DNA of 64,000 nucleotides from an uncultured Chromatiales bacterium (GTDB lineage: Bacteria; Pseudomonadota; Gammaproteobacteria; SZUA-140). The notes under the pieces are model-generated. The model was given only the letters and a program-made list of their open reading frames with translations. It searched no databases and was not told the origin of the DNA. Positions 1-64,000 of the stretch are shown in pieces; positions within the stretch are counted from its first letter, which is position 1; each line of letters starts with the position of its first letter. A program made the translations under genes and the position numbers. The stretch spans positions 6,990 to 70,989 of the forward strand of contig CAYTGL010000011.1 in assembly GCA_964437335.1 (NCBI GenBank), written 5' to 3'.

Positions 1-670
1 CTGCCTCCCGACCTTCGTAGAAATAGACGACAACATACTTGCAGCCCCTCATGAACTCTCTGATTTCCTCAAATGTTCCAGAAAGATCTTTTCCGGTGGG
101 GCTGCCAGCCCTTGTGCGAAACACAGCGATCAGACAGTCGGACTTCGGGATTAATTCCTCATTTATCATTCCCTGTGGTCGTCCTCGAAGTCCAGGGGTG
201 GCGTGAGTTTCCCACTTTACAGGTTCCAGCATTATGTGGTTGTCGGCGTTATGGGCAGCGTTCCACCGGAGGATGCTGTCTGTGATTGCTTGTCGCTCTT
301 TGGTCGCATCACCCGGCGAACCGATCATTACCCCAATTCTGCGATACATCGATTGTCCACCTTTTGTCGTGAACTCCACATGGTCAACGATTGATCGGGC
401 GGCATTCTGGCCTGCTGCTGTGATCCACAGACTGAGTGAAGTCGATGATCGTAGTTTGCCGATAAGCCCCAGCTGGTTTAGGCGAGACACCAGACCTTCA
501 AGCTCTTCGTAGGTCAACTGCAACTCGGAGATGGCTCGTGCATGTGTAGTCTTCGTCTCTTCGGGCGTCGTCCAGTGTCGGTCTAGTCCGATCATGCCCG
601 ACTGGTCTGGGGATGTGCAGTGTTTGTCGAGATACCGAAGAAGCGACAACTCAACAGCGGTCAGTTTCAT
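1..670 (-). CDS. Hypothetical protein, N-terminal ~223 codons only (ORF continues past the window start); start ATG at 670
   Basis: Manual translation of the minus strand from 670 is open to position 1 (MKLTAVELSLLRYLDK...IGVMIGSPGDATKERQAITDSI...); weak resemblance to DUF4062-type N-terminal domains. Absent from the ORF track because no stop lies inside the window. Confidence 0.45.
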   Translation of the reverse strand, partial: MKLTAVELSLLRYLDKHCTSPDQSGMIGLDRHWTTPEETKTTHARAISELQLTYEELEGLVSRLNQLGLIGKLRSSTSLSLWITAAGQNAARSIVDHVEFTTKGGQSMYRRIGVMIGSPGDATKERQAITDSILRWNAAHNADNHIMLEPVKWETHATPGLRGRPQGMINEELIPKSDCLIAVFRTRAGSPTGKDLSGTFEEIREFMRGCKYVVVYFYEGREA

Positions 671-691
671 GGACTGTCACCTTTCTTCGGC

Positions 692-2737
692 TCACTCCAC
701 CCCTAACGCCTTGAACGCTGCGTCTCGTGGATCAGAGTAGAAGCTAGTCTGGAACTTGGCGAACAACTCGCCCGGAATCGTCGGGATGTCTCTCACGCTC
801 GCCATTGGCAGCAGGATGCGTTTGGCTCCGCCATCATGGGCGACCTGCAATGACTCGGCCAAGTTCTCGACCGGAATGATGTTGCCGCCCAGGCTCATGC
901 TGCCCAAAACCACCATCTGCGACTGAATTGGTTTGCCAAGGACCGCTGAACAAAGCGCCACGAAGGTCGAAAGCGTCATCGCCGTTGTCGCTCCCGTGTT
1001 GTGCAGTTCAATGACATGCAGGTGATAGTCGTGATCGAGGGCCTTGATCGAGGCGCTGACGTGGCTGGAATTTGCTTTGAAATAGTCGAAGCCGACCTTC
1101 ACTGCCTCCTTGGCCTGGGAGTTTGAGCCGAAGCCCGACATCTTGAGCGAACCGTTGCCCGGTGTCACCTGAGTCTCAATCCGGTACAGGCCCAAGTGTC
1201 CGCCGCTCCCCACAGCCACTGTGTGCATTACACCGGGGTTGAGCGGTCCATCGGGGATCAGGGTTCCACCTCCTTGCTCGGGCACGCCGATGAACTTCTC
1301 CTCCAATGTTTCCAGGTCGATGTAGGAGAAGTGAACGTCGTAAAACTCCATCCCGCCGATCTTCTTCAGTTGTTCCTTTACCCGACGCCGTGTTTCCAGG
1401 GCGTACTCCAGGCAGCGCCGCACCGCCTCTTTGTCGTATTCCTCGTTTGGATAAAGCAATTTCAGCAGGCCGGAAACGGTATGCTTGACGGCAATCGTAT
1501 CCCGCTGGTTCAAATCACGGCCCAGGCGAAAATACTTGCTAATCGCATCACCGAAGTTTCGCTTTCGCATTTCCCGCATGTACTCGGCCAAATAATCCAC
1601 GATCAGCCCGTACTGGTTCGTGAAGAACTCGGGCCGCATCTTGGGAATTTCCCAACCGGGGATATAGGAATGGAAGCGGTCGAAAAAGGCAGAGTCGATC
1701 ATGGCTTCCGGGAACGGTGCAAGCAGGTGGCTGGTTTTCACCAGCGTATCTACCGACTGATTGATGTTGCCGACGAAGACCATTGCCGCATAGGCCGAGA
1801 TCGAGTCTTTCCCACGGGCGAATGAACCGGAGGCCATGTAATCCTTCATGATCTGTATCCCGTCCTTATCCTTGAACGAGATGCCCGCCACTTCATCGAA
1901 GGCCACCACGTCCCACAGCCCCACCAAGCCCATCTTTCCTCGACCGATATTGTTGTAGAAGAGGTTGGGGACGCTCGTTTGGCCCCCGGAGATTAGGATG
2001 CTGTAGGGGCTGATCTCTTTGTAGATGTGGCTCTTTCCAGTGCCCCTTGGGCCAAGCTCACAGACGTTGTAATTGTTTTCGACTAAAGGCACCATGCGGC
2101 AGAGAATGTGCCACTTCACCCGTTGCTCGAATTGCGTCGGTTCGTAACCGCAGGACCGCAGTAGCACGTCGATCCACTGTTCTTCGGTGAAGTTCCGACG
2201 ACCGGCGAACACCTCTTCCATATCCATGCCTGGCATCTGGATCGGCTTGAGGTCTTCAACGATGAAGGGCGACCCCTTCTGTCCCTCCTCGAAGAAATAC
2301 TGCATCGTAATGATGCACCAAATGCCGCCTGCCAGCAGCTTCTCGTATTTCTTGATGAAGCTCGTCGAAATCTCCGCCCCTTTGACTCCCAAGTTGAGAA
2401 GTTGGGCTTCATACACGTCACGGCGTTCATTGAGCGTGACGTTCACCTTGTCGATGATCTTGTAGCTCCCTCGCTCACGAATCACCGACTTTACCTTTTC
2501 GGATTCGTCGGGACGGACATAATTCTCGGCCAGAATTTTTTTGACCGTTTGCAGGCCGTCTTGGATCATCTCCTCATCATTCGAGGCGCAGTGCGATCCC
2601 AGCAGGTATTCAAGGACATAAACGGGGACGTTGGCCCCTTCCTTCACCAGCTTGGTAAGGTCTTTGCGCACGACCTTGCCAGGGAAGTGCTGATTGAGCA
2701 AGTCGTCCAGCCCAGTGTCGATAGTCTCAGAAGTCAT
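692..2737 (-). CDS. brxL: BREX type 1 Lon-like protease BrxL
   Basis: 681 aa; N-terminal MTSETIDTGLDDLLNQHFPGKVVRKDLTKL...VYVLEYLLG matches the conserved BrxL N-terminus; Walker-like GPRGTGKSH; Lon-protease-like C-terminus; 11-bp overlap with pglZ. Confidence 0.9.
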   Translation of the reverse strand: MTSETIDTGLDDLLNQHFPGKVVRKDLTKLVKEGANVPVYVLEYLLGSHCASNDEEMIQDGLQTVKKILAENYVRPDESEKVKSVIRERGSYKIIDKVNVTLNERRDVYEAQLLNLGVKGAEISTSFIKKYEKLLAGGIWCIITMQYFFEEGQKGSPFIVEDLKPIQMPGMDMEEVFAGRRNFTEEQWIDVLLRSCGYEPTQFEQRVKWHILCRMVPLVENNYNVCELGPRGTGKSHIYKEISPYSILISGGQTSVPNLFYNNIGRGKMGLVGLWDVVAFDEVAGISFKDKDGIQIMKDYMASGSFARGKDSISAYAAMVFVGNINQSVDTLVKTSHLLAPFPEAMIDSAFFDRFHSYIPGWEIPKMRPEFFTNQYGLIVDYLAEYMREMRKRNFGDAISKYFRLGRDLNQRDTIAVKHTVSGLLKLLYPNEEYDKEAVRRCLEYALETRRRVKEQLKKIGGMEFYDVHFSYIDLETLEEKFIGVPEQGGGTLIPDGPLNPGVMHTVAVGSGGHLGLYRIETQVTPGNGSLKMSGFGSNSQAKEAVKVGFDYFKANSSHVSASIKALDHDYHLHVIELHNTGATTAMTLSTFVALCSAVLGKPIQSQMVVLGSMSLGGNIIPVENLAESLQVAHDGGAKRILLPMASVRDIPTIPGELFAKFQTSFYSDPRDAAFKALGVE

Positions 2738-5348
2738 CGCTGAATGCCTTATCGATAATCACGTCCACGCTCGACTGTTCGATGTCCGTGTCGGCATCCC
2801 GCAGCACGAGCCGGTACTTTGTCTTCTTGTTGAATTGCCGGTCTTCAAGCACCAGCACCACCTGCTTCGTCCGCTCTTCCATGTTGTCCGAGCCACTATC
2901 GAAGGTCACCTTCTCAATGTTCGTCACTGGCTCGTTGCCCTCGAAGATTGCCACCTTGAGGGTAATCGGTTTGACCCGGTCGCTCACGGCCTCGGTCTGA
3001 AGAAGCTGAAAGCGGTACTTGGGCGTCGTAATTCGATGATTGACGCCCAGCACCTGCACACCCACCCGCCGTGCTGCTGTTTCGCCCTTGGTCTTCCCTT
3101 TGACGTGCCGCACGGTCACCACTGGCACTACAATTTCCTGCGGCATGGTGCCGCCGTGGATGTAGCGAGCACCCCCGGTGAAGTGGAACAGGTTCACCGC
3201 CCTCGGAATCCAGAACTCCATGTCGCCTTCCGCCTGGGCCGTCGTTTTCGTGCTGCCATGGTAAGCTTCGTCCACGTCTGGCAAATTACGCCCCAGAAGG
3301 TAACGCTTCTTGGCAAGTATCGTGCCGGGGGGCTTGTCTTCCAGCTTGCTCTTATGCGGCTCAGACGGAGGCGTCTCACGGAACAGGAAGCCATGGTCAG
3401 CGGTCACCACCACGTAATTGCCGTTCAGGCTGTTGATCACAAATCGCACGAGTTCGCCCACTTCGTCAATCGTCTTACGCACGGCATCAAATGTGTCGCC
3501 TTCGGTGGCCAGCTTTTCTCCCCGGCTATCGATCTCATCGTGGTAGATGTAAACCACCTTCTTCCCAGCAACCAGGTCTCGGCCTTCTTCCTTCTTCATC
3601 GCCAACAGCACGTCAGCCTTTACCGCCATGCCATCGACAGCGGCCAGAATTTCGTTTCGCTGCTCTAGCGACCCGCACGACTTGCCATCGACCAGGATGT
3701 GTCCCTTGGCATGATATTCCAGCGTCTTGTGTGGCAGCAGACTTGCCATGCCCAAGGCGGTGTGTGACGGCAGCACGCTTAACTGCGAACCCAGCGATGC
3801 CTCAATTCGATACTTGCCGTTGAGTTCCTGCTTGAGTTCCTGGGCCGCCTCATAACGGAAGCCGTCGCTGATAATCACATACGCCCTACGATTCTCGGCC
3901 TCTTTCAGGCGAGGCTCAACATGATTGCGGTAGAAGTGGTACTGATTGGGAACGTCCGGGATCTTCCAGTTAGAAAGCATTCCGCCTTCGACGAACTTGC
4001 CCCAGGCCAGGGCGAATGTGGGGATGAACCAGTTCGTGTAGGCCGCTTCCACTTGCTCCCGCAACTCCTTGACGATGTTGCCGTATTGGCAGATGTCTGA
4101 GAACTCGCAGAAATGCCGGTAAAGCTGATCAAATAGGAATAGTTCGTCCTCATAAGCCCGGTACATCGCTTGGGCGCTGTCGAAGTCGAATCCCTTACGG
4201 TGAGAGTTTTGCAAGTGGAAGAATTCGGCAGCGGTTACCAGCGCCTCGTAGGCCGCATGAAGTTCCTTTCGACGAACCGAGGGGGAGCCAGACACGGTAG
4301 GGGAAGCCCAATGCCCGGATTGCCGCCTACCCGCAATCTCTCGCACTTCCTCGACATCGATTGTGTCGGCAGTGGCGATCACCCGGTCCCGCAGATGGCA
4401 GGCAATCTCAAACTCAACGCCCGTAAAGGTCATCACGTCGATCAGATGGTCGATTTCAAAAGCATGCAAGTGGTCGTCCAGAGTGATCCGCTGGGCCACG
4501 TATTCCGCCAGCCCGTCATAACTGCCACCTTTGCTGGAACTGTCCCGCCAATTCGCCAGGCAAACGACCGTGTTGGCTCGTCCGGCTTGCGGGAGCAGGA
4601 GGTGTTCCAGCGATGTTGGCAGCTTACCGTGAAGATGCTGAGCGAAGTCAGTCACCAACAACCGGATCAACAGGTTCTCCAGGCTGGGCGTTTCCTCGGC
4701 GTATCCAAACGACTTCTTGATAAACCTCCAGAACGGCTCTTCGAGGTCGAATTTTTCGATCTGCTCCCAAGCTGGGATCGGCTCCCTTAGGTCGATGTCC
4801 TCGATGTCGGCGTAAAGTTGGAACAGCGTCCGCAGAATGTTGAATAGTTCCGGTTGGTCGGCCTTCACCACTACCGCAAGCATCTTCCGGTCCAGGTCAT
4901 CTGCCGTGTCTTCGGGTGAGGCCAGCATCTTAAGCTTTTGGAGCCGGTCCTTGTTGTCGAAAAACTTGCGGCGCTGGACCAGATGCTCCCGAAGATGCTG
5001 AGCAGCCAGACCGAGTTCTTGGAGGATGATCGATGCTCGGTCGGCCCGAAAACTGCCGCTGTAGAGCCGAATGTCGAGCAGCCAATCGTTCTCGTAGTCA
5101 GGCTCTTCCTCGGGCGAGTAGACCAGGAACTTTGAGTCTGGTTCGCCGTGCTCCACTCGCAGTTTGGTTTCCAACGCCCCGGTTCTATCCAGTCGGATGA
5201 CCTGTACGCCATCGATGGGCGAAAAAAGCTGGCCTGTCAGGTAACCCACAAATTCCTTATCAGGATCATTCCAAAAAACGATCCGCTCTTCTCGGAAGAG
5301 TTTGTCGAGGGCGTCATTGACTTGTTTGGTGTCCATAAGAATCGTCAT
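2727..5348 (-). CDS. pglZ: BREX alkaline-phosphatase-superfamily protein PglZ
   Basis: 873 aa; N-terminus MTILMDTKQVNDALDKLFREERIVFWNDPDKEF is typical PglZ; sits between the methyltransferase and brxL in the operon. Confidence 0.9.
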   Translation of the reverse strand: MTILMDTKQVNDALDKLFREERIVFWNDPDKEFVGYLTGQLFSPIDGVQVIRLDRTGALETKLRVEHGEPDSKFLVYSPEEEPDYENDWLLDIRLYSGSFRADRASIILQELGLAAQHLREHLVQRRKFFDNKDRLQKLKMLASPEDTADDLDRKMLAVVVKADQPELFNILRTLFQLYADIEDIDLREPIPAWEQIEKFDLEEPFWRFIKKSFGYAEETPSLENLLIRLLVTDFAQHLHGKLPTSLEHLLLPQAGRANTVVCLANWRDSSSKGGSYDGLAEYVAQRITLDDHLHAFEIDHLIDVMTFTGVEFEIACHLRDRVIATADTIDVEEVREIAGRRQSGHWASPTVSGSPSVRRKELHAAYEALVTAAEFFHLQNSHRKGFDFDSAQAMYRAYEDELFLFDQLYRHFCEFSDICQYGNIVKELREQVEAAYTNWFIPTFALAWGKFVEGGMLSNWKIPDVPNQYHFYRNHVEPRLKEAENRRAYVIISDGFRYEAAQELKQELNGKYRIEASLGSQLSVLPSHTALGMASLLPHKTLEYHAKGHILVDGKSCGSLEQRNEILAAVDGMAVKADVLLAMKKEEGRDLVAGKKVVYIYHDEIDSRGEKLATEGDTFDAVRKTIDEVGELVRFVINSLNGNYVVVTADHGFLFRETPPSEPHKSKLEDKPPGTILAKKRYLLGRNLPDVDEAYHGSTKTTAQAEGDMEFWIPRAVNLFHFTGGARYIHGGTMPQEIVVPVVTVRHVKGKTKGETAARRVGVQVLGVNHRITTPKYRFQLLQTEAVSDRVKPITLKVAIFEGNEPVTNIEKVTFDSGSDNMEERTKQVVLVLEDRQFNKKTKYRLVLRDADTDIEQSSVDVIIDKAFSDDF

Positions 5349-5944
5349 TTCGTCGGCAACGGTGGAACTGTCTTCGTTGGCTCATCGAGCCAAATGTGAA
5401 TCACGCTGTCAAGGTTATTCAGGCAGTTCCAGAAATACGGGAATGCGTTCTGCAATGTCGCCTCCTGAATCTCACGAACTTGCTCCTCTTCGTCCAATTC
5501 GTTGACATTCACATGAAAGAGACCGCCATAGCCGTAGAACAGCTTCTCAACAGCGGCCTCAACGGTTTGATTCGCCCCGTGGAAGAAGCGATGATCGTTT
5601 ATTGGCAGACGACCCAATGTTTCCGACCATTTCTTGCGAACGTACCGAGTCCATGCCAAGAGGTCTTGTCGGTCACAGCACTGATTCACGATGTTGTGGA
5701 TGCGATTGAAGTTGATCGAGTCTTGCAGAAGAAATTGTCGCAGTAGTGGCAGTTGTGCCTGAAACGCAACCTTATCGTAGCCCTCAAAACTGGAGTCGAT
5801 CTGGCCGGTGGGAAATGTGATCTTCGTTGAATACTTGAAGGTTACGCCGCCACTCTGGACGATGCTACTTTGGCGCAGGCGATTCACTTGCCGCTGATAC
5901 GCACGGAGAATGATTAATTCGTCGTTTGTCAAAGCTCGTGTCAT
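5345..5944 (-). CDS. Hypothetical protein (199 aa) embedded in the BREX operon between pglX and pglZ
   Basis: ATGA-type 4-bp overlaps on both sides (its stop overlaps the pglZ start at 5345-5348; its start overlaps the stop of the 178-aa ORF at 5941-5944); no recognisable motif. Confidence 0.6.
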   Translation of the reverse strand: MTRALTNDELIILRAYQRQVNRLRQSSIVQSGGVTFKYSTKITFPTGQIDSSFEGYDKVAFQAQLPLLRQFLLQDSINFNRIHNIVNQCCDRQDLLAWTRYVRKKWSETLGRLPINDHRFFHGANQTVEAAVEKLFYGYGGLFHVNVNELDEEEQVREIQEATLQNAFPYFWNCLNNLDSVIHIWLDEPTKTVPPLPTK

Positions 5945-6477
5945 GCTTGCGTCTCGCTTTCGCCGTCGAACTCCTTGCCGTACTTTTCATACATGAAGCC
6001 GAGAGCGTTCAGCGCCTGTGGTGAACCGCTCTCAAGTGGTTGCGCTCCAGTTATTAGAGTCTGGCGAAGGGATTGAACCGTTTGCGTAATCGTCCCCTGG
6101 TCAAACCCTTGGATTTGCGATGTTCGCAGGGAGAAATCCTGGTGGTAGGCCGCTACGCCGGAGGTAAGCAATGTGCCTGAATCGGTATCCAAGACAAGCA
6201 GCGTTGGATCAACGTCGTAGCACTTCTGGTTATTTTTGTCGGCGTCCACTCGATACGGTGCGATTAACATCCAGTCACGTCTAGTCGAAGGATCGCCAGA
6301 AACGGCAACCTCAATGTGCGTGCATTTGTCGAGGAACTGCGACGGATGTACTTCAAGGCTCGCCCTTTGCTGGTAGTCGGGAATGTCATATACCTTGACG
6401 TTATTGCTGCCGACGTCAGCCCACAGCTTCGACGCCGCATCATGCTTGTCTTCAAACCATCTTTCTTTGGCACCCAT
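5941..6477 (-). CDS. Hypothetical protein (178 aa) embedded in the BREX operon directly downstream of pglX
   Basis: Starts 10 bp after the pglX stop (6488), same strand; 4-bp overlap with the 199-aa ORF; no recognisable motif. Confidence 0.6.
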   Translation of the reverse strand: MGAKERWFEDKHDAASKLWADVGSNNVKVYDIPDYQQRASLEVHPSQFLDKCTHIEVAVSGDPSTRRDWMLIAPYRVDADKNNQKCYDVDPTLLVLDTDSGTLLTSGVAAYHQDFSLRTSQIQGFDQGTITQTVQSLRQTLITGAQPLESGSPQALNALGFMYEKYGKEFDGESETQA

Positions 6478-6487
6478 GATCTAGCTC

Positions 6488-9400
6488 CTATTCTTTGTCC
6501 TTAGTTCCTGATACCGCCTTCACTTCCGCCAACAAATCACCGAACTTGCCGTAATTCGCTTTTACGCCGTCGTCGAGGTCGAGCTTGATGCGATGGTCGG
6601 CGTAGTGACGGAGCTTTTCGTCGAATGATTGAACCTCGGCCAGCTGTTTGACAACAGTCGCCTTTTCTGTCTCCAGACGCTTTTTATGTTGGCTGGAAGT
6701 GGCGGCGGCGATTTCGTCCGTCAAGTGGTCGATGCGGGCAGTCATCTTACCGAGCAGTGGAATCACGTACTCAGTGCGCATCCGAGCCAGGGTGCTTTCG
6801 TTGTAGCGGTGGAGGTAGACGAGGGCCTGAAAGCCACGCTGCTTGCCGCTAGAGAAGAGCCAGTAGATGGGCCGCCGCTTGTAGAGCGACAGGTGATGCT
6901 TGTAGAAGTCGGCAGCGAGATAGCGACGGATAGTGTCTCGTGGCGACTCGCCTTTCTTATCGCCCAGGCTCTCGGCCACGAACTTGAGGTTCTCCTCCAG
7001 ATGCTCCTTCGGCCATGCGGTGGCGACGAACTTCTCAAATCGACTGGCGGCATCGTCGGGGAACCAGTGGAACTCGGTGAGCGGAATGATCCCATCTTCG
7101 TCAGCCGGGAAATTGTGGTATTTCGATGGATCGAAGCCGACGTTACCGCTGTGGGCATAGATCAGCCCCGGCTCATCGAGGCTGTACCGGCCCATCATAC
7201 AGCCGGTGGAATAGGAGATGAGCCGCTTGATGTCTTCTTCACAATTAGGGCGATAGAGGGTAATGTGATCATCGGATACTTCCGGGGAGAGTTCATCTTG
7301 GAGACCGTAGGCACGGATCACCGCTTCATTGTTTTTTATTTCGGCTGCCTTCATGTTCCGCAGTATGTCATGGCAACGAGTTACCCATCGTTGATGGGAC
7401 AGACGCACGAGCGGTTCATCAGACCCGCTGCTGGGCAGCAAATCAAGTGTTGAAAAGTCCCACGAATACTCTGAATAATTCCAATCGTTTTTGTGTTGGC
7501 GTACGATTTTCTCAACTAGATCAGAGTCCACTGAGGACAGTGGTGGCACTGGGAGCGTCCTGATTTGACCTACTTCAAAGCCAACTGTTGGGCTGACGAT
7601 TTGCAGGAGCGAGGTTGTTACCGTGCTGTTGAGAATTCCGATAAGGCCAAGCATGTCGTTGGCGTTACTGCAATAAATCCCGCATCCCTTATGACCGATT
7701 ACAAAACCTTCACCGAAAGCTCGAAAAGATGGTGCAGCAATAGAAATAAGACTCCACGTAATTCCAGGCTTGAAATAATATGACTCTGATGGGCACTGGT
7801 TTCCCACGGTTTTCAGCACTTCGTATGAGGCTGCATCAAAGGAAAGGACAAACTCGTTATTCCCGTACCACCTGCGAAATGCCCCTCCCTTATTGTACGG
7901 GAACCACTTTGCGTCACTTTGCCATGCACTGGTCCGAGAATGATGGCCGAATCCTAGTTTTGAACAGGCGACCTCGAACCAGTACCTGATAAAGCGGTCG
8001 TTGTCTCCAGTCGCAAGACCTTGGCGAAGCGTCGCTGACTCTCCCAAAGATGGCATCTCTGCAAAACAATTTCTTGTACGGTCGCTTATCCAATATGCCA
8101 GCGGAGAACCGGGGATTTTCCTGAATTCGTGTCCAGAGGTCTGATAGGGATTCGCCGCTTGGAATCGACGCTGCAACTCGTCGTTGCTTGCAACGCTTCC
8201 CTGCTTTTCAAATAGCTTTAAGTAACTCCCTCGCAATTCTGGCATTACCATATTGCGGAACGTAAAAGCGCAGGTGCCAAAATCTGAACCAAACACTCCA
8301 CGACCATTGTGAACAAAGGTTTCAAATGATTGATGGTTGACTAGACTCTGCCGCATGTCTTGGAACGATGAAAGAAACATCCAGTTCGGAATTGTAATCA
8401 TTCCAACGATTCCGTTGGCTGCCGCAAAACTAGTGTTTCGAGAAATGAAGCAGCCGTATAAATCAGCTTTTGCACTCGTGTATACTGCCGTTACGAACTG
8501 CTTTAGTTGTTTGGAATAATATTTCCCTCCCATGTAGGGCGGATTTGAAACGACTGCTTTGTATTGTCGTGCCAGTAAGACAGTCTGTTTAAGCATCGGC
8601 CAGAATGACAGTGCCGTAGCACTTTCGAACATCCCGCCTTCCATCGTCACAGACCGCACTCGAACAAGAGTCGTTGCCAGGTGATCGGACAACAGCTTTG
8701 GCACCCGAATCAACGAGCCAAACGTCTTGCCGTGCGCAAACAACTCGATCAATTGCGAAACATCTGCCTGCGAGATGTCGCCAGTTGAGCCATCAGGTAA
8801 TGGCGCATTGATCGCTTCCGTAATCTCCTTGGCATCCAGTCCCTTGCTCTCTTGAATCGACAGCACATGCGGCTGCACGCCTCGCTCGAAGATGCTGCGG
8901 TCGTCGGCTCGGGCCTTCATCATCAAGGCGAAGGCGGCAAGCTGTGCAGCCCGGTCGTCGATCTCCAAGCCGTAGAGATTCTTCTCCAAGATCAGCCGGG
9001 GGATGTCCTTGGCCCGGTAGCCTCGCTCTTGGTAGATCGCCTTCAGCAAGTCATAAGCCTCGACCAGGATGTGACCGGAACCGCAAGCCGGATCGAGGAG
9101 CGTGAGTTCCTCCGGGTTCAGACCGTCTGGCGTGATCTCGGCCAGCTTCGCCTGCACTTCCGGCGTTTGCTCGGCAGGCTCGATGTAGTATTCCATCCAG
9201 TATCGCTGATCACCCTCGTTCTCGGGCTTCGTGGACAGCGGCGAGTCGGGGTAGGTGGCGACCCACTGGCGGCCAAGGCTATTCTGCACCAGATACTTGA
9301 CGATCCAATTCGGCGTAAAAAGTTGCGTGGCGGCGGGAATGTCCTCGCTCTTGACCACCTTGCCAATGACCTGATCCTTCTTTTCGCTAATGTAGAACTG

Positions 9401-10033
9401 GTACAACCAGCCGATGATCTCAACGTCCTGCCAGCCCTCCTCGGGAATCTCGTTGATCAGATTGCGAATGAGTGAATCGGAGTGCAGCAAGTGATCGGGC
9501 AGGAGCAATTCCGTCTCATCGTCGATTGACTCGAACAAAAACGGCATCGCCTTTTGCAGAGCGTTGCACTGCGCCAACAGCAGCATCCGGTAGAGTTCTT
9601 CCTCTTTGGTGCCATCGAGCTTGAGTTCGACCACCTTCTTCTTGTCAAGGTCCGGCAGATCGACATGCTCGGCATGACCCACGATCTCGGGCAGGTAGTG
9701 CCCCTCGGAATGGCTCAACACCCGATAGCCATGCTCCAAGTAACCATGCAATTCCAAAAAGCGGATAGCGACCAGCCGGTTGAACCACGTATAGGCGACC
9801 GCTTCCATCGTTTGCCCGAAACCATCCCGCTTGATGCGAGCTTCGAGCTTCTTTCGCTTTTCGCCCACAGCTTTCGTGTGTGGCTTCCCAGCGATGATCG
9901 CCACATCGCCTTCGACCGTCATCGGCTCGATCTTCTTGGCGGTCAGTCCATACTGCGCAGCACGGCTCGTCACCGCCTCGATAAAATCACGGCGAGCCTG
10001 GGGAGCGTAGGATTTGAGCTTGTTGCGGTTCAT
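6488..10033 (-). CDS. pglX: BREX adenine-specific DNA methyltransferase PglX
   Basis: 1181 aa; NPPY catalytic motif (VVSNPPYMGGKYY); AdoMet-binding LDPACGSGHIL; N-terminus MNRNKLKSYAPQARRDFIEAVTSRAAQ typical of PglX. Confidence 0.9.
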   Translation of the reverse strand: MNRNKLKSYAPQARRDFIEAVTSRAAQYGLTAKKIEPMTVEGDVAIIAGKPHTKAVGEKRKKLEARIKRDGFGQTMEAVAYTWFNRLVAIRFLELHGYLEHGYRVLSHSEGHYLPEIVGHAEHVDLPDLDKKKVVELKLDGTKEEELYRMLLLAQCNALQKAMPFLFESIDDETELLLPDHLLHSDSLIRNLINEIPEEGWQDVEIIGWLYQFYISEKKDQVIGKVVKSEDIPAATQLFTPNWIVKYLVQNSLGRQWVATYPDSPLSTKPENEGDQRYWMEYYIEPAEQTPEVQAKLAEITPDGLNPEELTLLDPACGSGHILVEAYDLLKAIYQERGYRAKDIPRLILEKNLYGLEIDDRAAQLAAFALMMKARADDRSIFERGVQPHVLSIQESKGLDAKEITEAINAPLPDGSTGDISQADVSQLIELFAHGKTFGSLIRVPKLLSDHLATTLVRVRSVTMEGGMFESATALSFWPMLKQTVLLARQYKAVVSNPPYMGGKYYSKQLKQFVTAVYTSAKADLYGCFISRNTSFAAANGIVGMITIPNWMFLSSFQDMRQSLVNHQSFETFVHNGRGVFGSDFGTCAFTFRNMVMPELRGSYLKLFEKQGSVASNDELQRRFQAANPYQTSGHEFRKIPGSPLAYWISDRTRNCFAEMPSLGESATLRQGLATGDNDRFIRYWFEVACSKLGFGHHSRTSAWQSDAKWFPYNKGGAFRRWYGNNEFVLSFDAASYEVLKTVGNQCPSESYYFKPGITWSLISIAAPSFRAFGEGFVIGHKGCGIYCSNANDMLGLIGILNSTVTTSLLQIVSPTVGFEVGQIRTLPVPPLSSVDSDLVEKIVRQHKNDWNYSEYSWDFSTLDLLPSSGSDEPLVRLSHQRWVTRCHDILRNMKAAEIKNNEAVIRAYGLQDELSPEVSDDHITLYRPNCEEDIKRLISYSTGCMMGRYSLDEPGLIYAHSGNVGFDPSKYHNFPADEDGIIPLTEFHWFPDDAASRFEKFVATAWPKEHLEENLKFVAESLGDKKGESPRDTIRRYLAADFYKHHLSLYKRRPIYWLFSSGKQRGFQALVYLHRYNESTLARMRTEYVIPLLGKMTARIDHLTDEIAAATSSQHKKRLETEKATVVKQLAEVQSFDEKLRHYADHRIKLDLDDGVKANYGKFGDLLAEVKAVSGTKDKE

Positions 10034-10452
10034 CCGTTCTCGATTTCTTTCTCGTCATGTTGTACGGGAAACACACCTCGACCACTGTCAGATCGTTCGA
10101 TGGCTCCGGCCAACACAATCGGCGATAATCTTTGAAGAAGTTCAAGTAGGTCAGGCCAATCGAACACTCGCACCACGCAGCTTTGATACATCGTCACAAT
10201 CGTTACAATCCATGCTGGAGTCTCCTTGAGGTGACGACTAGCGGATGAGCCACGAACATACTCCCAGAGAGAGAAACAAAAGCTGTTCGTGCCGCCGTAT
10301 TGCTTAGTCTCCATATAGCCAAAATCTGGAAGGTATGAACTCCATTCACCTCTGAATTCATCTTCACCAAAGTAGACCGAGGAAACCGATATAAAATGGC
10401 CATTCTTGAAGATGTAGTGGTCTTGAGACAAGGCATGCACTCCTAAAGACAA
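10030..10452 (-). CDS. Hypothetical protein (140 aa) embedded between brxC and pglX
   Basis: Stop overlaps the pglX start by 4 bp (10030-10033); the segment is visibly AT-richer than the flanking BREX genes; no recognisable motif. Confidence 0.5.
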   Translation of the reverse strand: MSLGVHALSQDHYIFKNGHFISVSSVYFGEDEFRGEWSSYLPDFGYMETKQYGGTNSFCFSLWEYVRGSSASRHLKETPAWIVTIVTMYQSCVVRVFDWPDLLELLQRLSPIVLAGAIERSDSGRGVFPVQHDEKEIENG

Positions 10453-10472
10453 CGGTGATTCGATTTAGGCTC

Positions 10473-13400
10473 CTACCGAATTTGAACCCGTTCACCCCTA
10501 GCGACAGCTTCTTCCAACTCTCTTCGCAAGGCATCCAGGAAGCCTTCAACGTCTTCCTGAGTTTCCAGGTACGTTGTCTTAACCATGGACGATGGCCTTA
10601 TTTCTTTGCGTGGCTTGACTACCACAACTGGCTCATCGCTCTTCTTCGTCTGCTCGTGCTTCTTCTTGAGAAACTCGTCGATCTTCGCCAATGCCCCATC
10701 GAGTGCCCGCTCCGCTTCCTGCACAGCCTGGGCAATGTGGGCCACGCTTTCTTGCTTCTCAACCGACTTTCGCAGTGACTCCAACGGCCCTAAGCAGCTT
10801 GAGCGGAGACTCTCTTCACTACCGAACTTCTCGACCTCCTGCGTAAGCTGTGACTGCAACTCATTGATGCGGGCCAGGGCCTCGACTCGTCGTTGGCTGA
10901 CAATGGCCGAATTGGTCCCCTCGACCGTCGTGATTAGTGCTTCGGCCTCATGGACGAGGTTGTAGGGGCTGGGGGCAGAAAGGATTTCTTGCATTCTCCC
11001 TAACGATTTGCGGGCCTTTTCGTCCCGTTCCAATTCCAACCTATTCAGGCCGAAGCGGTCGTGGGCCTTGCGTAGCTTTTCCCAGGTCGGCTTTTGATAC
11101 CGGTAGAAGTTGTCGATGTCGTGGAACTCTTCCGCCAAGTCAAGTAGTTCGGCTTTGTTCTCGATGAATCGAGCTATAAACTTACCCGGCTCGTCGGCAG
11201 CCAAGAGTGCCTTGATGACTAACAGGCCGTCCGTGATCTCGGTTTGGCCTGGGTAGTTGCCCGTGTCGGCCAGAGTCTTGTATTGCAACAGCGACGACTG
11301 CCAAGCCTGGCACTTCCCCTTAAGGAACTCGAATAGCCCGTCTTCGCTGTCTGGTCCCATTTCGGAGAAAACGTCTTTGCCCAGGTTGCGACATTGTTGC
11401 AGCACCTTGGGATCGGTCATTTTGCGACGGACGACGGTGATGCTTCGCTGCTTGCGGGGAGCAGTGATGTTCTCGAACACCTTGTCCATAGCGATGGAAG
11501 CACCGTTGGTCACTAATTGGATTTCCCCCAACACAAGCAACCTGGCGACAAGGATCAGCACTTCATCGTTTGACCAGCCATACGGTCGCTTTTCATAGCG
11601 GTCGAGCATGTCGAACAATACGACGGGGTGATTGGCCCGATCTGAGAGGCCAATGAACTCACGCACTTCCTCCAGCGCCCGGTCGTTGACGCCCGACATG
11701 GCTGCCTTTTGAATGTCGTTGGCTCGCAGAATCGCTTGCAGTTCTCGCTTTGGCTCATCACTGAACTTGGTGACGTAGGCCATCTTGGAGAAGCTGTTGT
11801 CGATTAGATACTCCAGCGACTCGTCCAAAGCCGTGAGCGGTGCCGATGATTTGATGTCCACTCGTTGGCCGGCAGCGAAGTATGTGGCGTCGGCCATCAG
11901 ATTACCGAGCAGTTGTCGCAGCCGCTCCCGGCGTTCCCGATTATCATCGGCCATGGCTCGGTGGATGCGTTTGGTCGTCTCCGGCAGTGTATCGTCCGAT
12001 TTGGCTCGCAGGAACTTCTCAGTTTGGAGGTACTGCCGTAGTTCACGGGCCAGGTTGGGATCGTCGTTGATCTTTATGATGATTTGCCCGCCATCCTGGC
12101 CACTTTCCCGTTGGAACCGAGCGTCTTCGAACAACTCAGGGTCGGCTTCCCCCAATGGCGTGAAGACCTGAACGGTTAGGTCTTTGTCCACTCGGCTGCC
12201 GTAGGGAAAAGCATCGCAAACTCGATTGAACGAAAAGTCCATTTTGTTCGCTTGGTAGCGATGTTTGCGTGTGCCCTTGAGAACATCATCGAAGACAATT
12301 TCTCCCAGTACCTTGGCTTCTTCGCTGCTGGAGAGATCGACCGACTTGATCTCCCGGTTAATGTCCCGTTCTTCATTGGTGAGGAAGAAGAAGTTATCGC
12401 CGCTACGGTTGATCAGCGTTTCTTTTTCCAGCCGCAGCAGCGACTCCTCGATTCGCTTCTTGAGCGCCAATCGGTCGGCGTCAATCTCATCGATGCAGAG
12501 GGTGGTCAGATTATCGATGTTTCCTCGAATTTCATCCACGTAGCGAATGAGGAACAATACCCGCAGAACGTCGATGTCGAAAGGCTTGAGGCTGGCGTTC
12601 TCCTGAGCCTGGTCGATGGTTCGTTTGACGGCAGTGTCGAGGAAAGATTCGATGGACGGATAGAAGCGGTACAGTGGCACCAGCACACCAACTTCGGCAT
12701 CGGCAACGGCTTTACCTGCCGATTGAAAGGCGTCGAGGATCGACCGCTCACCCCGAGATAGGTGTAGACCTGTTGCCCCCGCTTTGCGAATCGCCTCAAA
12801 AATGCGCTGCACTAATTGGAACTGGTAAGGGGCAAACGGATAGTTACGGCAAAAGTCGTCGCTATCCTTGTACTTATTGAAGGTCATCCCTACGTTGTGG
12901 AACGAAAGCTGGTTGCGAAGGATGTCTCCCTTCTCCCGAAAGATGTCTTCCAGCTTGCCTTGCACGGCGTCCCACTTCGCTAACAGCCGCTCCTGAATGA
13001 CTTCGTCCACGTTGGCGCTGGAGAGCGATAAGCGGGTCTTGAATCGGCCTTGAATCTTGGAAAAGTCGTGCGACTTTGTGCTGCGCAAATCTCCCAGCAC
13101 GGCGTCGATATCTTCCTGAGAGGTAACCACCACCCACGCTCGGCCATTACACATGGTTCCCAGGTCTTCGGTGATCGTTTGCAAATTGAGCATCAGATGG
13201 GTATCGCCACCGATAAACTGGCCGACTTCATCGACGAGGAAGATAATGCGATGTTCCGGCCCTTGGCGGTCGAGGTATTCCTTCACCCATTTGCAGAAGT
13301 TCTCGACTGTGAGGGAGAAGTTGTCTTCGGCTTTGTCGATCCACTTTGCACAAGATTCCTTGGACTGCCCAAGTGTAGCGGCCAGTGCCTCGACCACTTC

Positions 13401-14036
13401 GTCCCGGTTAAACTCATAGGCGTCCCGTTCAGCGAGCCAGTTATTGCCCGTGGCCTTTTCAAACGCTTTGTGAAATGTGGGGAGCAGCCCTTTTTCGTCG
13501 AGGTATCGCTCCATGTGGGCGATGTGAGGATGATCGGGGCTGTAGCCCTGCATTTCGTTCAGGACTTTCAGGAAGACGGCCAATATGGCATCTCGTCCGG
13601 CCCGAGTATCCGCCTTGCTGTCGATATTGAACAGGATGACATCGGTATGGGAGCCAACGGCCCGCTTGATGTCGCCGTAGAGCATGGCGTCCTTGACCTT
13701 GCTCTCGAAGAAATCGACGGCTGGCTTGGACTCACCATTGTGCTGATGCGCCTCGTTAGCAAGCAGGTAGGACAAGATCTTGATGAAGTGCGATTTGCCC
13801 GAGCCAAAGAAGCCCGATATCCAAACGCCGATCCGCCCCGACAGATCTGTGTCCTTAGGGTGGTCAATCGCCTCCACATAGGAGGAGAAGAACTTGCGGA
13901 AGTGCTGGTCGAGTTCCTTGGTAACTACGAACTCATCTAATTCTTGCCAGACGGTGTTTTCATCTAGCTGGTCCGCTTTCACGACGCCGTTGATTGGACG
14001 GTCAATCGGCTTCCTAAATAGCTCGTTGATCTGCAT
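10473..14036 (-). CDS. brxC: BREX ATPase BrxC (PglY-like)
   Basis: P-loop GFFGSGKSHFIKILSYLL. The conserved BrxC N-terminus MQINELFRKPIDRPINGVVKADQ begins at the internal Met at ~14036; the ORF-track start at 14213 would overlap brxB by 165 bp, so the internal start is preferred (position +/-1 nt). Confidence 0.88.
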   Translation of the reverse strand: MQINELFRKPIDRPINGVVKADQLDENTVWQELDEFVVTKELDQHFRKFFSSYVEAIDHPKDTDLSGRIGVWISGFFGSGKSHFIKILSYLLANEAHQHNGESKPAVDFFESKVKDAMLYGDIKRAVGSHTDVILFNIDSKADTRAGRDAILAVFLKVLNEMQGYSPDHPHIAHMERYLDEKGLLPTFHKAFEKATGNNWLAERDAYEFNRDEVVEALAATLGQSKESCAKWIDKAEDNFSLTVENFCKWVKEYLDRQGPEHRIIFLVDEVGQFIGGDTHLMLNLQTITEDLGTMCNGRAWVVVTSQEDIDAVLGDLRSTKSHDFSKIQGRFKTRLSLSSANVDEVIQERLLAKWDAVQGKLEDIFREKGDILRNQLSFHNVGMTFNKYKDSDDFCRNYPFAPYQFQLVQRIFEAIRKAGATGLHLSRGERSILDAFQSAGKAVADAEVGVLVPLYRFYPSIESFLDTAVKRTIDQAQENASLKPFDIDVLRVLFLIRYVDEIRGNIDNLTTLCIDEIDADRLALKKRIEESLLRLEKETLINRSGDNFFFLTNEERDINREIKSVDLSSSEEAKVLGEIVFDDVLKGTRKHRYQANKMDFSFNRVCDAFPYGSRVDKDLTVQVFTPLGEADPELFEDARFQRESGQDGGQIIIKINDDPNLARELRQYLQTEKFLRAKSDDTLPETTKRIHRAMADDNRERRERLRQLLGNLMADATYFAAGQRVDIKSSAPLTALDESLEYLIDNSFSKMAYVTKFSDEPKRELQAILRANDIQKAAMSGVNDRALEEVREFIGLSDRANHPVVLFDMLDRYEKRPYGWSNDEVLILVARLLVLGEIQLVTNGASIAMDKVFENITAPRKQRSITVVRRKMTDPKVLQQCRNLGKDVFSEMGPDSEDGLFEFLKGKCQAWQSSLLQYKTLADTGNYPGQTEITDGLLVIKALLAADEPGKFIARFIENKAELLDLAEEFHDIDNFYRYQKPTWEKLRKAHDRFGLNRLELERDEKARKSLGRMQEILSAPSPYNLVHEAEALITTVEGTNSAIVSQRRVEALARINELQSQLTQEVEKFGSEESLRSSCLGPLESLRKSVEKQESVAHIAQAVQEAERALDGALAKIDEFLKKKHEQTKKSDEPVVVVKPRKEIRPSSMVKTTYLETQEDVEGFLDALRRELEEAVARGERVQIR

Positions 14037-14047
14037 CGCCCCTGCTC

Positions 14048-14623
14048 CTATGGAATTAGCCGAAAGGCACGGTAGTAGTTGTCGCTTCTGATTTTTCCGA
14101 ATAGCCTCAGTACAGTGCCGTCGTAGTTGCCGGGGTAAAACGTCACCAGTGGCGTATCCCCCATGATCGAATGGAGGTTGTTTAGTAGAGAGTGCGAACG
14201 AAGGATCGGCCACACGCTGCCGATGCCTGAGAGCAACACGAGGTCTTGCTCTTTCGGTTGGACTTTCACCTCAAACAGCGGCGCTAGTTTCTGCGGGTGA
14301 AGGATCTTCTCCAATTGCCGCAGGACGAAATCGTCGCCTTTGGTCTTCTGGACTTCCAGCGTTTTGTCCAGCAATTTCCGTTCACGCAAATGTTCGATCA
14401 CAAAGTCGAACAGATTGACATGCGTGATATTCATGCCCGACCTGTGCTTGGGGGCGTGCTCCATCAGGAAGGCAATGTGCTTGCGAACTCGCAGTTCCTC
14501 TTCCGGTGGATAGTCGAAAATGAAGAAGGCGATCTCGTTGCCCAGGCCACGACCGCTGAGGAAGTCATCCGAAGTGATCCGGGGCAAAATTTGATTCAGG
14601 CGTTCTTCAAAGTTGGTCGTCAT
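14048..14623 (-). CDS. brxB: BREX protein BrxB (DUF1788)
   Basis: 191 aa; N-terminus MTTNFEERLNQILPRITSDDFLSGRGLGNEIAFFIFDYPPEEE is typical DUF1788/BrxB; 4-bp overlap with brxA. Confidence 0.85.
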   Translation of the reverse strand: MTTNFEERLNQILPRITSDDFLSGRGLGNEIAFFIFDYPPEEELRVRKHIAFLMEHAPKHRSGMNITHVNLFDFVIEHLRERKLLDKTLEVQKTKGDDFVLRQLEKILHPQKLAPLFEVKVQPKEQDLVLLSGIGSVWPILRSHSLLNNLHSIMGDTPLVTFYPGNYDGTVLRLFGKIRSDNYYRAFRLIP

Positions 14624-15210
14624 GTTCCCACCTGAATGCAGCGGAGGACGTATTCTTCGTGTTGCTTATCCAGGTAGCGAAGCACGGGTTTGGCGATGTG
14701 GACCCGCTGAAGTTTACGGGTCTTGGTGCTGTCGATGTAGCCGACCTCTGCCAGGACGGTGTAAACCGACGAACGCAACCGCATGATCGTTGACTCCGCC
14801 CACTGCGGCATGTCGGGATCACGGCCCCGGCAGTCCTCGATGAAATCGTTCCAGACGTTGAGCGAAAGCGATTCTTTGAACGTGCGGTACTGGTCCCGCA
14901 CCACCAGGTCGAGGAAGTCGCCCAGGAGATTGCTGGCCTTTACTGCTGCGGCCAGGCAGGCGTGTGTCGCCTCGGTGCTTGAGCCGTCCCGAACCAGTCT
15001 CCAAAGCGGGGCTTCGACGGAGGAGAGGCGACCACGGATGAGAACCGAAAGCCGCTTGGCGGTTTTCGGGCTGCGGGCCTGGAGGGCGTTCTTCTCGTAT
15101 ATTGCCGCCCGCCATTCCCGGCTGCTGACCTCCCGCAAAAGGAGATCGGCGACTACCCTACTTTCGGGTAGTTTCAACGCTCCTGCGGTTATGTCGGCGC
15201 TGTAACGCAT
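14620..15210 (-). CDS. brxA: BREX protein BrxA (DUF1819)
   Basis: 196 aa; first gene of the operon; MRYSADITAGALKLPESRVVADLLL is the BrxA-type N-terminus. Confidence 0.85.
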   Translation of the reverse strand: MRYSADITAGALKLPESRVVADLLLREVSSREWRAAIYEKNALQARSPKTAKRLSVLIRGRLSSVEAPLWRLVRDGSSTEATHACLAAAVKASNLLGDFLDLVVRDQYRTFKESLSLNVWNDFIEDCRGRDPDMPQWAESTIMRLRSSVYTVLAEVGYIDSTKTRKLQRVHIAKPVLRYLDKQHEEYVLRCIQVGT

Positions 15211-15479
15211 TCTGGCCCCGCTTAATCAGATCGGGAGCCGAAGGCAGCTTCGCCTTCGGAGTCTCCCATCAACGCTTGCAGATTGTAACGGACGACGATT
15301 CGACTGTAAAGTATTTACATAACATCTTTTGTGTTCTACAATCCGGCTTGTTTTTGGCGGTGGCGCTTCCTGGCTGTTCTGGATCACCCTTTTTCGATGA
15401 GGGGCTGAATTGGTTTCCAGGCCCACCAGACGGGTGGTAAGCGGAATCGCCACCACTTCCGTGGTGAGAGGGTGACGAG

Positions 15480-16496
15480 ATGAGCAACCGGATGGCCTTG
15501 GTCGATCCGTATCTGGATGATGTCGAGCAGTGTTCAGGCAATCGCCCTACCAGTTTTGTTTGCCCGATCCTGTTAGAGGAGTCAGCTGGAGTCGAACTTA
15601 TCGACGGTCACATTCTGCCTCAACGGTTGAAGACTGCGGCGAGGGCGACGGTACTCCAGCGCAAGGACGTGGACAACTTCTTCGGCCACACAATTGAGCC
15701 ACCGCTGATCGAATTCTTGAACAGTATCACGCACAACAAAGCCAACTTTTTGGAGCAGGCGAAAGGAATTCAGATTGTAAGCGTGAATGCTGGACCACTC
15801 GATCTTTTCGTCCCCAACCGGAAGTCGAACCCCCCCTTCCCTAAGCTCCGGTTCCAAGACAGCAAGGGGGTGACGATTGCCTCTCGGCACGTCAAAGGGA
15901 CGCTCGCCAACCTTGGCGGCAAAGAGGGATTGGCAGAAGTTCGTGGAAGCATGTCATTCCACAAGCCATCATTGGATGGGGCCTTGCTCAAGTCGCCGCA
16001 TCTAGCGCTGTTCCGCATTGCTGGCTATCGTTGGGCGTTCAGTGCGCCAGGTCGGTATATCGGTACTACGTTGAAGCAGTTCTTTCGTACAGCGGGCGAG
16101 CAATCGGATGCCGAGGCGTTGTTCGCTGAATTCGCAGCAGCCTTTCACGTCATCCTCAATGACACATTCTCCTTCAATACGTTGACCGATTCGACTGTCT
16201 TGCTGCATGACTATTTGGACGATCCGCATTCGGTCGATCCATTTGCAATCTCCTGCGTCTTCGCTGTTAACGACCGCACGATTCTAGTGACATTGCCTTT
16301 CTGCTCTGGCGACTGCGATTTTCCAGCACGGCTTGATGATTATCGACGCCTTTTAAGCGATTGGCAACTGAACCATCGAATTATTCGGGCGACATTGAGT
16401 AAGGATGGCATAAAGCCAGAGTCGATCATCCAGATGAAGTACACGGAGAACCCGCCGCAAGAATTGATTCGGCCAATACGGTGCGAGGAAGAATGA
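15480..16496 (+). CDS. Hypothetical protein (338 aa), divergent from brxA
   Basis: Long ORF with good coding appearance; possible CP...DGHI..P HNH-like pattern near the N-terminus (weak). Confidence 0.55.
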   Translation: MSNRMALVDPYLDDVEQCSGNRPTSFVCPILLEESAGVELIDGHILPQRLKTAARATVLQRKDVDNFFGHTIEPPLIEFLNSITHNKANFLEQAKGIQIVSVNAGPLDLFVPNRKSNPPFPKLRFQDSKGVTIASRHVKGTLANLGGKEGLAEVRGSMSFHKPSLDGALLKSPHLALFRIAGYRWAFSAPGRYIGTTLKQFFRTAGEQSDAEALFAEFAAAFHVILNDTFSFNTLTDSTVLLHDYLDDPHSVDPFAISCVFAVNDRTILVTLPFCSGDCDFPARLDDYRRLLSDWQLNHRIIRATLSKDGIKPESIIQMKYTENPPQELIRPIRCEEE

Positions 16497-16580
16497 ACGC
16501 AACATTCGAGGTCATTGTTATCCCTAATAGGCAGATAACAAGTACATTCAAACAGTAGTCGAATTCGTGGAGCATTTGCT

Positions 16581-17294
16581 ATGAGCAGTTGGCAGGAAAA
16601 AGCACGATCCTCACGGGCCGCTGAATTGGTCCGGTGGTATTTGCGGTTCAACGGCTACTTCTCCATCGAGAACTTCATAATTCACGAGGCAGACGATCCA
16701 AAAAGGATCAAAGATGGATTGATCCCAGAGATGACAGAATTAGACATCGTTGCCGTGCGATTACCATACTCCCTCGAAGATGCGCAAAACATGCTGATGA
16801 TGGCAAATCACGAATTGTTGGTTGATGGCGGAGCGAACAAGATCGACGTTATTCTTGGCGAGATTAAGACCGGGAAGAGCAATTCACCGAATAAGCGATG
16901 GGTCAATGCCAGTCAGCACAAGGGAATGATTGAGTATGTCGTGAGATTCTGTGGAGTGATGCCGGACGGCAAGGCGCTTACTTCGGCGTGCCAGACAATT
17001 TCCAAGCACTACTGTTACAATGCCGAGGCTCACAGAATCAGATATATGATGTTCTGCAACTCGGAGAATGACCGCCACAAGGAGCGGGGGGTGTCGTACA
17101 TAACGTATAAGGCCATCATCGAATTCTTGGTGTCCATTCGTGGTCAAAGCTGGACAGAAGCCGGTGTAGGCGTCGCTTCACGTCATCAACAATGGGATGC
17201 TCGCATTAGCGGCATGTTCAGAATTGCGAACGATGACTCCTTATCAATGGAGAAAAAACTCGAAGCGGTCACGGGCATTTTTGACCTCGGTTGA
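16581..17294 (+). CDS. PD-(D/E)xK nuclease-fold protein (Hjc/NucS-like core)
   Basis: Motif E-x-TELDIVAV ... VILGEIKTGK matches the D ... (D/E)xK active-site arrangement of restriction-endonuclease-fold enzymes. Confidence 0.55.
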   Translation: MSSWQEKARSSRAAELVRWYLRFNGYFSIENFIIHEADDPKRIKDGLIPEMTELDIVAVRLPYSLEDAQNMLMMANHELLVDGGANKIDVILGEIKTGKSNSPNKRWVNASQHKGMIEYVVRFCGVMPDGKALTSACQTISKHYCYNAEAHRIRYMMFCNSENDRHKERGVSYITYKAIIEFLVSIRGQSWTEAGVGVASRHQQWDARISGMFRIANDDSLSMEKKLEAVTGIFDLG

Positions 17295-17414
17295 CGACAT
17301 CTCAGTCTCCGCCCTAACTTCTCCTCCATCTCATATTCGTGGACACCATCTCAGAACTCGCCTGCTGACTCATTGTGGTAGAATCTGCTTTTTTTCCCCA
17401 AAGGACTGTGAACG

Positions 17415-17720
17415 ATGCCTGGTAGTTCTGAAGTAGGCTATTCCGACCGCACCAAGATTCAAATTGATTTCTTTCGTCACCTAACGACATTGAACGCAAG
17501 CGTACTTGGTTTTTATGCAGCGATTTTTCGAGAGAGGGTTAGTTGGATTGTGTGCGGGATCGTGTTGGCTTCTCTAATTGGAAGTCTTGCAACGCAGTTG
17601 ATTTTGGTAATTTGGCCAGTTGACGATAAACTTAAATGGTATCAGTGGGTTCCCATGTTAATGTGCGAGGGGTTGTTTCTTATCGGCGTTGTCGCAGTTC
17701 TATATCATTTAACACGCTGA
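17415..17720 (+). CDS. Small membrane protein (101 aa, two predicted transmembrane helices)
   Basis: Hydrophobic stretches WIVCGIVLASLIGSLATQLILVIW and GLFLIGVVAVLYHL; follows the nuclease gene on the same strand. Confidence 0.45.
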   Translation: MPGSSEVGYSDRTKIQIDFFRHLTTLNASVLGFYAAIFRERVSWIVCGIVLASLIGSLATQLILVIWPVDDKLKWYQWVPMLMCEGLFLIGVVAVLYHLTR

Positions 17721-18265
17721 AGAACTCGACGTCGCTTGCATCACCCAGTTCGAGTTCGACAACTATCAGCAGGTCGTTGATCAGGAGCGACTTTGCATCG
17801 TCTCCAGATCAACTTTCACGTTGTCGGAAGGCTTAAAGGCCACGTTGGGCAAACGATTGACTTCGAATAGCTTGGCGTCGAAGACAATCACAACCGTTTC
17901 GCCGCTACCTTATCCGAGCGGTTTGTTGTCGGCGTTTACCACCGTTGCGTAGACCAATGGTTGGACCAACAGCCCGGCGAGTTCCGCATCCAGGTAAATC
18001 ACTTGCGCCTTGATTCTTTCGAATTCAACGCTACTCAATGAAATTGCTGTGTTGCTCACAGGAAAGGTCTCAACTGGAGCCGCCATCCGTTGTGTGCGAA
18101 ATCGCTCTGATCGTCCGATCCGAGCCTGGCACGACAGCGTTTGGGCAGTATCGGCATACTCAGGAACGGGCCGGATTGCTCGATCAGCGATAACCATTCA
18201 GTATGATGATGTGGGATCAGAAAGAAGAAGCTTTTCGGGTTGCTCACCACCTATCAGGCAGATTT

Positions 18266-19177
18266 TCAATGCCCAGTTGCCTCAGCGCTGTCGCAAGAGC
18301 AGGGCTTTATGCATTGATTGAGCGTGCCGTTCCGAAGGTGGGCGTTTAATTCGGTGATCGTGATTATCTGGCTCGATTGCGGACTTTCCGCTTCTTGAAC
18401 ACGACCGATGAACCATTTGTCTACCGTGCAGATGATCGCCGGAAGTGCGAACAAATAGAGGAGGGAAATATCTATTCCATCATTCTTCCGCTTCTTACTT
18501 GTCGGGTCATAAGAACTGTCCGACTGAGCAGCATGACTGATACGATCCGCTAAGAAATGCCCCAATAGGTCTAGCTTGACAGCGAAGTCGGGTGCTTCGC
18601 CTGACTTTGGTTGTAGTTCAACCAGTACGATCGCTTTGACTTTCTCCGGCGACCAGCCGGCATCTTTTGCAAGGCACTTCATTTTGTCGATGAACTTAAT
18701 CCAGCGATCACGTTCTTCGGAAACCACGTTTTTCGCTAGCGCAAGATCAGCTTTAATGAGGTGAGTTCCTTGAGAATCCTGGTACTTTATTCCCCGCTTC
18801 AAATCATCAGGTGAAGTAGCCGAGACGAGCAATCGCCACATTGCCTGACCGTGAGACTTGCCATCATCGATATTGAACTCGGACTCCGTGAATAGACCTG
18901 CCATTGCTGCCAACATAGGCCCCCCTGGCAGAATTGGCATTTCCGGATCTAGCACGCTGTTCAGTTCGTGAATGCGTTGAGTCCAGTCACCCCAGGTGAT
19001 GCGATTCTCCAAGAGAGCGATCAACAACTCGGCAACCGCCACCTCTGAAATCGAAACAAGAACTAGGTCTCGGTTCTCGCCAATCAACTTAAGATCCGGT
19101 CGTTCAAGATCTTGGTGAATATGTGCTCGCACGGCACAGGTATCAAGTGCTAGTCGAACTGAAGTAGTCAAGCACAT
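18266..19177 (-). CDS. Hypothetical protein (303 aa), possible PIN-like N-terminus
   Basis: N-terminal LALDTCAV resembles the first acidic motif of PIN domains; otherwise unrecognised. Confidence 0.45.
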   Translation of the reverse strand: MCLTTSVRLALDTCAVRAHIHQDLERPDLKLIGENRDLVLVSISEVAVAELLIALLENRITWGDWTQRIHELNSVLDPEMPILPGGPMLAAMAGLFTESEFNIDDGKSHGQAMWRLLVSATSPDDLKRGIKYQDSQGTHLIKADLALAKNVVSEERDRWIKFIDKMKCLAKDAGWSPEKVKAIVLVELQPKSGEAPDFAVKLDLLGHFLADRISHAAQSDSSYDPTSKKRKNDGIDISLLYLFALPAIICTVDKWFIGRVQEAESPQSSQIITITELNAHLRNGTLNQCIKPCSCDSAEATGH

Positions 19178-19426
19178 ACTTGTTCACCTTTTTGCGTCAA
19201 GACGAAGTTTGCCGAGTCTTCCACAATGTAACACGAGCTATTGAACTGTCTGTTGATAATTCGGTTATGCCCCCGACACATAGCTTGTCCGATTGCCCGC
19301 CAACCCAGCCAGGCAGATTCAACGTCGCTTCCATTTCACGAAGGCAAGGCACCACGACCCCGTCCCACCCTGCCGTGAAGCCCATGCTTGGAAAGAATTG
19401 CCCTTGGGTTTCAAGCAAAGTAACAT

Positions 19427-20578
19427 TTGCCCATGCCCCAATCCATCCCCACTGGCCTAACTCAGGAACACGTCCTCCGCACCCTTGCGGACCTGGATGC
19501 CGGCATCGATCATCCATTTGGCAAGCCGACCGGCTACGAACTGGTCCACAACGACAACCGGTATGCCCCCAAGGCGGTCATTGGCCTGTCTTGCCGCTAC
19601 TCCATCGGTCGCATCCTTCAACCCGAAGAGTTCAGCGGCGGCGAGGCCCCAGGGCAAGCAAACTTCGTCCTGCGTAAACTTGGATTCACTGTGGTGAAAA
19701 AGGGCGAAGAAGAGATTGAGCCGCAGCCTGGCACGGAATGGACGGCAAACGAAGTCCAACTCATCGTGGCCGATTATTTTGCGATGCTGGAAGCCGAACT
19801 TCTCGGCCAACCGTTCAAGAAGTCGGATCATCGAAAGGCACTGATGCCCCAACTCTCTGGCCGATCCAATGGGTCCATCGAGTTCAAGCATCAAAACGTG
19901 AGCGGCGTCCTGGTCGAACTGGGATTGCCTTACATTGAAGGCTACAAACCACGCAGCAATTACCAGGGTATTCTCGCTACCGAGGTTGAAAGCTTCCTGG
20001 ACCAGCATCCTGGCTTCTTGGAAAAGCTGGCCACCGCACCCACCTTGAACCCGGCTTTGAGCGTGCAGATTTCAGCACCCGATTTCGATCAGGTCATCGA
20101 ACCGCCGCCCCAGAAGACAATTGGCCCCAAGCTAACGACCAAACCTTGGTTGACCCGCAAAGCTCGCAAGATCGATTTTGCTGAGCTTGATGCGGTGAAC
20201 CGCCGCCTGGGGAATCTCGGTGAACAATTCGTGTTCGATTTGGAACGGTATCGGTTGAAAGAAGCAGGCCGAGACGATTTGGCTCAGAAGGTGACGTGGG
20301 CATCAAGGGACATTGGCGACGGCCTGGGCTTCGACATTCTTTCGTTCGACGACGCCGACGATTCCGAGAGAATGCTGGAAGTCAAAACGACTGGCCTGGG
20401 AAAGTTCTTTCCCTTCTACGTCACCGGCAACGAGGTCCGCTGTTCAGAGGATATTCCGCAGCAATACCAGCTTTTTCGAGTGTTTGATTTTGGCCGGGAA
20501 CCTCGGCTTTACATCTTGCATGGCTCACTACGGGAGTTATGCCAGCTTGACCCGGTGTTGTATCGGGCGGTGATTTAG
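19427..20578 (+). CDS. DUF3883-domain protein (restriction-associated C-terminal domain)
   Basis: C-terminal GDGLGFDILSFDD...MLEVKTTG...FYVTGNEVRCSE...YQLFRVFDF fits the DUF3883 signature; N-terminal half unassigned. Confidence 0.55.
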   Translation: MPMPQSIPTGLTQEHVLRTLADLDAGIDHPFGKPTGYELVHNDNRYAPKAVIGLSCRYSIGRILQPEEFSGGEAPGQANFVLRKLGFTVVKKGEEEIEPQPGTEWTANEVQLIVADYFAMLEAELLGQPFKKSDHRKALMPQLSGRSNGSIEFKHQNVSGVLVELGLPYIEGYKPRSNYQGILATEVESFLDQHPGFLEKLATAPTLNPALSVQISAPDFDQVIEPPPQKTIGPKLTTKPWLTRKARKIDFAELDAVNRRLGNLGEQFVFDLERYRLKEAGRDDLAQKVTWASRDIGDGLGFDILSFDDADDSERMLEVKTTGLGKFFPFYVTGNEVRCSEDIPQQYQLFRVFDFGREPRLYILHGSLRELCQLDPVLYRAVI

Positions 20579-20804
20579 CTCAAAGCACGCTCGGAGCTAC
20601 CACGCTTTCGGCTAGTTCCACCAGCATTTCCGATCGCAGTCAGTGGCGAAATTCGGAGCGTAGCAGTTAGTTTGGCACGATTGCCCGCTTACTTGCCCCC
20701 AGTATCCTGATTTCCTCATCGCTGCGTAAGGGCTGTCCCGAAGCCATCACCCAAAGATGGAAGACATTCAACGGGAGGCCGAGTAGGGATTGATTTCGAT
20801 CCAA

Positions 20805-20865
20805 GCAGAAAGCACGAAGAGGCCGTCGAATGGATGATGTCGGACGGCCTCTTCGTGCTTTCTGC
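20805..20865. repeat. Perfect 23-bp-stem inverted repeat (hairpin) with 15-nt loop
   Basis: gcagaaagcacgaagaggccgtc ... gacggcctcttcgtgctttctgc; followed on the + strand by a T-rich tract (ctctatttcttccgctttt); possible terminator for the DUF3883 gene. Confidence 0.6.
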
Positions 20866-21809
20866 CTCTATTTCTTCCGCTTTTAGCCCGCTGACTTTTC
20901 TGAGTCGAATTGGTGGGCCGATAATATGACTCAACAAAAGCATCGATTACAGCCAGTCGGTGTATAAAACTATAAAGAAGCTTTTTCAATGACATTTCTG
21001 CCAGGAAACGGACATAATCTATTGAGGGCGCAAGATTGCGAGCGCAGTTCCTCCCTACGGCACAGGTTGAATCCGCATGCTCTAACCATGAAAGGGACGT
21101 TTATATGAATACAGTAGTAGTAATTGTTATTATTGTAACAGTGGCTGTAGTTGTATGTCGCAAGACACTAACAATTATTTGGAAGTAACATGTTATACGC
21201 CAAAATAGCTGTGACAAAACATCGCCCTAACGAAATAGAAAGGCGAAGCTAAGGCGAGAGGTAGGTCCTCTCGCCTTCTTCGTTTTCCCGCCTCCTCCAA
21301 CTCTCTTGAGCCAGCATGTAATCGAGAATGAGTTCGATTTCGACGAACCATCTTCCCTGCTGCAATGCCACCAATCCCGCTGTCGCTACTCCCGAGAATG
21401 GGTCTAGAACTAACCCGCCCCGTTGCAAACCCGACTAGATGCAAGGTTCAATCAGGCGGGGAGGGAGTGTGGGAAATGAGCGGCCTTTTTGGGGTTTGCC
21501 TCCAACCCGCCAGGCATCCCGCTTGTTCCTCTCCCACCCAGGCCGAAGTCGCTTGCCCCTGCTTTGCGTAGCGGGTTCTGTGTTTCCTTTCCCGAGCGCA
21601 TTCAGTTGCCCCGCCGTCCATCCTGGAACTCTGCGGCTTCTTGATTGCCGTTAGACCTCTGCAAGCTTGGCTGCCTCGATTTCAATCGACGATTCAAGAC
21701 AAATCTGCCCGTCTAGTCGATAATCCCGCAGACCGAAGTAGGCGGGGAAGCTAACGCAACAATCAGCCTTCCCATCTCACATCTTGCTACTTCGTTGATG
21801 GCGTCCGCC

Positions 21810-21876
21810 TTACTGAATCACCAATGCCGATAACGGAGTCTCGTTTACTCCGTTATCGGCATTGGTGATTCAGTAA
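21810..21876. repeat. Perfect 30-bp-stem inverted repeat with 7-nt loop
   Basis: ttactgaatcaccaatgccgataacggagt / ctcgttt / actccgttatcggcattggtgattcagtaa; lies in the 1.5-kb non-coding gap upstream of the HNH gene's 3' end. Confidence 0.65.
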
Positions 21877-22072
21877 CCGGCAGGTCCTGGCAGGCATGGC
21901 ATAGACGTTGCATTATTCTATTGCAATGGACATCGGTGAGAGATTGCATGAGCGTTGTTGCCCAAAGTCGGAAAACTCAATCGGCGGTGCGAACAATGGA
22001 CCGGAAAAAAGATTGGCTGCGACACAGAGTCAAGTTCGTAGTTCGAGACACCACGCAGTTCCGTGAGCAACG

Positions 22073-22990
22073 TCAGGATTTCTTTCGCCGAAGAAACGAT
22101 TCCCAGCGTAGCTTCAGCGCCCGACTGCTTGGCTTCTTTGACGAGCATTTGAGAGCTACGCCGTCGAATTCGGCATATCCAGCTTCTCTTGCAGCGGGAT
22201 GAATTTGAACGACAAGTTTCTTCGGTTCAATGCCGATCAAATCCAGGTCGAATAGGGTATGCAGGTCAGCCCGCAGCAGCAATCCATTCTCTGGATGGTT
22301 GTCTCTCTCGCCTCTGTAAGGCTTAATGTGAGCGGCCTCCAAAACGTCCAATAAACGGCACCCAGAGATCATGCAGTTGTCGCCGTATCTTTCCCGTAGC
22401 GACTGCCTGAACACTTGTTGACCTCGGCGGGCTTTGATTTGGCGAAAAGCGATTTCTCTCCAGTCGCCCGGTTCTGGGATGTATTCTGGTCCCCCAATAC
22501 TTTCGCTCGCCTCAACATCGACTAGGTATTCTGAGCCATCGATCTTCTTGAGATGACTGATCCACGATGATTCAAGCGCCCTAGCGGCCTCATCGGCCAA
22601 CATCACTCCCGAAGCTGGCATTCTCCAATAGACTTCCGCAAGTGGGCCATCTTTGATGTCCTCTACCGACAACGGAGTCTGCTCATCCGGATTCAAGATT
22701 CGGTCGAGCACCACGTCTGCACCCAAAGAGGTCTCTCTCCGCAGATTGCGTTCGGGATCAAAATGAGGTTTCTCGGAGACGTGCGAGATACTCGTTCCCG
22801 CAGCAATAATTCCCCTAGGCGACACTCCTTGCTTGAGAAGAAAAACCCGGTCGCCAGGCACCATTTTCTTTGAGTTGCCTGTGCTCCAACGAGTCTTGAA
22901 CGGCTTGCCTTTCGCCGTTTGCTTGCAAACTTTCTCCAAATCCTCCCAGTGCCATCTCGCCGGGTTCCAGGTCAATACAAAGGTTGCCAT
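22073..22990 (-). CDS. HNH endonuclease family protein with N-terminal reader-like domain
   Basis: C-terminal CMISGCRLLDVLEAAHIKPY...NGLLLRADLHTLFD is the HNH (HNH_2-type) motif; N-terminus MATFVLTWNPARW resembles PUA/EVE-like modified-base reader domains (weak). Confidence 0.65.
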   Translation of the reverse strand: MATFVLTWNPARWHWEDLEKVCKQTAKGKPFKTRWSTGNSKKMVPGDRVFLLKQGVSPRGIIAAGTSISHVSEKPHFDPERNLRRETSLGADVVLDRILNPDEQTPLSVEDIKDGPLAEVYWRMPASGVMLADEAARALESSWISHLKKIDGSEYLVDVEASESIGGPEYIPEPGDWREIAFRQIKARRGQQVFRQSLRERYGDNCMISGCRLLDVLEAAHIKPYRGERDNHPENGLLLRADLHTLFDLDLIGIEPKKLVVQIHPAAREAGYAEFDGVALKCSSKKPSSRALKLRWESFLRRKKS

Positions 22991-23419
22991 ACGGTGAAGA
23001 ACCTCGCCTGTTAGCCATTTGCTTCATCGAGCCATTGGAGCCGCTTACCGATTATATAACCCTTCATTGGTTGCTCCACAATTGCCCCTGCTTCAGTCAG
23101 CGGCTTTACATGATCTTCACCGGCCAAAGCGACCAATGGCGACTCCGCCAAACCAGCCGACTCCATTTGCTCTTGAACTTTTCGCCCCCATGCTCGGCGT
23201 CTGCGATTCGCATGCTTCTTAATGTCACATTGTATGGCGCTATCATCGCAGTCGGATCGACTAGCCCGTGAAGCGCTGACAAGATGAACCAGCGACCTCG
23301 TTGCTCTGCATAAGTGCGGGACTTCTTGAACAGTGAGGAAATGTAAAGATCAGCAGCCGGTGCTGCATCCTTCAGTTTACGACCGCAACATGCGACAAGA
23401 ATGGTTGAATCCAATGGAA

Positions 23420-24403
23420 CTACTCCCCCATTTCCTCCACCCACTTCGTCGTCACCCGCACGTATTCGCATTTTCCACCACCCAACCGACCCACACTTTC
23501 CGTCAAGTCGTGTGCGGCACCCAATACGATCAAGCCAAAGGTGCCGTTGTCAAGAACCGCCTTCACCTGGGCGTCGTGACGAGCTTCAATCGTAGCTGGG
23601 TCGAGCTTGACTTCGCCCGTGGCAGCAAGCGGCTGTGCGTTCTGGTATGCCACTGTTTCTTCCAGCGGCAATACGTCGTCCAATTCGCCGGAAACAAGCA
23701 GTCGGCCCGCCGCTCCAATCTCCAGCATGCGGACCTTGTGTTCATCCAGCATCACTTGCAACTTGTTTTGAATTTCCAACGCCTCGTCGCCTAGCTTTCG
23801 AGCCTCCTCAAGTTGCTGGCGGATTACTGGCATTTGTTCACGCTCCATCGAACGCAAAACGGCAATTTTCGCCTGATAGTCGCTCAAAGCATCCGGCGAA
23901 AGCCCCTCACTGTAAACTGCCTTTAAGCCATGGTGCTTGATGAGGCAGCGGAGCAGCGCAATTTGTTCGATTTGAACCAAATCGACTTCCAGCAAAAACT
24001 CTTGGTACAGCCGGTCGATCTCGTTCGGTGACATCTTTTGATCGTTTGCAGTTTCCACGTCTTGGGCGAATAAAGCCTTGGGGAGGAAATGCCAATCTCG
24101 GAGATGAATGATGCGGGAGGTTGGCTTGTCAGTCGTTTTGCTGGATTCGACCTTGGCCACACCTGGCAGTTGCCGCAGGAGGTCAGCAATGGATGAATCC
24201 AGGTCGTCGATCTGAATGCTGCTCTTGGGAACGTAATTGGCAACGGCTTCGGCGGACTCCTCTTCCTGCATAGCGACCTGATGCTGAAGAAAAGGAAGAT
24301 TGGGCACGGAAGGATATCGGCAGGTCGGGAACACAGCCGGAAGAACTAGAGCGGCGGCCAGCAAGCACAGGACCGCCACAATGATTGCCCCTCGAACGCC
24401 CAT
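23420..24403 (-). CDS. Membrane-anchored hypothetical protein (327 aa)
   Basis: N-terminal signal/TM segment (AIIVAVLCLLAAALVLPAVF); starts 1 bp after the stop of the NERD-helicase gene, so probably co-transcribed. Confidence 0.55.
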   Translation of the reverse strand: MGVRGAIIVAVLCLLAAALVLPAVFPTCRYPSVPNLPFLQHQVAMQEEESAEAVANYVPKSSIQIDDLDSSIADLLRQLPGVAKVESSKTTDKPTSRIIHLRDWHFLPKALFAQDVETANDQKMSPNEIDRLYQEFLLEVDLVQIEQIALLRCLIKHHGLKAVYSEGLSPDALSDYQAKIAVLRSMEREQMPVIRQQLEEARKLGDEALEIQNKLQVMLDEHKVRMLEIGAAGRLLVSGELDDVLPLEETVAYQNAQPLAATGEVKLDPATIEARHDAQVKAVLDNGTFGLIVLGAAHDLTESVGRLGGGKCEYVRVTTKWVEEMGE

Positions 24404-26416
24404 TTATTGTCCCCTTTGCCTGGCCAATTCTGCTTGGCGATCTAAGATCTTCACCCATTCGGCAACCAGTCCCTCACCTCGGTAAGCGAAAACCTCCAGG
24501 TATTCGATTGCTCTCGTACAACCAACGTAGAAGTTAATCCTGCCAGCCAGGTCTCGATCAAACTCGTTTGCCGAAGCGAGCAGGACGCAATATGCATCAT
24601 AACCTTTCGCCGAGGCCGTGGTGGAAAGGGTGAGCGTGGATCGCTGGCCCAGCAGCTTGTCCTGCTCCCTGAAAGCAACATGCAGTCCGTCGATGCCCTT
24701 GATCCCGGCGGCGACAACAGCGGCGGCAATTCGTTCGACCCGGTTCTTTCTCATCGAAAGTACCAAGATATCCTGAGGACGAACTCGCTGCTCTTCAATC
24801 AGCCAACGCAACCGAGTTACGATGTCCTGAACTTCTGCTGCCGGCGATGGTGCCATCGAAAGCTTGGGTGCCTCGCCACCACGAACTGCGAAGTTGACCT
24901 TCCAAAATCCTTCTGCGGGCAAAATCAACTGCTTATCTTCCAGGCTGGCAATATCACCAAATTCCTTCGTGGGAACATCGGCCTTGTCGTCAGCCGCCGT
25001 CCCATACAGCACGTTAAAGGCGGCTTCCACAATGGGACGAGTGTTGCGAAAGCATTGGGACATCACGTGTGCCCGGCCACCCCTGACGTTAAGGCCAACA
25101 GACAACCAGTTGGGCCGCTTTCGTCCGAGGAAGTTCTGGGCATCGTCGTAGAAGACGTAAATGTTTGGATCGTGTCCTTCAGCAACCTGGCAAAGTTCCT
25201 TGAGCAGCCGGAAATCTTCTTCCAGGAAATCCTGCCCTTCGTCCACGAAGATCGCATCGTAAGCCACGGCGTCAAAGATTTCGGGATGCTTCTGCTTTAC
25301 GTCCAGCAGTTCCTTCAAGTATTGCGCCGCCCGATCTTCATCTGTCCCAGCTTCAATTCGTTGGTATCGCCACAGCCCCTTCTGGGACAAGTGCCACATC
25401 AGCCGATTGTAGGAGAAGACTTCGACTCCCTCGGCAGGAAGTGGCTGTCCAGTTCGCTGTTGATAAGCCAGCCCGATTTTCTTTTCCAAAAAGGGCACCA
25501 GCGACCGGTTGTTGCAGACCGCCAGTATTCGTGGTGCCGGGCTTGAGTCCTTAAACAGATCGTTTTCAACCTGCAACCGCTGTAGCCGTCGAGCGAGATT
25601 GTTCGCCAAGACGATTGTCTTACCGCTGCCGGCCACGCCACGGATCAATCGTGGCCCTTCGTGCCAATTCTGCGAGGACAGCTTCTGTTGTTCATCCGAG
25701 AGCGTTTTGTACGTTTCGGCGGCCTCATCAAACAGTTCCCCCAGCGTCCCCTCAGGAACCCGACGAACTTCCCTTTCTTCGGGGCCGTGAAACAGTACCG
25801 AGGAATCGCCAAAGGCCGCCCAAACCGCTGCTATTTGATCAGCAGGCCACGATTTCATTCCCAAATTGGCCAGTTGTATTTGGCCAATGCTACGAAGGCG
25901 GTCGCCCAATCCTGCGAGATCTTCGCTGAAGATGAACTCGTTCGGGCAATAAGCTTGGTCGCCCCACCTGGCTAGCCAGGTCGCCTTGCTGATCCTGGGA
26001 AAGGCCACCCAATACTTGAAGGACAAGAACAAATCGCCGTCAAATGCCTGCTCGGTGGCATTCTTGACGTCGAACATGGCACTGCGGACCTGAGCCACGG
26101 GGTTTCTCGTGCGGTTGCCGCTTTCGTACCGGAACCGAAGCTGGCCCCCTGGCTCGATTGCTTCAATTTGATCCAGATCGTGGCCCTTCACTTCGATGAC
26201 GTGCAGGCCAGCCACGGTATCGACCAGAACCAGGTCGGGAGGCCGTTTGGTGGTGCGAGCCAAGCTTGGTTCACAAAGCACGGTGGCGTCCGGGTGGTTG
26301 AATCCCTGGACTAAACTGGCCATCGTCTGTCGATGGGCGTCGTTGCCAGCGTCCTCCCAGCCGAAGACACGACATTTCGCAGAATTCACCAGTCGTTCAA
26401 GCTCGTTTTGTCGCAT
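24404..26416 (-). CDS. NERD-domain nuclease fused to UvrD/SF1-like helicase
   Basis: N-terminal PDLVLVDTVAGLHVIEVKGHDL (NERD, PD-(D/E)xK-like); Walker A IRGVAGSGKTIV; Walker B IFVDEGQDF; SF1 helicase C-terminal region. Confidence 0.75.
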   Translation of the reverse strand: MRQNELERLVNSAKCRVFGWEDAGNDAHRQTMASLVQGFNHPDATVLCEPSLARTTKRPPDLVLVDTVAGLHVIEVKGHDLDQIEAIEPGGQLRFRYESGNRTRNPVAQVRSAMFDVKNATEQAFDGDLFLSFKYWVAFPRISKATWLARWGDQAYCPNEFIFSEDLAGLGDRLRSIGQIQLANLGMKSWPADQIAAVWAAFGDSSVLFHGPEEREVRRVPEGTLGELFDEAAETYKTLSDEQQKLSSQNWHEGPRLIRGVAGSGKTIVLANNLARRLQRLQVENDLFKDSSPAPRILAVCNNRSLVPFLEKKIGLAYQQRTGQPLPAEGVEVFSYNRLMWHLSQKGLWRYQRIEAGTDEDRAAQYLKELLDVKQKHPEIFDAVAYDAIFVDEGQDFLEEDFRLLKELCQVAEGHDPNIYVFYDDAQNFLGRKRPNWLSVGLNVRGGRAHVMSQCFRNTRPIVEAAFNVLYGTAADDKADVPTKEFGDIASLEDKQLILPAEGFWKVNFAVRGGEAPKLSMAPSPAAEVQDIVTRLRWLIEEQRVRPQDILVLSMRKNRVERIAAAVVAAGIKGIDGLHVAFREQDKLLGQRSTLTLSTTASAKGYDAYCVLLASANEFDRDLAGRINFYVGCTRAIEYLEVFAYRGEGLVAEWVKILDRQAELARQRGQ

Positions 26417-26768
26417 CGGCCTTGCATGTCCCCGTCGCTTTCGAATGTTCCACCCAATTGGACATTATGCCTGCTGGGGGACGATGCACAAAGAGATGGT
26501 CGGGGATGGAATGGTTGCGGCAGCGGCAGCTTTGGCTATTCTCAGGATCGCCGATACTTCTGTCCTCTACTGTTGGATATCTGCTCCGGTGACTCCTTTC
26601 GGCTAGAAGCCATCGTGGAATCGACTGGTCAACGAGACAAGGCAGACGAACAACCCTTTGTAGTTTGGCGACGACGAGAGTTCGGTGAGGGGCGGCGGAG
26701 TTGCTACTTGGTCGAGGTTGGCAGCAAACGAGTGAGCTATGAGAAACTAAACGCTTTGAGGCAACGTA

Positions 26769-28562
26769 ATGACAGCTAGTCCAATCACACTGTCGTTTCC
26801 GACACTCTGCTCTCTCTTGTCGAACAGCGCCTTTGAGAAGGACGTTGAATTCGCATTAGAACTGGCTTCATCGAACACCTTGGAGCAAGACTTGCGGATT
26901 TTGCTAGAAGAAAAGGCTTTTGACTTGAACGATTTGATGTGGGGTGTTCTTTGTACGGCACTACTACAACATAACGATCCGGGGACAGTGGCACTTGAAT
27001 CGAATCTTACGGCAATTGTTGCTGCCGTTGGAATCGACGAGGCTCGTAAAGCCTATCGTAACAAACTCCTGGTCAATTGCGAGGACACGCTAGAGGACGC
27101 TCGTTATGAAATCGCTGTGACAGCACAACTTTGTCGAATACTTGATGCTGGATCAATACGCCTTGAATATCCCATCCCCGGCTCGAAGAACAATTCGGAC
27201 GTGTTCGGAACTCTTGATGGCGAGTCAATCCGAATTGAAGTGACGGTACTTCATGAGTGCCTTCCGCCGGCTGCTGATCTCGATTTGGATGACGTTGTTC
27301 GTGCTGCCACAATGGACTCCGGATTCATTGTCAATTTGAATCGAGTGCTTGCAAATCAAGACCATGCGGAAAGAGTGCGCTCAATAATTGAGCTTCTGCA
27401 CGAATCACACATGAAAGCAGAAGGCGAGTATCAGGAAATTGACCGTTTGCCTTTCGAGTGGCGAGGCGGAGCATATCACTGTGAGCGACGAGAGTCTCCC
27501 ATAAAGACCATTCAATTCGATCTGCCTGTTGAAACTCGACAGATCATTCATCCTGTTTTTACCAGAAGCACCACACCACCGCACATCAAAAAAGATTTTG
27601 AGCAACCCGCTGGAGTTACGTCACTATTTGACGTCCCACGGAACCCCGATACGCACAATGATAATCCTCTAAGTACAAAAGTTCGGCAAATGCTCGATGC
27701 TAAGCGTCGGCAATGTGAAGACGGCGTTGTCAATATAGTTGCCTTGTGTAACCCATTGCCATTCCACGACAGAAAAGTCGCAAGTGCGGTGTATGGCGTG
27801 CCAATGGTTATCGTTCCCTACGATGAAGACGAAACCGGGATGCGACATTTTAAGGAGACACTTGTCCGAAGAAATCACAAGGCCCCGTTCTCGCCCGACA
27901 ACGTGATGAGCGATGACGAACGAGAAGAGTTTCTTGAGCCGTTTAGAAAGCTATCAGGGGTGTGGCTGTTTCGCTTGGGAATTTATGCCAGAAGTCAGCT
28001 ATTGCCTAATTTCAACGCCGCTCGGACGATCCCGGACAAGCTCGTTGATTTCTTGTCCGTTAAAGAAATCGCTACACCTGCTCCTCTCGAACCTAGCGAA
28101 TGCACTGTCGAATTGGCGGGCCTCAGCAATGCGAACGACGGAGTGCCTGCGATGGCTGATGACTATGTCACTGTATGCCGCAGCTACGAACAGGCGAGAA
28201 ATGCATTGGCAGAACTTAGGAGAACTGGCGTGCCTTTTTCGGAGCTTGAGTCAAGGCTCGACCAGCTCAAACGCACTTCCGATACACAGGGACAAGCATT
28301 CTGCGAGCCAATCGAAGAGGAATGGGCCATTAGTTTTGTGCTGGAGTGTGGCGGCTTTCCCCAAGCTGATGCATGCCTTAGCTCCTGGGCAATGGAGAAT
28401 GGCATTGTAAGTCCAGTGGAAGATCGCCGGCGGTGGATCGAAGAGAACGCATACTTTCGCTGGTTAAATGAGTGCTATCACCACGGCAATGATGTGCGAC
28501 ACTGGTACGAGGCCGAAATTGCATACGGCGAAGTCCACCCCGAGGGCAAGGGGGCGGAGTAG
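26769..28562 (+). CDS. Hypothetical protein (597 aa)
   Basis: Long uninterrupted ORF of lower GC; no recognisable motifs. Confidence 0.55.
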   Translation: MTASPITLSFPTLCSLLSNSAFEKDVEFALELASSNTLEQDLRILLEEKAFDLNDLMWGVLCTALLQHNDPGTVALESNLTAIVAAVGIDEARKAYRNKLLVNCEDTLEDARYEIAVTAQLCRILDAGSIRLEYPIPGSKNNSDVFGTLDGESIRIEVTVLHECLPPAADLDLDDVVRAATMDSGFIVNLNRVLANQDHAERVRSIIELLHESHMKAEGEYQEIDRLPFEWRGGAYHCERRESPIKTIQFDLPVETRQIIHPVFTRSTTPPHIKKDFEQPAGVTSLFDVPRNPDTHNDNPLSTKVRQMLDAKRRQCEDGVVNIVALCNPLPFHDRKVASAVYGVPMVIVPYDEDETGMRHFKETLVRRNHKAPFSPDNVMSDDEREEFLEPFRKLSGVWLFRLGIYARSQLLPNFNAARTIPDKLVDFLSVKEIATPAPLEPSECTVELAGLSNANDGVPAMADDYVTVCRSYEQARNALAELRRTGVPFSELESRLDQLKRTSDTQGQAFCEPIEEEWAISFVLECGGFPQADACLSSWAMENGIVSPVEDRRRWIEENAYFRWLNECYHHGNDVRHWYEAEIAYGEVHPEGKGAE

Positions 28563-28941
28563 ACTTCGTTTGGAAAGATTCCTGCGTCCAACCAAAGCTG
28601 GGACTGCTCGAAGCTGGCCGCCGAGACGACGGCTGTTGCTAGTGCCCGACTCCGCAGTATACGCTGAGTACGACCTCGCCTTCCGAAGCTGCAATTGTCC
28701 GGGGCTTACGCATCCCAAATGACCATTGTTCCAGCGAGGTCGGCTTGCTTGCACTTAGCGGAATGGCGGCTATGCTAAACCTCGTCAGCATACCTGCCCC
28801 ATGCTGGCAAAATTTCCGCCCCGTTGGCTACTGCCCCGCCAACGGGGCTTTTTCGTTTGGTGGCTCAGCCCGTTGTCTACCCAAGCTCGTCGCCGTGGTG
28901 CGGAGGGCCGACCATTAAGTTGCCAAATCAAGGCGAATACG

Positions 28942-29313
28942 ATGACTGATAACCCCCGACTTGTGAGGCTCCAGGGAGACCTACCTAGGTCCGCCCACAG
29001 CATTGAGTACACGGAAGAGGGGACGCTTGTTGCCGACTTATACGACTTCAGTGAAAAAGCAAATGACATGTTAGGGGGAGACGTCGCCTGGATAATTACG
29101 GTTCCCAAAGAAGCCGTTCCGCAGGTCGTGGCTCTCCTGAAACAGGAATCTGCATTGCAGGACAGCATAAACGAACTGCCGGGGACAACAGACGATCCGA
29201 TGTTGGACTTTCTTCCGCTGCTGCCTCTGCAATTTAAGCACATCCCCGACTTCCAGAAATGGCTTGAACGCAATGGCATCTCTTACACTAAGGAACGTGA
29301 TCCCTGGCCTTAA
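28942..29313 (+). CDS. Hypothetical protein (123 aa; start at internal Met MTDNPRL)
   Basis: ORF-track entry 28801..29313 trimmed to the first Met that has coding-like sequence after it. Confidence 0.4.
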   Translation: MTDNPRLVRLQGDLPRSAHSIEYTEEGTLVADLYDFSEKANDMLGGDVAWIITVPKEAVPQVVALLKQESALQDSINELPGTTDDPMLDFLPLLPLQFKHIPDFQKWLERNGISYTKERDPWP

Positions 29314-29335
29314 ATCATTGCAACGATTCCCTGAT

Positions 29336-29707
29336 TTATCTGGGCCATTTCCACTCGCTCATCGGCGGTCCACCTGCGTTTACCCATGCTTGAAGCTCCT
29401 CGTAGCTCCAGCGGACCAGCCGTCCAATCTTGATTGGCTGGGGTATTCTTCCTGTTTGCGTCATCTGCCAGATCGTCCTCGCTGAGACATTGAGGAGCTT
29501 CGTTGCTGCCTTCGTGTCGATCAACAGTCCCTTGTCCTCCGGCATCTTCTGCCCGGCAAGATTCGCATGGTGGGAAGCTCGGAGACGGGCCTCTCGTTGC
29601 GGATCGAAGCCGACAGCGACATTAACTGCCTTTTGAACGATCTCCGACAATGCGGCCTCGAAGCCAGCATCCAGCGTAAACGTGACCTGCATCTGAATTG
29701 TTTTCAC
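29336..29707 (-). CDS. AlpA/excisionase-like HTH DNA-binding protein
   Basis: C-terminal LLNVSARTIWQMTQTGRIPQPIKIGRLVRWSYEELQAWV matches the HTH_17 (AlpA/Xis) pattern. Confidence 0.6.
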   Translation of the reverse strand: MKTIQMQVTFTLDAGFEAALSEIVQKAVNVAVGFDPQREARLRASHHANLAGQKMPEDKGLLIDTKAATKLLNVSARTIWQMTQTGRIPQPIKIGRLVRWSYEELQAWVNAGGPPMSEWKWPR

Positions 29708-30081
29708 GAGTCGTCCTCCGAACGTGGGGCGATGGTTCTATTGGCTGAAGTTGCTCAATTCAAACCAAGAACGCAAAAGTCCGCCACCTTGGGTGTGGCC
29801 GTGGGGGTTGCGGTGTGACTTGCGGCTATTCGGCTGGTGTGGAAGACCCACCTGCCCAACACCGGGGGGTGCTCGTTGCGCCCCGTTTCCTCTATGCCAG
29901 AACTCCCTACGCCTCGCTGGGAGCGATCTGCCAGATGTTGGCGTCTTCGGCATTGGCGTGACGATGCGTCGTGGTGTGGCCCTTGCTATTGCAGACAAAA
30001 GTGCTGCAAGACACGAGAGGTGATAAAGTCCTGCATCACATCACGGAGTTGACCGCTGAGGAAATCTTGGCGGTGGTGGAT

Positions 30082-31425
30082 TTATTGGCCAATCGGTCGA
30101 TTCTTAAGGAGGAATAGTTTTTGCTTCCAATACTTGAATAAGTCAGTTGTGCTCGGATCAGGAAGAGGGAGTTTCTTTCGGGATGCTACTGGAAACCCCT
30201 TTGCCACGTCAGCAATTAATCGCCTCCGAAGTTGTTCGGGTAGTGATTGGAATATGCCTCTGACCAATTCGATCTCATTGTTCTCGACCAATACGTCGAG
30301 ATGTTTAATAAGCAAGTTGTTTCGGCCTCTCTCCATCATAAGGCGAGCAGCCGTAACGAAAGCGCCGACTAATGCTGATGGAGGTTTGTTTGGACCAACA
30401 GGATCAAGGGGCTGTAATTTCCGATATTTCTTGAAGCGTGACATAAGTCCGTGCATATCGTCGTCCACGCTTGCGAAGTCTCGCTCTTCTTGGACCTCCC
30501 GCACTTCTTCTATAGAGCTATCTTTAACATCGGATTTGAGATAGGTTCGTGCAAATTCTAAGAAGCGTTGGCCGTGGTATAATAAGAAGTCTGACTTTGA
30601 TGTCTTCGCAACGTCACCCACCATTTGCCATGCGGGGCCAATTGTTCTCTGGCCGACCTTCCACCACCAATCATCGTTCTTAGTTTCATTGGTGACAAGT
30701 ATTATCGGCTGTCCATTCAAGGTTGCCGCCTGATTCAAAGTCTGTTTCCATAGCAGCCAATCGCCATGTTTTTCGTCGTGCGGTTTGCCTTGGTCTTGGG
30801 TTCCGGGTGGAATACCTTTGTCGATACGCTTTTTTCCTTCATCGAGCATTGTAGTTCGCTCGTCCTCAGACGGCTCCTTGCCAATCTTGCCATCGAATAA
30901 GCTACACACCTGAGCAAAGACCTCATCCTTACAGGGATCGGTGGTCAAGGCGGTCTTGGTTTCCTCCAGTTTTTGCAACTGTTGCTTAGCAGTATCCTTT
31001 AGCGGCTCTGTAATATCTTCAATCTGGATCAGTGGGTGCCGACGCTTGTCGATTAGTTGCCAGAGTGTGTTGTGGAAATTGTCGCATTCAGTTAGAAGTT
31101 TGTCCGTATATGTTTTGAAAAGTTTGTGTTGATCTAACAGAACGCCGACTCGGTTCTTTGCGAACTCGTAGGCGACTTGATGGGGAATCCAAAGGTGCTT
31201 CTTGAGCGACTCCAGAATGCCAAGAACATCGTGTCGGGTTTCAGGTGAGTAACGATACAAATCAAGAAGGAAGCTGGTGTCAAAAACGAAAAGTGCTTCC
31301 TTCCAGATTTCCGCCTTTCGCTCATCGGGGACCGGCATGAACTGCGGAAAAAGTTTGTCGAGCATTGCAACCCCGTCGAAGTTAATTGGCATGGTCACGT
31401 TTTTGCGAGCGGACCTCGCATACAA
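30082..31425 (-). CDS. PIN-like domain protein (DUF4935-like)
   Basis: N-terminal ALFVFDTSFLLDLYRY motif typical of PIN-like DUF4935; true start may be the internal Met MPINFDG or MLDKLF. Confidence 0.55.
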   Translation of the reverse strand: MYARSARKNVTMPINFDGVAMLDKLFPQFMPVPDERKAEIWKEALFVFDTSFLLDLYRYSPETRHDVLGILESLKKHLWIPHQVAYEFAKNRVGVLLDQHKLFKTYTDKLLTECDNFHNTLWQLIDKRRHPLIQIEDITEPLKDTAKQQLQKLEETKTALTTDPCKDEVFAQVCSLFDGKIGKEPSEDERTTMLDEGKKRIDKGIPPGTQDQGKPHDEKHGDWLLWKQTLNQAATLNGQPIILVTNETKNDDWWWKVGQRTIGPAWQMVGDVAKTSKSDFLLYHGQRFLEFARTYLKSDVKDSSIEEVREVQEERDFASVDDDMHGLMSRFKKYRKLQPLDPVGPNKPPSALVGAFVTAARLMMERGRNNLLIKHLDVLVENNEIELVRGIFQSLPEQLRRRLIADVAKGFPVASRKKLPLPDPSTTDLFKYWKQKLFLLKNRPIGQ

Positions 31426-31607
31426 AATAGCACGCCACGGTCGATTCGTACGACCAACTCCACCGCCCGAAGTAATTCGTTATGGTTATAACGTGCCTTC
31501 CATCAAGGGACCAGTTGACCAATCGGCAAATGGGTTCTCGTCCAACGGCACCGCAGGCAGTGCCCCCGCTTTGATTTTGGCGTTCAGCTTCTGGGATAGT
31601 CGGAGAA

Positions 31608-32660
31608 TCATCGTCGGCGAGCACTCCACGCAGCCATCGAACGGACCCTGCTGTCACTTACGGCAAACTCTCTTCGATTCAGAACCTTGCCAGCCAAGCT
31701 CTTGATCTCAGCCACCATTTTGCCACCACGTGAGATGGTCAGCAGGATGTAGGTGTCTTCGGCAGCGAGGAATTTCGAGTGCGGGTCAGGATACTGGCTA
31801 CCCTTGCCGCTGAGCGAAGTGTTGTAATACGCCAGCCCGTCCACCTCCGCCAACTCGGCAAAATAGCCGAAGCCTGTAATGCAACAGGTGCCTCGACGAA
31901 ACAGCTCGTGCCATTGTTTCTGAGCCTGATTGCGAATGCTGGAATTCCGCTCGTTGTACAGCGTGACGACCGAGCCAGGCATGAGCTGCTCATACCAGCG
32001 GAATTGCTCGGAATCCTCGCCAAACGGATGGCAGGTCTGCCAGGTGGTTCCCAAGTCGGAAATGTGGTTGAAATCCAGGGCGATGAACCGCAGATCGAAC
32101 TCAGGCACATCAAAGTGCCATTTCCATTCGTCCCCAGGCAGTTCAAAGAAGCGACGGAAGGCGGTTGCCTCGATATCGTAAACCGGCTCGGCTGGCGGTT
32201 TGCTTCCCCGACGCCGCACTTCTCGGTCGTGGTTACCCAAGACAGGCATGAAGGGCGTCGAGCGGAATAACGCCGGATACGCATCGATCAGCTTCGCATA
32301 CGGCTCAATGCAATCGATGTTGCCCTCGCCGCACGTTTGCCAAATGCTGGCAATGTTGTCGCCTGCCGTCAGTAGCAGGTGAACGTCTTCTTTCAAAAGC
32401 GCCGACAAGTCAGGCTTGCCCTGCCAATCGGCGACGACAGCCACCTGCAGATCGTTGGTGGGATAAGCCTTGAATGTTGCATCCACTGACCGCTGGGTGC
32501 CGGTGCTGACCGAGTAATGGTAAGTGGCGTCTCGATGCTTCAGTGGAATTTCAACGTGGTGCAGCGTTGTGCTTTCTTCGATCCGCACCGTTTCGCCGTA
32601 ATCTGCGGTCAAGCCAAAGCTCACCACGGAGTCACCCGGCTTGTCGGTCATCCAGTTCAC
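31608..32660 (-). CDS. Calcineurin-like metallophosphoesterase
   Basis: Motifs [23 protein letters not shown] (metallophosphoesterase motifs I-III). Confidence 0.7.
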
Positions 32661-33114
32661 GACGATTTTGCTGGGATCGTTAGACTTGTGCGTCAGCTAA
32701 ATCCGCTGGATGTTCGCAGCTTCGGCAGCGGAGGCGAGCGAGATGGCAAGAAGGAATAGGAAGCACTTCAAAGGCAATCCTCGATTTTGGGGCGTTGCAT
32801 GATCGCACAGCGGTGATTGGACCATCGAATTATGACGACTTTCCAGTCGCATTTGACCCCTGACTCATTTTTATCCGATGCCGGCCCATTTTGCCCATTG
32901 AATACAACAGCGTTCGAATCGGCGAAATTCCACGTTACGAGTATCCTTCACATGGCCGCCCACGGACTTGTTGATCGATACGTGGATGACCTGCTCAACC
33001 CGTTTGATTCAATGGTGGTACTGCGGTAGATTCCTTCCAGTGGAGAGACGGTTGACGTGCGGCATTCGTTTGCCAGCGGCGTCCCTTCAAGCAATCAATC
33101 TGGAAACCGCACCA

Positions 33115-33312
33115 ATGGCCGAAGGCACAATTAAGAGGTTAACCGACAAGGGGTTTGGATTCATCAATACAGGTGGTGCAAAAGACCTCTTCTTCCACTC
33201 GTCGAATGTCGAGGGAACGACGTTCGAGCAACTGCGTGAAGGCCAGAAGGTTTCTTATACCGAAGCCCGCAGCGACAAAGGGCCATGTGCTGAGAACGTC
33301 AAGCCGGTGTAG
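33115..33312 (+). CDS. csp: Cold-shock protein (CspA family)
   Basis: MAEGTIKRLTDKGFGFINTGGAKDLFFHSS... with RNP-1-like KGFGFI; 65 aa; ORF-track start 32968 is upstream and out of family range. Confidence 0.9.
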   Translation: MAEGTIKRLTDKGFGFINTGGAKDLFFHSSNVEGTTFEQLREGQKVSYTEARSDKGPCAENVKPV

Positions 33313-33469
33313 CTCCGCTGCCTGACTGACTATGCCCGAGGCTTCACCTGCACACCTCCGCAGTAAGGCAGCGCAGTCGCAATGAATCTTAAGAGCAGCG
33401 AAGTGCCCAGCTAGTCCTGTTCTGCCCAGCGTGCAAGAAGTGCGGCATGGAGCCTGATACACACCCAGA

Positions 33470-34420
33470 TCAATCGAGAAACGCCACCGAAGCCATTGCC
33501 CTCGACTGGCTTTCGGTGTTCATCGCCACTCGATGCCAACCATCCAGATGAATCGTGGCGTGGTCGGCATGCGAAACGGCTCCCCGAACGAACACGGTTG
33601 GGTCACGCTGCATCGTCTGCCAATTCCACTTGGATGCAGTAGAGTTCTGCTTCAACAGGGCCTTGTACTCTGTCTCCGTCAGTCCATTCGGGTACTGTCG
33701 GGAAACGTAAACGGTGGTTCCGCCCATCCGATACAACCGTTCGCACGTGTGCGGCTTGCCCCTCCCTCGGCGTAGCGGCTCATTGTGAAGGACCATCTTC
33801 TCGTCGGCCACGACACCGGGAGCCGGTACAAAGAACCATTCACCTTGGCGAATGAATGTGTCGGTCTTGCGGCGGTGGCGCTTCTTCCGCTTGCCCTTTT
33901 TCCCGCTTTCCAGGCTGCGAACGAACTCGGGTTTGAGGGCTTCCTTGGCAGTGACGACGCTGCTGACGGCAGCACGCTCAGGCACTCCGGCGACGAACCA
34001 ATGTCGTTCGTCGTGCCCGCAGAGGAACTTGTCCTTGATGTCAGGAGCGTGAGGATGTTCGGCAGGCTGCCGAACCATCAAGAGCAAATGGCGATCCTTC
34101 GGCTGCACGTCGAGAACTTCGACCTCGGCGTCATCATTGGCCTGGATGTCGAAGAATTCTCCTCGACGGTCGTGGCCGATGTCGATCACCACGGGACCGG
34201 CAGCGGGCCGCCAGCGGTTCTGCACCAGCGGGCGCACCTTGGCACGAGCGCCGAGCTTCTCGAATTTGTGTTGAATGAGAATTGCGTCCATGCGGTTATG
34301 GACATGAGCAGGGGCAGGGAGGTTCGCTCGAAATTGACTTTGAAACCTGGCGTCCGAAGAATCCCATCGGCGAACCTCTCGTCTCACCCACGTGTCTTTG
34401 ACTGGTTCCAGTCCGGTCAA
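33470..34420 (-). CDS. Hypothetical protein (up to 316 aa; true start may be an internal Met near 34291)
   Basis: Coding-like ORF; the antisense + ORF over the same span looks non-coding; no motif recognised. Confidence 0.5.
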   Translation of the reverse strand: MTGLEPVKDTWVRREVRRWDSSDARFQSQFRANLPAPAHVHNRMDAILIQHKFEKLGARAKVRPLVQNRWRPAAGPVVIDIGHDRRGEFFDIQANDDAEVEVLDVQPKDRHLLLMVRQPAEHPHAPDIKDKFLCGHDERHWFVAGVPERAAVSSVVTAKEALKPEFVRSLESGKKGKRKKRHRRKTDTFIRQGEWFFVPAPGVVADEKMVLHNEPLRRGRGKPHTCERLYRMGGTTVYVSRQYPNGLTETEYKALLKQNSTASKWNWQTMQRDPTVFVRGAVSHADHATIHLDGWHRVAMNTESQSRAMASVAFLD

Positions 34421-34431
34421 AAGGAGACTGC

Positions 34432-35344
34432 CATGTCTGTCGCTCTTCCCAAGCTGCGTGTAGGCGATCCCCTACGCCACGAAGCCCTTATAGTCTTTCC
34501 GCTCTTTTCCGAACAAGATGGTGAGGTTGATTACCGCTTGTCGGATGAAGCCTTGGCCGAGCAGTCTCTCCTGGTCGAAGAAGTTAGCGAAGGCGGTTCC
34601 GTGCCTGACCTCCTGGTGGAGAATAAGGGTGACGTTCGAGTCCTGTTCCTAGAGGGTGAAGAACTTGTGGGGGCAAAGCAAAACCGAATTCTGAATACGT
34701 CAGTTCTGGTGGCCGCCCACACCAAGATCAAGATCCCCGTATCCTGCGTGGAGCAGGGTCGGTGGGGCTACAAATCTCGATACTTCGGGTCGAGTGGCTC
34801 TCATTCTCCCTCGAAGCTGCGTCGGGCGCTCAAGGGGTCGGTGAGCAAGTCAATCAAGGAAGAGCGAGGCTACCGATCCGATCAGGCCGAAGTTTGGAAG
34901 GAAGTCGCCTGCCTGCACGCTGCTCATGCTGTTGATTCTGGAACAGGGGCCATGTCGGACGCTTTCGACACCTACCAGGAGCGCATCGCCTCGTATCGGG
35001 AGCAGCTGAATTACGCCGAAGGGGCTTCTGGTGTTGCCGTGGCCATTGGAGATCGAGTGGTTTCCATTGATCTCTTCGATAAACCGGCGACTTGCCGCAA
35101 GGTTTGGGACCGGCTGCTCTCGGGTGCCGTGTTCGATGCGCTGGAAGCCGGTCAAACCGACAACGTTGCCTCGGCAGCAGATGTGGAACAGCTTTTGGCG
35201 GCTGCTGGCGATCTGTCCTGGGAGCAATCCAAAGCGGTTGGAGAGGGCGTCGAGTACCGGGCCGAGTCCAAGCGAGGCGACCACGCTTCGGCCCTCGCCT
35301 TCGAGGACACATTGGTTCACAGCAGCGTGCTGTCGGCGGGGTAA
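34432..35344 (+). CDS. Hypothetical protein (~304 aa, start MSVALPKLRV after an aaggag RBS)
   Basis: ORF-track 33785..35344 trimmed to the Met at 34432, which is preceded by aaaggagactgcc; the upstream part of that ORF is antisense to the 33470..34420 gene. Confidence 0.55.
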
Positions 35345-35464
35345 TAGGCAGGGCAGGCTTTCGGTCATCGTCTCTCGCCGTCCTTCGGCGTTGCCTCGAC
35401 GAGAAGCGAGGCGAGCGGGCCAGGGCAGGCTGGAGAACGCCATGCTTTGTAACGTATGCTGATC

Positions 35465-35545
35465 CCTGTTGCCGGTCTCACTCTAAGCCAAACTCTCTTC
35501 GATTCCGCACCTTGCCAACCAAGCTCTTGATTTCAGCCCCCATCT
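35465..35545 (-). pseudogene. Remnant of the 3' end of a metallophosphoesterase paralog
   Basis: About 70 bp at ~85% identity to 31660..31730; translates to GGKMGAEIKSLVGKVRNRREFGLE* versus [25 protein letters not shown]... at the C-terminus of the 31608..32660 gene. Confidence 0.6.
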
Positions 35546-35569
35546 TGCCGCCACGTGCAGTTAGTCCTC

Positions 35570-36232
35570 TCACCGCAATTGCTGCGACACGCTTTCAGCC
35601 ACTTGTTTCGCCAGAGCTTTATTTCCTTTTGCATTGAAGTGAACTCCATCCGTGGATTGCCAGTCCGCATGGTCTTTCACCAGTTCGAACAGGTCGTTCG
35701 TCGAAACGCCATTTGCCTTCATGATCTCAGCGGCAAGCTTGTTCCGCACTTTGACCCGATCCGTTCGTTCAGCGAAGGTTTGCAAGTCCGTCTTCTCACG
35801 CACTGGCGTCGTGGTTGCCCAGATTAGGTGGGCACCGTTCGAATGCTCTTTCACGGCGGCAACGGTCTTGGAAAGTCCATCTCGGTATTGCTCTTCCGTA
35901 TAGCCCCAGCCATGCAGACCATTGTTGAAGTGGATTGCAGCGAACTTGTACTGCTTGAGCAGCAGCAGGAGATCGTCATTGAACGTGGGATCGGACACAC
36001 ATTTCGAGGTGGTAAGGCGTGCGCAGTAAGCTTTCCCGACAAGATGTTTTTCGACACCGCCAAAATATCCTCTGGTGATCGAATCTCCCACAAACAGAAC
36101 TCTGGGAAGATCGTCTTTGTCAGCATCCGTGATCCAAACGTCGATCCACTCGATTCGTTCACGTATCGGTTCAGCAGCCGGCAAGGAATGGCACATTGCC
36201 AACAGGGACAACAAAGTGCAGAAATACTTCAC
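35570..36232 (-). CDS. SGNH/GDSL-family hydrolase, secreted
   Basis: Signal peptide MKYFCTLLSLLAMCHSLPAA; GDSL block VLFVGDSITRGY; later G and DGVH blocks. Confidence 0.8.
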   Translation of the reverse strand: MKYFCTLLSLLAMCHSLPAAEPIRERIEWIDVWITDADKDDLPRVLFVGDSITRGYFGGVEKHLVGKAYCARLTTSKCVSDPTFNDDLLLLLKQYKFAAIHFNNGLHGWGYTEEQYRDGLSKTVAAVKEHSNGAHLIWATTTPVREKTDLQTFAERTDRVKVRNKLAAEIMKANGVSTNDLFELVKDHADWQSTDGVHFNAKGNKALAKQVAESVSQQLR

Positions 36233-36377
36233 GGGTGGTTCCCTTCAAGGTAAAGAGGCTGATTATAGCCCGTCGAAGCTTGTTTCACTGGACCCCATTG
36301 AACGGCGGTGAAAGCTCAGGCCCGCCATTCCCTTCAGTGCCCCCGGCACAAGTTCCAGAGCCAACTTTGCTTTACCG

Positions 36378-36971
36378 CTAGCTTGCCTCCGGCTCCCACG
36401 GGTACTCCATGTGCTTCGCCGTCTTTCTGGAGACTTCTTCCCCAAGCAACTTCGCCACGACATGCAAACTCATGTCGATGCCTGCCGCAATTCCCGCCGA
36501 GCAAATCACTGGACCATTGTCCACAACTCGTCGGTCCTCGTGGACAACTGTATTGGGAGCCGTCTGGCGAAGCAGATCGATGGCTCCGTGATGGGTAGTG
36601 GCTTCCAACCCTTCCAACAAGCCCGCTTTGGCGAGCAACAATGCCCCCGTGCAAACCGAAAGCACGAGTTCGGCCTTTTCGGCCACGGCTGCGATCCAGT
36701 CGATCAAGAGCGTGTTGTGCATTTGCACCCTCGATCCCTGCCCACCTGGAACAAGCAAGATGTCGGGGGCAGGGCAATCGTCGAGTGAGTAGTGCGGATT
36801 GACGCTGAGGCCGTTGCGGGCAATCACCGGCCCTAGCTTTTCAGCAACGGTGAAGACGTGAAAGGCCGCCGGTTCCACGAAATGGCTGGCAACTGAGAAA
36901 ACTTCGAATGGGCCACAGAAGTCCAAGACTTCGGCGTCGGGGAAAATCAGGATGGCTAAGTTGCGTGGCAT
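36378..36971 (-). CDS. DJ-1/PfpI (ThiJ) family protein
   Basis: Nucleophile-elbow SVCTGALLLAKAGLL; start taken at the internal Met MPRNLAILIFPD (the ORF track extends to 37034). Confidence 0.75.
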   Translation of the reverse strand: MPRNLAILIFPDAEVLDFCGPFEVFSVASHFVEPAAFHVFTVAEKLGPVIARNGLSVNPHYSLDDCPAPDILLVPGGQGSRVQMHNTLLIDWIAAVAEKAELVLSVCTGALLLAKAGLLEGLEATTHHGAIDLLRQTAPNTVVHEDRRVVDNGPVICSAGIAAGIDMSLHVVAKLLGEEVSRKTAKHMEYPWEPEAS

Positions 36972-37414
36972 TTGTTGCTCGTCTTCAGTTCGTTTGCACT
37001 GGCTTTGAATTTGTCGCCGGCGACAGGTTGCCATCAGTTTCGGCAGTTGCGCTCGAATCTAACCCCCGCTCCCTGCGTAAACATACGGTAACTTCAAGAT
37101 GCGTCTGTGATAACTGCCACTGGTGGTGCGATTTGGTTATTCCCATCGCTCGCCCCCTCCGGGGCGAGCGATCTTGCCTTACTCAGCCCCAACAAAGTTC
37201 CCACCAAGTGCAACCCCACTCACACCAAGCCCAGCGACGTTCCCAGCCAGGTGTAACTTCTACCAACCAAGATGCAACGGGCTTTCCCAAGGGGTTGTAC
37301 CGAGTCGGCCACTTCCAAGCTTTCCACAAGATCAAATCAAACCGACCCATCCCAATCGGCGAAAATCCACGATTCATGTCTTCGGGATCATTCCCCCAAC
37401 GAAGTCCGATCCTA

Positions 37415-37430
37415 GTCAATTTGTACCTTT
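37415..37430 (+). promoter_or_regulatory. Copy 1 of the repeated motif (AGTCAATTTGTACCTTT), ~30 nt upstream of the RuvB-like gene
   Basis: Shares the TTTGTACCTT core with six other sites in 41.5..44.6 kb. Confidence 0.45.
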
Positions 37431-37463
37431 GCGGTCCTTCCACTCCCCCCTCAGGAGACCGCA

Positions 37464-38420
37464 ATGTCGGAACCGAACGATTTTCGCCCCAATGCCCTGA
37501 GCCACCTGGTTGGACAGGAACACGTTCGCCAGGTTGTCAGCACCGCACTCGATTACAGCTTCCAAGAGCAAGTTTCCTTCCCGCACGCTTTGGCACTCGG
37601 TCCACCAGGCGTCGGCAAGACGGCTATGGCCAGGGTGATCTCCCAAGAACTTGCGTCGGGATTCCACGAATGCCTGGCTTCAGCGATCACATCTCCAGCT
37701 GAATTTTTCGCTGTGCTGATGCGTGCCAAGGATCTGGACGTCGTGTTTTTTGACGAACTTCACGTTTTGGACCCGGCCTACCAACACGCACTTCTGATTG
37801 CGACGGACGAAGGAAAGATCTTCTTGCCGAATAGCAATGGCGGTGCCCCTCAAGCAATCAACTTGGCAAAATTTTCCCTCATAGCGGCCACGACAGACGA
37901 ACACAAAGTTATTCGCCCTCTGGTCGATCGGTTCAAGCTCATCTTGCGTTTCTCTTATTACACCAAAGTGGAGTTGGCCGAGATTGTTCGCACCCGAGCC
38001 AAGGGACTTGGCTGGCAGATTAAGAGTGATGTCGCTGATCCGATCGCTGAACGAAGCAAAGGCGTTCCACGCCTGGCAATTCGTCTGTTGCAAAGCTGCT
38101 GGCGTGTATGTCGTGCAGGTGGCGACCACACCATCACCCGCAAACACTTGGAACGAGCGTGCGCTCTGGAACAGATCGACGCCAATGGGCTCGACGCAAC
38201 TGAGCAGCAGTACCTGGTGTTGCTTGCAAACGGCCCGCTGAGATTGAACGTGCTGTCCAGCATCCTCGGTCTTCCCGCCCGAACGGTTTCCCACGTCACC
38301 GAGTCGTTCCTGATCCGCAGCGGCCTGGTTACCAAAGATAAGAACGGCATGCGGATGCTTACTGCCAAAGGAATGGAGCACCTGGGAGCGTCACATTCCG
38401 GTAAGGATGGTGGCAAATGA
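37464..38420 (+). CDS. RuvB-like AAA+ ATPase (divergent Holliday-junction helicase homolog)
   Basis: FRPNALSHLVGQEHVRQVV (RuvB N-terminal pattern), Walker A GPPGVGKTAMAR, Walker B VVFFDELH, sensor and winged-helix-like C-terminus; divergent from canonical RuvB; 4-bp overlap with the next gene. Confidence 0.65.
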   Translation: MSEPNDFRPNALSHLVGQEHVRQVVSTALDYSFQEQVSFPHALALGPPGVGKTAMARVISQELASGFHECLASAITSPAEFFAVLMRAKDLDVVFFDELHVLDPAYQHALLIATDEGKIFLPNSNGGAPQAINLAKFSLIAATTDEHKVIRPLVDRFKLILRFSYYTKVELAEIVRTRAKGLGWQIKSDVADPIAERSKGVPRLAIRLLQSCWRVCRAGGDHTITRKHLERACALEQIDANGLDATEQQYLVLLANGPLRLNVLSSILGLPARTVSHVTESFLIRSGLVTKDKNGMRMLTAKGMEHLGASHSGKDGGK

Positions 38421-38896
38421 CCGACAACAAGCCGTCGCAATCGTATCTATCTTGTACGGACGTCGCTCGTCGCCTGGGCCTGAGTCGCCAGCGTTTCTGG
38501 CAGCTTCGGCGTGATGGCATTTTCCCTCAGCCTTTGGTTGATGAAGAAACAGGGCGGCAGTTCTACACGCAGGAACAACTCGATTTGTGTTTGGATCTGC
38601 GCAAAAGAAACGTCGGCATGAATGGTAGAGTCGTTTTGTTCTATTCAGTTCGGCCAACAGCAACGATGCCCAAGCCCACAAAGAAGAAGCCGTTGTCGAA
38701 GCCGACGACGGGACAGCACCAGGCGATCATCGAATCGTTGAAAGCACTTGGCCTGGTCGGCGTCATCGATGCTCAGGTGGAGACGACGATCAAGCAACTG
38801 TACCCTGCGGGGACAAGCCGCCCAGATCACGGTGAACTTGTGCGGAACATTTTCCTGCACATACAGCGAAACAATTCCAGCAATAACGTCAAGTGA
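38417..38896 (+). CDS. Excisionase/AlpA-like HTH protein
   Basis: LSCTDVARRLGLSRQRFWQLRRDGIFPQP is an HTH_17-type motif; immediately upstream of the tyrosine recombinase. Confidence 0.6.
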   Translation: MTDNKPSQSYLSCTDVARRLGLSRQRFWQLRRDGIFPQPLVDEETGRQFYTQEQLDLCLDLRKRNVGMNGRVVLFYSVRPTATMPKPTKKKPLSKPTTGQHQAIIESLKALGLVGVIDAQVETTIKQLYPAGTSRPDHGELVRNIFLHIQRNNSSNNVK

Positions 38897-38938
38897 TAAT
38901 AGCCATTATCAGCCCAGTTAGAGGGAGAAAGCGTAAAC

Positions 38939-39877
38939 ATGGTGTCACATTCACGTCCCGAAGGCCGCAAGAATTCGGGCGATAATGTTTTCGGCGGTGT
39001 GCCAGTTGGTCAGGAAGAGGCATCTCTCCTCAGCCAGTTTCTGTCGGCGCAGGACTTGGCCGAAAACAGTCGCCGTGCAGTCATCAATGATGTGCGGAAG
39101 TTTACCAGATGGTTTGCCGAGGCAAACCATGAGCCGTTCACAGTCGGCCGTGTCACCACTCGTGACATTGCCGACTTTCGGGATCACCTGCGCCGCAAGC
39201 AGGATCAAGCCGTCGCCACAGTCAACCGTGCCTTGATGTCGATTCGCCGCTACTTTGGCTGGTTGGTTGAGCAGGGTCACCTTCATGCCAATCCCGCAAA
39301 GGCAGTCAAAGAGCTGCGAACCGTGGAACTTTCGCCCAAGGGGATGGATCGTGCGGCGGTGCGACGACTGCTCCGTGAGATCGAGCTTCGGCAGGACGTA
39401 CGGGCCAACGCCATTTTCCACCTGCTGCTCTACACTGGCTGCCGCTGTGGCGATCTCGTGAACCTTGACATGGCCGACCTCCTTGTGAGCGACCGCAGCG
39501 GTTCAGTGGTCTACAGATTCGGTAAAGGCAACAAGCAGCGATCGGTGCCGTTGCCCGTTCCTGCCCGTCGAGCATTAGCGACCTACCTGGAAACTCGGCC
39601 GCCTTCGGAAAGTCAGCGGATCTTCATCGGCGAACGAGGTCCACTCGGCGAGCGGGGAATTCGAGCGTTGTGCGACAAATACTCAGCTCTGATCGGCGTG
39701 AAAATCCACCCACACCTACTGCGGCACACGATGGCCCACGGCTATTTGGATGCCAACCCTGGTGACCTCGTCGGGCTTGCCCAACTACTTGGCCACAGCA
39801 ACTTGAACACGACCGCACGATACACAAAGAAGAGCCAGGAAGAGTTGCGGGCGGCAGCGGAGAAGGTTGAGTATTGA
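38939..39877 (+). CDS. Tyrosine site-specific recombinase (XerC/D-type integrase)
   Basis: Core-binding N-terminal domain plus catalytic box [38 protein letters not shown] (R..H..R..Y). Confidence 0.85.
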
Positions 39878-39981
39878 TCGGAACCTCATGAATTGGGGTT
39901 ATGCGCCTTTTCCGCCGTGTGGTAACACCATGCTCGTTCGAGCCCCCCTTCGTCCTCGGTAGCGACTATTCAACTCCTCGT

Positions 39982-41487
39982 CTAGCGTTCGTTTTGCTCC
40001 TGGTTGGGATCTTGTGGTTCATAGTTTAGAAGAAAATCGACTGGTTGCATTCCGGCTCCAATCCCAACATCGAATTGCTCTGGGTGCTGTAGTGCTTGAA
40101 CAGCCCTATTAAGCAAGGCGAAACAAATATTTGATCGCTCGATCATCATTGCTCGCACCTCTCCAGGATCGAGTTCTAGGTCGTCGTTTACCTTGTTCAC
40201 AACCGATGCCGCAAACTGATGGGCGTGTTTGAAGCACATTGAAGCAAAAAATGGAAATGGCACGAGTGTCGTGTACTTCGTAATTGTCTCGATCATTCGC
40301 AGAAGGATATCGTCCACAGGATCTATCGGAAGATTTATGTCAGCAACGTCGGGCAATTCATTGTATTGCTGCTCAAGAAGCAACACTTTAAGTGACAGTT
40401 CCGTTGCCAATTGCCGCCGATCTAAAGCGACCTCCCTGGCTGCTACATCCCGCCCAATTTGGTGTAGCGTTTGCTCCAGCTCATAAGCATGCGCTTGCTC
40501 ACGCCCTGCTGCTTCGTGGCGCTTTACCACACTCGGATCTGCATTTCGAATACTGCGTTGATGCTCAGCAAGAAAGTGCAACGCACTAATTCGAGCCTGG
40601 GCTGCGAGAGCCTGGTCTGAACGACTTTGTGCGTCCGCTGTGCGGGACAGTTCACGACGAGTCATAGACATCTCGTCTCTTTGCAACGCAAGCTCCTTCC
40701 CTTGGAGTAAAATTGAGTAGATCGCACCAGCGACCGCTAGTGCTGATAACAGAGAGCTTGCAAAACCAAATGTGTCGCCCAAACTTCCTGTAAGACCAAG
40801 AAAATCACCAAGGGACATTTTGATCGGAAATTGACCACCAGCGGTGCCATTGCCGTGCTTAGACTTCTCGAAGAGGCGATCCGCTAGAGGCTGCTCACCT
40901 GACGTAAAGAACCACATACCTAAAACAACTAACGTAAAACACAGCAGCCAAACTATGGGTACTCCGATGAGAAGGGATCGAAAGCTAAGTAGCGGGGGAG
41001 CAATCTTGTGATCATCATTCTCCTGGACGTTCTTGATTATTGCCTTGGCTCGTTCATGGATGGGGGCGGCCTCCATTGTCGCCGTTAATTGACCTAATGT
41101 TAGAGCGAGAGAGGTGGCGTGTGACGTATTGTCGATTTCTTTTCGAAGCGCATGTGCGGCTCTTAGTGCTTCATTGCGGTTTGCCCCGTTGGGCATTGCG
41201 TCAAGGTCCGAAATCAGTGAATCGACGGACTCTAATGCACTTTTCTCTCGACGAGTCAGGGCCAACATAACTGCCAGCACTACCAAGATAGTCGCCAAGA
41301 CGAGCGTGGCCCAAAAAGGGATCGCCGTTGCCAATACCATTCCAGCAATGCCGCTCAAAAGTGCGGCAATTGCTTTCGACTTTGTAAGATTCAATGTAAC
41401 CGCCTTTGAGTGTAGTCTCTGCACTGGAGCTGAAAGCGTATGCCAACAAGCCGAGACATTTTTGCGCAGTCCTAGTTTCGCCTCCAA
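39982..41487 (-). CDS. Membrane protein, unknown function (501 aa)
   Basis: Several hydrophobic helices and a coiled-coil-like central region; low GC. Confidence 0.5.
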   Translation of the reverse strand: MEAKLGLRKNVSACWHTLSAPVQRLHSKAVTLNLTKSKAIAALLSGIAGMVLATAIPFWATLVLATILVVLAVMLALTRREKSALESVDSLISDLDAMPNGANRNEALRAAHALRKEIDNTSHATSLALTLGQLTATMEAAPIHERAKAIIKNVQENDDHKIAPPLLSFRSLLIGVPIVWLLCFTLVVLGMWFFTSGEQPLADRLFEKSKHGNGTAGGQFPIKMSLGDFLGLTGSLGDTFGFASSLLSALAVAGAIYSILLQGKELALQRDEMSMTRRELSRTADAQSRSDQALAAQARISALHFLAEHQRSIRNADPSVVKRHEAAGREQAHAYELEQTLHQIGRDVAAREVALDRRQLATELSLKVLLLEQQYNELPDVADINLPIDPVDDILLRMIETITKYTTLVPFPFFASMCFKHAHQFAASVVNKVNDDLELDPGEVRAMMIERSNICFALLNRAVQALQHPEQFDVGIGAGMQPVDFLLNYEPQDPNQEQNER

Positions 41488-41497
41488 CCAATCATCT

Positions 41498-41513
41498 GGT
41501 TACCTTGTACCTT
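41498..41513 (+). promoter_or_regulatory. Motif copy 2 (GGTTACCTTGTACCTT) upstream of the DUF932 gene
   Basis: About 60 nt upstream of the start at 41572. Confidence 0.45.
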
Positions 41514-41571
41514 CCCAGTGCGAGCCGCTCAACGGTAGCGGCAAACGCAAAATGCACTAGGGAGACTTACG

Positions 41572-42552
41572 ATGCCAGCTGAAATTTCCTTCGTCAATGG
41601 AAAAGCTGAAGCCGCCTTCGCCTTGAAGCCAGCGTGGTGGGACGCTGCAAACCGTTGCACGCTCGACCACGTGCCCGACTCGGCAGGGATGATTCGGGCC
41701 GCACATTTGAACTGGGAGGTTCAACCGCAACCGATCTACAACGCCGACGGCCGAATCATCGAAGGGTATAGCACGACGGTTCGCTTGGACACGGGTTTGC
41801 ACCTTGGCGTGATGTCCGATCAATATCGTGTCGTTCAGAACGCCGAGGGTTTCCGTTTTCTCGACAACTTGCTGCGAGATGGCGTCATGCGGTACGAGTC
41901 GGCTGGTGCCTTGCGTGGCGGCCGCACCGTGTGGGCCTTAGCTCGAATGCCTTCGGTGGACACGATCGCTGAAGGCGACGACGTGTGCCGCTACTGCTTA
42001 TGGCTGAATTCGCACGACGGCACGGGCGCAATCTACGCCATCCCCACCAGCGTGCGAGTGGTTTGTGCAAATACAGCCGCCTTGGCAATCCGTGGCCAGC
42101 GTGGGATTAAACACATGGGCGACATGGACGCCAAGCTGAAGCAGGCGCATGAACTGCTCAGCCAAGCCGACCGCCAATTCACCGACTTTAGGGATAATGC
42201 CCAACTGCTTGCCAACCGCCGATATAGCCCAGTTGATGCCAAGCAGTACGTTGCAACCTTGTTGCCAGAACCAGAAGAGGCAGGCCGTTCGCTTTCGATC
42301 CGTGAACGCAAGGTCGAAGAAATCCGCATCGCACTCCGTAGCGATCGGCAAAATATCGCATCGATCCAAGGCACCTGGTGGAGCCTTTACAACGCCGTCT
42401 CTGAGGGAATCGACCACGGCCGTTTCTACGGGTTCAAAGGCAAAGGCCAACAACGGGCCGAAAACCGTATGACTTCCGTCATGATGGGCCAGGGGGCGGA
42501 ATTCAAACGCCAGGCTTTCGATCTGGCCGTATCGATGGCGCAGGCTTCGTAG
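41572..42552 (+). CDS. DUF932-family protein (phage/plasmid-associated)
   Basis: Conserved WLNSHDGTGA block and overall length ~326 aa typical of DUF932. Confidence 0.65.
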   Translation: MPAEISFVNGKAEAAFALKPAWWDAANRCTLDHVPDSAGMIRAAHLNWEVQPQPIYNADGRIIEGYSTTVRLDTGLHLGVMSDQYRVVQNAEGFRFLDNLLRDGVMRYESAGALRGGRTVWALARMPSVDTIAEGDDVCRYCLWLNSHDGTGAIYAIPTSVRVVCANTAALAIRGQRGIKHMGDMDAKLKQAHELLSQADRQFTDFRDNAQLLANRRYSPVDAKQYVATLLPEPEEAGRSLSIRERKVEEIRIALRSDRQNIASIQGTWWSLYNAVSEGIDHGRFYGFKGKGQQRAENRMTSVMMGQGAEFKRQAFDLAVSMAQAS

Positions 42553-42565
42553 CATCTTCACTTCC

Positions 42566-42590
42566 CGCCCACCCGGCTCCCGCCGGGTGG
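42566..42590 (+). terminator. GC-rich hairpin after the DUF932 gene
   Basis: cccacccggc tcccg ccgggtggg followed by ctttgtc. Confidence 0.5.
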
Positions 42591-42652
42591 GCTTTGTCAA
42601 ACGCATACAGCAAGAGCCGCCGGCCATTGGCCGGCGGCTTCGTCTTTCTCAA

Positions 42653-42670
42653 GTAGTTGATTTGTACCTT
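42653..42670 (+). promoter_or_regulatory. Motif copy 3 (GTAGTTGATTTGTACCTT), preceded by hairpin 42614..42638
   Basis: Hairpin gccgccggcc attg gccggcggc, then the motif, then the small ORF at 42705. Confidence 0.5.
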
Positions 42671-42704
42671 TGACGGCTGCGATCTACAGCTCGACCGAGT
42701 CCAA

Positions 42705-42905
42705 ATGGAGTCATTCACCATGTCGATAGATGACGGCCCAAACCGCACTTTTCGCAATCACTACATGTGCCCCATTTGCGAACACGAATGGTCAGACGAG
42801 TTGACTGCCACTTGTGATGACGATTGCCCAAGATGCGGCACACGACACATTTCGCCTTTCGATAGTGAGGAAATTGCGGACGATGGTTCGTCGGTGATCG
42901 ATTGA
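42705..42905 (+). CDS. Small zinc-ribbon protein (66 aa)
   Basis: CPICEHEW ... CDDDCPRCGTRH (two CxxC pairs); start at MESFTM after ggag. Confidence 0.5.
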   Translation: MESFTMSIDDGPNRTFRNHYMCPICEHEWSDELTATCDDDCPRCGTRHISPFDSEEIADDGSSVID

Positions 42906-42961
42906 ATTGTCGGCATTTGATAACACCCGCCCTCATAAGGGGCGGGCTTCGTCGTTCGCAG

Positions 42962-42979
42962 GTAGTTGATTTGTACCTT
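42962..42979 (+). promoter_or_regulatory. Motif copy 4 (GTAGTTGATTTGTACCTT), preceded by hairpin 42925..42947
   Basis: Hairpin cccgccc tcataa ggggcggg. Confidence 0.5.
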
Positions 42980-43026
42980 CCCAAAGCGAGTCACACACTC
43001 ATCAACACTCGCACAGGGAAAACCAA

Positions 43027-43446
43027 ATGATCTTTTCAGTCATCTATTCCGTGGATTGCCCCGCCGACGAAAACATCAACAACTTCGCCCCGCCCGACCT
43101 GGTTTTGTGGGACCAAACAGAGGGCGACGACCAATACGAGTACGACTATCTCGAAGGCAGCTGGGAATACGGGCATCACCGAAAATGGGCTGCCCTCCTC
43201 AATCGAGAGCAATTCGACCAATTCATCGCTCGATGTAACCTTATCGCCGAAAACATCCAAACGATGGGTTCTCTGGGAGCCCCTGGTTTTGATTTCGGCT
43301 GGGCACCAGCACTTTCATTCAATGGCCACGACCCTTGTGCCATTCAGAACGCATACGTCACTCCAATCCCCGAAGTTGAACGAGAAACCTGCGACGAACG
43401 GGATTGGCAGCGTGTGCGTAGTGCCATGCTGGCGGTGTACGGGTAA
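43027..43446 (+). CDS. Hypothetical acidic protein (139 aa)
   Basis: ORF begins ~50 nt after motif copy 4. Confidence 0.5.
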   Translation: MIFSVIYSVDCPADENINNFAPPDLVLWDQTEGDDQYEYDYLEGSWEYGHHRKWAALLNREQFDQFIARCNLIAENIQTMGSLGAPGFDFGWAPALSFNGHDPCAIQNAYVTPIPEVERETCDERDWQRVRSAMLAVYG

Positions 43447-43512
43447 TGTTCTTCGTTCTGCCTGGTTCAGCAAGGCCCGCCCCCGCAAGGGGGCGGGCTC
43501 GGTTATATCGAG

Positions 43513-43530
43513 GTAGTTGCTTTGTACCTT
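43513..43530 (+). promoter_or_regulatory. Motif copy 5 (GTAGTTGCTTTGTACCTT), preceded by hairpin 43475..43499
   Basis: Hairpin gcccgccccc gcaa gggggcgggc. Confidence 0.5.
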
Positions 43531-43580
43531 CGTGGGCAAACGTAACCACCAAGCCAACTGCAACGAGGGGGAGAACAACT

Positions 43581-43790
43581 ATGACCGAAGACCAGGCCCG
43601 ATCAGCACTCGCCGAACTGTTGGGACGGTACACAATCGGCAGCGTGCTCCACTTGCTGGCAGACGTTCAACGAGAGCACGCTGATGAAGCACGGCTCATT
43701 GATGATGCCGCAGCGTACGAGCAACTCAAAATGATCGAGCACACGCTGTTCGTCGTGGGCCTTGGCGTCGATGCCGCAAATCCATCGTAA
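43581..43790 (+). CDS. Hypothetical small protein (69 aa)
   Basis: Start MTEDQARSAL preceded by a gagggggag RBS. Confidence 0.5.
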   Translation: MTEDQARSALAELLGRYTIGSVLHLLADVQREHADEARLIDDAAAYEQLKMIEHTLFVVGLGVDAANPS

Positions 43791-43820
43791 CTCAGTCAAT
43801 TCAACTACGGAGCAACCGAC

Positions 43821-44096
43821 ATGCCGATATTCCAGATCGAACAGTATGAACTGCACACTATGAAGTATCGTGTTGAGGCTGTCACGGAAGCCGAGGCAAT
43901 CAAGCGATTGCTGGACGGCGAAGCCGAAGCAGTCGAAAGCAGCTTTGACTTCATCGAAACCGCCGATGATTTCGGTTTGCCTGTCGATGAGAATCGTGAC
44001 CTTGCCGAAGAATTGCGAGCATTGGACGTGGAGATCGGCGACCACGTGATCCCATCGATTCGATCCATCGAACAGGTTGATGAGCAGCAGCCTTAG
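43821..44096 (+). CDS. Hypothetical small acidic protein (91 aa)
   Basis: ORF MPIFQIEQYELHTMKYRVEAVTEAEAIKRLLDGEAE...; followed by hairpin 44116..44135. Confidence 0.45.
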   Translation: MPIFQIEQYELHTMKYRVEAVTEAEAIKRLLDGEAEAVESSFDFIETADDFGLPVDENRDLAEELRALDVEIGDHVIPSIRSIEQVDEQQP

Positions 44097-44153
44097 CGGC
44101 CGTTGTCAGCTAACCGCACCGTCGTTTGACGGTGCGACGTAGCTCTGCTTGTT

Positions 44154-44170
44154 CAGTTACCTTGTACATT
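44154..44170 (+). promoter_or_regulatory. Motif copy 6 (CAGTTACCTTGTACATT), preceded by hairpin 44116..44135
   Basis: Hairpin gcaccgtc gtttgac ggtgc. Confidence 0.45.
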
Positions 44171-44207
44171 GTAAGTGCGACCCCTCACCCCACAAAGGAG
44201 AACAAAA

Positions 44208-44495
44208 TTGGTCGCACCAGCAACACCACGTTTTCGCCTCGGCACAGCCGTTGCCACGCCAGGGGCACTGGCAACCCTTGAAGAAGCAGGCCAGACACCA
44301 GCCGAACTACTGGATCGCCACATTCGTGGCGATTGGGGAGACCTGGACGAAGAAGACAAGCAAGCGAATGAGGACGCCCTGAAGCACGGGGCACGAATCC
44401 TTTCGGCCTACCTGCTGTCCAGCGGCGAAAAGATCTGGGTGATCACCGAGGCAGATCGCAGCAGTACGTGTTTGCTGCGGCCCGACGAGTATTGA
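44208..44495 (+). CDS. Hypothetical protein (~95 aa; probable TTG start after an aaggag RBS; ORF-track Met at 44175 is the alternative)
   Basis: caaaggagaacaaaa TTG GTC GCA ...; conserved-looking C-terminal block RGDWGDLDEEDKQANEDAL ... IWVITEADRSSTCLLRPDEY. Confidence 0.45.
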   Translation: MVAPATPRFRLGTAVATPGALATLEEAGQTPAELLDRHIRGDWGDLDEEDKQANEDALKHGARILSAYLLSSGEKIWVITEADRSSTCLLRPDEY

Positions 44496-44553
44496 CCTAT
44501 TGGTCTTCATGAGCAAAACCCGACCCACGGAGTGGGTCGGGTGGCAAGGCGAC

Positions 44554-44569
44554 AGTTACTTTGTACCTT
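44554..44569 (+). promoter_or_regulatory. Motif copy 7 (CAGTTACTTTGTACCTT), preceded by hairpin 44517..44541; no ORF follows
   Basis: Hairpin cccgacccac ggag tgggtcggg; downstream lies hairpin gtctggga gttgg tcccagac (44596..44617) and no convincing + strand ORF. Confidence 0.4.
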
Positions 44570-44704
44570 GTGTTGCAAAATTGAAAATCAAACAACTCTT
44601 TTCGAAAAAGTCTGGGAGTTGGTCCCAGACTGGCCTGTCCTGGCAGATAACGCTGCCCATTTTTTTTCATGGGGCTTCGATGCGAGCCGACGAGTGGCTT
44701 TCTT

Positions 44705-44994
44705 TCACCGATTACCCCAGGTGTCCCTGTCCCAATCGAGGGCAGATCGCTTCTGCGATGCCTTTCGCTTTTCTGGTTCGGGCGTAATGGAATTGACGCC
44801 CCGATTAAGGCTCTCCTCAATCCACGACTTTCGGGTAACCCACCGTCCACCTAGCTTCGCAAACCGAACAAACCCAGGTTGCGGATTTGCTGGGTCGGGT
44901 CGATATATCAGGCGATAAACTTTCCGATAGGTCCACGGCTCGCCTAAGTACTCGACCACCTGTTGGAGTGTAAGTATGTCGGTTGGGTCGCTGC
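44705..44994 (-). CDS. AlpA/excisionase-like HTH protein (~96 aa; start MEMSSDPTD inside ORF-track entry 44705..45172)
   Basis: LTLQQVVEYLGEPWTYRKVYRLIYRPDPANPQPGFVRFAKLGGRWVTRKSWIEESL is an HTH_17 pattern. Confidence 0.55.
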
Positions 44995-45102
44995 TCATTT
45001 CCATTGGCTCAAAGCGAGGATGATTCGACTTCGGGGGGCATTGGGGATCTGACCTCGTGTGCAGGGACAAGCCTGGCACGAAGCTCAACGGTGGTTGCCT
45101 AC

Positions 45103-46062
45103 CTAAATAAAATTGCCGCAGCCAAGGCATAGGCGTATGTTTACGGGAACCATTGTCCCGCATCTCGGGCACGGTCTCTTCGGAACATAAGCGTCGTGCT
45201 CAGCGTTCTTCGCCATGCTGTCCGCAGCCGAACCCAGCACTGCCAACCCCACAAGCGCCGTGGCTCCTGCAACAACGGCCACCGTTTTCCCAATCGCTAA
45301 CAATTGCTGTTTTGTTGCCTCCATTTCCTTCTTGGCTTCTAGATCCGTCAGCGTTTCTCCTTTCTTGTAGTAACTTGTACGTAAACCATCAGATACGTAG
45401 AGTTCATGGGGCGAAAGCGACGTTACCTTGAGTTCAACGGGAGCAGCCTGATTGATCGAGATGTCCAAAGTTTCTTTGAAGACCGAATAGGTATATTGTC
45501 CGCTGACCCCATCGGAACGAATGATGTTTCCGTCCGACGTGAATTGAATGGATGGGGCATCGCCGTCACCAGCATCCCATCGCCCAATCAAATACTGTCG
45601 GCGAATGGGGATGTCTGTCAGGCAGTTCAGAGCCAAGAGTAGCCCAAATATGGCGATCAAAAGAAACACGCCAGCCAATGCAAGCAGTGGAGGAAATGCT
45701 CGTGTGGCCAATGCGAGGAAAGCGGCGATCGCTAAGGCTGCCGATAAAACGATGAGGTAGATCACCAGCCGACTGCCTAGTTTGGGCTTCAGCAGCCAAG
45801 CGACGATGGCCTCCTCATCTTGCTTGCCCAAATGCTGAAGAGTACCATCCAGCCAAGAGTTGGCACCCTGCTTGTACCTCTTCGAATAAGGAAGCTGGTT
45901 CAATTCTGGGACCCGAGACGTAGGCATCCATTCAGGCATACCCTCTCGCCACACCAGGTCTGTTTGCAGAAGCTCTCCAGACCTGGCAAGTTCGACAAGC
46001 CGTTCGGACTCAACTGGCCCCAAATGGTTGCCGTGCCGACCGTAGTACCACCCGTCTGCCAT
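45103..46062 (-). CDS. Membrane protein with N-terminal GYF-like DUF4339 domain and C-terminal zinc ribbon
   Basis: MADGWYYGRHGNHLGPVESERLVELARSGELLQTDLVWREGMPEW (DUF4339-like); two TM helices; C-terminal CPRCGT...CLGCG. Confidence 0.6.
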   Translation of the reverse strand: MADGWYYGRHGNHLGPVESERLVELARSGELLQTDLVWREGMPEWMPTSRVPELNQLPYSKRYKQGANSWLDGTLQHLGKQDEEAIVAWLLKPKLGSRLVIYLIVLSAALAIAAFLALATRAFPPLLALAGVFLLIAIFGLLLALNCLTDIPIRRQYLIGRWDAGDGDAPSIQFTSDGNIIRSDGVSGQYTYSVFKETLDISINQAAPVELKVTSLSPHELYVSDGLRTSYYKKGETLTDLEAKKEMEATKQQLLAIGKTVAVVAGATALVGLAVLGSAADSMAKNAEHDAYVPKRPCPRCGTMVPVNIRLCLGCGNFI

Positions 46063-46089
46063 TTCAATACCCCTTGTTCACGTTGAATG

Positions 46090-46803
46090 TCAACGGCCAG
46101 AAACATTGGAGCGGCCACGCTCGTAGGCGTCCTGAATGGTTTGCCTGCCCCGGTCGTATGCCTCTCGAATCTTGGCAGCGTCATCGTAAGTGGAGCGATC
46201 GTTCCCTTCCGACGCTGATACCACTTCCAGCCAAATCTGTCGGGCATTCTCGGACGAGAACGTCAGTTGCCGCAACGTCGAGTAGGTGCTCCACTGGCCT
46301 TGGTCGTAAGCACGTAGGCACCAATCCCTGGCGGAGCCTGGATCACCGTACTCCGCTTCGTGCTCGATCACCCGCCGATAGATCGTGGTGAGGTCCGGGT
46401 TGAGTTCAGACCAGTCCCAACGAATCTGGTCAGATCGCAGCAATTGTTTGTATAGACGCACAGCTTCAAATCGGTCCTCTTGATCCCAAAGAGCATGGAT
46501 CTTGTCGATCTGCTCTTGCATCGCCAAAGTCTTCTGCTTTATCTCTTCTGAGCTGCTAAAACTGAAGCGACTCGCTTGGGGCCTGCAACTGACATACAAG
46601 AGGAGCACGATCCCCACGATTGCACCAGCGATGGCCCATGTTCTCCCCGTGAGATTTGTACGCCCGTTGTTTGCCGTATCACGTGGCGACCGTGGCATGG
46701 GCGGAGGCACTGTCTTTGGCTGCGAGGGCAGAGGTGTTGAAACAAAACTTGGTGGTAGTGGCGGCGGCACCCGATTTGTCGGTGGCGGTAAAGGATCAGT
46801 CAT
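46090..46803 (-). CDS. Proline-rich membrane-anchored hypothetical protein
   Basis: PPLPPS/PPPMP N-terminus, one TM helix (WAIAGAIVGIVLLLYV); 8-bp overlap with the next gene. Confidence 0.5.
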   Translation of the reverse strand: MTDPLPPPTNRVPPPLPPSFVSTPLPSQPKTVPPPMPRSPRDTANNGRTNLTGRTWAIAGAIVGIVLLLYVSCRPQASRFSFSSSEEIKQKTLAMQEQIDKIHALWDQEDRFEAVRLYKQLLRSDQIRWDWSELNPDLTTIYRRVIEHEAEYGDPGSARDWCLRAYDQGQWSTYSTLRQLTFSSENARQIWLEVVSASEGNDRSTYDDAAKIREAYDRGRQTIQDAYERGRSNVSGR

Positions 46804-47389
46804 CGTAAGCCCCTGTCTTGGTGTCTCGGGATAGTTCTCGTTGGATCAGATCTTCTAGCTCCAGATCTTCGAACTCTGGAACTGCTGCTGGGGAACGAAG
46901 GTCTTCATTCAATTGGTGCGTGATTCTGGATAATTCATCCAGTTGAGCCTCAGTAAGCCCAATGCCCTCCATGCGTGCGTTGCGGTCATCCCGTCGCAGC
47001 ACAACTTCCATCCGAGCAATCGCTCGGTCGTACGCCGAGGCGGTGACATCCAGGCGTTGAATTTTTTGAACAACGTCCTTGAGTTCCTGGGCGTAGATCC
47101 GCCAATCAGGATGAGTGCCAGTCTGCTTGATTGACTGGCCTTTCAGCCGTTGAATTCGGCCGAGGACAGCTTGCCGCTCTTCTTCTAAACGGGACATGGC
47201 TTGAAGTACCTTGTCCCGCTGATACTTCAACTGGCCCAACTCTTGCTTTGGAGGCACGACGGTGGACGCCGTACCGCCGTCGCCGCTTTTCCCCTGTGGC
47301 ATGGTTTCATGGCCACAGCCTGCAAGGGCGATTAGGATCAGCGGGCACGCCGCCCACTGCTTTAACGAACTCGATTGCCAACTGGTCAC
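46796..47389 (-). CDS. Putative lipoprotein, coiled-coil
   Basis: Signal plus lipobox-like ...LIALAGCGHE; heptad-rich remainder. Confidence 0.5.
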   Translation of the reverse strand: MTSWQSSSLKQWAACPLILIALAGCGHETMPQGKSGDGGTASTVVPPKQELGQLKYQRDKVLQAMSRLEEERQAVLGRIQRLKGQSIKQTGTHPDWRIYAQELKDVVQKIQRLDVTASAYDRAIARMEVVLRRDDRNARMEGIGLTEAQLDELSRITHQLNEDLRSPAAVPEFEDLELEDLIQRELSRDTKTGAYDD

Positions 47390-47425
47390 TACCGATCCCT
47401 TTGCGGTGGAAGATCAACTAGAGTC

Positions 47426-48238
47426 CTAGTTCTTGTTTCCAAGAATCCGATCGATCTCGGCCAACGTATCTGTGGGCGTTTGAGTGGCTGCGATGAATGC
47501 GTCCACGGAGTCGATCTCCGCCGTGACCTCCGACTCATTCCACTTTTCATCTTCACCGAGCAGTTCGGCTTCCACGTCGGCATACAGGTCGTTCACCTTG
47601 TCTTCCAGGCCGTCGATGTTGGCCGCCAGGGTCTTGTCGCTTTCGCCCATGGCGGCCGAAGCATCCTGCATTGCCTTCAATGCAATGCTCTTGGAGTCAA
47701 TCTCGGCGATCTGGCTTTCCAGGCTGGTGAGGCGGCGCTGATACTCGGTCTGCTTGCGGTCGAGAGAATCGACAACCTTTTGCAGACTGGCCTGTGATTG
47801 CTGAAAGCCACCCAACTGGGCGACGAGTTCTTTTCTCGCCAACAGCACTTTGTCGCCCATGGCTTTGAGTTCATCCGATGAGTATGTCCTGCCACCAACT
47901 TCGGCTTCCTCACCCGATGCCAAGTGCTCCCGCAGTTTGGACAGCGTGGTGTCGAGACTCTTAAGCTTGTCATCGAGTGGAGCCGTCTGACGAGCAATCT
48001 GATCCTTCTTAACCTGCGCCTTGATCTTCGCTTTACGAAGTCCGTCGATCCCATTTTCCAGGGCGGCGACCGAGATGCCGATCTCTTTGCGCTTGACGTC
48101 CATTTCTCCCAGTAGGGAGTCAATCTTCGCCAACAATTGTTCCTTGGCCACTTCGCCACGTGCCCCGCAACCACCGCCAACTGCGGTAACAGCGCCGATG
48201 ATGACGAAGCGGACGAGAATTGACTGAACTTGATTCAT
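47426..48238 (-). CDS. Coiled-coil lipoprotein (start MNQVQSILVRF; ORF track extends to 48400)
   Basis: Signal/TM then GGGCG lipobox-like site; long coiled-coil. Confidence 0.5.
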   Translation of the reverse strand: MNQVQSILVRFVIIGAVTAVGGGCGARGEVAKEQLLAKIDSLLGEMDVKRKEIGISVAALENGIDGLRKAKIKAQVKKDQIARQTAPLDDKLKSLDTTLSKLREHLASGEEAEVGGRTYSSDELKAMGDKVLLARKELVAQLGGFQQSQASLQKVVDSLDRKQTEYQRRLTSLESQIAEIDSKSIALKAMQDASAAMGESDKTLAANIDGLEDKVNDLYADVEAELLGEDEKWNESEVTAEIDSVDAFIAATQTPTDTLAEIDRILGNKN

Positions 48239-48414
48239 TGCCGTGCCCTTACATTCCAATGTGGATGGTTTGCTACCGCTGGCCGAAGGCGAGCGGACAA
48301 GCGTTCGCTGTAACAACGACGCCCGACAAGCGACAATTATACGTCTCGACACACACTTTTGTACATTTTTTTCGCAGCTCTCCCTGACCGATCCAGACAC
48401 GGGAGACTGCGCCG

Positions 48415-48795
48415 ATGGCTAAGCAAAAACCAAAGATCCAACACGCTGAGATCGTGCAGCACTTTGCCGCAAAACTGCGGGAATTGCGGCATTCTCGTGG
48501 GATGACCCAAGCGGAACTGGCTGGCCAGGCCAAGGTCACCGTGAGTTACGTGGCTCGATTGGAAGCAGCAGGGGCGGCACCTGGCATCGATTTGGTGGGC
48601 CGATTGGCCGATGCCCTGGGGACGACGGTCGGCGAGTTGCTGCCAACCATGGCCGCCTATGACGAGATCACCACCCTTCGTGACCGAGCGAGAAAACTCG
48701 CCGACCAGCTCATCTCTGGGGCGGATCGAGAGACACTGCTAATGATTTGCCCGTTGTTGGCCCGATTGGGCGAATCACCGACGAGACGGCGTTAG
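48415..48795 (+). CDS. XRE-family HTH transcriptional regulator
   Basis: LRELRHSRGMTQAELAGQAKVTVSYVARLE is the classic HTH_3/XRE pattern. Confidence 0.7.
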   Translation: MAKQKPKIQHAEIVQHFAAKLRELRHSRGMTQAELAGQAKVTVSYVARLEAAGAAPGIDLVGRLADALGTTVGELLPTMAAYDEITTLRDRARKLADQLISGADRETLLMICPLLARLGESPTRRR

Positions 48796-48864
48796 GTTTG
48801 GATTCGGTCTCCCGATCGGCGAAGATGGACTTGGCCACTTTCCATCACTAGCCGAGGGGAAGCC

Positions 48865-49086
48865 ATGCAACGTCGCCACTTCTTCATTGCCGCTATGCTT
48901 TTCTTAATGGGCGGAATTGGCGGCGTGTGCCACGCCGCCAATAAGAAGTACGTGTTCAAAATCCGCACCAAGAGCGGCGGTATTGTGGGCAACATCGTGA
49001 TCGAAGCCCCCGATCAATTCGCCGCCGTGGCAAAGTTGATGCAGCGTTATCCAGGTTGCGAAATCCTGGAGGGGCGGGAGGGGTGA
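48865..49086 (+). CDS. Small secreted hypothetical protein (73 aa)
   Basis: Signal-like N-terminus FFIAAMLFLMGGIGGVCHA. Confidence 0.4.
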   Translation: MQRRHFFIAAMLFLMGGIGGVCHAANKKYVFKIRTKSGGIVGNIVIEAPDQFAAVAKLMQRYPGCEILEGREG

Positions 49087-49106
49087 AGTTCAGTGCCGAT
49101 TTGGCA

Positions 49107-50924
49107 TCAATCAGTCTGATCAATTTCATTTTCTCGATGCCGATAGACGCTCATTTTCGAGCAACCCACCTTTTCGGCGATCTCGGCGGGCGACATTCCT
49201 CCTTTTGATAGTCGGCGGATTTGCTTGATCTGTCGAATGTTGAGGCCACCACCTCCCAGCTTTCGCTCCACCGGAAATGGATCGTCAGGGGTGGCGTCGA
49301 AGACCGGTTTGAGCTTTTCTTGCAGCCATTGGAGAGCCCTGAAGACGTTTCCAAACGGCTTGTTCGTGTAGCACTCGATCAGGCTCTTGCTGCCCAGCGG
49401 AGATCCGTGTCCAAGAAAGATTTCTGAGATCTCGCCTCCAAACTCTTCACGTATCCAATTGGAAGCTGTGTCACGCAACGCCTCTTGGGGCAGTCGTGGA
49501 AACTCAGGCTCAGCGGTCTCGACACGGTCGAGAAGCCGATTCCACATATTTGTTAATTGATGATTTGGATTCCCGCCCTTGGTCGGCTTTGTGAATGAGT
49601 GCCCAGCTTCATTGAGCAGTGCGATGGACGTGGAACGAAATGGAATCTCACCTGTGGTTCCGTCTGCTCTCTTGACGAGTGTTCGCTTGCGTCGTCGATC
49701 GAGTACCCACTCCATGCCCTGAACGGTCAGAGGCCAAAGCAGCCATTCGGCGTATACCTCGGTCTTTGTCCTGATCCGCCGCACGAATGAATCGTCCTCG
49801 GTGAAGTCAAAAGCAATATACTGCGCATATGGGTGCTTTTGACGTAGCGTAATCTCGCCCACCCGCAACGTGGCACATTCCATTCGCTTGAAACCGAGAT
49901 TCAAGCCGCAGAGCAACAAAAACCGCTCAAATGGAACGGCGAACTCATTAAGCGTCTTGAGTTGTTCGACGGTGTAAGTGCGGACTTGCTGGGACGGAGC
50001 AGTTACAGGTGCAGACTTGTCTTTGTTCGACTTTCGGATCGCTAACTTCAACTCATCGAAATCGGTCGGCTTTTTCCAGTCGAAACGATCTGATTTTGAG
50101 AGCCAGCGCATGAATTCCTTGATTCGCTTGGCGTGCTCACGGCAAGTTTTGACAGCAAGCGGACCCGTGCCGTCTTTACGAGCTGGTCTCTGTCTCCAAA
50201 CCTCAATCATCGCATCGCAGCCATCGAAAGTCAGCTTGGACAGCGGCCAATTCAGTTGGTGGGCATTGAAAGACCGTATTCGCTCAAGTGCCGCCAGGTA
50301 CTTCTGCGCTGTATCGCTCAGACGCTTCTCGGTGAGACCTTCCTCTGGATCAGGGTCAACCAACATTCGAACTCGAATGTGATCGTTTTCATAGGCATCC
50401 AGTGCCTCCTTAACCGTAGCTTCTGTGGGATCATGTCCATTCGAAGCTTGAGCGAAGAACCGCACTTCCTCCATGAGGCCCTCTGAAATGGATGCAACCT
50501 CCTGCGACCCCAATTCGTATGCGTCCTCATCTTCGGGCGCAAAGTGGACGAAGGGAAAAATGTTGCGCCACTTTTCAAGAGTCGTGACGTAGTCGAACCG
50601 ATGCCCCATATGGGGTTCGCCCGATGGACGTGTAATCATGTCCATCGGAATTCGGACGCTTGACTCCCCTTGCTCGAATGCTTTGGCGATGTACAGGGTA
50701 AGCTCGTTCCACTCCGAGTCGCCGAGCGTTTCTACGGCGTAATCCCAAAGCTCCTGGATTCGCTGTTTTCGACGCTCCGATTCCCGCTCATTGGTTGTGA
50801 AGCGGAACTTATGGCCGTCCACCTTCCCGCTCTTCGTAGCCTTTCGTCCTAGCTTGGCGCAATAGCGGCCCGTGGCTTTATCTCGACTCAGCGCCGTTCT
50901 TCGAGACTTGCTGCGTGTAGACAT
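49107..50924 (-). CDS. Large tyrosine integrase (phage-integrase family) with C-terminal HTH
   Basis: Catalytic region ...LRDTASNWIREEFGG...FLGHGSP...YTNKP (R/H/Y residues); C-terminal MSPAEIAEKVGCSKMSVYRH HTH; immediately 3' of the tmRNA gene. Confidence 0.75.
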   Translation of the reverse strand: MSTRSKSRRTALSRDKATGRYCAKLGRKATKSGKVDGHKFRFTTNERESERRKQRIQELWDYAVETLGDSEWNELTLYIAKAFEQGESSVRIPMDMITRPSGEPHMGHRFDYVTTLEKWRNIFPFVHFAPEDEDAYELGSQEVASISEGLMEEVRFFAQASNGHDPTEATVKEALDAYENDHIRVRMLVDPDPEEGLTEKRLSDTAQKYLAALERIRSFNAHQLNWPLSKLTFDGCDAMIEVWRQRPARKDGTGPLAVKTCREHAKRIKEFMRWLSKSDRFDWKKPTDFDELKLAIRKSNKDKSAPVTAPSQQVRTYTVEQLKTLNEFAVPFERFLLLCGLNLGFKRMECATLRVGEITLRQKHPYAQYIAFDFTEDDSFVRRIRTKTEVYAEWLLWPLTVQGMEWVLDRRRKRTLVKRADGTTGEIPFRSTSIALLNEAGHSFTKPTKGGNPNHQLTNMWNRLLDRVETAEPEFPRLPQEALRDTASNWIREEFGGEISEIFLGHGSPLGSKSLIECYTNKPFGNVFRALQWLQEKLKPVFDATPDDPFPVERKLGGGGLNIRQIKQIRRLSKGGMSPAEIAEKVGCSKMSVYRHRENEIDQTD

Positions 50925-51112
50925 GGCACTTCCCTGTCATTGGATGCGCCACACAAAGCGAGTTGGAAGCCCTGTCCCATTATCGGCCCATCCGGGGCAC
51001 TATGGGACTTTTCGAGCCTCTCTATGGGACAAAAAGGCTCGAACTAATGGGACTATCGTCGTGAATCGCCCAGTTTCCAGCTAATTTCTGTGGCAAACTT
51101 AGAGTCAGAAGT

Positions 51113-51152
51113 GCCATAAAAATAGCCACTTGCGTCCAAAAACACAAGTGGC
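51113..51152 (-). terminator. Rho-independent terminator of ssrA
   Basis: On the minus strand, GCCACUUGUG UUUUUGGA CGCAAGUGGC followed by UAUUUUUAUGG, directly after the tmRNA 3' end. Confidence 0.6.
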
Positions 51153-51159
51153 CATTGGA

Positions 51160-51520
51160 TGGAGGCGGCGGGAATCGAACCCGCGTCCCGCGATATTTCA
51201 ATAACAGCCTCTACGCGCGTAGTCGAACTCATTTAAGGTTTCGCCGTTCCACCCCCTGTCGACCGGGTGTTGGATTGGCTAGCCGGGGACGGCTTTTTAG
51301 CCCGGGGCGTTCCCAGCGGTGACCCCAGGCGAGTCGAATTTGACGGCCGGCTTTTGGGTCTCTTCGACGAAGACCCGCAGTCGGGGTTGCCGTTACTAGG
51401 CAGCCAGTGCGAGATTATTCTCGGCAAGTAAAATCGTAGTCAGCTTTTTACGTGGCCAACTGACCAACCACGGCACGCCACTGATACATCAGGCTATCCG
51501 GTCGATACCAGTTCGCCCCC
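51160..51520 (-). ncRNA. ssrA: tmRNA (SsrA), ~361 nt
   Basis: 5' end GGGGGCGAACUGGUAUCGACCGGAU (tmRNA 5' consensus). 3' end GGACGCGGGUUCGAUUCCCGCCGCCUCCA (T-arm plus acceptor). Acceptor stem pairs with G3:U70. Internal tag reading frame GCC GAG AAU AAU CUC GCA CUG GCU GCC UAG UAA gives AENNLALAA**. CCA is not encoded. Confidence 0.85.
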
Positions 51521-51682
51521 TTTACCTTAAGAATAGATGCAACCGCGCTGACGCGCGATCCGTAACCGACCAACTACCTACGCTTAGCCGCGGCGGCTTT
51601 TCGCAAAAATCCGCCCTCGGCCTCCAAAATTCTAATCCCCACGGCTCACAAGGGAAGGGCACGACGGCCTTTCCCAAACAGC

Positions 51683-52162
51683 TCACGTGGTTTCCGTCCC
51701 GTCGGCATCGCCGGGCGCCGGCCAATTGTGGAACCGCCGCAAAGCGTGGCGGACTGTGCTTCGCAACTCTCTTCCGCTAAAAGGCTTAGCAATCACGCGA
51801 AAGGTCTCGAGATCCCGCGCCTCGCGTTCGATATCCGAATCCAGCTCGGCCGACATCAAAATGCAGGGCAGCAACAGGTTGCAACGACGCAGCAGCCGCA
51901 CCACCTCCAAGCCGGTGAGCTTGGGCATGTGCATATCGATCAGGATCACATGGACATCTTGGGTGTTGACAATTTCCAGCGCTTCTTCGCCGTCGCCCGC
52001 CAAATAGGTTCGAAACGCCGGCTCGAAGAGGCCGCGGAGTGTCTCCCGCAGTTCTCGGTCGTCGTCCGAAATCAAGATGGAAGGAAGCTGCAAAGTCATA
52101 ACCCATTCACCCAAAGCCCGTTGGGCAGAGTGCAAGGTGACAGTTTTCTGAACCGTGTTCAA
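51683..52162 (-). CDS. Single-domain response regulator (CheY-like receiver)
   Basis: ILISDDD...VHVILIDMHMPKLTGLEV...AKPF receiver-domain motifs (phospho-acceptor Asp in ILIDMHMP); start possibly at the internal Met at ~52099. Confidence 0.75.
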   Translation of the reverse strand: MNTVQKTVTLHSAQRALGEWVMTLQLPSILISDDDRELRETLRGLFEPAFRTYLAGDGEEALEIVNTQDVHVILIDMHMPKLTGLEVVRLLRRCNLLLPCILMSAELDSDIEREARDLETFRVIAKPFSGRELRSTVRHALRRFHNWPAPGDADGTETT

Positions 52163-52563
52163 TATACTGCAAACACTGCGCCAGACTGCATCTTTAATTC
52201 GAGCCTAATCAGTAAGGCTATACATCGCAAGCTGTTTGTAGCAGGGACACCGTTTTCAACCAAGACAGGATGGGCAGTTTGAGAGTTCTGTGGGGCAGCA
52301 ACTGCGCCGCCTGCTGTCATTTCGGCATCCTGGGCGGCCTCACTCGGCGGGAATTCCAGCAAATCCCAAATTTCTTTCCAAAGATTGCAGTCCAGGTCGC
52401 GAAATGCTGGTTGTGGATGTTGGTGTGGCCTGTCAGGTAGCCCGCGAATCTTGGCCCAGGGCGAAGCGAGCCGCGGGTGGGGGGCAACCAGGGCATGCAA
52501 CAGCCGCAACATCGTTGCTGTTAATTCCAGCGGGGAATGAAGCTTTTCGTGGAGGGAATTCGA

Positions 52564-53367
52564 ATGATTAAGAAGTTTCTAGGATCGGCCGCGTTGCTGC
52601 TGCTGATCGATGGCGTGGTGTTCGGCTTCGGCGGAACGCGGTGGACCTACGACTCGGCCCGCACGGCGCTGGGCATGGGCCGCGATTCCATCCGGCAAAA
52701 TATGCCGATCGGGTTCGAAATCGAACGGGCCAAGCAACAGTTGGCCGATGTTCGCCCCATGATCACCAACCATAAGCACCGGATGCTCGAAGAAGAGGCA
52801 CAACTGGCCATCCTCGATCGCCAGATCACGGCCCAAGAGAAGAAGCTCACCGAAGATCGCGGTGAAATCCTGATTCTCAAGAACGACCTCACCTCGGGCA
52901 AAGAGTCGTTCCGCTACGGCGGCCGGATCTACACCGTGTCCGACGTCAAGCAAGACATGACCCGCCGCTTCGATCGGCTCAAAACCAACGAGGCCACGGT
53001 GGAAAAAATGCGGCAAACGCGCACGGCGCGCGAGCGGCGGTTGGCGGCCCTGCAAGATAAGGTGGCGGCCATGGAAGCCTCCGTCCGGCAGATGGATGCC
53101 GAAGTCGGCAATCTCGAAGCCCAATTGCAACTCGTCGAAGCAGCCGAGGCGGGATGCGAGTATAATTTGGACGATAGCCCGCTCAGCCGACTCAAATCCC
53201 TCATGGCCGATCTCCAAACCCGCGTGGAAGTTCGGGCACGGATGGCCGACAGCGAGGTCGACGCTTATCAAGAGATCCCGGTCGGGGCGAGCCATTCCGA
53301 CAGCATTGTGGACGAAGTCACTCAATACTTCGAAAACAACCACGGTCAGGTTGTGCTCTCGAATTAG
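52564..53367 (+). CDS. Membrane-anchored coiled-coil protein
   Basis: N-terminal TM (FLGSAALLLLIDGVVFGF), then long heptad-rich region; start at the second Met of ORF 52537. Confidence 0.55.
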   Translation: MIKKFLGSAALLLLIDGVVFGFGGTRWTYDSARTALGMGRDSIRQNMPIGFEIERAKQQLADVRPMITNHKHRMLEEEAQLAILDRQITAQEKKLTEDRGEILILKNDLTSGKESFRYGGRIYTVSDVKQDMTRRFDRLKTNEATVEKMRQTRTARERRLAALQDKVAAMEASVRQMDAEVGNLEAQLQLVEAAEAGCEYNLDDSPLSRLKSLMADLQTRVEVRARMADSEVDAYQEIPVGASHSDSIVDEVTQYFENNHGQVVLSN

Positions 53368-53542
53368 ATCGACCCACAAGTACCAAAGTATCGAACGCAA
53401 AGGCACGATCACGCCAGGCAACCGCAGCGATTGGGGTTGTCTGGCGTGTGAAGCCATCCGCGGTTTGGGGGCTGGACGGCGGCCGCGGAGAGGCAATTTC
53501 GCTGGTCCACAGGTCACACGGTTTTCCGCTGGCACGAGATCG

Positions 53543-55147
53543 ATGATGCTCCAGTCTTGGCGAATCAAGATCAAAGAAGTCGAAGCCGCCATGCAAGCGC
53601 AGCGGCTCGATGAAGCCCAAGCGTTGCTGCAGGAGGGCGATCTGATCAGCTTTGCGCCCGCCAAGCGTTTGCTCTCCAAGCTGGGCAAGTTGTTCATTAA
53701 ACGCGGCAGCGAGCAAACCCGGTTGGGCAACACCGCCGCCGGTTGGCACGACCTGCGGGCTGCCCGGCAGGCCGGCGCGTTGCCCAAGCAACTGCAACCC
53801 TTGCAAGAGGCGCTGGCCCAACGCTCGCTAACCGAAGCCAATGCCGCCTTGGCCGCGTTGAATATCGATGCGGCTGCCGAAGCGGTGCGCCTGTTGGATC
53901 GTCGGGGCGTCGACAGTGAGCCGTTTCGGCAGTTGAAGCAAGTCGTGGGGCTCTTGGAGTCCGCTCGCGGACAGATCGAATGCGGCCGATTCGGGGCTGC
54001 CGCCGGCGCGGTGGAAACCGCGGCCCGCCTGCGGAGCGATTTAGCCTCGCTCACCAGGTGGCGATGGCAAATTCAAAAAGATTTGCAGGCCTGGCAGGCG
54101 TTGCGCGGGCAACTTTTTGTCGCCTGGGAGAAAGCCGATTGGGCCGGGGTACTAATTCCGGCCGACCAAATGCTGGCCATGGCGCCCCGCGAGGCCCACA
54201 CCTTGCAAATGCGAAATCACGCGTGGGATCGGCTGAAAAGTCACTCGCCAACCGCCACTTACCCTGTGCATGGTTTTCCGCAAATTGCCGCGGCCGAATC
54301 GCACCAGCAGCCCAACTCCAAACCAAACATGCGCAGCGCCCATCAACCACCAAACCAGCGAGGCCTATTCAACGACCGTGGCCCAAACGGCCATCTCTTG
54401 AATGGCAACGGCGGCCTCCCCCGTTCACCGCGGATTCAACCCGACCTGGGGCAAATTCGCCTCGCCTCGGTGGGCGCCCGGCGTTCGTTGTCGGCCGCGG
54501 CCTCGCCAGCCGCGCCGGAGAAACCGCCAGCGGGCAAGCGGTTCGTGATTTGGGTCGATGGCGTCGGCGGGTTTCTCGTGTGCGAGGGGAACGAAGTCAC
54601 GCTGGGCCAGCCCGTGGCCGGTGTCGATATTCCCATCCTGGCCGACCTGTCCCGCCAGCACGCCGTGATTCGCCGTTCGGGCGAAGGCTACCTGCTCGAT
54701 CCCCGCCGCGAGGCCCGTGTCAACGGCCGCCAGGTCAGCGCCGTAACCATGCTCGGCAGCGGCAGCGAGCTAAGATTGGGGGCGGGCGTCACCTTGCGAT
54801 TCAGCCGGCCCAATTCGCTCAGTCACAGCGCGCGGCTCGATTTTGTCAGCCGGCATCGCACCCAGCCAGCCGTCGATGGCGTGCTGTTGATGGCCGATTG
54901 CCTGATTCTGGGCGCAGGGCCGAATTGCCATGTGCATTGTCCGCGCTGGCCGCGGCAAGTGATGCTGTTTTACCAGCAAGGCCAATTGTGCTGCCGTAGC
55001 GAGGGGCCTTTGGAAATTGACGGGAAGTTGCTCGCCCCAGGGAAAAACGGCGGTTGCCAAACCGTTATTCATCGCGGGGCTCGCATTGAAACAGACGCCT
55101 TCGCGTTGGTTCTGGAGGAATTGGCCGACCTGCCGGCGGGTTCTTGA
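53543..55147 (+). CDS. FHA-domain protein
   Basis: FVIWVDGVGGFLVCEGNEVTLGQ...DIPILADLSRQHAVIRRSGEGYLLDPRREARVNGRQV is an FHA fold signature; start taken at MMLQSW (the upstream part of ORF 53096 overlaps the previous gene out of frame). Confidence 0.65.
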   Translation: MMLQSWRIKIKEVEAAMQAQRLDEAQALLQEGDLISFAPAKRLLSKLGKLFIKRGSEQTRLGNTAAGWHDLRAARQAGALPKQLQPLQEALAQRSLTEANAALAALNIDAAAEAVRLLDRRGVDSEPFRQLKQVVGLLESARGQIECGRFGAAAGAVETAARLRSDLASLTRWRWQIQKDLQAWQALRGQLFVAWEKADWAGVLIPADQMLAMAPREAHTLQMRNHAWDRLKSHSPTATYPVHGFPQIAAAESHQQPNSKPNMRSAHQPPNQRGLFNDRGPNGHLLNGNGGLPRSPRIQPDLGQIRLASVGARRSLSAAASPAAPEKPPAGKRFVIWVDGVGGFLVCEGNEVTLGQPVAGVDIPILADLSRQHAVIRRSGEGYLLDPRREARVNGRQVSAVTMLGSGSELRLGAGVTLRFSRPNSLSHSARLDFVSRHRTQPAVDGVLLMADCLILGAGPNCHVHCPRWPRQVMLFYQQGQLCCRSEGPLEIDGKLLAPGKNGGCQTVIHRGARIETDAFALVLEELADLPAGS

Positions 55148-55171
55148 ATGCCGTAGCGGTCTCGATAGAGA

Positions 55172-57286
55172 ATGGTAAACATGATGAACCTGCGAGCCAC
55201 CACCACCGAAGAGCCTCGGGAGCCGATGGGCGCCGCCACGCGGTTCACCTATCCCGGCGGTTCGCGGCCACTCAGCGGCTACACCATCAAACGCGCCGTC
55301 GGCCAGGGGGGCTTTGGCGAGGTGTATTACGCCACCAGCGATGGCGGCAAAGAAGTCGCCCTCAAGCTGATCCGCCGCAATCTCGATGTCGAGCTGCGGG
55401 GAGTCTCGCACTGTCTGAACCTCAAGCACCCCAACCTGGTCGATCTGTTCGACGTCCGCCGCGACGACCGCGACGACGCCTGGGTCATCATGGAGTTTGT
55501 CCGCGGCAAAAGCCTCGAAGACAGCATCGCCGCCCACCCCCAAGGCATGCCCACCCCCGACGTGCTGCGGTGGTTCCTGGCCGTGGCCTCGGGCGTGGCC
55601 TACCTCCACGACCAGGGCATCGTGCATCGCGATCTCAAGCCGGCCAACATCTTCGATGACCAAGGCGCCATCAAAATTGGCGACTATGGCCTCAGCAAAT
55701 TCATCTCCTCCAGCCGACGCAGCGGGCAAACCGAAAGCGTGGGCACCGTGCATTACATGGCCCCCGAAATCGCCAACGGGCGCTACGGCAAAGAAATCGA
55801 TATCTACGCCCTGGGCGTGATGCTCTACGAAATGCTCACCGGAAACGTGCCCTTTGAAGGCGAAAGCGTGGGCGAGGTGCTCATGAAGCATCTCACCGCC
55901 GAACCCAACGTGCAGGGCCTACCCACGGCATTTCGCCCAGTGGTGGCCCGAGCACTGACCAAAGACCCCGAAAAGCGGTTTTCCACCGTGGCCGAAATGC
56001 TCACGGCGATGGCGGCCGGCGGATTGCCGGTGGATCGCGCCCTGACAGAAATGAGCGCGCGCGGCGAAGCGTTGCCGCCCAGCGCGCCCTCGGGGCAAGC
56101 TCCCGATAGCAGCGCGGTTCCACCCCAACGGCCGGGCCGCATGGTCTCGCCGCCGCCCGCCGCGAGACCGCCATCCGCGCAGCCAACCACACCACCGCTA
56201 CAACAAGAACCGGTTTGGAACGTGGTTCGCAACGCCACGTACGGCGTTGTGCAAGCCTGGAAGACGACCGACCTGCCGACGCCGCTGAAGGTGTTGATTC
56301 TGTTCGCCTCGTTTGGCGTGCTGGTGCTGTTCGCGCCCATGTGGTTCACGTTGGTTACTTCGCTGCTGGTGTTGTACGCCGTTTACTTTGTGATTCGGGC
56401 AGGCGTGCTGGGCGTGCGGCAGGGTATGGCGCGAGGGCAGTCGCCGCTGGGCGGTTGGTCTCCACCCCCCGCGCCCATTCCAGGTCAGCTCGTGGGGTCG
56501 CCGCCAACCGTGCCGGTGGGAAGTTTCGCCGCGGACAAGCCGATTGCCGGCGTGGCGGCGGCTCAGCAAGTGGCCAGTCCTTCCGCGCAGCCTCAGCGGG
56601 CCAAGCGTCGCTGGAACGCAACGCCGGGCTCGGCCTTACTGCCGCCGCGCGGCGTGCGCGAACGCATCACCGAACTGCTCGGCTCGCTGGCTCTGGGCGC
56701 CGTCGTCGCCACGGCCGTGAGCCTGATCCTGGTGCTGCTGCTCGGCAACCGCAGCCAGGTGGAACAATGCGTGTGGTTGGCGCTGGTAGGCGTAACGGGA
56801 ACGTGGGCTCTGCTTATCGCCGGCAAGTTTTGGGAAGGCCGCGCAGGCGAGCCCATCGTGCGGCGGTTTGTGCTGCTGCTGATTGGTTTAGGCATCGGTC
56901 TGGCGGCTTACGGCGTGGACCAGGCCCTGCTGGTCGATCTGCCGATCACCTCGCGGGACTTCCAATCCGAGCATCAGCCCAACTCGTTCGAAGCGGCCGA
57001 ATTGTTTTCCGCGGGCCAGCCGAACTTGAAACTATACCTGGCCTACTTTGGGTTCCTGTTCCCCGTGCTGCGGTGGTGGAAGATGGTCGACCCGGCCCGC
57101 TGGACGCGGTTCAGCATCCTCTCCACGCTGCTATGCGTGGGCTGGGCGCTGGTGCTCTGGCTGGCCTGGCCCTTCCCGCAAGCCTGGGGAATCATGGCGG
57201 CTTGCACGATCGCCGTCTCGGTGCAACTGGCCAGCCCCTGGGTGGGCGAACCAAACCGCCGCGCCGCCCGTGCTCAATCCGCATAA
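55172..57286 (+). CDS. Hanks-type Ser/Thr protein kinase with C-terminal multi-pass membrane region
   Basis: GQGGFGEVY (Gly loop), AVK-equivalent VALK, HRDLKPANI (catalytic loop), DYG (DFG-equivalent), YMAPE; C-terminal half hydrophobic. Confidence 0.85.
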   Translation: MVNMMNLRATTTEEPREPMGAATRFTYPGGSRPLSGYTIKRAVGQGGFGEVYYATSDGGKEVALKLIRRNLDVELRGVSHCLNLKHPNLVDLFDVRRDDRDDAWVIMEFVRGKSLEDSIAAHPQGMPTPDVLRWFLAVASGVAYLHDQGIVHRDLKPANIFDDQGAIKIGDYGLSKFISSSRRSGQTESVGTVHYMAPEIANGRYGKEIDIYALGVMLYEMLTGNVPFEGESVGEVLMKHLTAEPNVQGLPTAFRPVVARALTKDPEKRFSTVAEMLTAMAAGGLPVDRALTEMSARGEALPPSAPSGQAPDSSAVPPQRPGRMVSPPPAARPPSAQPTTPPLQQEPVWNVVRNATYGVVQAWKTTDLPTPLKVLILFASFGVLVLFAPMWFTLVTSLLVLYAVYFVIRAGVLGVRQGMARGQSPLGGWSPPPAPIPGQLVGSPPTVPVGSFAADKPIAGVAAAQQVASPSAQPQRAKRRWNATPGSALLPPRGVRERITELLGSLALGAVVATAVSLILVLLLGNRSQVEQCVWLALVGVTGTWALLIAGKFWEGRAGEPIVRRFVLLLIGLGIGLAAYGVDQALLVDLPITSRDFQSEHQPNSFEAAELFSAGQPNLKLYLAYFGFLFPVLRWWKMVDPARWTRFSILSTLLCVGWALVLWLAWPFPQAWGIMAACTIAVSVQLASPWVGEPNRRAARAQSA

Positions 57287-57333
57287 AATCGAGGATTAAT
57301 GAACTTCCCGATGATTTCGTCATTCCCGCGCGA

Positions 57334-57372
57334 ACCTCGTCATTCCCGCGAAGGCGGGAATCCAGACGCGGC
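57334..57372. repeat. Short palindromic element GTCATTCCCGCGAAGGCGGGAATCCAG (ATTCCC-N8-GGGAAT), with a half copy just upstream
   Basis: Same core recurs at ~58958..59023 (two cores), 60375..60402 and 62877..62904. Confidence 0.6.
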
Positions 57373-57504
57373 GGATACGACACTTCAATCACCATCGGCC
57401 CGGATCGTGATTGATGAATCGGCACGTTATTCATCGTCGCCTACCTACCCTTTAAGAGTCCATTACGCCCGAGCATCATTTGCCCGAGCATAAGGAACAC
57501 TGAG

Positions 57505-58932
57505 ATGCACGAGATCCTCTTCGACGCCGAGCAAGCCAACGCCGCCTCGCCGCTCCGGGGAAGCGCCGTGCAAGCCCTGCACGACTTTGGTCTGCCGGGT
57601 ATCGTGCTGCTGATCCTGGCCTCGGGCGTGCTGATCTATGCCTTCACGCGCAACGTCCGCCTGGCGATTTCGGCCACGCTGGCTGGCTCGTTCATGCTCG
57701 TCGCCTCGGGCTGGGTGTTTCAGTTGGCGCGCGCACCTCAAACGGCCATGGTCGAGCTTCCCCAGGGTGGCACCGTTCAAGTGTGGCCCGAAGAACCGCG
57801 TCATCAAATCGAGATTCCCCCAGCCGCCGCCGCGCCCAGCGAGGGCCTCCTCAAACTTACACTGGCCACCGAATCACCCGACCTGGTGATCTACACCGTG
57901 GCGGGTTCCCAGAGAGCCGAGGCCGCGGCGGCCATCGACCAACTGGTGGGAGCCGCGGGCCAAGGCTACAAGTTTTCGGCAGCCCACGCGGGCGATCAAC
58001 GCATTTATACACGCACGCAAACGGATCAAACCTTACGATCGTTCACGCTCACGCCCCGCTCGGTGGAACTGCAATTCGCCAAGCCGCCGACCAAGGAACA
58101 GTTGGCGGCCATTGACGCCGTGATTGAGCCACTGGCCGAAACGTGGAAGCTCACGCAGAAAAGCGGCTGGACCGGCCAGGGTACAATCCGAACCCAACAA
58201 CTGGCCAGCCAGGGAAGCGACGCCACCAGCCTTGCCTCCGGCTCGATGGCGAGCGGTTCAAGTGCTACCCGCGCCAATGGCAATGTTGCCGTGGACGATG
58301 CCGTCAACGTTGCCGTGGACGATAAGCTTTGGCTAGCAACGGCGAGGGCTGCTTCACGAGGTGCGTCCCCAGGCAAGCCGGCTTCGCAAGAGTGGATTCG
58401 TATGGCCGATCAGCCCGGCCGCATGGTCGAAGGCGCCTATGTCAAGGTGGCCAGCAGCGGCCGGTTTCTCTTGGCGCACGAATGCCAGCCTTCGCTGCAA
58501 GCGGCCATCGCCAACGAGGTTCGCAACTATGTGGGCCTCCGCTTGGGGACGAAAGCCGAACAGCGCATCGATGTGCCGAGGGAATGGATCGAATCGCACG
58601 TGGTCAAAGCCGGCCCCCTGGAGCAAGACGTAGCCAGCGCCACGGTCGATGGCGGCGGCAAACGGCTGCATGCCCTGCTCGTGTTTGATCAGCGAGCTCA
58701 AGAAGACCTCAAAGCCATGCTGCGCGACCGGCAGGTGCAAAACCGCAGTCTCTTCGCCATGCTGGTCCTCGGTGGCCTGGTATCGGTTTTCGGCGGCGTG
58801 TTCGGATACTTGAAAGTGGATACGGCAACCAAGGGCTACTACTCCGCCCGGTTGAAGTTCGCCCTGGCGGCGACGCTTTTTTTGGTTTCGGCGGCGATAG
58901 TTTGGGCGGTGAGGAGCGACCTGTTTTGGTAG
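57505..58932 (+). CDS. Hypothetical membrane protein (475 aa)
   Basis: N- and C-terminal TM helices; Ala/Gln-rich middle. Confidence 0.5.
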   Translation: MHEILFDAEQANAASPLRGSAVQALHDFGLPGIVLLILASGVLIYAFTRNVRLAISATLAGSFMLVASGWVFQLARAPQTAMVELPQGGTVQVWPEEPRHQIEIPPAAAAPSEGLLKLTLATESPDLVIYTVAGSQRAEAAAAIDQLVGAAGQGYKFSAAHAGDQRIYTRTQTDQTLRSFTLTPRSVELQFAKPPTKEQLAAIDAVIEPLAETWKLTQKSGWTGQGTIRTQQLASQGSDATSLASGSMASGSSATRANGNVAVDDAVNVAVDDKLWLATARAASRGASPGKPASQEWIRMADQPGRMVEGAYVKVASSGRFLLAHECQPSLQAAIANEVRNYVGLRLGTKAEQRIDVPREWIESHVVKAGPLEQDVASATVDGGGKRLHALLVFDQRAQEDLKAMLRDRQVQNRSLFAMLVLGGLVSVFGGVFGYLKVDTATKGYYSARLKFALAATLFLVSAAIVWAVRSDLFW

Positions 58933-58957
58933 AATTGACCCGTGCGGCCGCGAAGGC

Positions 58958-59023
58958 GGGAGTTTGTCATTCCCGCGAAGCCTGCCCTCGTGAAGACGGG
59001 GGGCGGGAATCCAGGGCGGCGGA
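58958..59023. repeat. Two adjacent copies of the ATTCCCGCGAAG-type palindromic element
   Basis: gtcattcccgcgaagcctgccctcgtgaagacggggggcgggaatccag. Confidence 0.55.
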
Positions 59024-59144
59024 TTGAGCGTGACTATCAGAATCACACCGAACTCAAATTCTGGCCCAGGCAGGTAATTCTTCAACACTTCGCAAAACAG
59101 CCAGACCGCAGGCATCTCCTCAATAAAACCACTCTCAGGTCGCC

Positions 59145-59783
59145 ATGGCTCTTAGCGAATATGATCGCGTGTTGATTGGTCGCATTCGCCAGTCCCAAGA
59201 CGAAGCGTGGGATGAAATGATTGCCCGCTTCGAAGGCCGGCTGCTGGCGTTTGTCGATAGCCGCCTTCATAACCGGGCAGCCGCCGAAGACGTGGTGCAA
59301 GAAACCTTCATTGGGTTCCTGACCAGCCTCCCCAACTACGACGAGCGGCGTCCGTTGGAAAGCTGGCTGTTCAGCATCGCGGCCCACAAGCTCACCGATC
59401 ACCTGCGCCGCGAAGGCCGCCGGCCGCGCGTGCCCCTCGTGGCCCAAGGCTCAAGCAACGCCAGTAGCTGGGACGTGCCCGGCGCCGCCCGCGGCGCCAG
59501 CAGCATTTTGCGCAGCGGCGAGCGGCAACGGTTGGAGCGCGACGCGCTCACCACGGCCATGGCTGAAATCCTCGACCACTGGCGCAGCCGAGGCGACTGG
59601 GAAAAGGTGCGCTGCCTGGAACTGCTGCTCGTCCGCGGTTGGGCCAACAAAGACGCCGCCACCCAACTAGGGCTCACCGAGCAAGTGGTGGCCAACTACA
59701 AGTTCGACTTCCTCTCCAAGCTGCGCACGGCAGTTCGCAAGCAAGGGCTGAACCACGACGTGTTCCCGGAGCTCAAACCTTAG
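59145..59783 (+). CDS. ECF-family RNA polymerase sigma factor
   Basis: Region 2 (VVQETFIGFL, SWLFSIAAHKLTDHLRR) and region 4 HTH (VRGWANKDAATQLGLTEQVVANYKFDFLSKLR). Confidence 0.8.
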   Translation: MALSEYDRVLIGRIRQSQDEAWDEMIARFEGRLLAFVDSRLHNRAAAEDVVQETFIGFLTSLPNYDERRPLESWLFSIAAHKLTDHLRREGRRPRVPLVAQGSSNASSWDVPGAARGASSILRSGERQRLERDALTTAMAEILDHWRSRGDWEKVRCLELLLVRGWANKDAATQLGLTEQVVANYKFDFLSKLRTAVRKQGLNHDVFPELKP

Positions 59784-59908
59784 GGATCGAGAACCATATA
59801 ACGAAGGGTGGCTGGGGTCTGGTTGCCGCTCGCCAGTCGTGGGCTACCAGGCAGCCGCTGCCGGCAACCAGCCCCCAGGCGAATCCGGCCCCACGCGATT
59901 TCTGAAAG

Positions 59909-60337
59909 TTGCGAGTTTTGCCAGATAAATTGCCTATGAACATCACTTCCGAAGAACTCGAAGCCTACCTCGACGAAGGTCTCGCCGCGGCCGATATGGC
60001 GCGGATTGAAGACGCCCTGAGGGCCGATCCGGGGCTGACCTCGCAGTTAGCCGAGGTTCAAGCCCGCCGCGATACCGACGGCCACAGCCTCGGCAGCATT
60101 TGGCGGCGCGAGCGGCTCACCTGCCTGTCCCGCGATCAATTCGGCGCCTACCTGCTCGGCACGCTCGAACCCGAGATTGCCGACTACGTGGACTTCCACT
60201 TGGAAACAATCGGCTGCCGCTACTGCCAGGCCAACCTGGCCGACCTGCGGGAACAGCAGGCCCAGCAAGCCACGGGAACCGAAACGCGGCGACGCAAATA
60301 TTTTCAGTCGAGCGTGGGCTATTTGAAACCAAAATAA
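59909..60337 (+). CDS. Putative zinc-binding anti-sigma factor (142 aa)
   Basis: HxxxCxxC motif (DFHLETIGCRYCQ) characteristic of ZAS-type anti-sigma N-terminal domains; immediately downstream of the ECF sigma gene. Confidence 0.55.
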   Translation: MRVLPDKLPMNITSEELEAYLDEGLAAADMARIEDALRADPGLTSQLAEVQARRDTDGHSLGSIWRRERLTCLSRDQFGAYLLGTLEPEIADYVDFHLETIGCRYCQANLADLREQQAQQATGTETRRRKYFQSSVGYLKPK

Positions 60338-60552
60338 ATGGTGATCAGGATCGAGGATTAAATAATGTCCCAATGTACTCGTCATTCTTGCGAAGGCGGG
60401 AATCCAGCTTACGTAGGTCGTGCACTGCATGACACAATGCGGGTCGATACTATATCATCGGCAATCTTGGTTCGGCGTTGAAATCGAATGCACGGCGTTG
60501 AGGGCATCGTGCGAGCCCCAGTGGTAACATGGAGCGTGATTAGCGATTCCAC

Positions 60553-60585
60553 CCGCATTGTGGCAGGCAAGTAAGCCTGCCCTAC
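60553..60585. repeat. REP-like hairpin element CGCATTGTGGCAGGCA(a/g)(g/a)A(a/t)GCCTGCCCTAC
   Basis: Six copies: 60553..60585, 60686..60719, 61931..61961 (inverted), 62060..62092, 62130..62163, 63055..63087; contains the inverted repeat GGCAGGC ... GCCTGCC. Confidence 0.7.
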
Positions 60586-60891
60586 GGGAACTGGCCTGGG
60601 TGCGGCCCGAGGGATCATAGACTGAACGCTCACAGTGACATGCAATCGAGCCCCTGCGCGAATAGAAAAGAGATTGGCGATTCAGACCGCATTGTGGCAG
60701 GCAGAATGCCTGCCCTACCTTTGCTCTTGCATTCTACATGAAACGCCTGGAAAGCAATGTGTGTCACCCTACTTGGGAAGAGAATCGCATGCGTTCTGCC
60801 TCATTTCGACCTGCATTTGGTGGGTACAAGCACAGCCACCCTACGAAATGCACCCAGGCTACGCTTGCTGAATGGTTACATTATTGGCTCG

Positions 60892-61758
60892 TTAAGGTAG
60901 GTCGTGATATCGAATCAGGACGGCAAGATTGTCATCCTTGAAACTCTGGAGTAGTTTTCGCCCAAAGACACACAAGGACTTTTCCCAAGGATGTCCAAAT
61001 ATGCCGCTTTCCAGATCAGGTGAAATAAAGACGTGGTAGTTTCCTATGGGTGCGACGCTTATGGGCCAAGAACTCACATCCAAAATACGAGAGTCATGTG
61101 GATCAAAACGGTAGCATTGGTGATTCAAGTCCAACGCAAAGACGTAGTCTCCTTTAGACGTGCATTGCTGAAACGCACTGATGACAGTCCTCCTAAGAGA
61201 CTCTTCGGCCAGCTGAAAGGCCAAGCTATCCTCGGACTGCAATGTAAGTAATGGACCCACGCCCCAAGTCAGTGCCCCAGGTGGCTCATTGATTCCAGGC
61301 CATGACGACGGATCAGCGCCACGTCGAAAGGAGAATTCCGCCGTAAACCACTCCCATATACGTACCATTTCTTCATCGGACAGCCCCTTCCATCCTCTCT
61401 TCGCTCGATCCTGTTCCCTAAACAATTCTCCGTCTTTGCACCACTGCCTGAAATCCGACGGCTTTAGTAAGAACTCTCGCTGAATCTTATCGATGTTGCC
61501 GACTGCATAAGGCTGCTCCAAGCAATTCATGAGTCGCTCACATAGATCACCCAGATGATCGTCCCGACCAACGTGAAAGAAACCATTCAATCCCATCAGA
61601 AACCAACCAGATGGACGCTTGGCAAGACTGAAGAGTCTCTTGTTGGAAGGTTGAGCGACGATGGTGAGTTGTTCGCCATGATCGATAGAAGGCTCAACTA
61701 TGCAGTTGATGCCTCTTTTCTCAATGGTTCTTCGAATCTTATCGTAGTCAGAGGGCAT
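60892..61758 (-). CDS. Hypothetical protein (288 aa) between the repeat copies
   Basis: Lower-GC ORF flanked on both sides by REP-like elements; no motif recognised. Confidence 0.5.
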   Translation of the reverse strand: MPSDYDKIRRTIEKRGINCIVEPSIDHGEQLTIVAQPSNKRLFSLAKRPSGWFLMGLNGFFHVGRDDHLGDLCERLMNCLEQPYAVGNIDKIQREFLLKPSDFRQWCKDGELFREQDRAKRGWKGLSDEEMVRIWEWFTAEFSFRRGADPSSWPGINEPPGALTWGVGPLLTLQSEDSLAFQLAEESLRRTVISAFQQCTSKGDYVFALDLNHQCYRFDPHDSRILDVSSWPISVAPIGNYHVFISPDLESGIFGHPWEKSLCVFGRKLLQSFKDDNLAVLIRYHDLP

Positions 61759-62177
61759 TTAGCACACGCATGAGCGAAAGAGAAACTCAAAATGCAGGAC
61801 CATTATGTATCCACGGGTCTTCAATGATTAGCCAAGAATTGTAGTGTTCGTTGGTTAGATATATCGTACTGGTGTTGCGATCAAACACGAATCGCCGACC
61901 ATCGCCAACCTTATCCGTGATGTAGTGAATGTAGGGCAGGCTGCTGCCTGCCACAATGCGGGTAGAATCGCCCCTCCCGGTCGCACGCGAAGGGGCGATG
62001 CGGCCAAGAGCCAAGACCATGCAAAAGACTCCGCCAAGAGCGACCATGACACAACCTCGAACCGCATTATGGCAGGCAGAACGCCTACCCTACATTGGCT
62101 GCGCAAATAGAGAAGAGATTGGCGATTCGAACCGCATTGTGGCAGGCAGAATGCCTGCCCTACCTTTGCTGGGCATT

Positions 62178-62285
62178 ACCGAGCAAGTGGTGGCCAACTA
62201 CAAGTTCGACTTCCTCTCCAAGCTGCGCACGGCAGTTCGCAAGCAAGGGCTGAACCACGACGTGTTCCCGGAGCTCAAACCTTAG
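62178..62285 (+). pseudogene. Duplicated 3' fragment of the ECF sigma factor gene (last ~36 codons)
   Basis: Identical to 59676..59783; no upstream coding continuation (preceded by a REP-like element). Confidence 0.7.
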
Positions 62286-62410
62286 GGATCGAGAACCATA
62301 TAACGAAGGGTGGCTGGGGTCTGGTTGCCGCTCGCCAGTCGTGGGCTACCAGGCAGCCGCTGCCGGCAACCAGCCCCCAGGCGAATCCGGCCCCACGCGA
62401 TTTCTGAAAG

Positions 62411-62839
62411 TTGCGAGTTTTGCCAGATAAATTGCCTATGAACATCACTTCCGAAGAACTCGAAGCCTACCTCGACGAAGGTCTCGCCGCGGCCGATATG
62501 GCGCGGATTGAAGACGCCCTGAGGGCCGATCCGGGGCTGACCTCGCAGTTAGCCGAGGTTCAAGCCCGCCGCGATACCGACGGCCACAGCCTCGGCAGCA
62601 TTTGGCGGCGCGAGCGGCTCACCTGCCTGTCCCGCGATCAATTCGGCGCCTACCTGCTCGGCACGCTCGAACCCGAGATTGCCGACTACGTGGACTTCCA
62701 CTTGGAAACAATCGGCTGCCGCTACTGCCAGGCCAACCTGGCCGACCTGCGGGAACAGCAGGCCCAGCAAGCCACGGGAACCGAAACGCGGCGACGCAAA
62801 TATTTTCAGTCGAGCGTGGGCTATTTGAAACCAAAATAA
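62411..62839 (+). CDS. Second, identical copy of the putative anti-sigma factor
   Basis: 142-aa translation identical to 59909..60337; inside repeat copy 2. Confidence 0.55.
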   Translation: MRVLPDKLPMNITSEELEAYLDEGLAAADMARIEDALRADPGLTSQLAEVQARRDTDGHSLGSIWRRERLTCLSRDQFGAYLLGTLEPEIADYVDFHLETIGCRYCQANLADLREQQAQQATGTETRRRKYFQSSVGYLKPK

Positions 62840-63316
62840 ATGGTGATCAGGATCGAGGATTAAATAATGTCCCAATGTACTCGTCATTCTTGCGAAGGCG
62901 GGAATCCAGCTTACGTAGGTCGTGCACTGCATGACACAATGCGGGTCGATACTATATCATCGGCAATCTTGGTTCGGCGTTGAAATCGAATGCACGGCGT
63001 TGAGGGCATCGTGCGAGCCCCAGTGGTAACATGGAGCGTGATTAGCGATTCCACCCGCATTGTGGCAGGCAAGTAAGCCTGCCCTACGGGAACTTGGGCC
63101 GTAAGGACTTTTATGTCGACGATTTTTTGAGCCGGTACGAAGATATGTGCAACACTTTCCCAAAGCCTGAGTGGGCTGCCTCGCAAATGCTTTCGAAAAC
63201 CCCCTTGCCTGATTATCTCGCTGAAGGTTTGCGGTTGCTTTCAGAGGATGGCATTGATGTGGACAGTCTGTAGATGTAACCAAGTACAGCGTGTGCGATG
63301 CAGGATAAACAATAAG

Positions 63317-63973
63317 ATGCACTTCAAGATACTTGTTCTTTTCGCTCCCGTGCTGATTTGGTTGGGTGTTGTGGGCTATACGGCCGATTCGGCAAGAAGT
63401 GCTCCCCAACCACTGAAGCTTGCCTGGGAGCAGTTAGTGCCGGATAATGAAGAACTCGACGCTCGTGAACAGTTGACAAGTTTTGGCCGGTATGAGTTAC
63501 AGAACAAGATGGTCCGGCAGGCGCAAAAGGATAACGAAAAGGCAATGTTTGCCATTCGGCTCCGCGTATCCGGCCTCGTCGAGCCCATGTTGAATCGTTC
63601 GGTATCGTCTCCTAACCAGCCGCTGGCACTTCTGCATGGGCAATATGTTGACCAGGAACACCAGGATCGCTTCGGCAAAGACGCTACGATCGGTATCTGG
63701 GTACGTGACTTTAGCTCCGTGAAAAACCTAAAAATCGGCGACGAGTTCGAGTTGCAGGGAAAGATTATCTACGTGGTGTATCACGTCGCCGATGATGTCG
63801 ACATCGTCAAGCACATCTGGAGACAACGGGACATCAACACGAGCGTTGCCTACTTGCAGCCACACCTCACCGGTTTCTCGCGTGACGTGCGAATCTATAT
63901 GGTAAACCCGAAAGTCGTCGCGGTAGCGAAAGTACAGTCTTCGAAAGATCGCGAAAGCCAGAACCAGAAATAG
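63317..63973 (+). CDS. Secreted hypothetical protein (start MHFKILVLFAPVLIWLGVVG)
   Basis: Signal peptide-like N-terminus; ORF-track entry 63248 trimmed to the Met preceding the hydrophobic segment. Confidence 0.5.
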   Translation: MHFKILVLFAPVLIWLGVVGYTADSARSAPQPLKLAWEQLVPDNEELDAREQLTSFGRYELQNKMVRQAQKDNEKAMFAIRLRVSGLVEPMLNRSVSSPNQPLALLHGQYVDQEHQDRFGKDATIGIWVRDFSSVKNLKIGDEFELQGKIIYVVYHVADDVDIVKHIWRQRDINTSVAYLQPHLTGFSRDVRIYMVNPKVVAVAKVQSSKDRESQNQK

Positions 63974-64000
63974 CCACGATTGGCGGGTTCCATCGACTGA

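Follow-up and report, generated by a model that had tools for sequence, protein, structure and literature searches.

Organization of the element

The window (the whole stretch of DNA analysed here, 64 kb in length) carries a gene module in which every transcription unit on the plus strand, and not only the small ORFs, is headed by a copy of one short sequence box. The features are listed below by coordinates, strand and description.

37413..37430, plus: box m1 (TAGTCAATTTGTACCTTT), 34 nt 5' of the RuvB-like/HTH/recombinase operon
37464..38420, plus: RuvB-like AAA+ ATPase (RuvB_N, AAA_lid_4, RuvB_C winged helix)
38417..38896, plus: basic protein of 159 aa, with a winged HTH of the MerR/excisionase type at its N-terminus
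38939..39877, plus: XerC/D-like tyrosine recombinase (a serine resolvase in its place in L003 and L004)
39982..41394, minus: 470-aa membrane protein, at a variable cargo position, without a box
41497..41514, plus: box m2 (TGGTTACCTTGTACCTTC), 58 nt 5' of DUF932
41572..42552, plus: DUF932/TIGR03299 phage/plasmid-like protein, by family match
42567..42640, plus: two tandem GC hairpins (42567-42592 and 42614-42640), predicted terminators of DUF932
42654..42671, plus: box m3, heading cassette 1
42720..42905, plus: cassette 1, 61-aa acidic zinc-ribbon protein (pI 4.2)
42926..42946, plus: terminator hairpin of cassette 1, by folding
42963..42980, plus: box m4, heading cassette 2
43027..43446, plus: cassette 2, 139-aa acidic p139 (pI 4.2, net charge -15)
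43475..43498, plus: terminator hairpin of cassette 2, by folding
43514..43531, plus: box m5, heading cassette 3
43581..44096, plus: cassette 3, bicistronic, p69 (43581-43790) and p91 (43821-44096), both acidic
44115..44136, plus: terminator hairpin of cassette 3, by folding
44154..44171, plus: box m6 (CAGTTACCTTGTACATTG), one core mismatch, heading cassette 4
44208..44495, plus: cassette 4, 95-aa p95 with a TTG start; hallmark small gene shared by all sister elements
44519..44541, plus: terminator hairpin of cassette 4, by folding
44553..44570, plus: box m7 (CAGTTACTTTGTACCTTG), the top-scoring copy, terminal, without an ORF behind it
44571..44667, plus: conserved A/T-rich non-coding block (TGTTGCAAAATT…AATCAAACAACT) behind m7, ending in a hairpin and a T8 run
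48351..48368, plus: degenerate half-box (…TTTTGTACATTT) without CAGT, about 46 nt 5' of the XRE gene; membership uncertain
48415-48795, plus: XRE-family HTH gene

Elsewhere in the window lie a BREX system (692-15210, 22 kb off) and an ECF sigma factor gene (59145-59783).

That the region belongs to a mobile element, as the initial annotation had it, is borne out by the tyrosine recombinase, the DUF932/TIGR03299 protein, the excisionase-like HTH proteins, the XRE regulator and a neighbouring tmRNA gene situated 233 nt from a 605-aa gene. No att direct repeats were found around the element, and there are no tRNA or tmRNA genes within 21 kb of the sister loci described below. The RuvB-like ATPase is kept in all sister elements; RuvB is its best match, at a score under the RuvB equivalog cut-off. 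Its best PHROG matches are clamp-loader families, a resemblance that, by sequence, is generic AAA+ similarity. The 159-aa HTH protein may serve as a regulator or as a recombination directionality factor.

None of the five small proteins matched Pfam, NCBIfam, PADLOC or the known anti-defence families. Two of them, p139 and p95, show strong conservation, at 65-79% identity over hundreds to thousands of homologs, and stand in a fixed gene order: p139 has about 410 homologs, no Pfam domain and no PDB fold match for its model, while p95 has at least 7,994 homologs, likewise without a Pfam domain, and its AF2 model (pLDDT 92.7) gave only weak similarity to the RelE/ParE-like fold and no significant PDB match. 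A homolog of the 61-aa zinc-ribbon protein is absent from the sister loci. The non-coding block behind m7 is a candidate small transcript or cis-acting site.

The box and the neighbouring hairpins

The seven plus-strand copies reported at the outset are real: YAGT-N4-TTGTACCTT occurs seven times on this strand, always inside 7.2 kb of the 64-kb window. Across that window AGTTRMYTTGTACCTT, with at most two mismatches, gave 7 matches against 0.09 expected, a number reached by no shuffle, and the core TTGTACCTT gave 6 matches against 0.14 expected. The pattern search returned no further copies on the minus strand and none in the remaining 57 kb of the window. The consensus as originally given (…TTTGTACCTT preceded by three variable bases) carries a surplus T and has zero matches; the 18-nt consensus is C-A-G-T-K-R-C-Y-Y-T-G-T-A-C-C-T-T-G, with a weaker GGC(A/G)AA 4-9 nt 3' of it. 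Its logo has 12 near-invariant positions and no -35 element. The box overlaps a -10-like TACCTT, and a canonical sigma-70 promoter was not found there. The leaders of the window boxes, counted from the last base of GTACCTT up to the start codon, measure 34-58 nt, and a GGAG-type Shine-Dalgarno sequence is present at every ORF.

A hairpin and the motif had been described as standing before each of five small ORFs. The ORFs themselves hold, but there are only four box-led units for them, because p69 and p91 form a bicistronic cassette: the 91-aa ORF follows the 69-aa ORF by 30 nt and has neither a box nor a hairpin of its own. The hairpins, in turn, are not part of the motif. They have perfect GC stems of 8-12 bp, short loops and U-rich tails, with z-scores down to -6.7, and the two behind DUF932 reach stabilities down to -54 kcal/mol. 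They end 11-17 nt 5' of boxes m3-m7 and are missing at m1 and m2, and since precisely these two boxes have no co-directional gene upstream, the hairpins are best read as terminators of the preceding gene.

Sister elements and specificity of the box

By sequence comparison, the box is the signature of a family of planctomycete integrative elements; the box, the family and its small proteins are all undescribed. The family gene set consists of a RuvB-like ATPase, a winged-HTH protein of about 150 aa, a recombinase, DUF932 and the small-gene array, often with ArdC. Each of the six sister elements, which come from two orders, has 4-11 boxes, and the box is the same in Rosistilla, Bremerella and Gimesia (two orders). 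A position weight matrix whose training set makes up 18 of the 53 sites found gave, at 14 bits or more, 53 matches in seven elements, all within the 59 kb of element spans, and about 1.2 matches on shuffles. There were no matches in 115.5 kb of flanks around the seven elements and none in 628 kb of 87 other loci. Together with the empty 57 kb of the window, this makes the box element-specific within the DNA scanned and to that extent answers the question, raised in the initial annotation, of a genome-wide housekeeping promoter; a small host regulon with the same box may lie elsewhere in the host genomes.

Position and orientation also follow rules. In the first six elements every one of the 48 box matches falls between genes and points the same way as the gene that follows, and 32 of 47 boxes lie 22-63 nt from a start codon; for about one third, the distance to the next annotated start exceeds 63 nt. 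Back-to-back divergent box pairs occupy the bidirectional gap 5' of DUF932 in L004-L007 and L214. The upstream regions of orthologous p95 genes are conserved only in the box and the Shine-Dalgarno sequence. Sister elements vary by the presence or absence of whole cassettes, the order of which is collinear.

A seventh relative, L144, has the same gene module and architecture and a different box, YAGCGGATACCCTCCAA, that has only TACCYT in common with the window box. It is present in eight copies on the plus strand and one on the minus strand, 40-60 nt before ATGs with GGAG sites.

A proposed shared promoter and its alternatives

The box is probably the core promoter, and possibly also the operator, of this uncharacterised family of planctomycete integrative elements, so that the element would constitute one regulon. 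The shared promoter or operator suggested in the initial annotation is consistent with the position of the box before all plus-strand units of the module, m1 and m2 included. The units under their own box are the RuvB-like/HTH/recombinase operon, DUF932, the four small-gene cassettes and a non-coding terminal unit. Each cassette follows the plan of box, leader of about 25-45 nt with a Shine-Dalgarno sequence, ORF and terminator, with strong intrinsic terminators insulating the small-gene units from one another. Promoter activity, the transcription start position and the identity of the factor that reads the box we infer from this arrangement. Host RNA polymerase would start about 7 nt 3' of the TACCTT hexamer, which would act as a -10-like hexamer (T-A-n-n-n-T) without a -35 element; the invariant upstream extension (CAGT…TG) would confer specificity via a dedicated factor, either element-encoded or conserved in the host. 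All units could then be switched on together, e.g., at entry, excision or induction.

A scan with the sigma-70 consensus gave a single site in 10 kb and none in the gaps holding boxes, and as the terminator stems end 11-17 nt before the box, there is no space for another promoter. Against a promoter speak the match of TACCTT to TATAAT at only 3 of 6 positions and the TG that abuts the hexamer, off the canonical extended -10 register. The obvious candidate for reading the box is the HTH protein of about 150 aa. Two observations count against it: its putative recognition helix is unchanged in L144 despite the different box, and its counterparts in L003 and L004, elements with the box of the window, reach only 29-36% identity.

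It is unlikely that the box is purely an operator or 'stoperator' for a repressor (the XRE protein or the 150-aa HTH protein), with the true promoters weakly conserved nearby. Multi-copy, asymmetric repressor sites oriented with transcription are known, as in the stoperators of mycobacteriophage L5. The ArdK direct repeats of R388 are a further case (PMC9723621). The window and L003-L005 each have XRE genes, and the box also admits a reading as a degenerate tandem heptamer (xxCYTTG·TACCTTG), an arrangement fit for head-to-tail binding. Yet nothing else is conserved between terminator and Shine-Dalgarno sequence that could act as a promoter, the gap between terminator and box is just 11-17 nt, and the XRE gene is absent from L006 and L007 within the DNA covered; moreover, the operator is not exclusive, and a box that serves as promoter and operator would fit all data. 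We give still less credence to a host regulon promoter merely adopted by the element, one under a stress regulator or an alternative or ECF sigma factor conserved in Planctomycetia. The identical box is found in two orders though the DNA-binding proteins of the elements have diverged, planctomycetes are rich in ECF sigma factors (one being encoded in the window), and L144 with its different box may stem from a different host lineage. The 115.5 kb of host flanks around the seven elements are, however, devoid of boxes, and 18 nt without a separate -35 are too compact for the usual ECF -35/-10 layout. Nor is the box of the sigma-54 type: where a TGGC occurs, its spacing to TTGC is one base over that of GG-N10-GC (-24/-12), GG is present in 0 of 7 window copies, and the GAFTGA motif is absent from the translation of the RuvB-like ATPase.

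Very improbable is the reading of hairpin plus box as an attC-like recombination site at cassette boundaries that serves cassette capture or shuffling, notwithstanding the modular array, the whole-cassette variation across sister elements, and the nearby tyrosine recombinase with its weak match to an integron-integrase model. That match (TIGR02249) amounts to 54 bits versus a cut-off of 265, against 164 for the XerC model; the same box accompanies a serine resolvase in L003 and L004; m1 and m2 stand before core genes without hairpins; perfect GC stems with U-rich tails are unlike the imperfect attC-like repeats; the cassettes are collinear between elements rather than shuffled; and integron cassettes are promoterless. 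It is scarcely conceivable, finally, that the box acts in RNA, as a leader element of read-through transcripts (a site for a processing, RNA-binding or antitermination factor). Its strict strand specificity and its would-be 5' leader position, if transcribed from upstream, agree with such a role, but this would need read-through of very stable terminators, above all behind DUF932, while upstream of m1, of m2 and of the divergent pairs there is no transcript running the same way; neither the box nor the terminal block takes part in a conserved RNA structure, and there was no Rfam match.

Small proteins and anti-defence

The initial annotation likened the array to the leading region of conjugative elements. 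The mobile element stands, but the likeness is an analogy only: relaxase, T4CP, T4SS and packaging genes are missing among the window proteins scanned and the sister-locus annotations. It further proposed the small ORFs as anti-restriction candidates. ArdC, the anti-restriction activity of which was demonstrated experimentally in plasmid R388 (PMC7213743), is encoded (as ArdcN plus MPTase-PolyVal) in or beside the arrays of L003, L004, L005, L006 and L214, and in L003 and L004 box-driven units of the array contain it. Since the arrays of sister elements include ArdC, the small acidic proteins of the window are, judged by context, most likely establishment or anti-defence-type accessory factors. 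The proposal is tempered by the lack of a match to any known anti-defence family or fold, and the window's own array contains no known anti-defence gene. For the suggested anti-BREX role, the BREX system 22 kb away gives no evidence.

Comparison with known systems

In cluster A mycobacteriophages (L5/Bxb1), stoperators are repressor sites in long operons that block elongation, and the start-associated sequences of cluster K phages lie directly beside start codons. These likewise are asymmetric intergenic motifs of the 13-bp class, lineage-specific, in one orientation and in tens of copies. In contrast to both, the window box stands behind a terminator, at a promoter-like distance of 35-60 nt before the start codon.

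The ArdK regulon of IncW/IncN plasmids (R388, pKM101) resembles the present element in having several separate small units, including ardC, with one short promoter repeat. In R388, ArdK represses five establishment promoters via a shared repeat overlapping the promoter (PMC9723621), and the establishment genes of R388 and pKM101 presumably work soon after a new host is entered (PMC9723621; PMC7213743). There, however, a TTGACA direct repeat lies over the normal -35 of sigma-70 promoters and the repressor is a 102-aa protein of the KorA family, whereas the present box comes without a -35 and takes in the -10 region plus an upstream extension. The KorA/ArdK family had 0 matches (Pfam, NCBIfam) among 19 island proteins, of which the HTH proteins are MerR/excisionase-like and XRE. 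The window element differs also in its terminator-insulated cassettes, its integration in a planctomycete chromosome and the lack of conjugation genes in view. In plasmid leading regions, the Frpo elements are long hairpins of ssDNA in which -35/-10 duplexes are imitated (Samuel et al. 2024, PMC11541004). Frpo anti-defence islands share with this element family the one-directional runs of small, mostly uncharacterised genes and the use of special promoters, and with the sister elements also the neighbouring known anti-restriction genes; the window hairpins, unlike Frpo, are simple terminators 5' of the box, with short GC stems that exclude the box and mimic no promoter, and no relaxase or recognizable oriT marks a leading end. 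Integron arrays have in common with the element modular small ORFs, hairpin-containing repeats, a tyrosine recombinase and cassette presence/absence variation; an integron was rejected given XerC/XerD as best models, no attC-like repeats, and a box for each cassette versus a single Pc.

T4 late promoters consist of a -10 only (TATAAATA), which gp55 recognises together with an AAA+ clamp-loader/clamp activator. Like T4 late and T7-class promoters, the box is contiguous, lineage-specific and -35-less and precedes many genes, and the element encodes an AAA+ ATPase; no gene for a sigma-like, gp55-like or single-subunit RNA polymerase protein was detected in the element. A bolder and doubtful extension of the promoter reading is an element-encoded transcription-specificity system, in which the element's own factor would steer host RNA polymerase to the -35-less 18-nt box, and the terminal box with its block would yield a regulatory small RNA or form a transfer/replication origin. 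By analogy with T4 late transcription, this role might fall to the RuvB-like AAA+ ATPase together with a small DNA-binding protein; otherwise it might fall to one of the conserved small proteins. The box would have diversified by sublineage, with CAGT…TGTACCTTG for the window family, AGCGGATACCCTCC for L144 and perhaps a GGACACC core for L197. If true, Planctomycetes would hold a set of orthogonal, portable promoter/factor pairs.

The box and its transcription units in the window

By direct reading, the copies of the 18-nt box at window positions 41000-45500 have the sequence (T/C)AGTT(G/A)(A/C)(T/C)TTGTACCTT. The initial annotation had counted seven copies on the + strand, a count that stands; its consensus contained one T too many and gave 0 matches until that T was removed. 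With the corrected pattern we find 7 + strand matches against a chance expectation of 0.09, the 9-mer TTGTACCTT occurs 6 times (0.14 expected), and GTACCTT is present 8 times on the + strand, 6 of these inside the island (the integrated mobile module around the boxes), and not once on the - strand. Each box with an ORF behind it is followed, 34-58 nt downstream on the + strand, by a start codon with a GGAG-type Shine-Dalgarno site. The seven copies are:

m1, 37414, +: upstream of a RuvB-like ATPase, then a 159-aa HTH protein, then a tyrosine recombinase
m2, 41498, +: upstream of DUF932
m3, 42655, +: upstream of a 61-aa zinc ribbon (Zn61)
m4, 42964, +: upstream of a 139-aa ORF (p139)
m5, 43515, +: upstream of bicistronic 69-aa and 91-aa ORFs (p69, p91)
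m6, 44155, +: upstream of a 95-aa ORF (p95) with a TTG start, the same start being called in the public assembly
m7, 44554, +: orphan box without an ORF behind it

The five small ORFs described earlier as each lying behind a motif are thus real, but they make up four box-led units accompanied by one orphan box. The GC hairpins (perfect stems of 8-12 bp, two of them in tandem after DUF932) end 11-17 nt before m3-m7 and are missing before m1 and m2, where there is no co-directional gene upstream. This identifies them as terminators of the unit before the box rather than, as had been proposed, as part of the motif unit.

Sister elements and specificity of the box

Close homologs of the DUF932 protein (60-83% identity) occur in Planctomycetes. 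One element plan is common to six sister elements, from Rosistilla oblonga (L003), Bremerella sp. P1 (L004), three metagenome contigs (L005-L007) and Gimesia maris (L214): an optional XRE regulator; a RuvB-like ATPase; an HTH protein of ca. 150 aa; a tyrosine or serine recombinase; variable cargo; DUF932; and up to about ten small ORFs closing with a p95 homolog, often with ArdC. A 22-nt PWM trained on 18 sites gave 53 matches of at least 14 bits (our threshold) in the window and these six sequences, all inside 59 kb of element spans, with 0 matches in their 115.5 kb of flanking DNA and 0 across 87 other loci totalling 628 kb; block shuffles yield about 1.2 matches versus the 53 real ones. In the first six elements 48/48 matches are intergenic and oriented as the downstream gene, and the distance to the start codon is 22-63 nt for 32/47 boxes. 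Two back-to-back boxes, one per direction, occupy the bidirectional gap upstream of DUF932 in L004-L007 and L214. The logo reads C-A-G-T-K-R-C-Y-Y-T-G-T-A-C-C-T-T-G with 12 near-invariant positions, followed 4-9 nt downstream by a weaker GGC(A/G)AA and preceded by no -35-like signal; upstream of orthologous p95 genes, conservation is confined to the box and the Shine-Dalgarno site.

The box was absent from loci having only the DUF932 homolog (phage contigs L008 and L009, and L010), from loci having only p95 or p139 homologs (80 metagenome loci, Symmachiella, Thermoguttaceae), and from the one Bacteroidetes match (33% identity) that DUF932 retrieved among GTDB representative genomes. Among the matches listed, viral contigs scanned with CAGTNNCNNTGTACCTTG gave only background-level singletons and no arrays. 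In a plasmid collection, all matches to the RuvB-like protein were true ruvB genes, with identities of about 33%.

Two more sites deserve mention. Four boxes stand in tandem at L007:2086-2562, at intervals of 126-181 nt that contain no ORF; the RuvB-like gene downstream of them is interrupted by an IS (rve transposase). In the window, GGTAGTTGGTCGGTTACGG (51573-51590, - strand, ca. 55 nt upstream of the tmRNA gene) has the first 8 nt of m4/m5 (GGTAGTTG) at a sub-threshold PWM score; this match is probably due to chance.

Function of the box and its possible reader

We regard the box as the likely promoter, or combined promoter/operator, of a coordinated regulon, on account of its co-orientation, its distance to start codons, its place after terminators, the divergent pairs, and its conservation while the leader drifts. 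Situated right after strong terminators, it leaves neither room nor conservation for another promoter. Copies of it stand before the recombinase operon and DUF932 as well, so that the element as a whole appears to be wired as one regulon. In R388, five establishment promoters, PardC included, have a common repeat overlapping the promoter (PMC9723621). A combined promoter/operator like that of the ArdK regulon in R388 is consistent with all data on the box.

The box keeps 12 near-invariant positions over two host orders and is absent from the flanking DNA of the hosts, which implies that a dedicated factor reads it; our confidence in any specific candidate is low. A sigma-54 model was rejected, as the box misfits sigma-54 spacing and the RuvB-like ATPase has no GAFTGA motif; membership tests likewise led us to reject the ECF and Frpo models. 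The XRE regulator is not universal among the elements. The 150-aa HTH protein is present throughout the family, but its candidacy is weakened on two sides: its putative recognition helix GLSRQRF[W/Y]QL is identical in L144, a relative with a different box, and it is only 29-36% identical in L003 and L004, which share the box of the window. Possibly the reader is a conserved host factor.

L144 has homologs of the RuvB-like protein (49% identity), the 150-aa HTH protein (43%), the recombinase (63%) and p95 (55%), but the PWM finds no match there. The box is here YAGCGGATACCCTCCAA, in eight + strand copies and one divergent - strand copy, each followed 40-60 nt later by an ATG that has a GGAG site. 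The box sequence thus differs within a conserved architecture; only TACCYT is common to both box types, and it fits the T-A-n-n-n-T skeleton of a -10 hexamer. This second variant within an identical architecture makes the identity of the reader experimentally tractable. The L144 variant upstream of the RuvB-like gene (TAGCGGACACCTGTC) contains GGACACC, a heptamer that L197:130-14320 (metagenome contig Ga0366819_10073) carries in 68 copies on one strand and a single copy on the other, roughly one per 210 bp. Copies there lie within ORFs as well as 20-55 nt before many of the ATGs in a series of co-directional small ORFs, among them homologs of p95 and p91. GGACACC could represent a further box lineage or a polar motif of the Chi type.

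Small proteins and the terminal box

All five small products are acidic (pI 4.1-4.7, net charge -7 to -17), and the cassette order p139, p69, p91, p95 is collinear across elements, the window array being a shortened version of those in L005 and L006. For p139 there are about 410 homologs (65-79% identity), and its model (pLDDT 78) gave no fold match. p95 (44208-44495) belongs to an unannotated family of at least 7,994 proteins at E<=1e-5, present in more than 545 metagenome loci, with VATPGA, DWG and EADR among its invariant residues; its AF2 model (pLDDT 92.7) has only weak fold similarity to RelE/ParE. The small proteins matched no family in PADLOC, among annotated PHROGs, or in NCBIfam. ArdC of R388 overcomes type I restriction in the recipient (PMC7213743). 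Three points allow an anti-defence function to be entertained, though with low confidence: the acidic character of the proteins, their location in a mobile element, and the occurrence of ArdC in box-driven units of sister arrays. A core life-cycle function would fit the strong conservation and fixed order equally well. The arrays flag several large uncharacterised small-protein families (p95 and p139, in the same regulon as ArdC) as candidate establishment or anti-defence factors.

The final box of each element, which also scores best, comes after p95 with no ORF downstream. Behind it, all seven elements (44571-44667 in the window; L003-L007; L214) carry a conserved A/T-rich block, CTGTYRCAAART-N4-AATCAAACAAYT, which in the window ends in a hairpin and T8 run (44642-44667) and in some copies has an IHF-like WATCAA core. 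The block has no convincing conserved RNA fold (consensus energy -2.4 kcal/mol). It may act as a site in cis or give rise to a short non-coding transcript.

Comparison with known systems

Among known systems the plasmid establishment regulon of the ArdK/KorA type is the nearest, though the element departs from it in defining features. The same applies to leading-region anti-defence islands (PMC11541004), a looser likeness; to phage stoperator or promoter arrays, which are related in design; and to integrons. We found no paper on the motif or the element, and DUF932 is uncharacterised in the literature. The element is an undescribed planctomycete family, a variant of a known design, for which the box offers a simple sequence signature. 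Mobile elements and promoters of Planctomycetes are poorly known, and genetic tools for them are few; the putative compact promoter of ca. 25 nt and its matching strong terminators would be directly useful for such tools. DUF932 homologs at 56-59% identity also occur in the early-gene regions of L008 and L009, apparently tailed-phage genomes (capsid, portal, tail genes), which suggests a phage link for this module.

Island genes and genomic surroundings

The island RuvB paralog has all three RuvB domains and scores under the equivalog cut-off in a profile search. The basic 159-aa protein best matches a MerR/CueR-type winged HTH profile (E 0.011), with AlpA/excisionase types lower in the list. 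Further products are the XerC/D-like recombinase, the DUF932/TIGR03299 protein, those of the small ORFs and an XRE regulator. A 605-aa protein carries an HTH_7/HTH_23 domain at its C terminus, a 470-aa membrane protein is encoded on the opposite strand, and a block on the - strand comprises an HTH-like protein of 152 aa, a GYF_2 protein and three unknowns. Features around these genes are:

692-15210, -: complete type I BREX (BrxA, BrxB, BrxC, PglX, PglZ, BrxL)
49107-50924, -: 605-aa protein, 233 nt from the tmRNA 3' end
51157-51520: tmRNA gene
59145-59783: ECF sigma factor of the high-GC region

Across 36-52 kb, with E values up to 1 allowed, the tmRNA was the sole Rfam match. A search for att repeats that compared the 3' end of the tmRNA with the left side of the island gave only chance-level matches. 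Beyond its C-terminal domain the 605-aa protein matches nothing in PDB or NCBIfam; it may represent a recombinase not yet recognised as such. L003 has a 27%-identity homolog in the same relative position and L004 a large serine recombinase there, each facing an XRE gene.

The interval from BREX to the island holds defence-island-like and host genes, and no transfer or packaging genes were found in it. Within BREX, PglX and PglZ are separated by two small ORFs without assignment (5345-6477). At higher coordinates BREX is followed by a UvrD-like helicase (24404-26416) and a PIN_8 protein (30082-31425), together suggesting a defence island. On the far side, window 53000-59000 has a GC content of 0.62-0.65 versus ca. 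0.54 elsewhere and includes a Ser/Thr kinase (55172-57286).

Follow-up and report, generated by a model that had tools for sequence, protein, structure and literature searches.

Genomic islands that target tRNA and tmRNA genes have been catalogued by Islander and TIGER (PMC4383910, PMC12424338). The locus described here resembles such islands in that its integrase gene directly follows an intact target gene on the same strand and the element appears to restore the 3′ end of that gene; its foreign composition, its accessory cargo and its absence from a relative are further points of likeness. Unlike them, it has no displaced 3′ fragment that we could find within 57 kb to mark the other end, and its predicted integrase lacks a PF00589 match, exceeds the usual length of island integrases by ∼200 aa and ends in a resolvase-type helix-turn-helix (HTH). 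Islands at ssrA, the tmRNA gene, include CP4-57 of E. coli, where ssrA is followed by intA, and VPI-1 of Vibrio cholerae. That tyrosine integrases place defense-laden islands at tmRNA genes is textbook knowledge, and the concept is not new.

We analyzed a 64,000-nt stretch of DNA, referred to as the window herein, from a host that we take to be a planctomycete. It is probable, in our assessment, that a genomic island, 57 kb or more in length, was inserted into this chromosome at the 3′ end of ssrA through site-specific recombination catalyzed by a 605-aa integrase. The original prediction had proposed an ssrA-targeted defense island; the integrase, its linkage to ssrA and a foreign block with BREX were borne out, while the far boundary was not.

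The predicted integrase and its linkage to ssrA

The int gene occupies positions 49107 to 50924 on the minus strand, with its start at 50924, and is predicted to encode a divergent tyrosine integrase of 605 aa. In the predicted protein, an extension at the N-terminus precedes the core-binding and catalytic domains, and a resolvase-type HTH (residues 565–598) lies at the C-terminus. The proposed tyrosine integrase identity is not readable from Pfam; we arrived at it through the AF2 fold, the catalytic residues, and homologues that match PF00589. The only Pfam match of the protein was to HTH_7/HTH_23 at residues 565–598, PF00589 gave no match even at E ≤ 1, and the catalytic domain went unrecognized by Pfam, NCBIfam, and PHROGs, all of which found the C-terminal HTH only. 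Since PF00589 was matched by 17 of 82 full-length homologues (best E = 3e-8) and not by int itself, the link to this family is transitive. A profile search against the PDB returned HTH matches and a weak match to the core-binding domain of lambda Int only, and a scan of IMG/VR yielded no int relatives.

Our AF2 model of int was built from an 82-sequence alignment and reached a pLDDT of 92.5. It superseded a first model made from 23 close sequences, in which the catalytic domain was poor and the structural matches were weak. The best 35 PDB matches of the final model in Foldseek were all tyrosine recombinases, each at a probability of 1.00 and with TM-scores of 0.45 to 0.64 normalized to the target; they include Tn1549 Int, Cre, IntI, XerA, and lambda Int. 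The modeled core-binding and catalytic folds resemble those of the heterobivalent integrases lambda Int and Tn916/Tn1549 Int (Foldseek probability 1.00), whereas int differs from these proteins in its 11 to 16% sequence identity, in a Glu in place of the HxxR His, and in the extra C-terminal HTH_7.

Within the close int subfamily, R347, K387, R484, H506, and Y519 are invariant, and K387, R484, and Y519 are found in at least 79 of the 82 members of the wider family. Alignment with hhalign matched K387, R484, H506, and Y519 to the catalytic K, R, H, and Y of the Xer protein encoded in the same window; a shallow int alignment run against Xer was uninformative. At the position of the second His (canonical HxxR) stands E481. 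The canonical first Arg is conserved in the close subfamily only and varies in distant relatives. We presume that R347 is this residue, going by the helix boundaries of the model and the canonical geometry, whereas hhalign puts N342 at the position. The modeled fold and the conserved residues support the prediction that the int ORF encodes a divergent tyrosine recombinase.

In 12 further distinct loci (L003–L007, L009–L011, L016, L023, L024, and L027), we found an int homologue that follows the end of ssrA by ∼200 to 260 nt in the same orientation. At a 13th ssrA-linked locus, L013, int is inverted and the two genes converge. Host flanks are unrelated among these loci, and one of the int homologues is only 27% identical. 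Four loci with int homologues showed no ssrA, three with int at a contig end (L012, L026, and L028) and one in which the N-terminus is missing (L030). These comparisons support a tie between the int family and the 3′ end of ssrA across many unrelated genomes.

So consistent a position beside ssrA, together with the detection of nothing but an HTH by standard profile libraries, could also be expected of a conserved chromosomal neighbor of ssrA with a host function, for instance an HTH regulator, that is not a mobile-element integrase. We consider this explanation extremely improbable. The gene is missing from the closest relative, L017; its GC content is below that of the host flanks in all loci; its DNA is nearer to that of L003 (85% similar) than the ssrA body is (62–71%); and the model predicts a tyrosine-recombinase fold complete with the nucleophile.

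The ssrA 3′ end as a probable attachment site

ARAGORN places ssrA at 51160 to 51520 on the minus strand, with the tag peptide AENNLALAA, and Rfam places it at 51157 to 51520 on the same strand (RF00023; score 156 bits, cut-off 47; full model 1–374). Our coordinates agree with the predicted arrangement: int and ssrA share a strand, and 235 nt separate the int start at 50924 from the tmRNA 3′ end at 51160. The intrinsic terminator of ssrA, a hairpin with a U-tract and the stem GCCACTTG..CAAGTGGC, is found at 51117 to 51156 on the minus strand. The hairpin itself (51121–51156), which is followed by UAUUUUUAU, folds with −26.2 kcal/mol and a z-score of −6.1 against shuffled sequences, so the tmRNA terminator is intact, as had been anticipated. 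This element-type terminator is common to the window and nine integrase-bearing loci; L013 has a variant of its own, and the native terminator of L017 (GCCACCTTGC..GCAAGGTGGC) differs from it.

The spacer between ssrA and int holds four (A/T)GTCCCAT sites at 50974 to 51053, three of them direct on the minus strand at 51047, 51024, and 51002 with a spacing of 22 to 23 nt, and one inverted at 50974. GTCCCAT has eight matches in the whole window, and four of the eight are clustered in an 80-nt part of this spacer. The same phased triplet is present in L003, L009, L011, L013, L023, L024, and L025, and three phased TGTCCCAT repeats occur in the ssrA-int spacer of the ssrA-linked homologue loci, with the exception of the most distant one. 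At L013, the repeats still adjoin ssrA despite the inverted int. We regard these sites as candidates for the arm-type sites of attL to which the integrase would bind. Most likely, the three phased repeats and the one inverted copy would serve as accessory (arm-type) integrase sites, and int may bind them with either the additional domain at its N-terminus or the HTH at its C-terminus. The repeats lie in phase beside the core, on the side of the element, much as the P′ arm sites of lambda do.

The original prediction had called for a comparison with an unoccupied ssrA site, and one such site turned up. It belongs to a single relative represented by two assemblies of the same arrangement (L017 and L018), matched to the window by the right flank only and found via a right-flank protein in a protein database; a scan of genome contigs with the 276-aa right-flank protein gave no match. 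Exact look-ups of this 276-aa ORF and of the DJ-1 protein gave no record; the protein collection lists the right-flank gene as a 267-aa product. L017 and L018 share the right flank with the window at 74 to 80% DNA identity, and their ssrA encodes the same tag peptide and is not accompanied by int. To the left of it lie core-like genes with a GC content of 0.60, none of which is present in the window. The left-flank genes of L017 encode a 558-aa Helicase_C protein, RibD_C, and MFS.

When we compared the window with L017, L009, and L003, the identity of the ssrA body was 89, 70, and 62%, respectively. The order changed past ssrA, with identities of 62, 82, and 89% in the first 60 nt and of 50, 77, and 75% in the subsequent 175 nt. 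The nearest relative switches inside the last 29 nt of ssrA (51160–51188, minus strand), which comprise the T-arm and the 3′ strand of the acceptor; the ssrA body resembles the host version, and what follows resembles the element throughout. The high-identity BLAST block between the window and L003 begins exactly at 51188, and the 29 nt themselves are 97 to 100% identical across all loci compared. Because the nearest relative switches from host type to element type across this segment, we infer that it is the core region of recombination. The crossover would have taken place inside these invariant 29 nt, and the element would have brought the remaining 3′ end of ssrA along with its own terminator hairpin, so that ssrA stays intact. 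Following the repeats, int would sit at the ssrA-proximal edge of the island.

An assembly chimera would likewise produce a switch in similarity and tetranucleotide signature at the ssrA 3′ end, if two planctomycetes sharing a 30-nt ssrA 3′ end had been joined there and the left block adjoined the ssrA of another organism. A Logan k=31 contig (SRR16798009) does break exactly at 51188, which means that this 30-mer has more than one neighbor in the sample. We nonetheless find a false join very unlikely, as a single NCBI contig (78,376 nt) carries the same proteins from the two sides and the same ssrA-int junction, with an int of lower GC, is found in L003/L008 (661 kb), L014 (4.29 Mb), and L011 (217 kb), where the names suggest long-read assemblies. 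By our own reasoning, a shared stretch of ∼30 nt is also too short to mislead assemblers that use long k-mers or read pairs. With a false join, too, the left block would remain an island linked to ssrA, in the host to which it truly belongs.

Composition and content of the block left of ssrA

The foreign block occupies positions 1 to 51159 and continues at least 6,066 nt past the window start, with a GC content of 0.537 and a uniform tetranucleotide signature. Across these left 51.1 kb, 1-kb windows range from 0.477 to 0.581 around the mean of 0.537; GC is 0.519 in the 6-kb extension and 0.618 in the right flank. A sharp GC shift at ssrA had been predicted. The lower and varied GC on the left is real, but the sharpness at ssrA is not, since the main rise is gradual and comes ∼2 kb further right: GC is 0.56 at 51 to 53 kb, reaches 0.61 to 0.675 at 53 to 60 kb, and drops again to 0.47 to 0.60 at 60.4 to 64 kb. 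The break at ssrA is much sharper by tetranucleotide signature than by GC. Correlation between the two halves of the left block is r = 0.97 and that between the block and the extension beyond the window start is 0.93 to 0.94, whereas the left block and the right flank correlate at only 0.56. For comparison, the native left flank of L017 and the right flank of the window correlate at r = 0.85. The sliding composition analysis that had been proposed therefore sets the left block apart from the host flank on both measures.

The original prediction also placed BREX and other defense genes in this block, and we found a complete type 1 BREX operon at 692 to 15210 on the minus strand (brxA, brxB, brxC, pglX, two small ORFs, pglZ, and brxL) along with further defense candidates. 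All six BREX genes were detected, with Pfam E-values of 1e-19 to 1e-144, and gene calls on L022 provide further evidence for the operon. As in type 1 BREX defense islands, the six genes stand in canonical order and are clustered with PDC-S36, a NERD/UvrD-like helicase, PIN_8, and HNH; unlike in those islands, two small ORFs separate pglX from pglZ and one separates brxC from pglX. Here, the carrier of BREX is an ssrA-linked island in a host taken to belong to the Planctomycetota. The further cargo region (15480–37034) encodes a PDC-S36/NOV_C protein (19427–20578), an HNH protein (22073–22990), the NERD/UvrD-like helicase (24404–26416), a PIN_8 protein (30082–31425), csp (33117–33313), and ARPP-1 (33785–35344), and also contains metallophosphoesterase, GDSL, and DJ-1 genes. 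The cargo would mainly serve anti-phage defense, and the island would further hold the two gene sets that follow.

A trio on the plus strand (37464–39877) encodes a RuvB-like AAA+ ATPase, a 159-aa HTH protein, and an Xer-type tyrosine recombinase. The last of these is the second recombinase of the original prediction (38939–39877), and it is a bona fide Xer-type enzyme by its match to PF00589 (E = 2.4e-25). Also on the plus strand, a gene for a DUF932/TIGR03299 ‘phage/plasmid-like protein’ heads a run of five small genes, each with a repeated motif in front of it (41572–44495); the last gene of the set (44208–44495) is also conserved close to the int homologues of L009, L030, and L034. Closer to int, we found genes on the plus strand for an XRE/Cro-type HTH regulator (48415–48795; PF13560/PF01381 and PHROG repressor families) and for a 73-aa protein convergent with int (48865–49086). 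The latter has an N-terminus that looks hydrophobic and signal-peptide-like by eye and no Pfam or PHROG match, and it is kept beside int at 48 to 68% amino acid identity in L003, L005, L010, L031, and L034 (tblastn). Among the ORFs scanned in the window, there were no relaxase, type IV secretion, or coupling protein genes and no virion structural or packaging genes. DUF932/TIGR03299 alone hints at a plasmid- or ICE-like origin.

Gene content of this kind raises the possibility, noted in the original prediction, of a composite of several elements. The int gene would then own only the ssrA-proximal 12 to 14 kb, up to the Xer trio or DJ-1 (∼37–51 kb), and BREX and the rest would be older or independent islands or tandem arrivals. 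The second tyrosine recombinase at 38939, the housekeeping-like csp, GDSL, and DJ-1 genes at 33 to 37 kb, the per-kb variation in GC (0.48–0.58), and a 74-nt direct repeat flanking 31.7 to 35.5 kb would fit such a history, as would the fact that no attR defines a single element. However, the halves of the block are alike in tetranucleotide signature (r = 0.97), no ssrA fragment inside the block points to a tandem junction, ARPP-1 also adjoins the int homologue in L030, and no part of the block is syntenic with L017. In addition, L012 repeats the gene order of the window in a span of 12 kb, with the RuvB-like/HTH/Xer trio between brxA and the int homologue. This compact order makes the second recombinase look like cargo or backbone of the same type of element, and a composite origin is not favored; we rate it as distinctly unlikely.

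A direct repeat of the ssrA 3′ end (attR) had been expected at the far side of the island. No displaced ssrA 3′ fragment of at least 15 nt was present as a direct repeat in the window or the 6-kb extension, so the far end of the island was not located. Pattern searches that allowed three mismatches matched ssrA itself only, and word-7 BLAST of the window and extension, with the ssrA 3′ end and spacer as the query, gave only chance matches of 9 to 15 nt. Several candidates for a far end were rejected. A GTCCCAT pair at 24999/25032, considered as a distal arm, lies inside the 670-aa helicase ORF with no ssrA fragment nearby, and a Logan contig end at 33191 lies inside the cold-shock protein gene and is likely a break at a multicopy gene. 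An 18/19 match to the ssrA T-arm in L007 (19825–19843) is not followed by the rest of the ssrA 3′ end, and an inverted TGTCC/GGACA pair close to the end of L022 (18490–18513) has no ssrA fragment in the remaining 290 nt.

Fifty-seven kb without a displaced ssrA fragment might also mean that the island integrated at ssrA and later lost attR or its distal part, leaving a fixed remnant that no longer excises and an int kept without a function or with another one. Truncated or displaced int homologues in L012/L026 and L030 are in keeping with such decay. We regard it as unlikely, since the int ORF is intact and keeps all subfamily-invariant residues, the arm repeats and terminator are conserved, and the strongly non-host signature of the block suggests a recent arrival; moreover, the far end lies beyond the sequence covered. 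Returning to the island as first proposed, we infer that the whole block is one element and that it may be mobile at present.

Significance of the int family

The integrase of the island would belong to a family that goes unrecognized in standard databases. The int clade comprises 1,213 clusters at 50% identity. We suggest, tentatively and with more doubt than confidence, that int is part of a large unannotated clade of ∼550- to 650-aa tyrosine recombinases, perhaps dedicated to the ssrA 3′ end in Planctomycetota. In such proteins, the C-terminal resolvase-type HTH, instead of or beside an N-terminal arm-binding domain, may read the three phased TGTCCCAT sites. The active site would do without the histidine of HxxR, and most members would not have the canonical first arginine either. 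Because none of Pfam, NCBIfam, and PHROGs detects the family, such islands will be missed by island finders based on these profiles.

The analysis delimits a putative attL for a group of presumably mobile islands, made up of the 29-nt core region, an element-borne terminator, and the phased TGTCCCAT repeats. Such a site would be useful in the Planctomycetota, for which only a small number of mobile elements and genetic tools have been described and where an ssrA-specific integrase with defined sites could become an integration tool.

Junction of ssrA with the integrase gene

ARAGORN reported a sole tmRNA gene, ssrA (tag AENNLALAA; 51160-51520, minus strand), and Rfam model RF00023 matched it at full length (51157-51520), scoring 156 bits where the gathering score is 47. 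A 605-aa ORF, int (49107-50924), lies on the same strand and starts 235 nt past the tmRNA 3′ end. Directly after ssrA we found a 16-bp hairpin (51121-51156) followed by UAUUUUUAU, whose fold (-26.2 kcal/mol, z = -6.1) indicates that the ssrA terminator is intact. These data bear out the original prediction of an integrase ORF abutting ssrA at 235 bp behind an intact terminator. The accompanying claim of a sharp GC shift at ssrA held in part. GC is 0.537 over the left 51.1 kb (0.477-0.581 over 1-kb windows), 0.56 at 51-53 kb, 0.61-0.675 at 53-60 kb, and 0.47-0.60 at 60.4-64 kb; the shift is real, but its main rise comes ∼2 kb right of ssrA and is not a sharp step at the gene.

Alignment of the ssrA-int spacers revealed four consecutive elements: an invariant 29-nt ssrA 3′ end; the terminator hairpin, with a stem (GCCACTTGC..GCAAGTGGC) common to the aligned integrase-bearing loci; ∼40 variable nt; and three (A/T)GTCCCAT repeats in direct orientation, at 22-23 nt spacing, to which some loci add an inverted copy. 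GTCCCAT occurs eight times in the 64-kb window, and four of the eight matches fall inside 50974-51053. The phased triplet was also present in the comparison loci L003, L009, L011, L013, L023, L024, and L025. In L013 (1347-3718), int is inverted, yet its 3′ end faces the ssrA 3′ end and the TGTCCCAT repeats keep their place beside ssrA. This implies that the repeats are part of the attachment site and not of an int promoter, and they are candidate arm-type binding sites.

Our survey of ssrA linkage took in every int homolog locus that could be fetched. A tmRNA gene ends ∼200-260 nt upstream of the int homolog, on the same strand, in L003 (=L008), L004 (=L014), L005, L006, L007, L009, L010, L011, L016, L023, L024, and L027; the homolog in L016, from Fuerstiella, is just 27% identical and still ssrA-linked. 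The genes beyond ssrA vary by locus (MT-A70/PSCyt, HisKA_3, OPT, HrpA-like helicase, or BacA, and a response regulator in the window). What these loci conserve is int next to ssrA rather than chromosomal synteny. No ssrA was found upstream of int in L012, L026, and L028, where int lies at the edge of its contig and its C terminus is altered or truncated, or within 10 kb in L030, where the int match starts at residue 123. L012 and L026 carry the same form of int, in which unrelated sequence takes the place of the final ∼27 residues; together with the L013 inversion, these int ends suggest rearrangements at the island edge. The IMG/VR viral contigs yielded no int relative. Separately, L009, whose integrase is 91% identical, carries a further tyrosine-recombinase-like ORF (8001-8675) just upstream of the 5′ side of ssrA; this ORF shares 30% identity with the window's Xer-type recombinase over the C-terminal half of the latter.

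Assignment of the integrase

The catalytic domain of int had no match in Pfam, PHROGs, or NCBIfam, which detected only a C-terminal resolvase/Hin-type HTH (residues 565-598). A word-indexed protein search returned 31 close homologs (50-90% identity), and an exhaustive profile search (E ≤ 1e-3) returned a family of 1,213 cluster representatives, mostly 500-650 aa. PF00589 was matched by 17 of 82 full-length family members (best E = 3e-8). A confident AlphaFold model built from the 82-sequence alignment (pLDDT 92.5, pTM 0.74) gave tyrosine recombinases as all of its best 35 PDB matches, each with probability 1.00; these include Tn1549 Int, Cre/Tre, VchIntIA, XerA, and lambda Int and cover both the core-binding and catalytic domains.

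Residues R347, K387, R484, H506, and Y519 are invariant throughout the close subfamily. In the wider family, 79 or more of the 82 members carry each of K387, R484, and Y519, and 68 carry H506; when int is compared by profile alignment with the canonical Xer protein of the window, these four fall opposite the catalytic Lys, Arg, His, and Tyr of Xer. Unlike canonical tyrosine recombinases, int has E481 at the expected HxxR histidine position, a first arginine (as K346-R347) confined to the close subfamily, and an extra N-terminal extension (∼165 residues) in addition to the C-terminal HTH. We take R347 to be the first arginine from the helix boundaries of the model and the canonical geometry, whereas the alignment to Xer puts N342 at that position. 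Taken together, the model and its PDB matches, the PF00589-positive homologs, and the catalytic residues place int within the tyrosine-recombinase fold as a predicted enzyme, in agreement with the initial call of a tyrosine integrase; on sequence, it would belong to the PF00589 profile family only transitively, via homologs.

An integrase-free relative and the far end

Through a right-flank protein (52537-53367) we reached a close relative, L017/L018 (GCA_013328955.1 and GCA_013328935.1). Its right flank matches the window in order (response regulator, coiled-coil, FHA-region protein, Ser/Thr kinase, ECF sigma, anti-sigma) at 64-80% DNA identity, and its ssrA encodes an identical tag peptide. 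Left of ssrA there is no integrase; this flank (GC 0.60) instead carries a 558-aa Helicase_C protein, RibD_C, MFS, methyltransferase, CoA-transferase, AhpC, and RraA, and blastn and tblastx searches of the left 51 kb of the window matched none of these. The related genome with an empty ssrA site that had been proposed as a check was thus found, matched through its right flank.

When we compared identities to the window by segment, L017, L009, and L003 gave 89, 70, and 62% over the ssrA body; 100, 97, and 97% over its 29-nt 3′ end; 62, 82, and 89% over the next 60 nt; and 50, 77, and 75% over the following 175 nt. The closest relative therefore changes from host (L017) to element (L009/L003) within the final 29 nt of ssrA, a switch that integration into the 3′ end of the gene would predict. 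The element would supply the downstream part of ssrA plus its own terminator; in the Islander model, integration occurs into a gene 3′ end and the element provides the downstream part (PMC4383910).

In the right flank, ∼780 bp comprising the ECF sigma gene 3′ end and the zf-HC2 anti-sigma gene is duplicated within 59667-62950 (99% identity, copies 2,502 nt apart). The copies enclose a low-GC insert (60451-62168, GC 0.47-0.54) with a DUF2716 gene (60892-61758, minus strand) and several 32-nt REP/MITE-like units, GATTAGCGATTCCACCCGCATTGTGGCAGGCA, in both orientations. L017 and L020 have one copy and no insert.

Logan contig L022 is identical to the window and reaches 6,066 nt past its start (HATPase_c_3 and PIN_8 genes, GC 0.519). 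The direct repeat of the ssrA 3′ end that was predicted as attR did not appear: no copy of at least 15 nt turned up in either the window or this extension, and both also lack the L017-type terminator and all of the L017 left-flank genes. Hence the far end lies beyond both, or was lost, and the island is at least 57 kb. Both flanks lie on a single NCBI contig of 78,376 nt containing the window. In the k=31 Logan assembly of SRR16798009 there is a contig break precisely at 51188, meaning that the 30-mer there has more than one neighbor in that metagenome, and there is a small chance that the ssrA-int join is an assembly chimera; such a break is the expected outcome where the ssrA 3′ end is common to several planctomycetes. 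Even a chimeric join would leave the block an ssrA-linked island, in the genome of its actual host.

Composition and cargo of the block

Tetranucleotide profiles of 1-24 kb and 24-49 kb correlate at r = 0.97, and each correlates with the 6-kb extension at 0.93-0.94; the r of 1-24 kb with the right flank is 0.56. The native left flank of L017 resembles the window's right flank (0.85) more than its left block (0.61-0.64). Block genes have GC3 values of 0.43-0.74, and the five right-flank genes from the response regulator to the ECF sigma factor have 0.70-0.79. These data indicate that the DNA left of ssrA, over at least 57 kb, forms one compositionally coherent block, foreign to the lineage. The GC left of ssrA is lower and varies per kb, as the original prediction held, but the signature is uniform and the block not obviously a composite of several elements, as had been proposed.

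Gene links point the same way. Pirellulaceae contig L012 carries brxA, the RuvB-like/HTH/Xer trio (the Xer trio), and an int homolog within 12 kb in the window's order; ARPP-1 adjoins the int homolog in L030; and a 95-aa gene (44208-44495) is found again in the vicinity of int in L009, L030, and L034. A 73-aa protein without a family match (48865-49086, convergent with int), with a signal-peptide-like hydrophobic N terminus by eye, is encoded next to int also in L003, L005, L010, L031, and L034 (48-68% aa identity). These links favor placing the second recombinase within the same element type over reading it as a separate island's integrase.

The cargo includes a complete type 1 BREX operon (692-15210), a PDC-S36/NOV_C protein (PADLOC E = 7e-101), a NERD/UvrD-like helicase (PADLOC candidate C3a187), and HNH, PIN_8, metallophosphoesterase, ARPP-1, GDSL, and DJ-1 genes. 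The Xer trio (37464-39877, plus strand) joins a sub-threshold RuvB paralog (222 bits, NCBIfam cut-off 282) to an HTH protein and an Xer-type recombinase; five small genes come after a DUF932/TIGR03299 'phage/plasmid-like' gene. The window ORFs scanned included no relaxase, type IV secretion, or virion genes.

Several further features were observed. The BREX operon has three extra small ORFs (within 5345-6477 and 10036-10470). Two of them, of 178 and 199 aa, separate pglX from pglZ and were scanned without a Pfam match; the third, of 136 aa, is placed by the Logan gene calls in the interval from brxC to pglX. The trio aligns with L012 3666-6015, between brxA and the int homolog, at 46/31/28% aa identity (ATPase/HTH/recombinase). 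Its 159-aa HTH protein has a weak excisionase-like PHROG match, and PADLOC gave the trio no confident match (weak partial ones for the ATPase, none for the others). An intergenic motif (…GTAGTTGATTTGTACCTT… / GTTACCTTGTACCTTCCC; 41499-44183) before the DUF932 gene and several downstream small plus-strand genes may serve them as a common promoter or operator. A 74-nt direct repeat (31659-31732 and 35484-35557, 88% identity) encloses 3.8 kb that includes ARPP-1 and a cold-shock protein gene; the 3′ end of the metallophosphoesterase gene contains one of the two copies. Two perfect palindromes lie between the PDC-S36 and HNH genes (21810-21876, 30-nt arms and 7-nt loop; 20805-20865, 23-nt arms and 15-nt loop).

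Taken together, the int-ssrA linkage, the foreign block, and the BREX cargo, set against the missing attR in the window and 6-kb extension, indicate that the interpretation of this DNA as an ssrA-targeted, integrase-marked defense island is largely right. This kind of element is already well known; what is new is a large, planctomycete-associated integrase family, missed by standard profiles, with a C-terminal HTH and conserved phased repeats.

Follow-up and report, generated by a model that had tools for sequence, protein, structure and literature searches.

A perfect 917-bp direct repeat carrying an anti-sigma-like gene beside a conserved kinase-ECF sigma block: a probable, very young structural variant

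The stretch of DNA analysed here (64,000 nucleotides, hereafter the window) contains a conserved gene block that opens with a Ser/Thr protein kinase possessing a C-terminal membrane region (55172-57286, plus strand; Pfam Pkinase, E = 1e-51) and closes with a sigma/anti-sigma pair. With a GC content of 63%, the kinase-sigma block is a compositional outlier against the 54% background of the window. The ECF sigma gene is intact (59145-59783, plus strand) and encodes a protein of 212 amino acids in which both ECF-type sigma-2 and sigma-4 regions are present (Pfam Sigma70_r2, 4e-17; Sigma70_ECF, 6.6e-6; TIGR02937, 7.6e-16). More than 7000 homologues of this sigma factor were found, and partial sigma fragments are not on record among them. 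Downstream lies a small gene (59936-60337, plus strand) encoding 133 amino acids from its ATG, or 142 from a TTG at 59909; the exact 133-residue product is already on record. The protein scores 24.6 bits against Pfam zf-HC2 (cut-off 22.2), and its motif C-x24-H-x5-C-x2-C, formed by C63, H88, C94 and C97, is invariant in a 47-sequence alignment, having x5 where the canonical ZAS motif H-x3-C-x2-C has x3. The top Foldseek matches are MucA and RslA, weak at E = 5-8, and a sequence search of the PDB returned no significant match. The label 'anti-sigma' that an earlier, sequence-only reading of this DNA had applied is backed by the zf-HC2 match, the invariant motif and conserved synteny, and is probable. 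Judged from its sequence, this zinc-finger (zf-HC2/ZAS-like) protein is a probable anti-sigma factor, and we refer to it as anti-sigma-like.

The kinase-sigma-anti-sigma block is syntenic across approximately 150 orthologous planctomycetal loci ranging from Pirellulales to Phycisphaerae, with the kinase gene accompanying sigma in most of them; judged by its closest relatives, the present locus belongs to an uncultured, Pirellulales-like planctomycete. In these relatives the sigma and anti-sigma-like genes are adjacent and co-oriented, and the gap between them (median 46 nt, often 2-30 nt; 91 pairs) is spaced like that of an operon. Ser/Thr kinase neighbourhoods have been described for ECF sigma factors of groups ECF43, ECF59-62, ECF217, ECF267 and ECF283 (Casas-Pastor et al. 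2021, PMC7826278). As in those groups, the sigma gene here resides in a conserved Ser/Thr kinase neighbourhood, one that is widespread in Planctomycetota; unlike them, the block adds, immediately behind sigma, a gene for a small, conserved protein of ZAS-like type, and this is the gene that is duplicated.

Base-by-base comparison of positions 59676-60592 (copy A1) with 62178-63094 (copy A2) gave 917 identities in 917 nt at an offset of 2502 bp. The coordinates and perfect identity claimed by the sequence-only reading are therefore correct, and the mismatches that it had associated with an old duplication number zero. Identity over this length cannot arise by chance, and the pair is the sole long direct repeat within the window. 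Mismatches start immediately outside both ends of the run. Furthermore, the 100-nt flanks of the two copies align no better than shuffled sequence, both on the left (score 8.0; mean of shuffled controls 8.35) and on the right (8.0; shuffled controls 7.95), hence the boundaries of the repeat are sharp. The repeat opens with the first nucleotide of codon 178 of sigma, and copy A1 accordingly encloses the last 35 sigma codons (178-212) with the stop (59676-59783), the intergenic region, the intact anti-sigma-like gene and a REP-rich tail. In copy A2 the same sigma segment stands as a remnant of 35 codons plus stop (62178-62285, plus strand; translation TEQVVANYKF...PELKP, then stop) that lacks region 2, most of region 4 and a promoter. 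Behind it a second intact anti-sigma-like ORF was indeed found, as had been proposed (62411/62438-62839, plus strand); the gene at 62438-62839 is identical to the first and is present on an independent Logan contig, L002.

The two copies are separated by spacer B (60593-62177, 1585 bp), the sole gene of which encodes a DUF2716-family protein of 288 amino acids (60892-61758, minus strand; Pfam PF10898, E = 1.4e-38). REP-like hairpins lie on either side of this ORF, in agreement with the earlier description of an unrelated gene bracketed by REP-like elements. Its description as 'low-GC' applies relative to the 63% kinase-sigma block but not relative to the window background (gene 48.6%, spacer 50.5%). 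Only four homologues of the DUF2716 protein were recovered among 5.8 billion proteins, and these occupy unrelated gene contexts devoid of REPs, which identifies B as accessory DNA. No match to this protein was found in PHROG, PADLOC or the PDB, and searches of the literature turned up no papers on either DUF2716 or SRR16798009. On the 3' side of A2, region C (63095-64000, plus strand) is unique DNA with a 218-aa ORF (63317-63973) that has no family match. A search for structured RNA in the region gave no Rfam match at E values up to 1.

REP-like elements of the first type take the form GGCAGGCA-loop-TGCCTGCC, with a hairpin built on an 8-bp GC stem (GGCAGGC.../...GCCTGCC). Six copies occur in the 64 kb, all clustered within 2.5 kb of this region and four of them in B. 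Element R1 (60538-60592, plus strand) closes copy A1, the last conserved bases of the six-copy alignment (..CCCTACGGGAACT) being the end of the repeat. Within B there follow a 72-nt REP-containing unit, D2a (REP R2; 60654-60725, plus strand), which is 94% identical to 62099-62170; element R3 in inverted orientation (61928-61972, minus strand); and the adjacent units R4 and R5/D2b (62029-62170, plus strand), of which R4 (62029-62100) is degenerate and R5/D2b spans 62099-62170. Seven nucleotides of ambiguous origin, GGGCATT (62171-62177), lie between R5 and A2 at the novel joint. A second REP-like type, with the core TCATTCTTGCGAAGGCGGGAATCC, is found at 60350-60407 (plus strand), and another copy of it follows the kinase gene.

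Several kinds of mobile element were considered for B. It contains neither a transposase nor an integrase gene (60593-62177), its ends carry no terminal inverted repeats and the window holds no further copy of it. Insertion of an IS, transposon or MITE was rejected given the lack of inverted repeats and transposase and a flanking repeat of 917 bp that far exceeds any target-site duplication. An integrative element that had entered a gene 3' end and brought a replacement 3' end was rejected for want of an integrase in 60593-62177. Likewise, Pfam, PHROG, PADLOC, NCBIfam and PDB searches gave no support, beyond DUF2716, to B as a mobile element, defence or phage gene. The REPs themselves could point to a different route, in which B, or B plus A2, would be a non-autonomous cassette cut at REP 3' ends by a RAYT, an IS200/IS605-like enzyme or a cassette recombinase, the duplication being a by-product of that REP-specific reaction. 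The coincidence of the right end of A1 with the last conserved base of R1, the termination of B in R5 and the confinement of all six copies to these 2.5 kb would fit such a scheme. We nevertheless consider it very unlikely, as no transposase or recombinase gene occurs in B or in the examined part of the window, the left boundary of copy 1 falls in coding sequence without a REP, the two putative target sites have different bases (..AACT versus ..GCTC) and DUF2716 homologues elsewhere have no REPs.

Tandem duplications mediated by REPs, with a join point derived from recombination between two REPs, were reportedly described by Shyamala, Schneider and Ames in 1990. The present arrangement resembles them in the clustering of REP-like hairpins at the A-B-A boundaries, in a right end that coincides with a REP end and in a joint situated 7 nt past a REP. 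It differs in that the left end, at 59676 in sigma codon 178, has no REP and in that R5 shows no mixture of R1 with another element, matching R2 along its full length at 94% identity. REP-mediated tandem duplication was rejected on these two grounds.

Comparison with relatives placed A-B-A in this lineage alone. Every related locus with a detected anti-sigma gene, among the approximately 150 inspected, carries a single such gene after sigma and has neither DUF2716 nor p218, and spacer B finds no counterpart there; on this basis lineage specificity is established. The closest sister contig, L083 (86-91% nucleotide identity), has a single sigma and a single anti-sigma gene on the 2.4 kb that it covers, without A-B-A. 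Scans of genome and metagenome contigs for near-identical strains with an empty site gave nothing closer than 87% sigma identity, and exact-protein look-ups returned only Logan contigs of SRR16798009 and the one sister contig, L083.

As the conserved sigma reading frame runs unbroken across the joint at the left of A1 (S-A1), the novel joint of the structure must be B-A2, at 62177/62178. This joint lies in sigma coding sequence, and the end of B has no more than 10 nt in common with any of the observed sigma alleles, which is too short for a de Bruijn (k-mer) mis-join. With no longer stretch shared with any alternative partner, a mis-join of the assembly graph at B-A2 is ruled out. Hence, some molecule carrying the B-A2 joint must exist. 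The S-A-B-A-C order is putative, as are the number of its copies and how common it is in the population. Of the three origins offered by the sequence-only reading, a recent duplication, a recent insertion and an assembly artefact, the artefact in its simple mis-join form falls away, and the recent event is favoured by the full identity and the sharp ends.

The contig could still misstate the structure in a less direct manner. If A were a repeat node and B a loop traversed once, most cells would carry S-A-C, and the A-B joints would stem from a variant carried by a minority, from a circle of 2502 bp released by excision or from a tandem (A-B)n array of some other copy number. The source is a single contig that extends past the window, does not appear among the GTDB species representatives and is apparently metagenome-derived, and a mixture of S-A-C with a minor A-B form would yield the same linear order. 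In the independent Logan assembly of SRR16798009, contig L001 matches internal sequence of B and contig L002 the A-C joint, each at 100% identity. This k = 31 assembly is fragmented at REPs (L086), yet L002, which starts inside the repeat, crosses the A-C joint unbranched. Such a contig would not be expected from equal coverage of A-to-B and A-to-C in that run, and it may be that the B form is a minority or that coverage is low. Moreover, a look-up of junction-spanning ORFs found no Logan contigs across A-B (60592/60593) or B-A2 (62177/62178), and the intact sigma protein is not on record from Logan. Against a traversed loop stands the B-A2 joint itself, which must occur in reads given its 10 nt or fewer of shared sequence. 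In addition, low coverage together with tip clipping also accounts for an unbranched L002, and an integrated form is the only possible origin of a circle that has no replicon, so that the duplication joint would be biological even then. We therefore regard an erroneous contig structure as possible but rather unlikely.

Identity at 917 of 917 positions, abrupt ends and the absence of residual similarity in the flanks together argue for one recent event and not for an old, eroded duplication. Identity would lose its value for dating if an older duplication had been kept uniform by gene conversion (concerted evolution). The 7-9 nt to the left of A2 (CTGGGCATT) match sister-species sigma codons at 8 of 9 positions and copy 1's own at 5 of 9, and could represent a non-converted edge; the D2 units within B are, furthermore, merely 94% alike. 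However, the same 7 nt also resemble the sequence that follows other REP copies, homology does not decay past either boundary and the nearest sister, L083, has no duplication on the covered stretch. A recent event is also the simpler explanation for zero differences over 917 bp that include intergenic and REP sequence, and we judge concerted evolution to be improbable here. Hypermutation, or a different allele, at the left boundary was rejected too, as the differences from L083 that cluster at 59661-59673 have an equal counterpart at 59525-59539 and the 7-nt flank is ambiguous.

Taken together, the account that we favour, with moderate confidence, is that A-B-A is a real, evolutionarily very young and ordinary structural variant, produced by an illegitimate join and homologous recombination. 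It does not constitute a new mechanism or a new kind of system. The ancestral order would have been that of the relatives, namely kinase, p475, ECF sigma, anti-sigma-like gene and variable REP-rich DNA. A single illegitimate joint would have fused the end of B (REP R5 plus 7 nt) to sigma codon 178, and the A-B unit would then have become a fixed part of the chromosome through homologous recombination in its A segment. The same product would be reached if a 2502-bp circle of A+B entered A by a single, Campbell-type crossover, or if an unequal sister-chromosome exchange left B at the join point. Either way, the complete sigma/anti-sigma pair would be followed by the DUF2716 gene and then by a sigma stump devoid of a promoter, behind which the anti-sigma-like gene would stand intact for a second time. 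Both the order of events and the recombination route are what we infer from the present arrangement.

Reams and Roth are said to have set out a general mechanism in which a join-point duplication is followed by amplification or collapse. In gene-amplification models from Salmonella, E. coli and Acinetobacter baylyi (e.g. PMC9997567, PMC11111574), spontaneous duplications have an illegitimate join point and undergo RecA-dependent amplification or collapse. A-B-A resembles such duplications in its identical direct repeats, its one low-homology novel joint, its expected instability and its restriction to a single lineage. It departs from a simple head-to-tail duplication in that the unit is A+B (2502 bp) and only A is doubled (A-B-A-C), which implies either a position of B at the join point or the integration of an A+B circle. 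As in Campbell-type integration, heterologous DNA is framed by perfect direct repeats of the homologous segment, with native joints on the outside and the closure point of the circle at one of the inner joints; unlike it, A-B-A has no replicon, integrase or vector-like functions, and the 2.5-kb A+B circle is hypothetical. Since the flanking repeats are 917 bp long and perfect, the variant is expected to be unstable. RecA could delete B plus one copy of A, or amplify A-B, and the population is possibly heterogeneous.

Copy 2 lacks the 5' part of sigma and everything upstream of it, and we infer that it is poorly expressed. The altered stoichiometry of sigma to anti-sigma suggested by the sequence-only reading is therefore doubtful, the gap in relatives being operon-like (median 46 nt) and copy 2 having lost the sigma promoter region. 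A sigma-70 promoter scan, of a kind not informative for this phylum, gave weak matches only and none before the copy-2 anti-sigma-like gene. One may also imagine A-B-A as a selected, RecA-driven copy-number module, in which (A-B)n varies the dose of the anti-sigma-like and DUF2716 genes against a single sigma, but we hold this to be highly improbable. Were it true, expansion and collapse of (A-B)n would let subpopulations hedge their bets by tuning a kinase/ECF-sigma pathway that Planctomycetota have conserved, and this rheostat would have been seeded at a hotspot rich in REPs.

If the favoured account of a young structural variant is correct, the locus would show a rearrangement in an uncultured planctomycete at a very early stage, with accessory DNA captured at a join point beside a conserved regulatory operon. 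It could call for caution in annotating the contig, on which a fragment of sigma is spurious and the anti-sigma gene appears twice. Furthermore, A-B-A could mark strain-level heterogeneity, and it could provide a natural test of the tolerance for extra anti-sigma copies.

A base-by-base comparison at an offset of 2502 bp showed positions 59676-60592 and 62178-63094 to be a single unbroken identical run of 917 nt, with mismatches starting directly outside it on either side. The sequence-only reading was therefore correct in its coordinates and its base-for-base identity (917/917), and inspection for mismatches between the copies found zero within the 917 nt. The repeat was also recovered by a repeat finder and by self-BLAST, and there is no other long repeat within the 64-kb window. 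Beyond each repeat end the 100-nt flanks align no better than shuffled sequence; both boundaries are thus sharp. A shorter direct repeat of 74 nt, 88% identical (31659-31732 and 35484-35557, spaced 3.8 kb), is perhaps a paralogous gene segment.

We refer to the repeat as A (copies A1 and A2), to the spacer as B, and to the upstream and downstream DNA as S and C. A opens within an ECF sigma gene (59145-59783, 212 aa; Pfam Sigma70_r2, 4e-17, and Sigma70_ECF; TIGR02937), on the first base of its codon 178, so that A holds 35 sigma codons and the stop, followed by a 152-nt intergenic region, a 133-aa anti-sigma-like ORF (copy 1, 59936-60337; copy 2, 62438-62839) and a closing 255-nt REP-rich tail. 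As had been proposed, the second ORF is intact behind a sigma remnant. Spacer B (60593-62177, 1585 bp) carries a single gene, on the minus strand, encoding a 288-aa DUF2716 protein (60892-61758; Pfam E = 1.4e-38), and C, from 63095 onward, carries a 218-aa ORF for which Pfam and NCBIfam searches returned no family match. The description of B as low-GC stands relative to the 63% kinase-to-sigma block and not otherwise, its 50.5% (50.9% in C) comparing with a window background of 54%.

That this unrelated gene is flanked by REP-like elements was borne out, with copies on either side. The element (~50 nt, consensus GATTGGCGATTCnnACCGCATTGTGGCAGGCA-loop-TGCCTGCCCTACnnnnnCT, with a hairpin of 8 bp GC) occurs four times in B, whose core is bracketed by two REP-containing 72-nt units 94% alike. 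A fifth copy, R1, forms the extreme end of A, its last conserved CT being the repeat's final bases, and the sixth is the duplicate of R1 in A2; the element was not found elsewhere in the 64-kb window. All six copies of the GGCAGGCA-loop-TGCCTGCC element and one degenerate copy lie within 2.7 kb (60425-63087), and among them are inverted pairs (60426/60548 and 61928/62057), spaced by 85-100 nt, that look like REPIN-like doublets. Another family of REP-like elements, TCATTCCCGCGAAGGCGGGAATCC, occurs at 57340-57363, 58963-58992 and 60382-60405 (= 62884-62907), 3' of the genes for the kinase, a 475-aa protein (p475) and the anti-sigma-like protein. Its elements are probably multi-copy in the genome, since independent Logan contigs break there.

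The duplicated ORF probably encodes an anti-sigma factor. Its Pfam zf-HC2 match (24.6 bits) is barely over the gathering score of 22.2, and the NCBIfam anti-sigma model matches weakly. In a 47-member family alignment C63, H88, C94 and C97 are invariant, giving C-x24-H-x5-C-x2-C, which is ZAS-like but has x5 where the canonical H-x3-C-x2-C has x3. The AlphaFold model is all-helical (pLDDT 79); its top PDB structural matches, with E-values that are not significant, are the MucA cytoplasmic domain and RslA, and a sequence profile search of the PDB gave no match. The family has an extra N-terminal helical half, without a transmembrane segment. Genomic context is the strongest argument for the assignment: in the 91 loci measured, the anti-sigma-like gene comes after the sigma gene, at a median distance of 46 nt and frequently of only 2-30 nt.

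Scanning a genome collection with the sigma protein and a metagenome collection with the anti-sigma protein gave 160 related loci. The order of a 683-aa protein (up683), a Ser/Thr kinase with a C-terminal membrane part, in some cases p475, sigma and anti-sigma is kept across Pirellulales, Isosphaerales, Gemmatales and Phycisphaerae, and synteny of the block from up683 to the ZAS-like gene (53096-60337) extends over about 150 planctomycetal loci. None of the 160 loci has more than one anti-sigma copy, and no homologue of DUF2716 or the 218-aa protein lies within 10 kb of any of them, which marks the duplication and B as lineage-specific. The closest sequence, a sister contig from another sequencing run (L083, 79-91% nucleotide identity), likewise carries p475, sigma and a single anti-sigma gene; its similarity to the window is gone ~12 nt beyond the anti-sigma stop, and it stops 64 nt past that gene. 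Homologues of the DUF2716 protein are few: a search of 5.8 billion proteins detected only four, of which the two closest sit in unrelated contexts without REPs. The duplication and B lie where conserved genes yield to fast-changing, REP-rich DNA.

The source is a single NCBI contig of 78,376 bp, which does not belong to the GTDB species representatives and probably derives from a metagenome bin. An independent assembly of run SRR16798009 (Logan, k=31) yielded three contigs 100% identical to the window: L086 (57352-58995), L001 (60836-61957, interior of B) and L002 (62309 to beyond 64000). L002 confirms the A|C joint (63094|63095), and a look-up of junction-spanning ORFs recovered no contig across A|B (60592|60593) or B|A2. 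L002 begins within the repeat and passes its end unbranched, which is unexpected for equal A-to-B and A-to-C coverage; low coverage combined with tip clipping could explain this, as could a B-containing form that is a minority in the run. No recognisable repeat lies at the contig ends 59807/62309 and 60836, which may mark variation between strains or breaks in coverage. At the novel joint, 62177|62178, the sequence is ...CCTACCTTTGCTGGGCATT|ACCGAGCAAG...; it has at most 10 nt in common with any sigma allele compared, which excludes a de Bruijn mis-join, so there must be a molecule in which sigma codon 178 follows directly on B. The interpretation initially offered is supported in part: of the recent event or assembly artefact envisaged, a young duplication-insertion is the favoured reading, with identical copies and sharp edges, and a simple mis-join is ruled out. 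Three states fit the graph S to A, A to B, B to A and A to C equally well: S-A-B-A-C in integrated form, an (A-B)n array produced by amplification, and S-A-C accompanied by integrated or excised forms in the minority.

The intact, conserved sigma frame across S|A1 (59675|59676) makes that joint ancestral, and B|A2 is the illegitimate one. A|B and A|C part at one identical base, the 3' end of R1, as predicted for a single event. The geometry is that expected when a 2502-bp A+B circle, closed at 62177|59676, recombines with the chromosomal A in one homologous crossover or, equivalently, when unequal sister-chromosome exchange duplicates A and leaves B where the two copies are joined. An older duplication kept identical by gene conversion is unlikely, its edges being without decaying homology. 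Immediately left of copy 2, 7-9 nt agree more closely with the sister's sigma codons than with those of copy 1 (GGGCATT, 62171-62177: 6/7 with L083, 3/7 with copy 1); they also resemble bases after other REP copies, and the way differences from the sister cluster at this spot is not unusual. REP-REP tandem duplication is ruled out by a left end of copy 1 without a REP and by R5, the REP near the end of B, not being a hybrid. Transposon insertion is ruled out by the lack in B of terminal inverted repeats and transposase and of further copies in the window, a target-site duplication by the far too great length of 917 bp, and a recognisable integrative element by the lack of an integrase. A-B-A is best read as one more case of a familiar kind of event, a duplication-insertion of recent origin whose join point is illegitimate, located at a REP-rich hotspot.

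For several ECF groups, a link between the sigma factor and Ser/Thr kinases has been described before (PMC7826278). The kinase and the anti-sigma-like partner suggest two regulatory layers for one ECF sigma. The sigma stump, without region 2 and most of region 4, should be unable to act as a sigma factor, and an ORF reading REP sequence into it (61956-62285) has no called-gene record in an exact-protein look-up. Only the 152-nt intergenic region is kept upstream of copy 2, which has lost the 5' portion of sigma as well as the DNA preceding that gene, the expected promoter site. A scan with the sigma-70 consensus, not informative for this phylum, found nothing before copy 2. Given this and the operon-like arrangement of the two genes in relatives, the altered sigma to anti-sigma stoichiometry suggested earlier is possible but doubtful. 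It is tempting to consider a selected, copy-number-variable anti-sigma module as a bet-hedging device, a notion to which we give very little credence. Direct repeats that are perfect over 917 bp and separated by 1.6 kb make good substrates for RecA, so ready collapse or amplification would be expected, and this predicted instability of A-B-A agrees with the heterogeneity hinted at by the Logan contigs.
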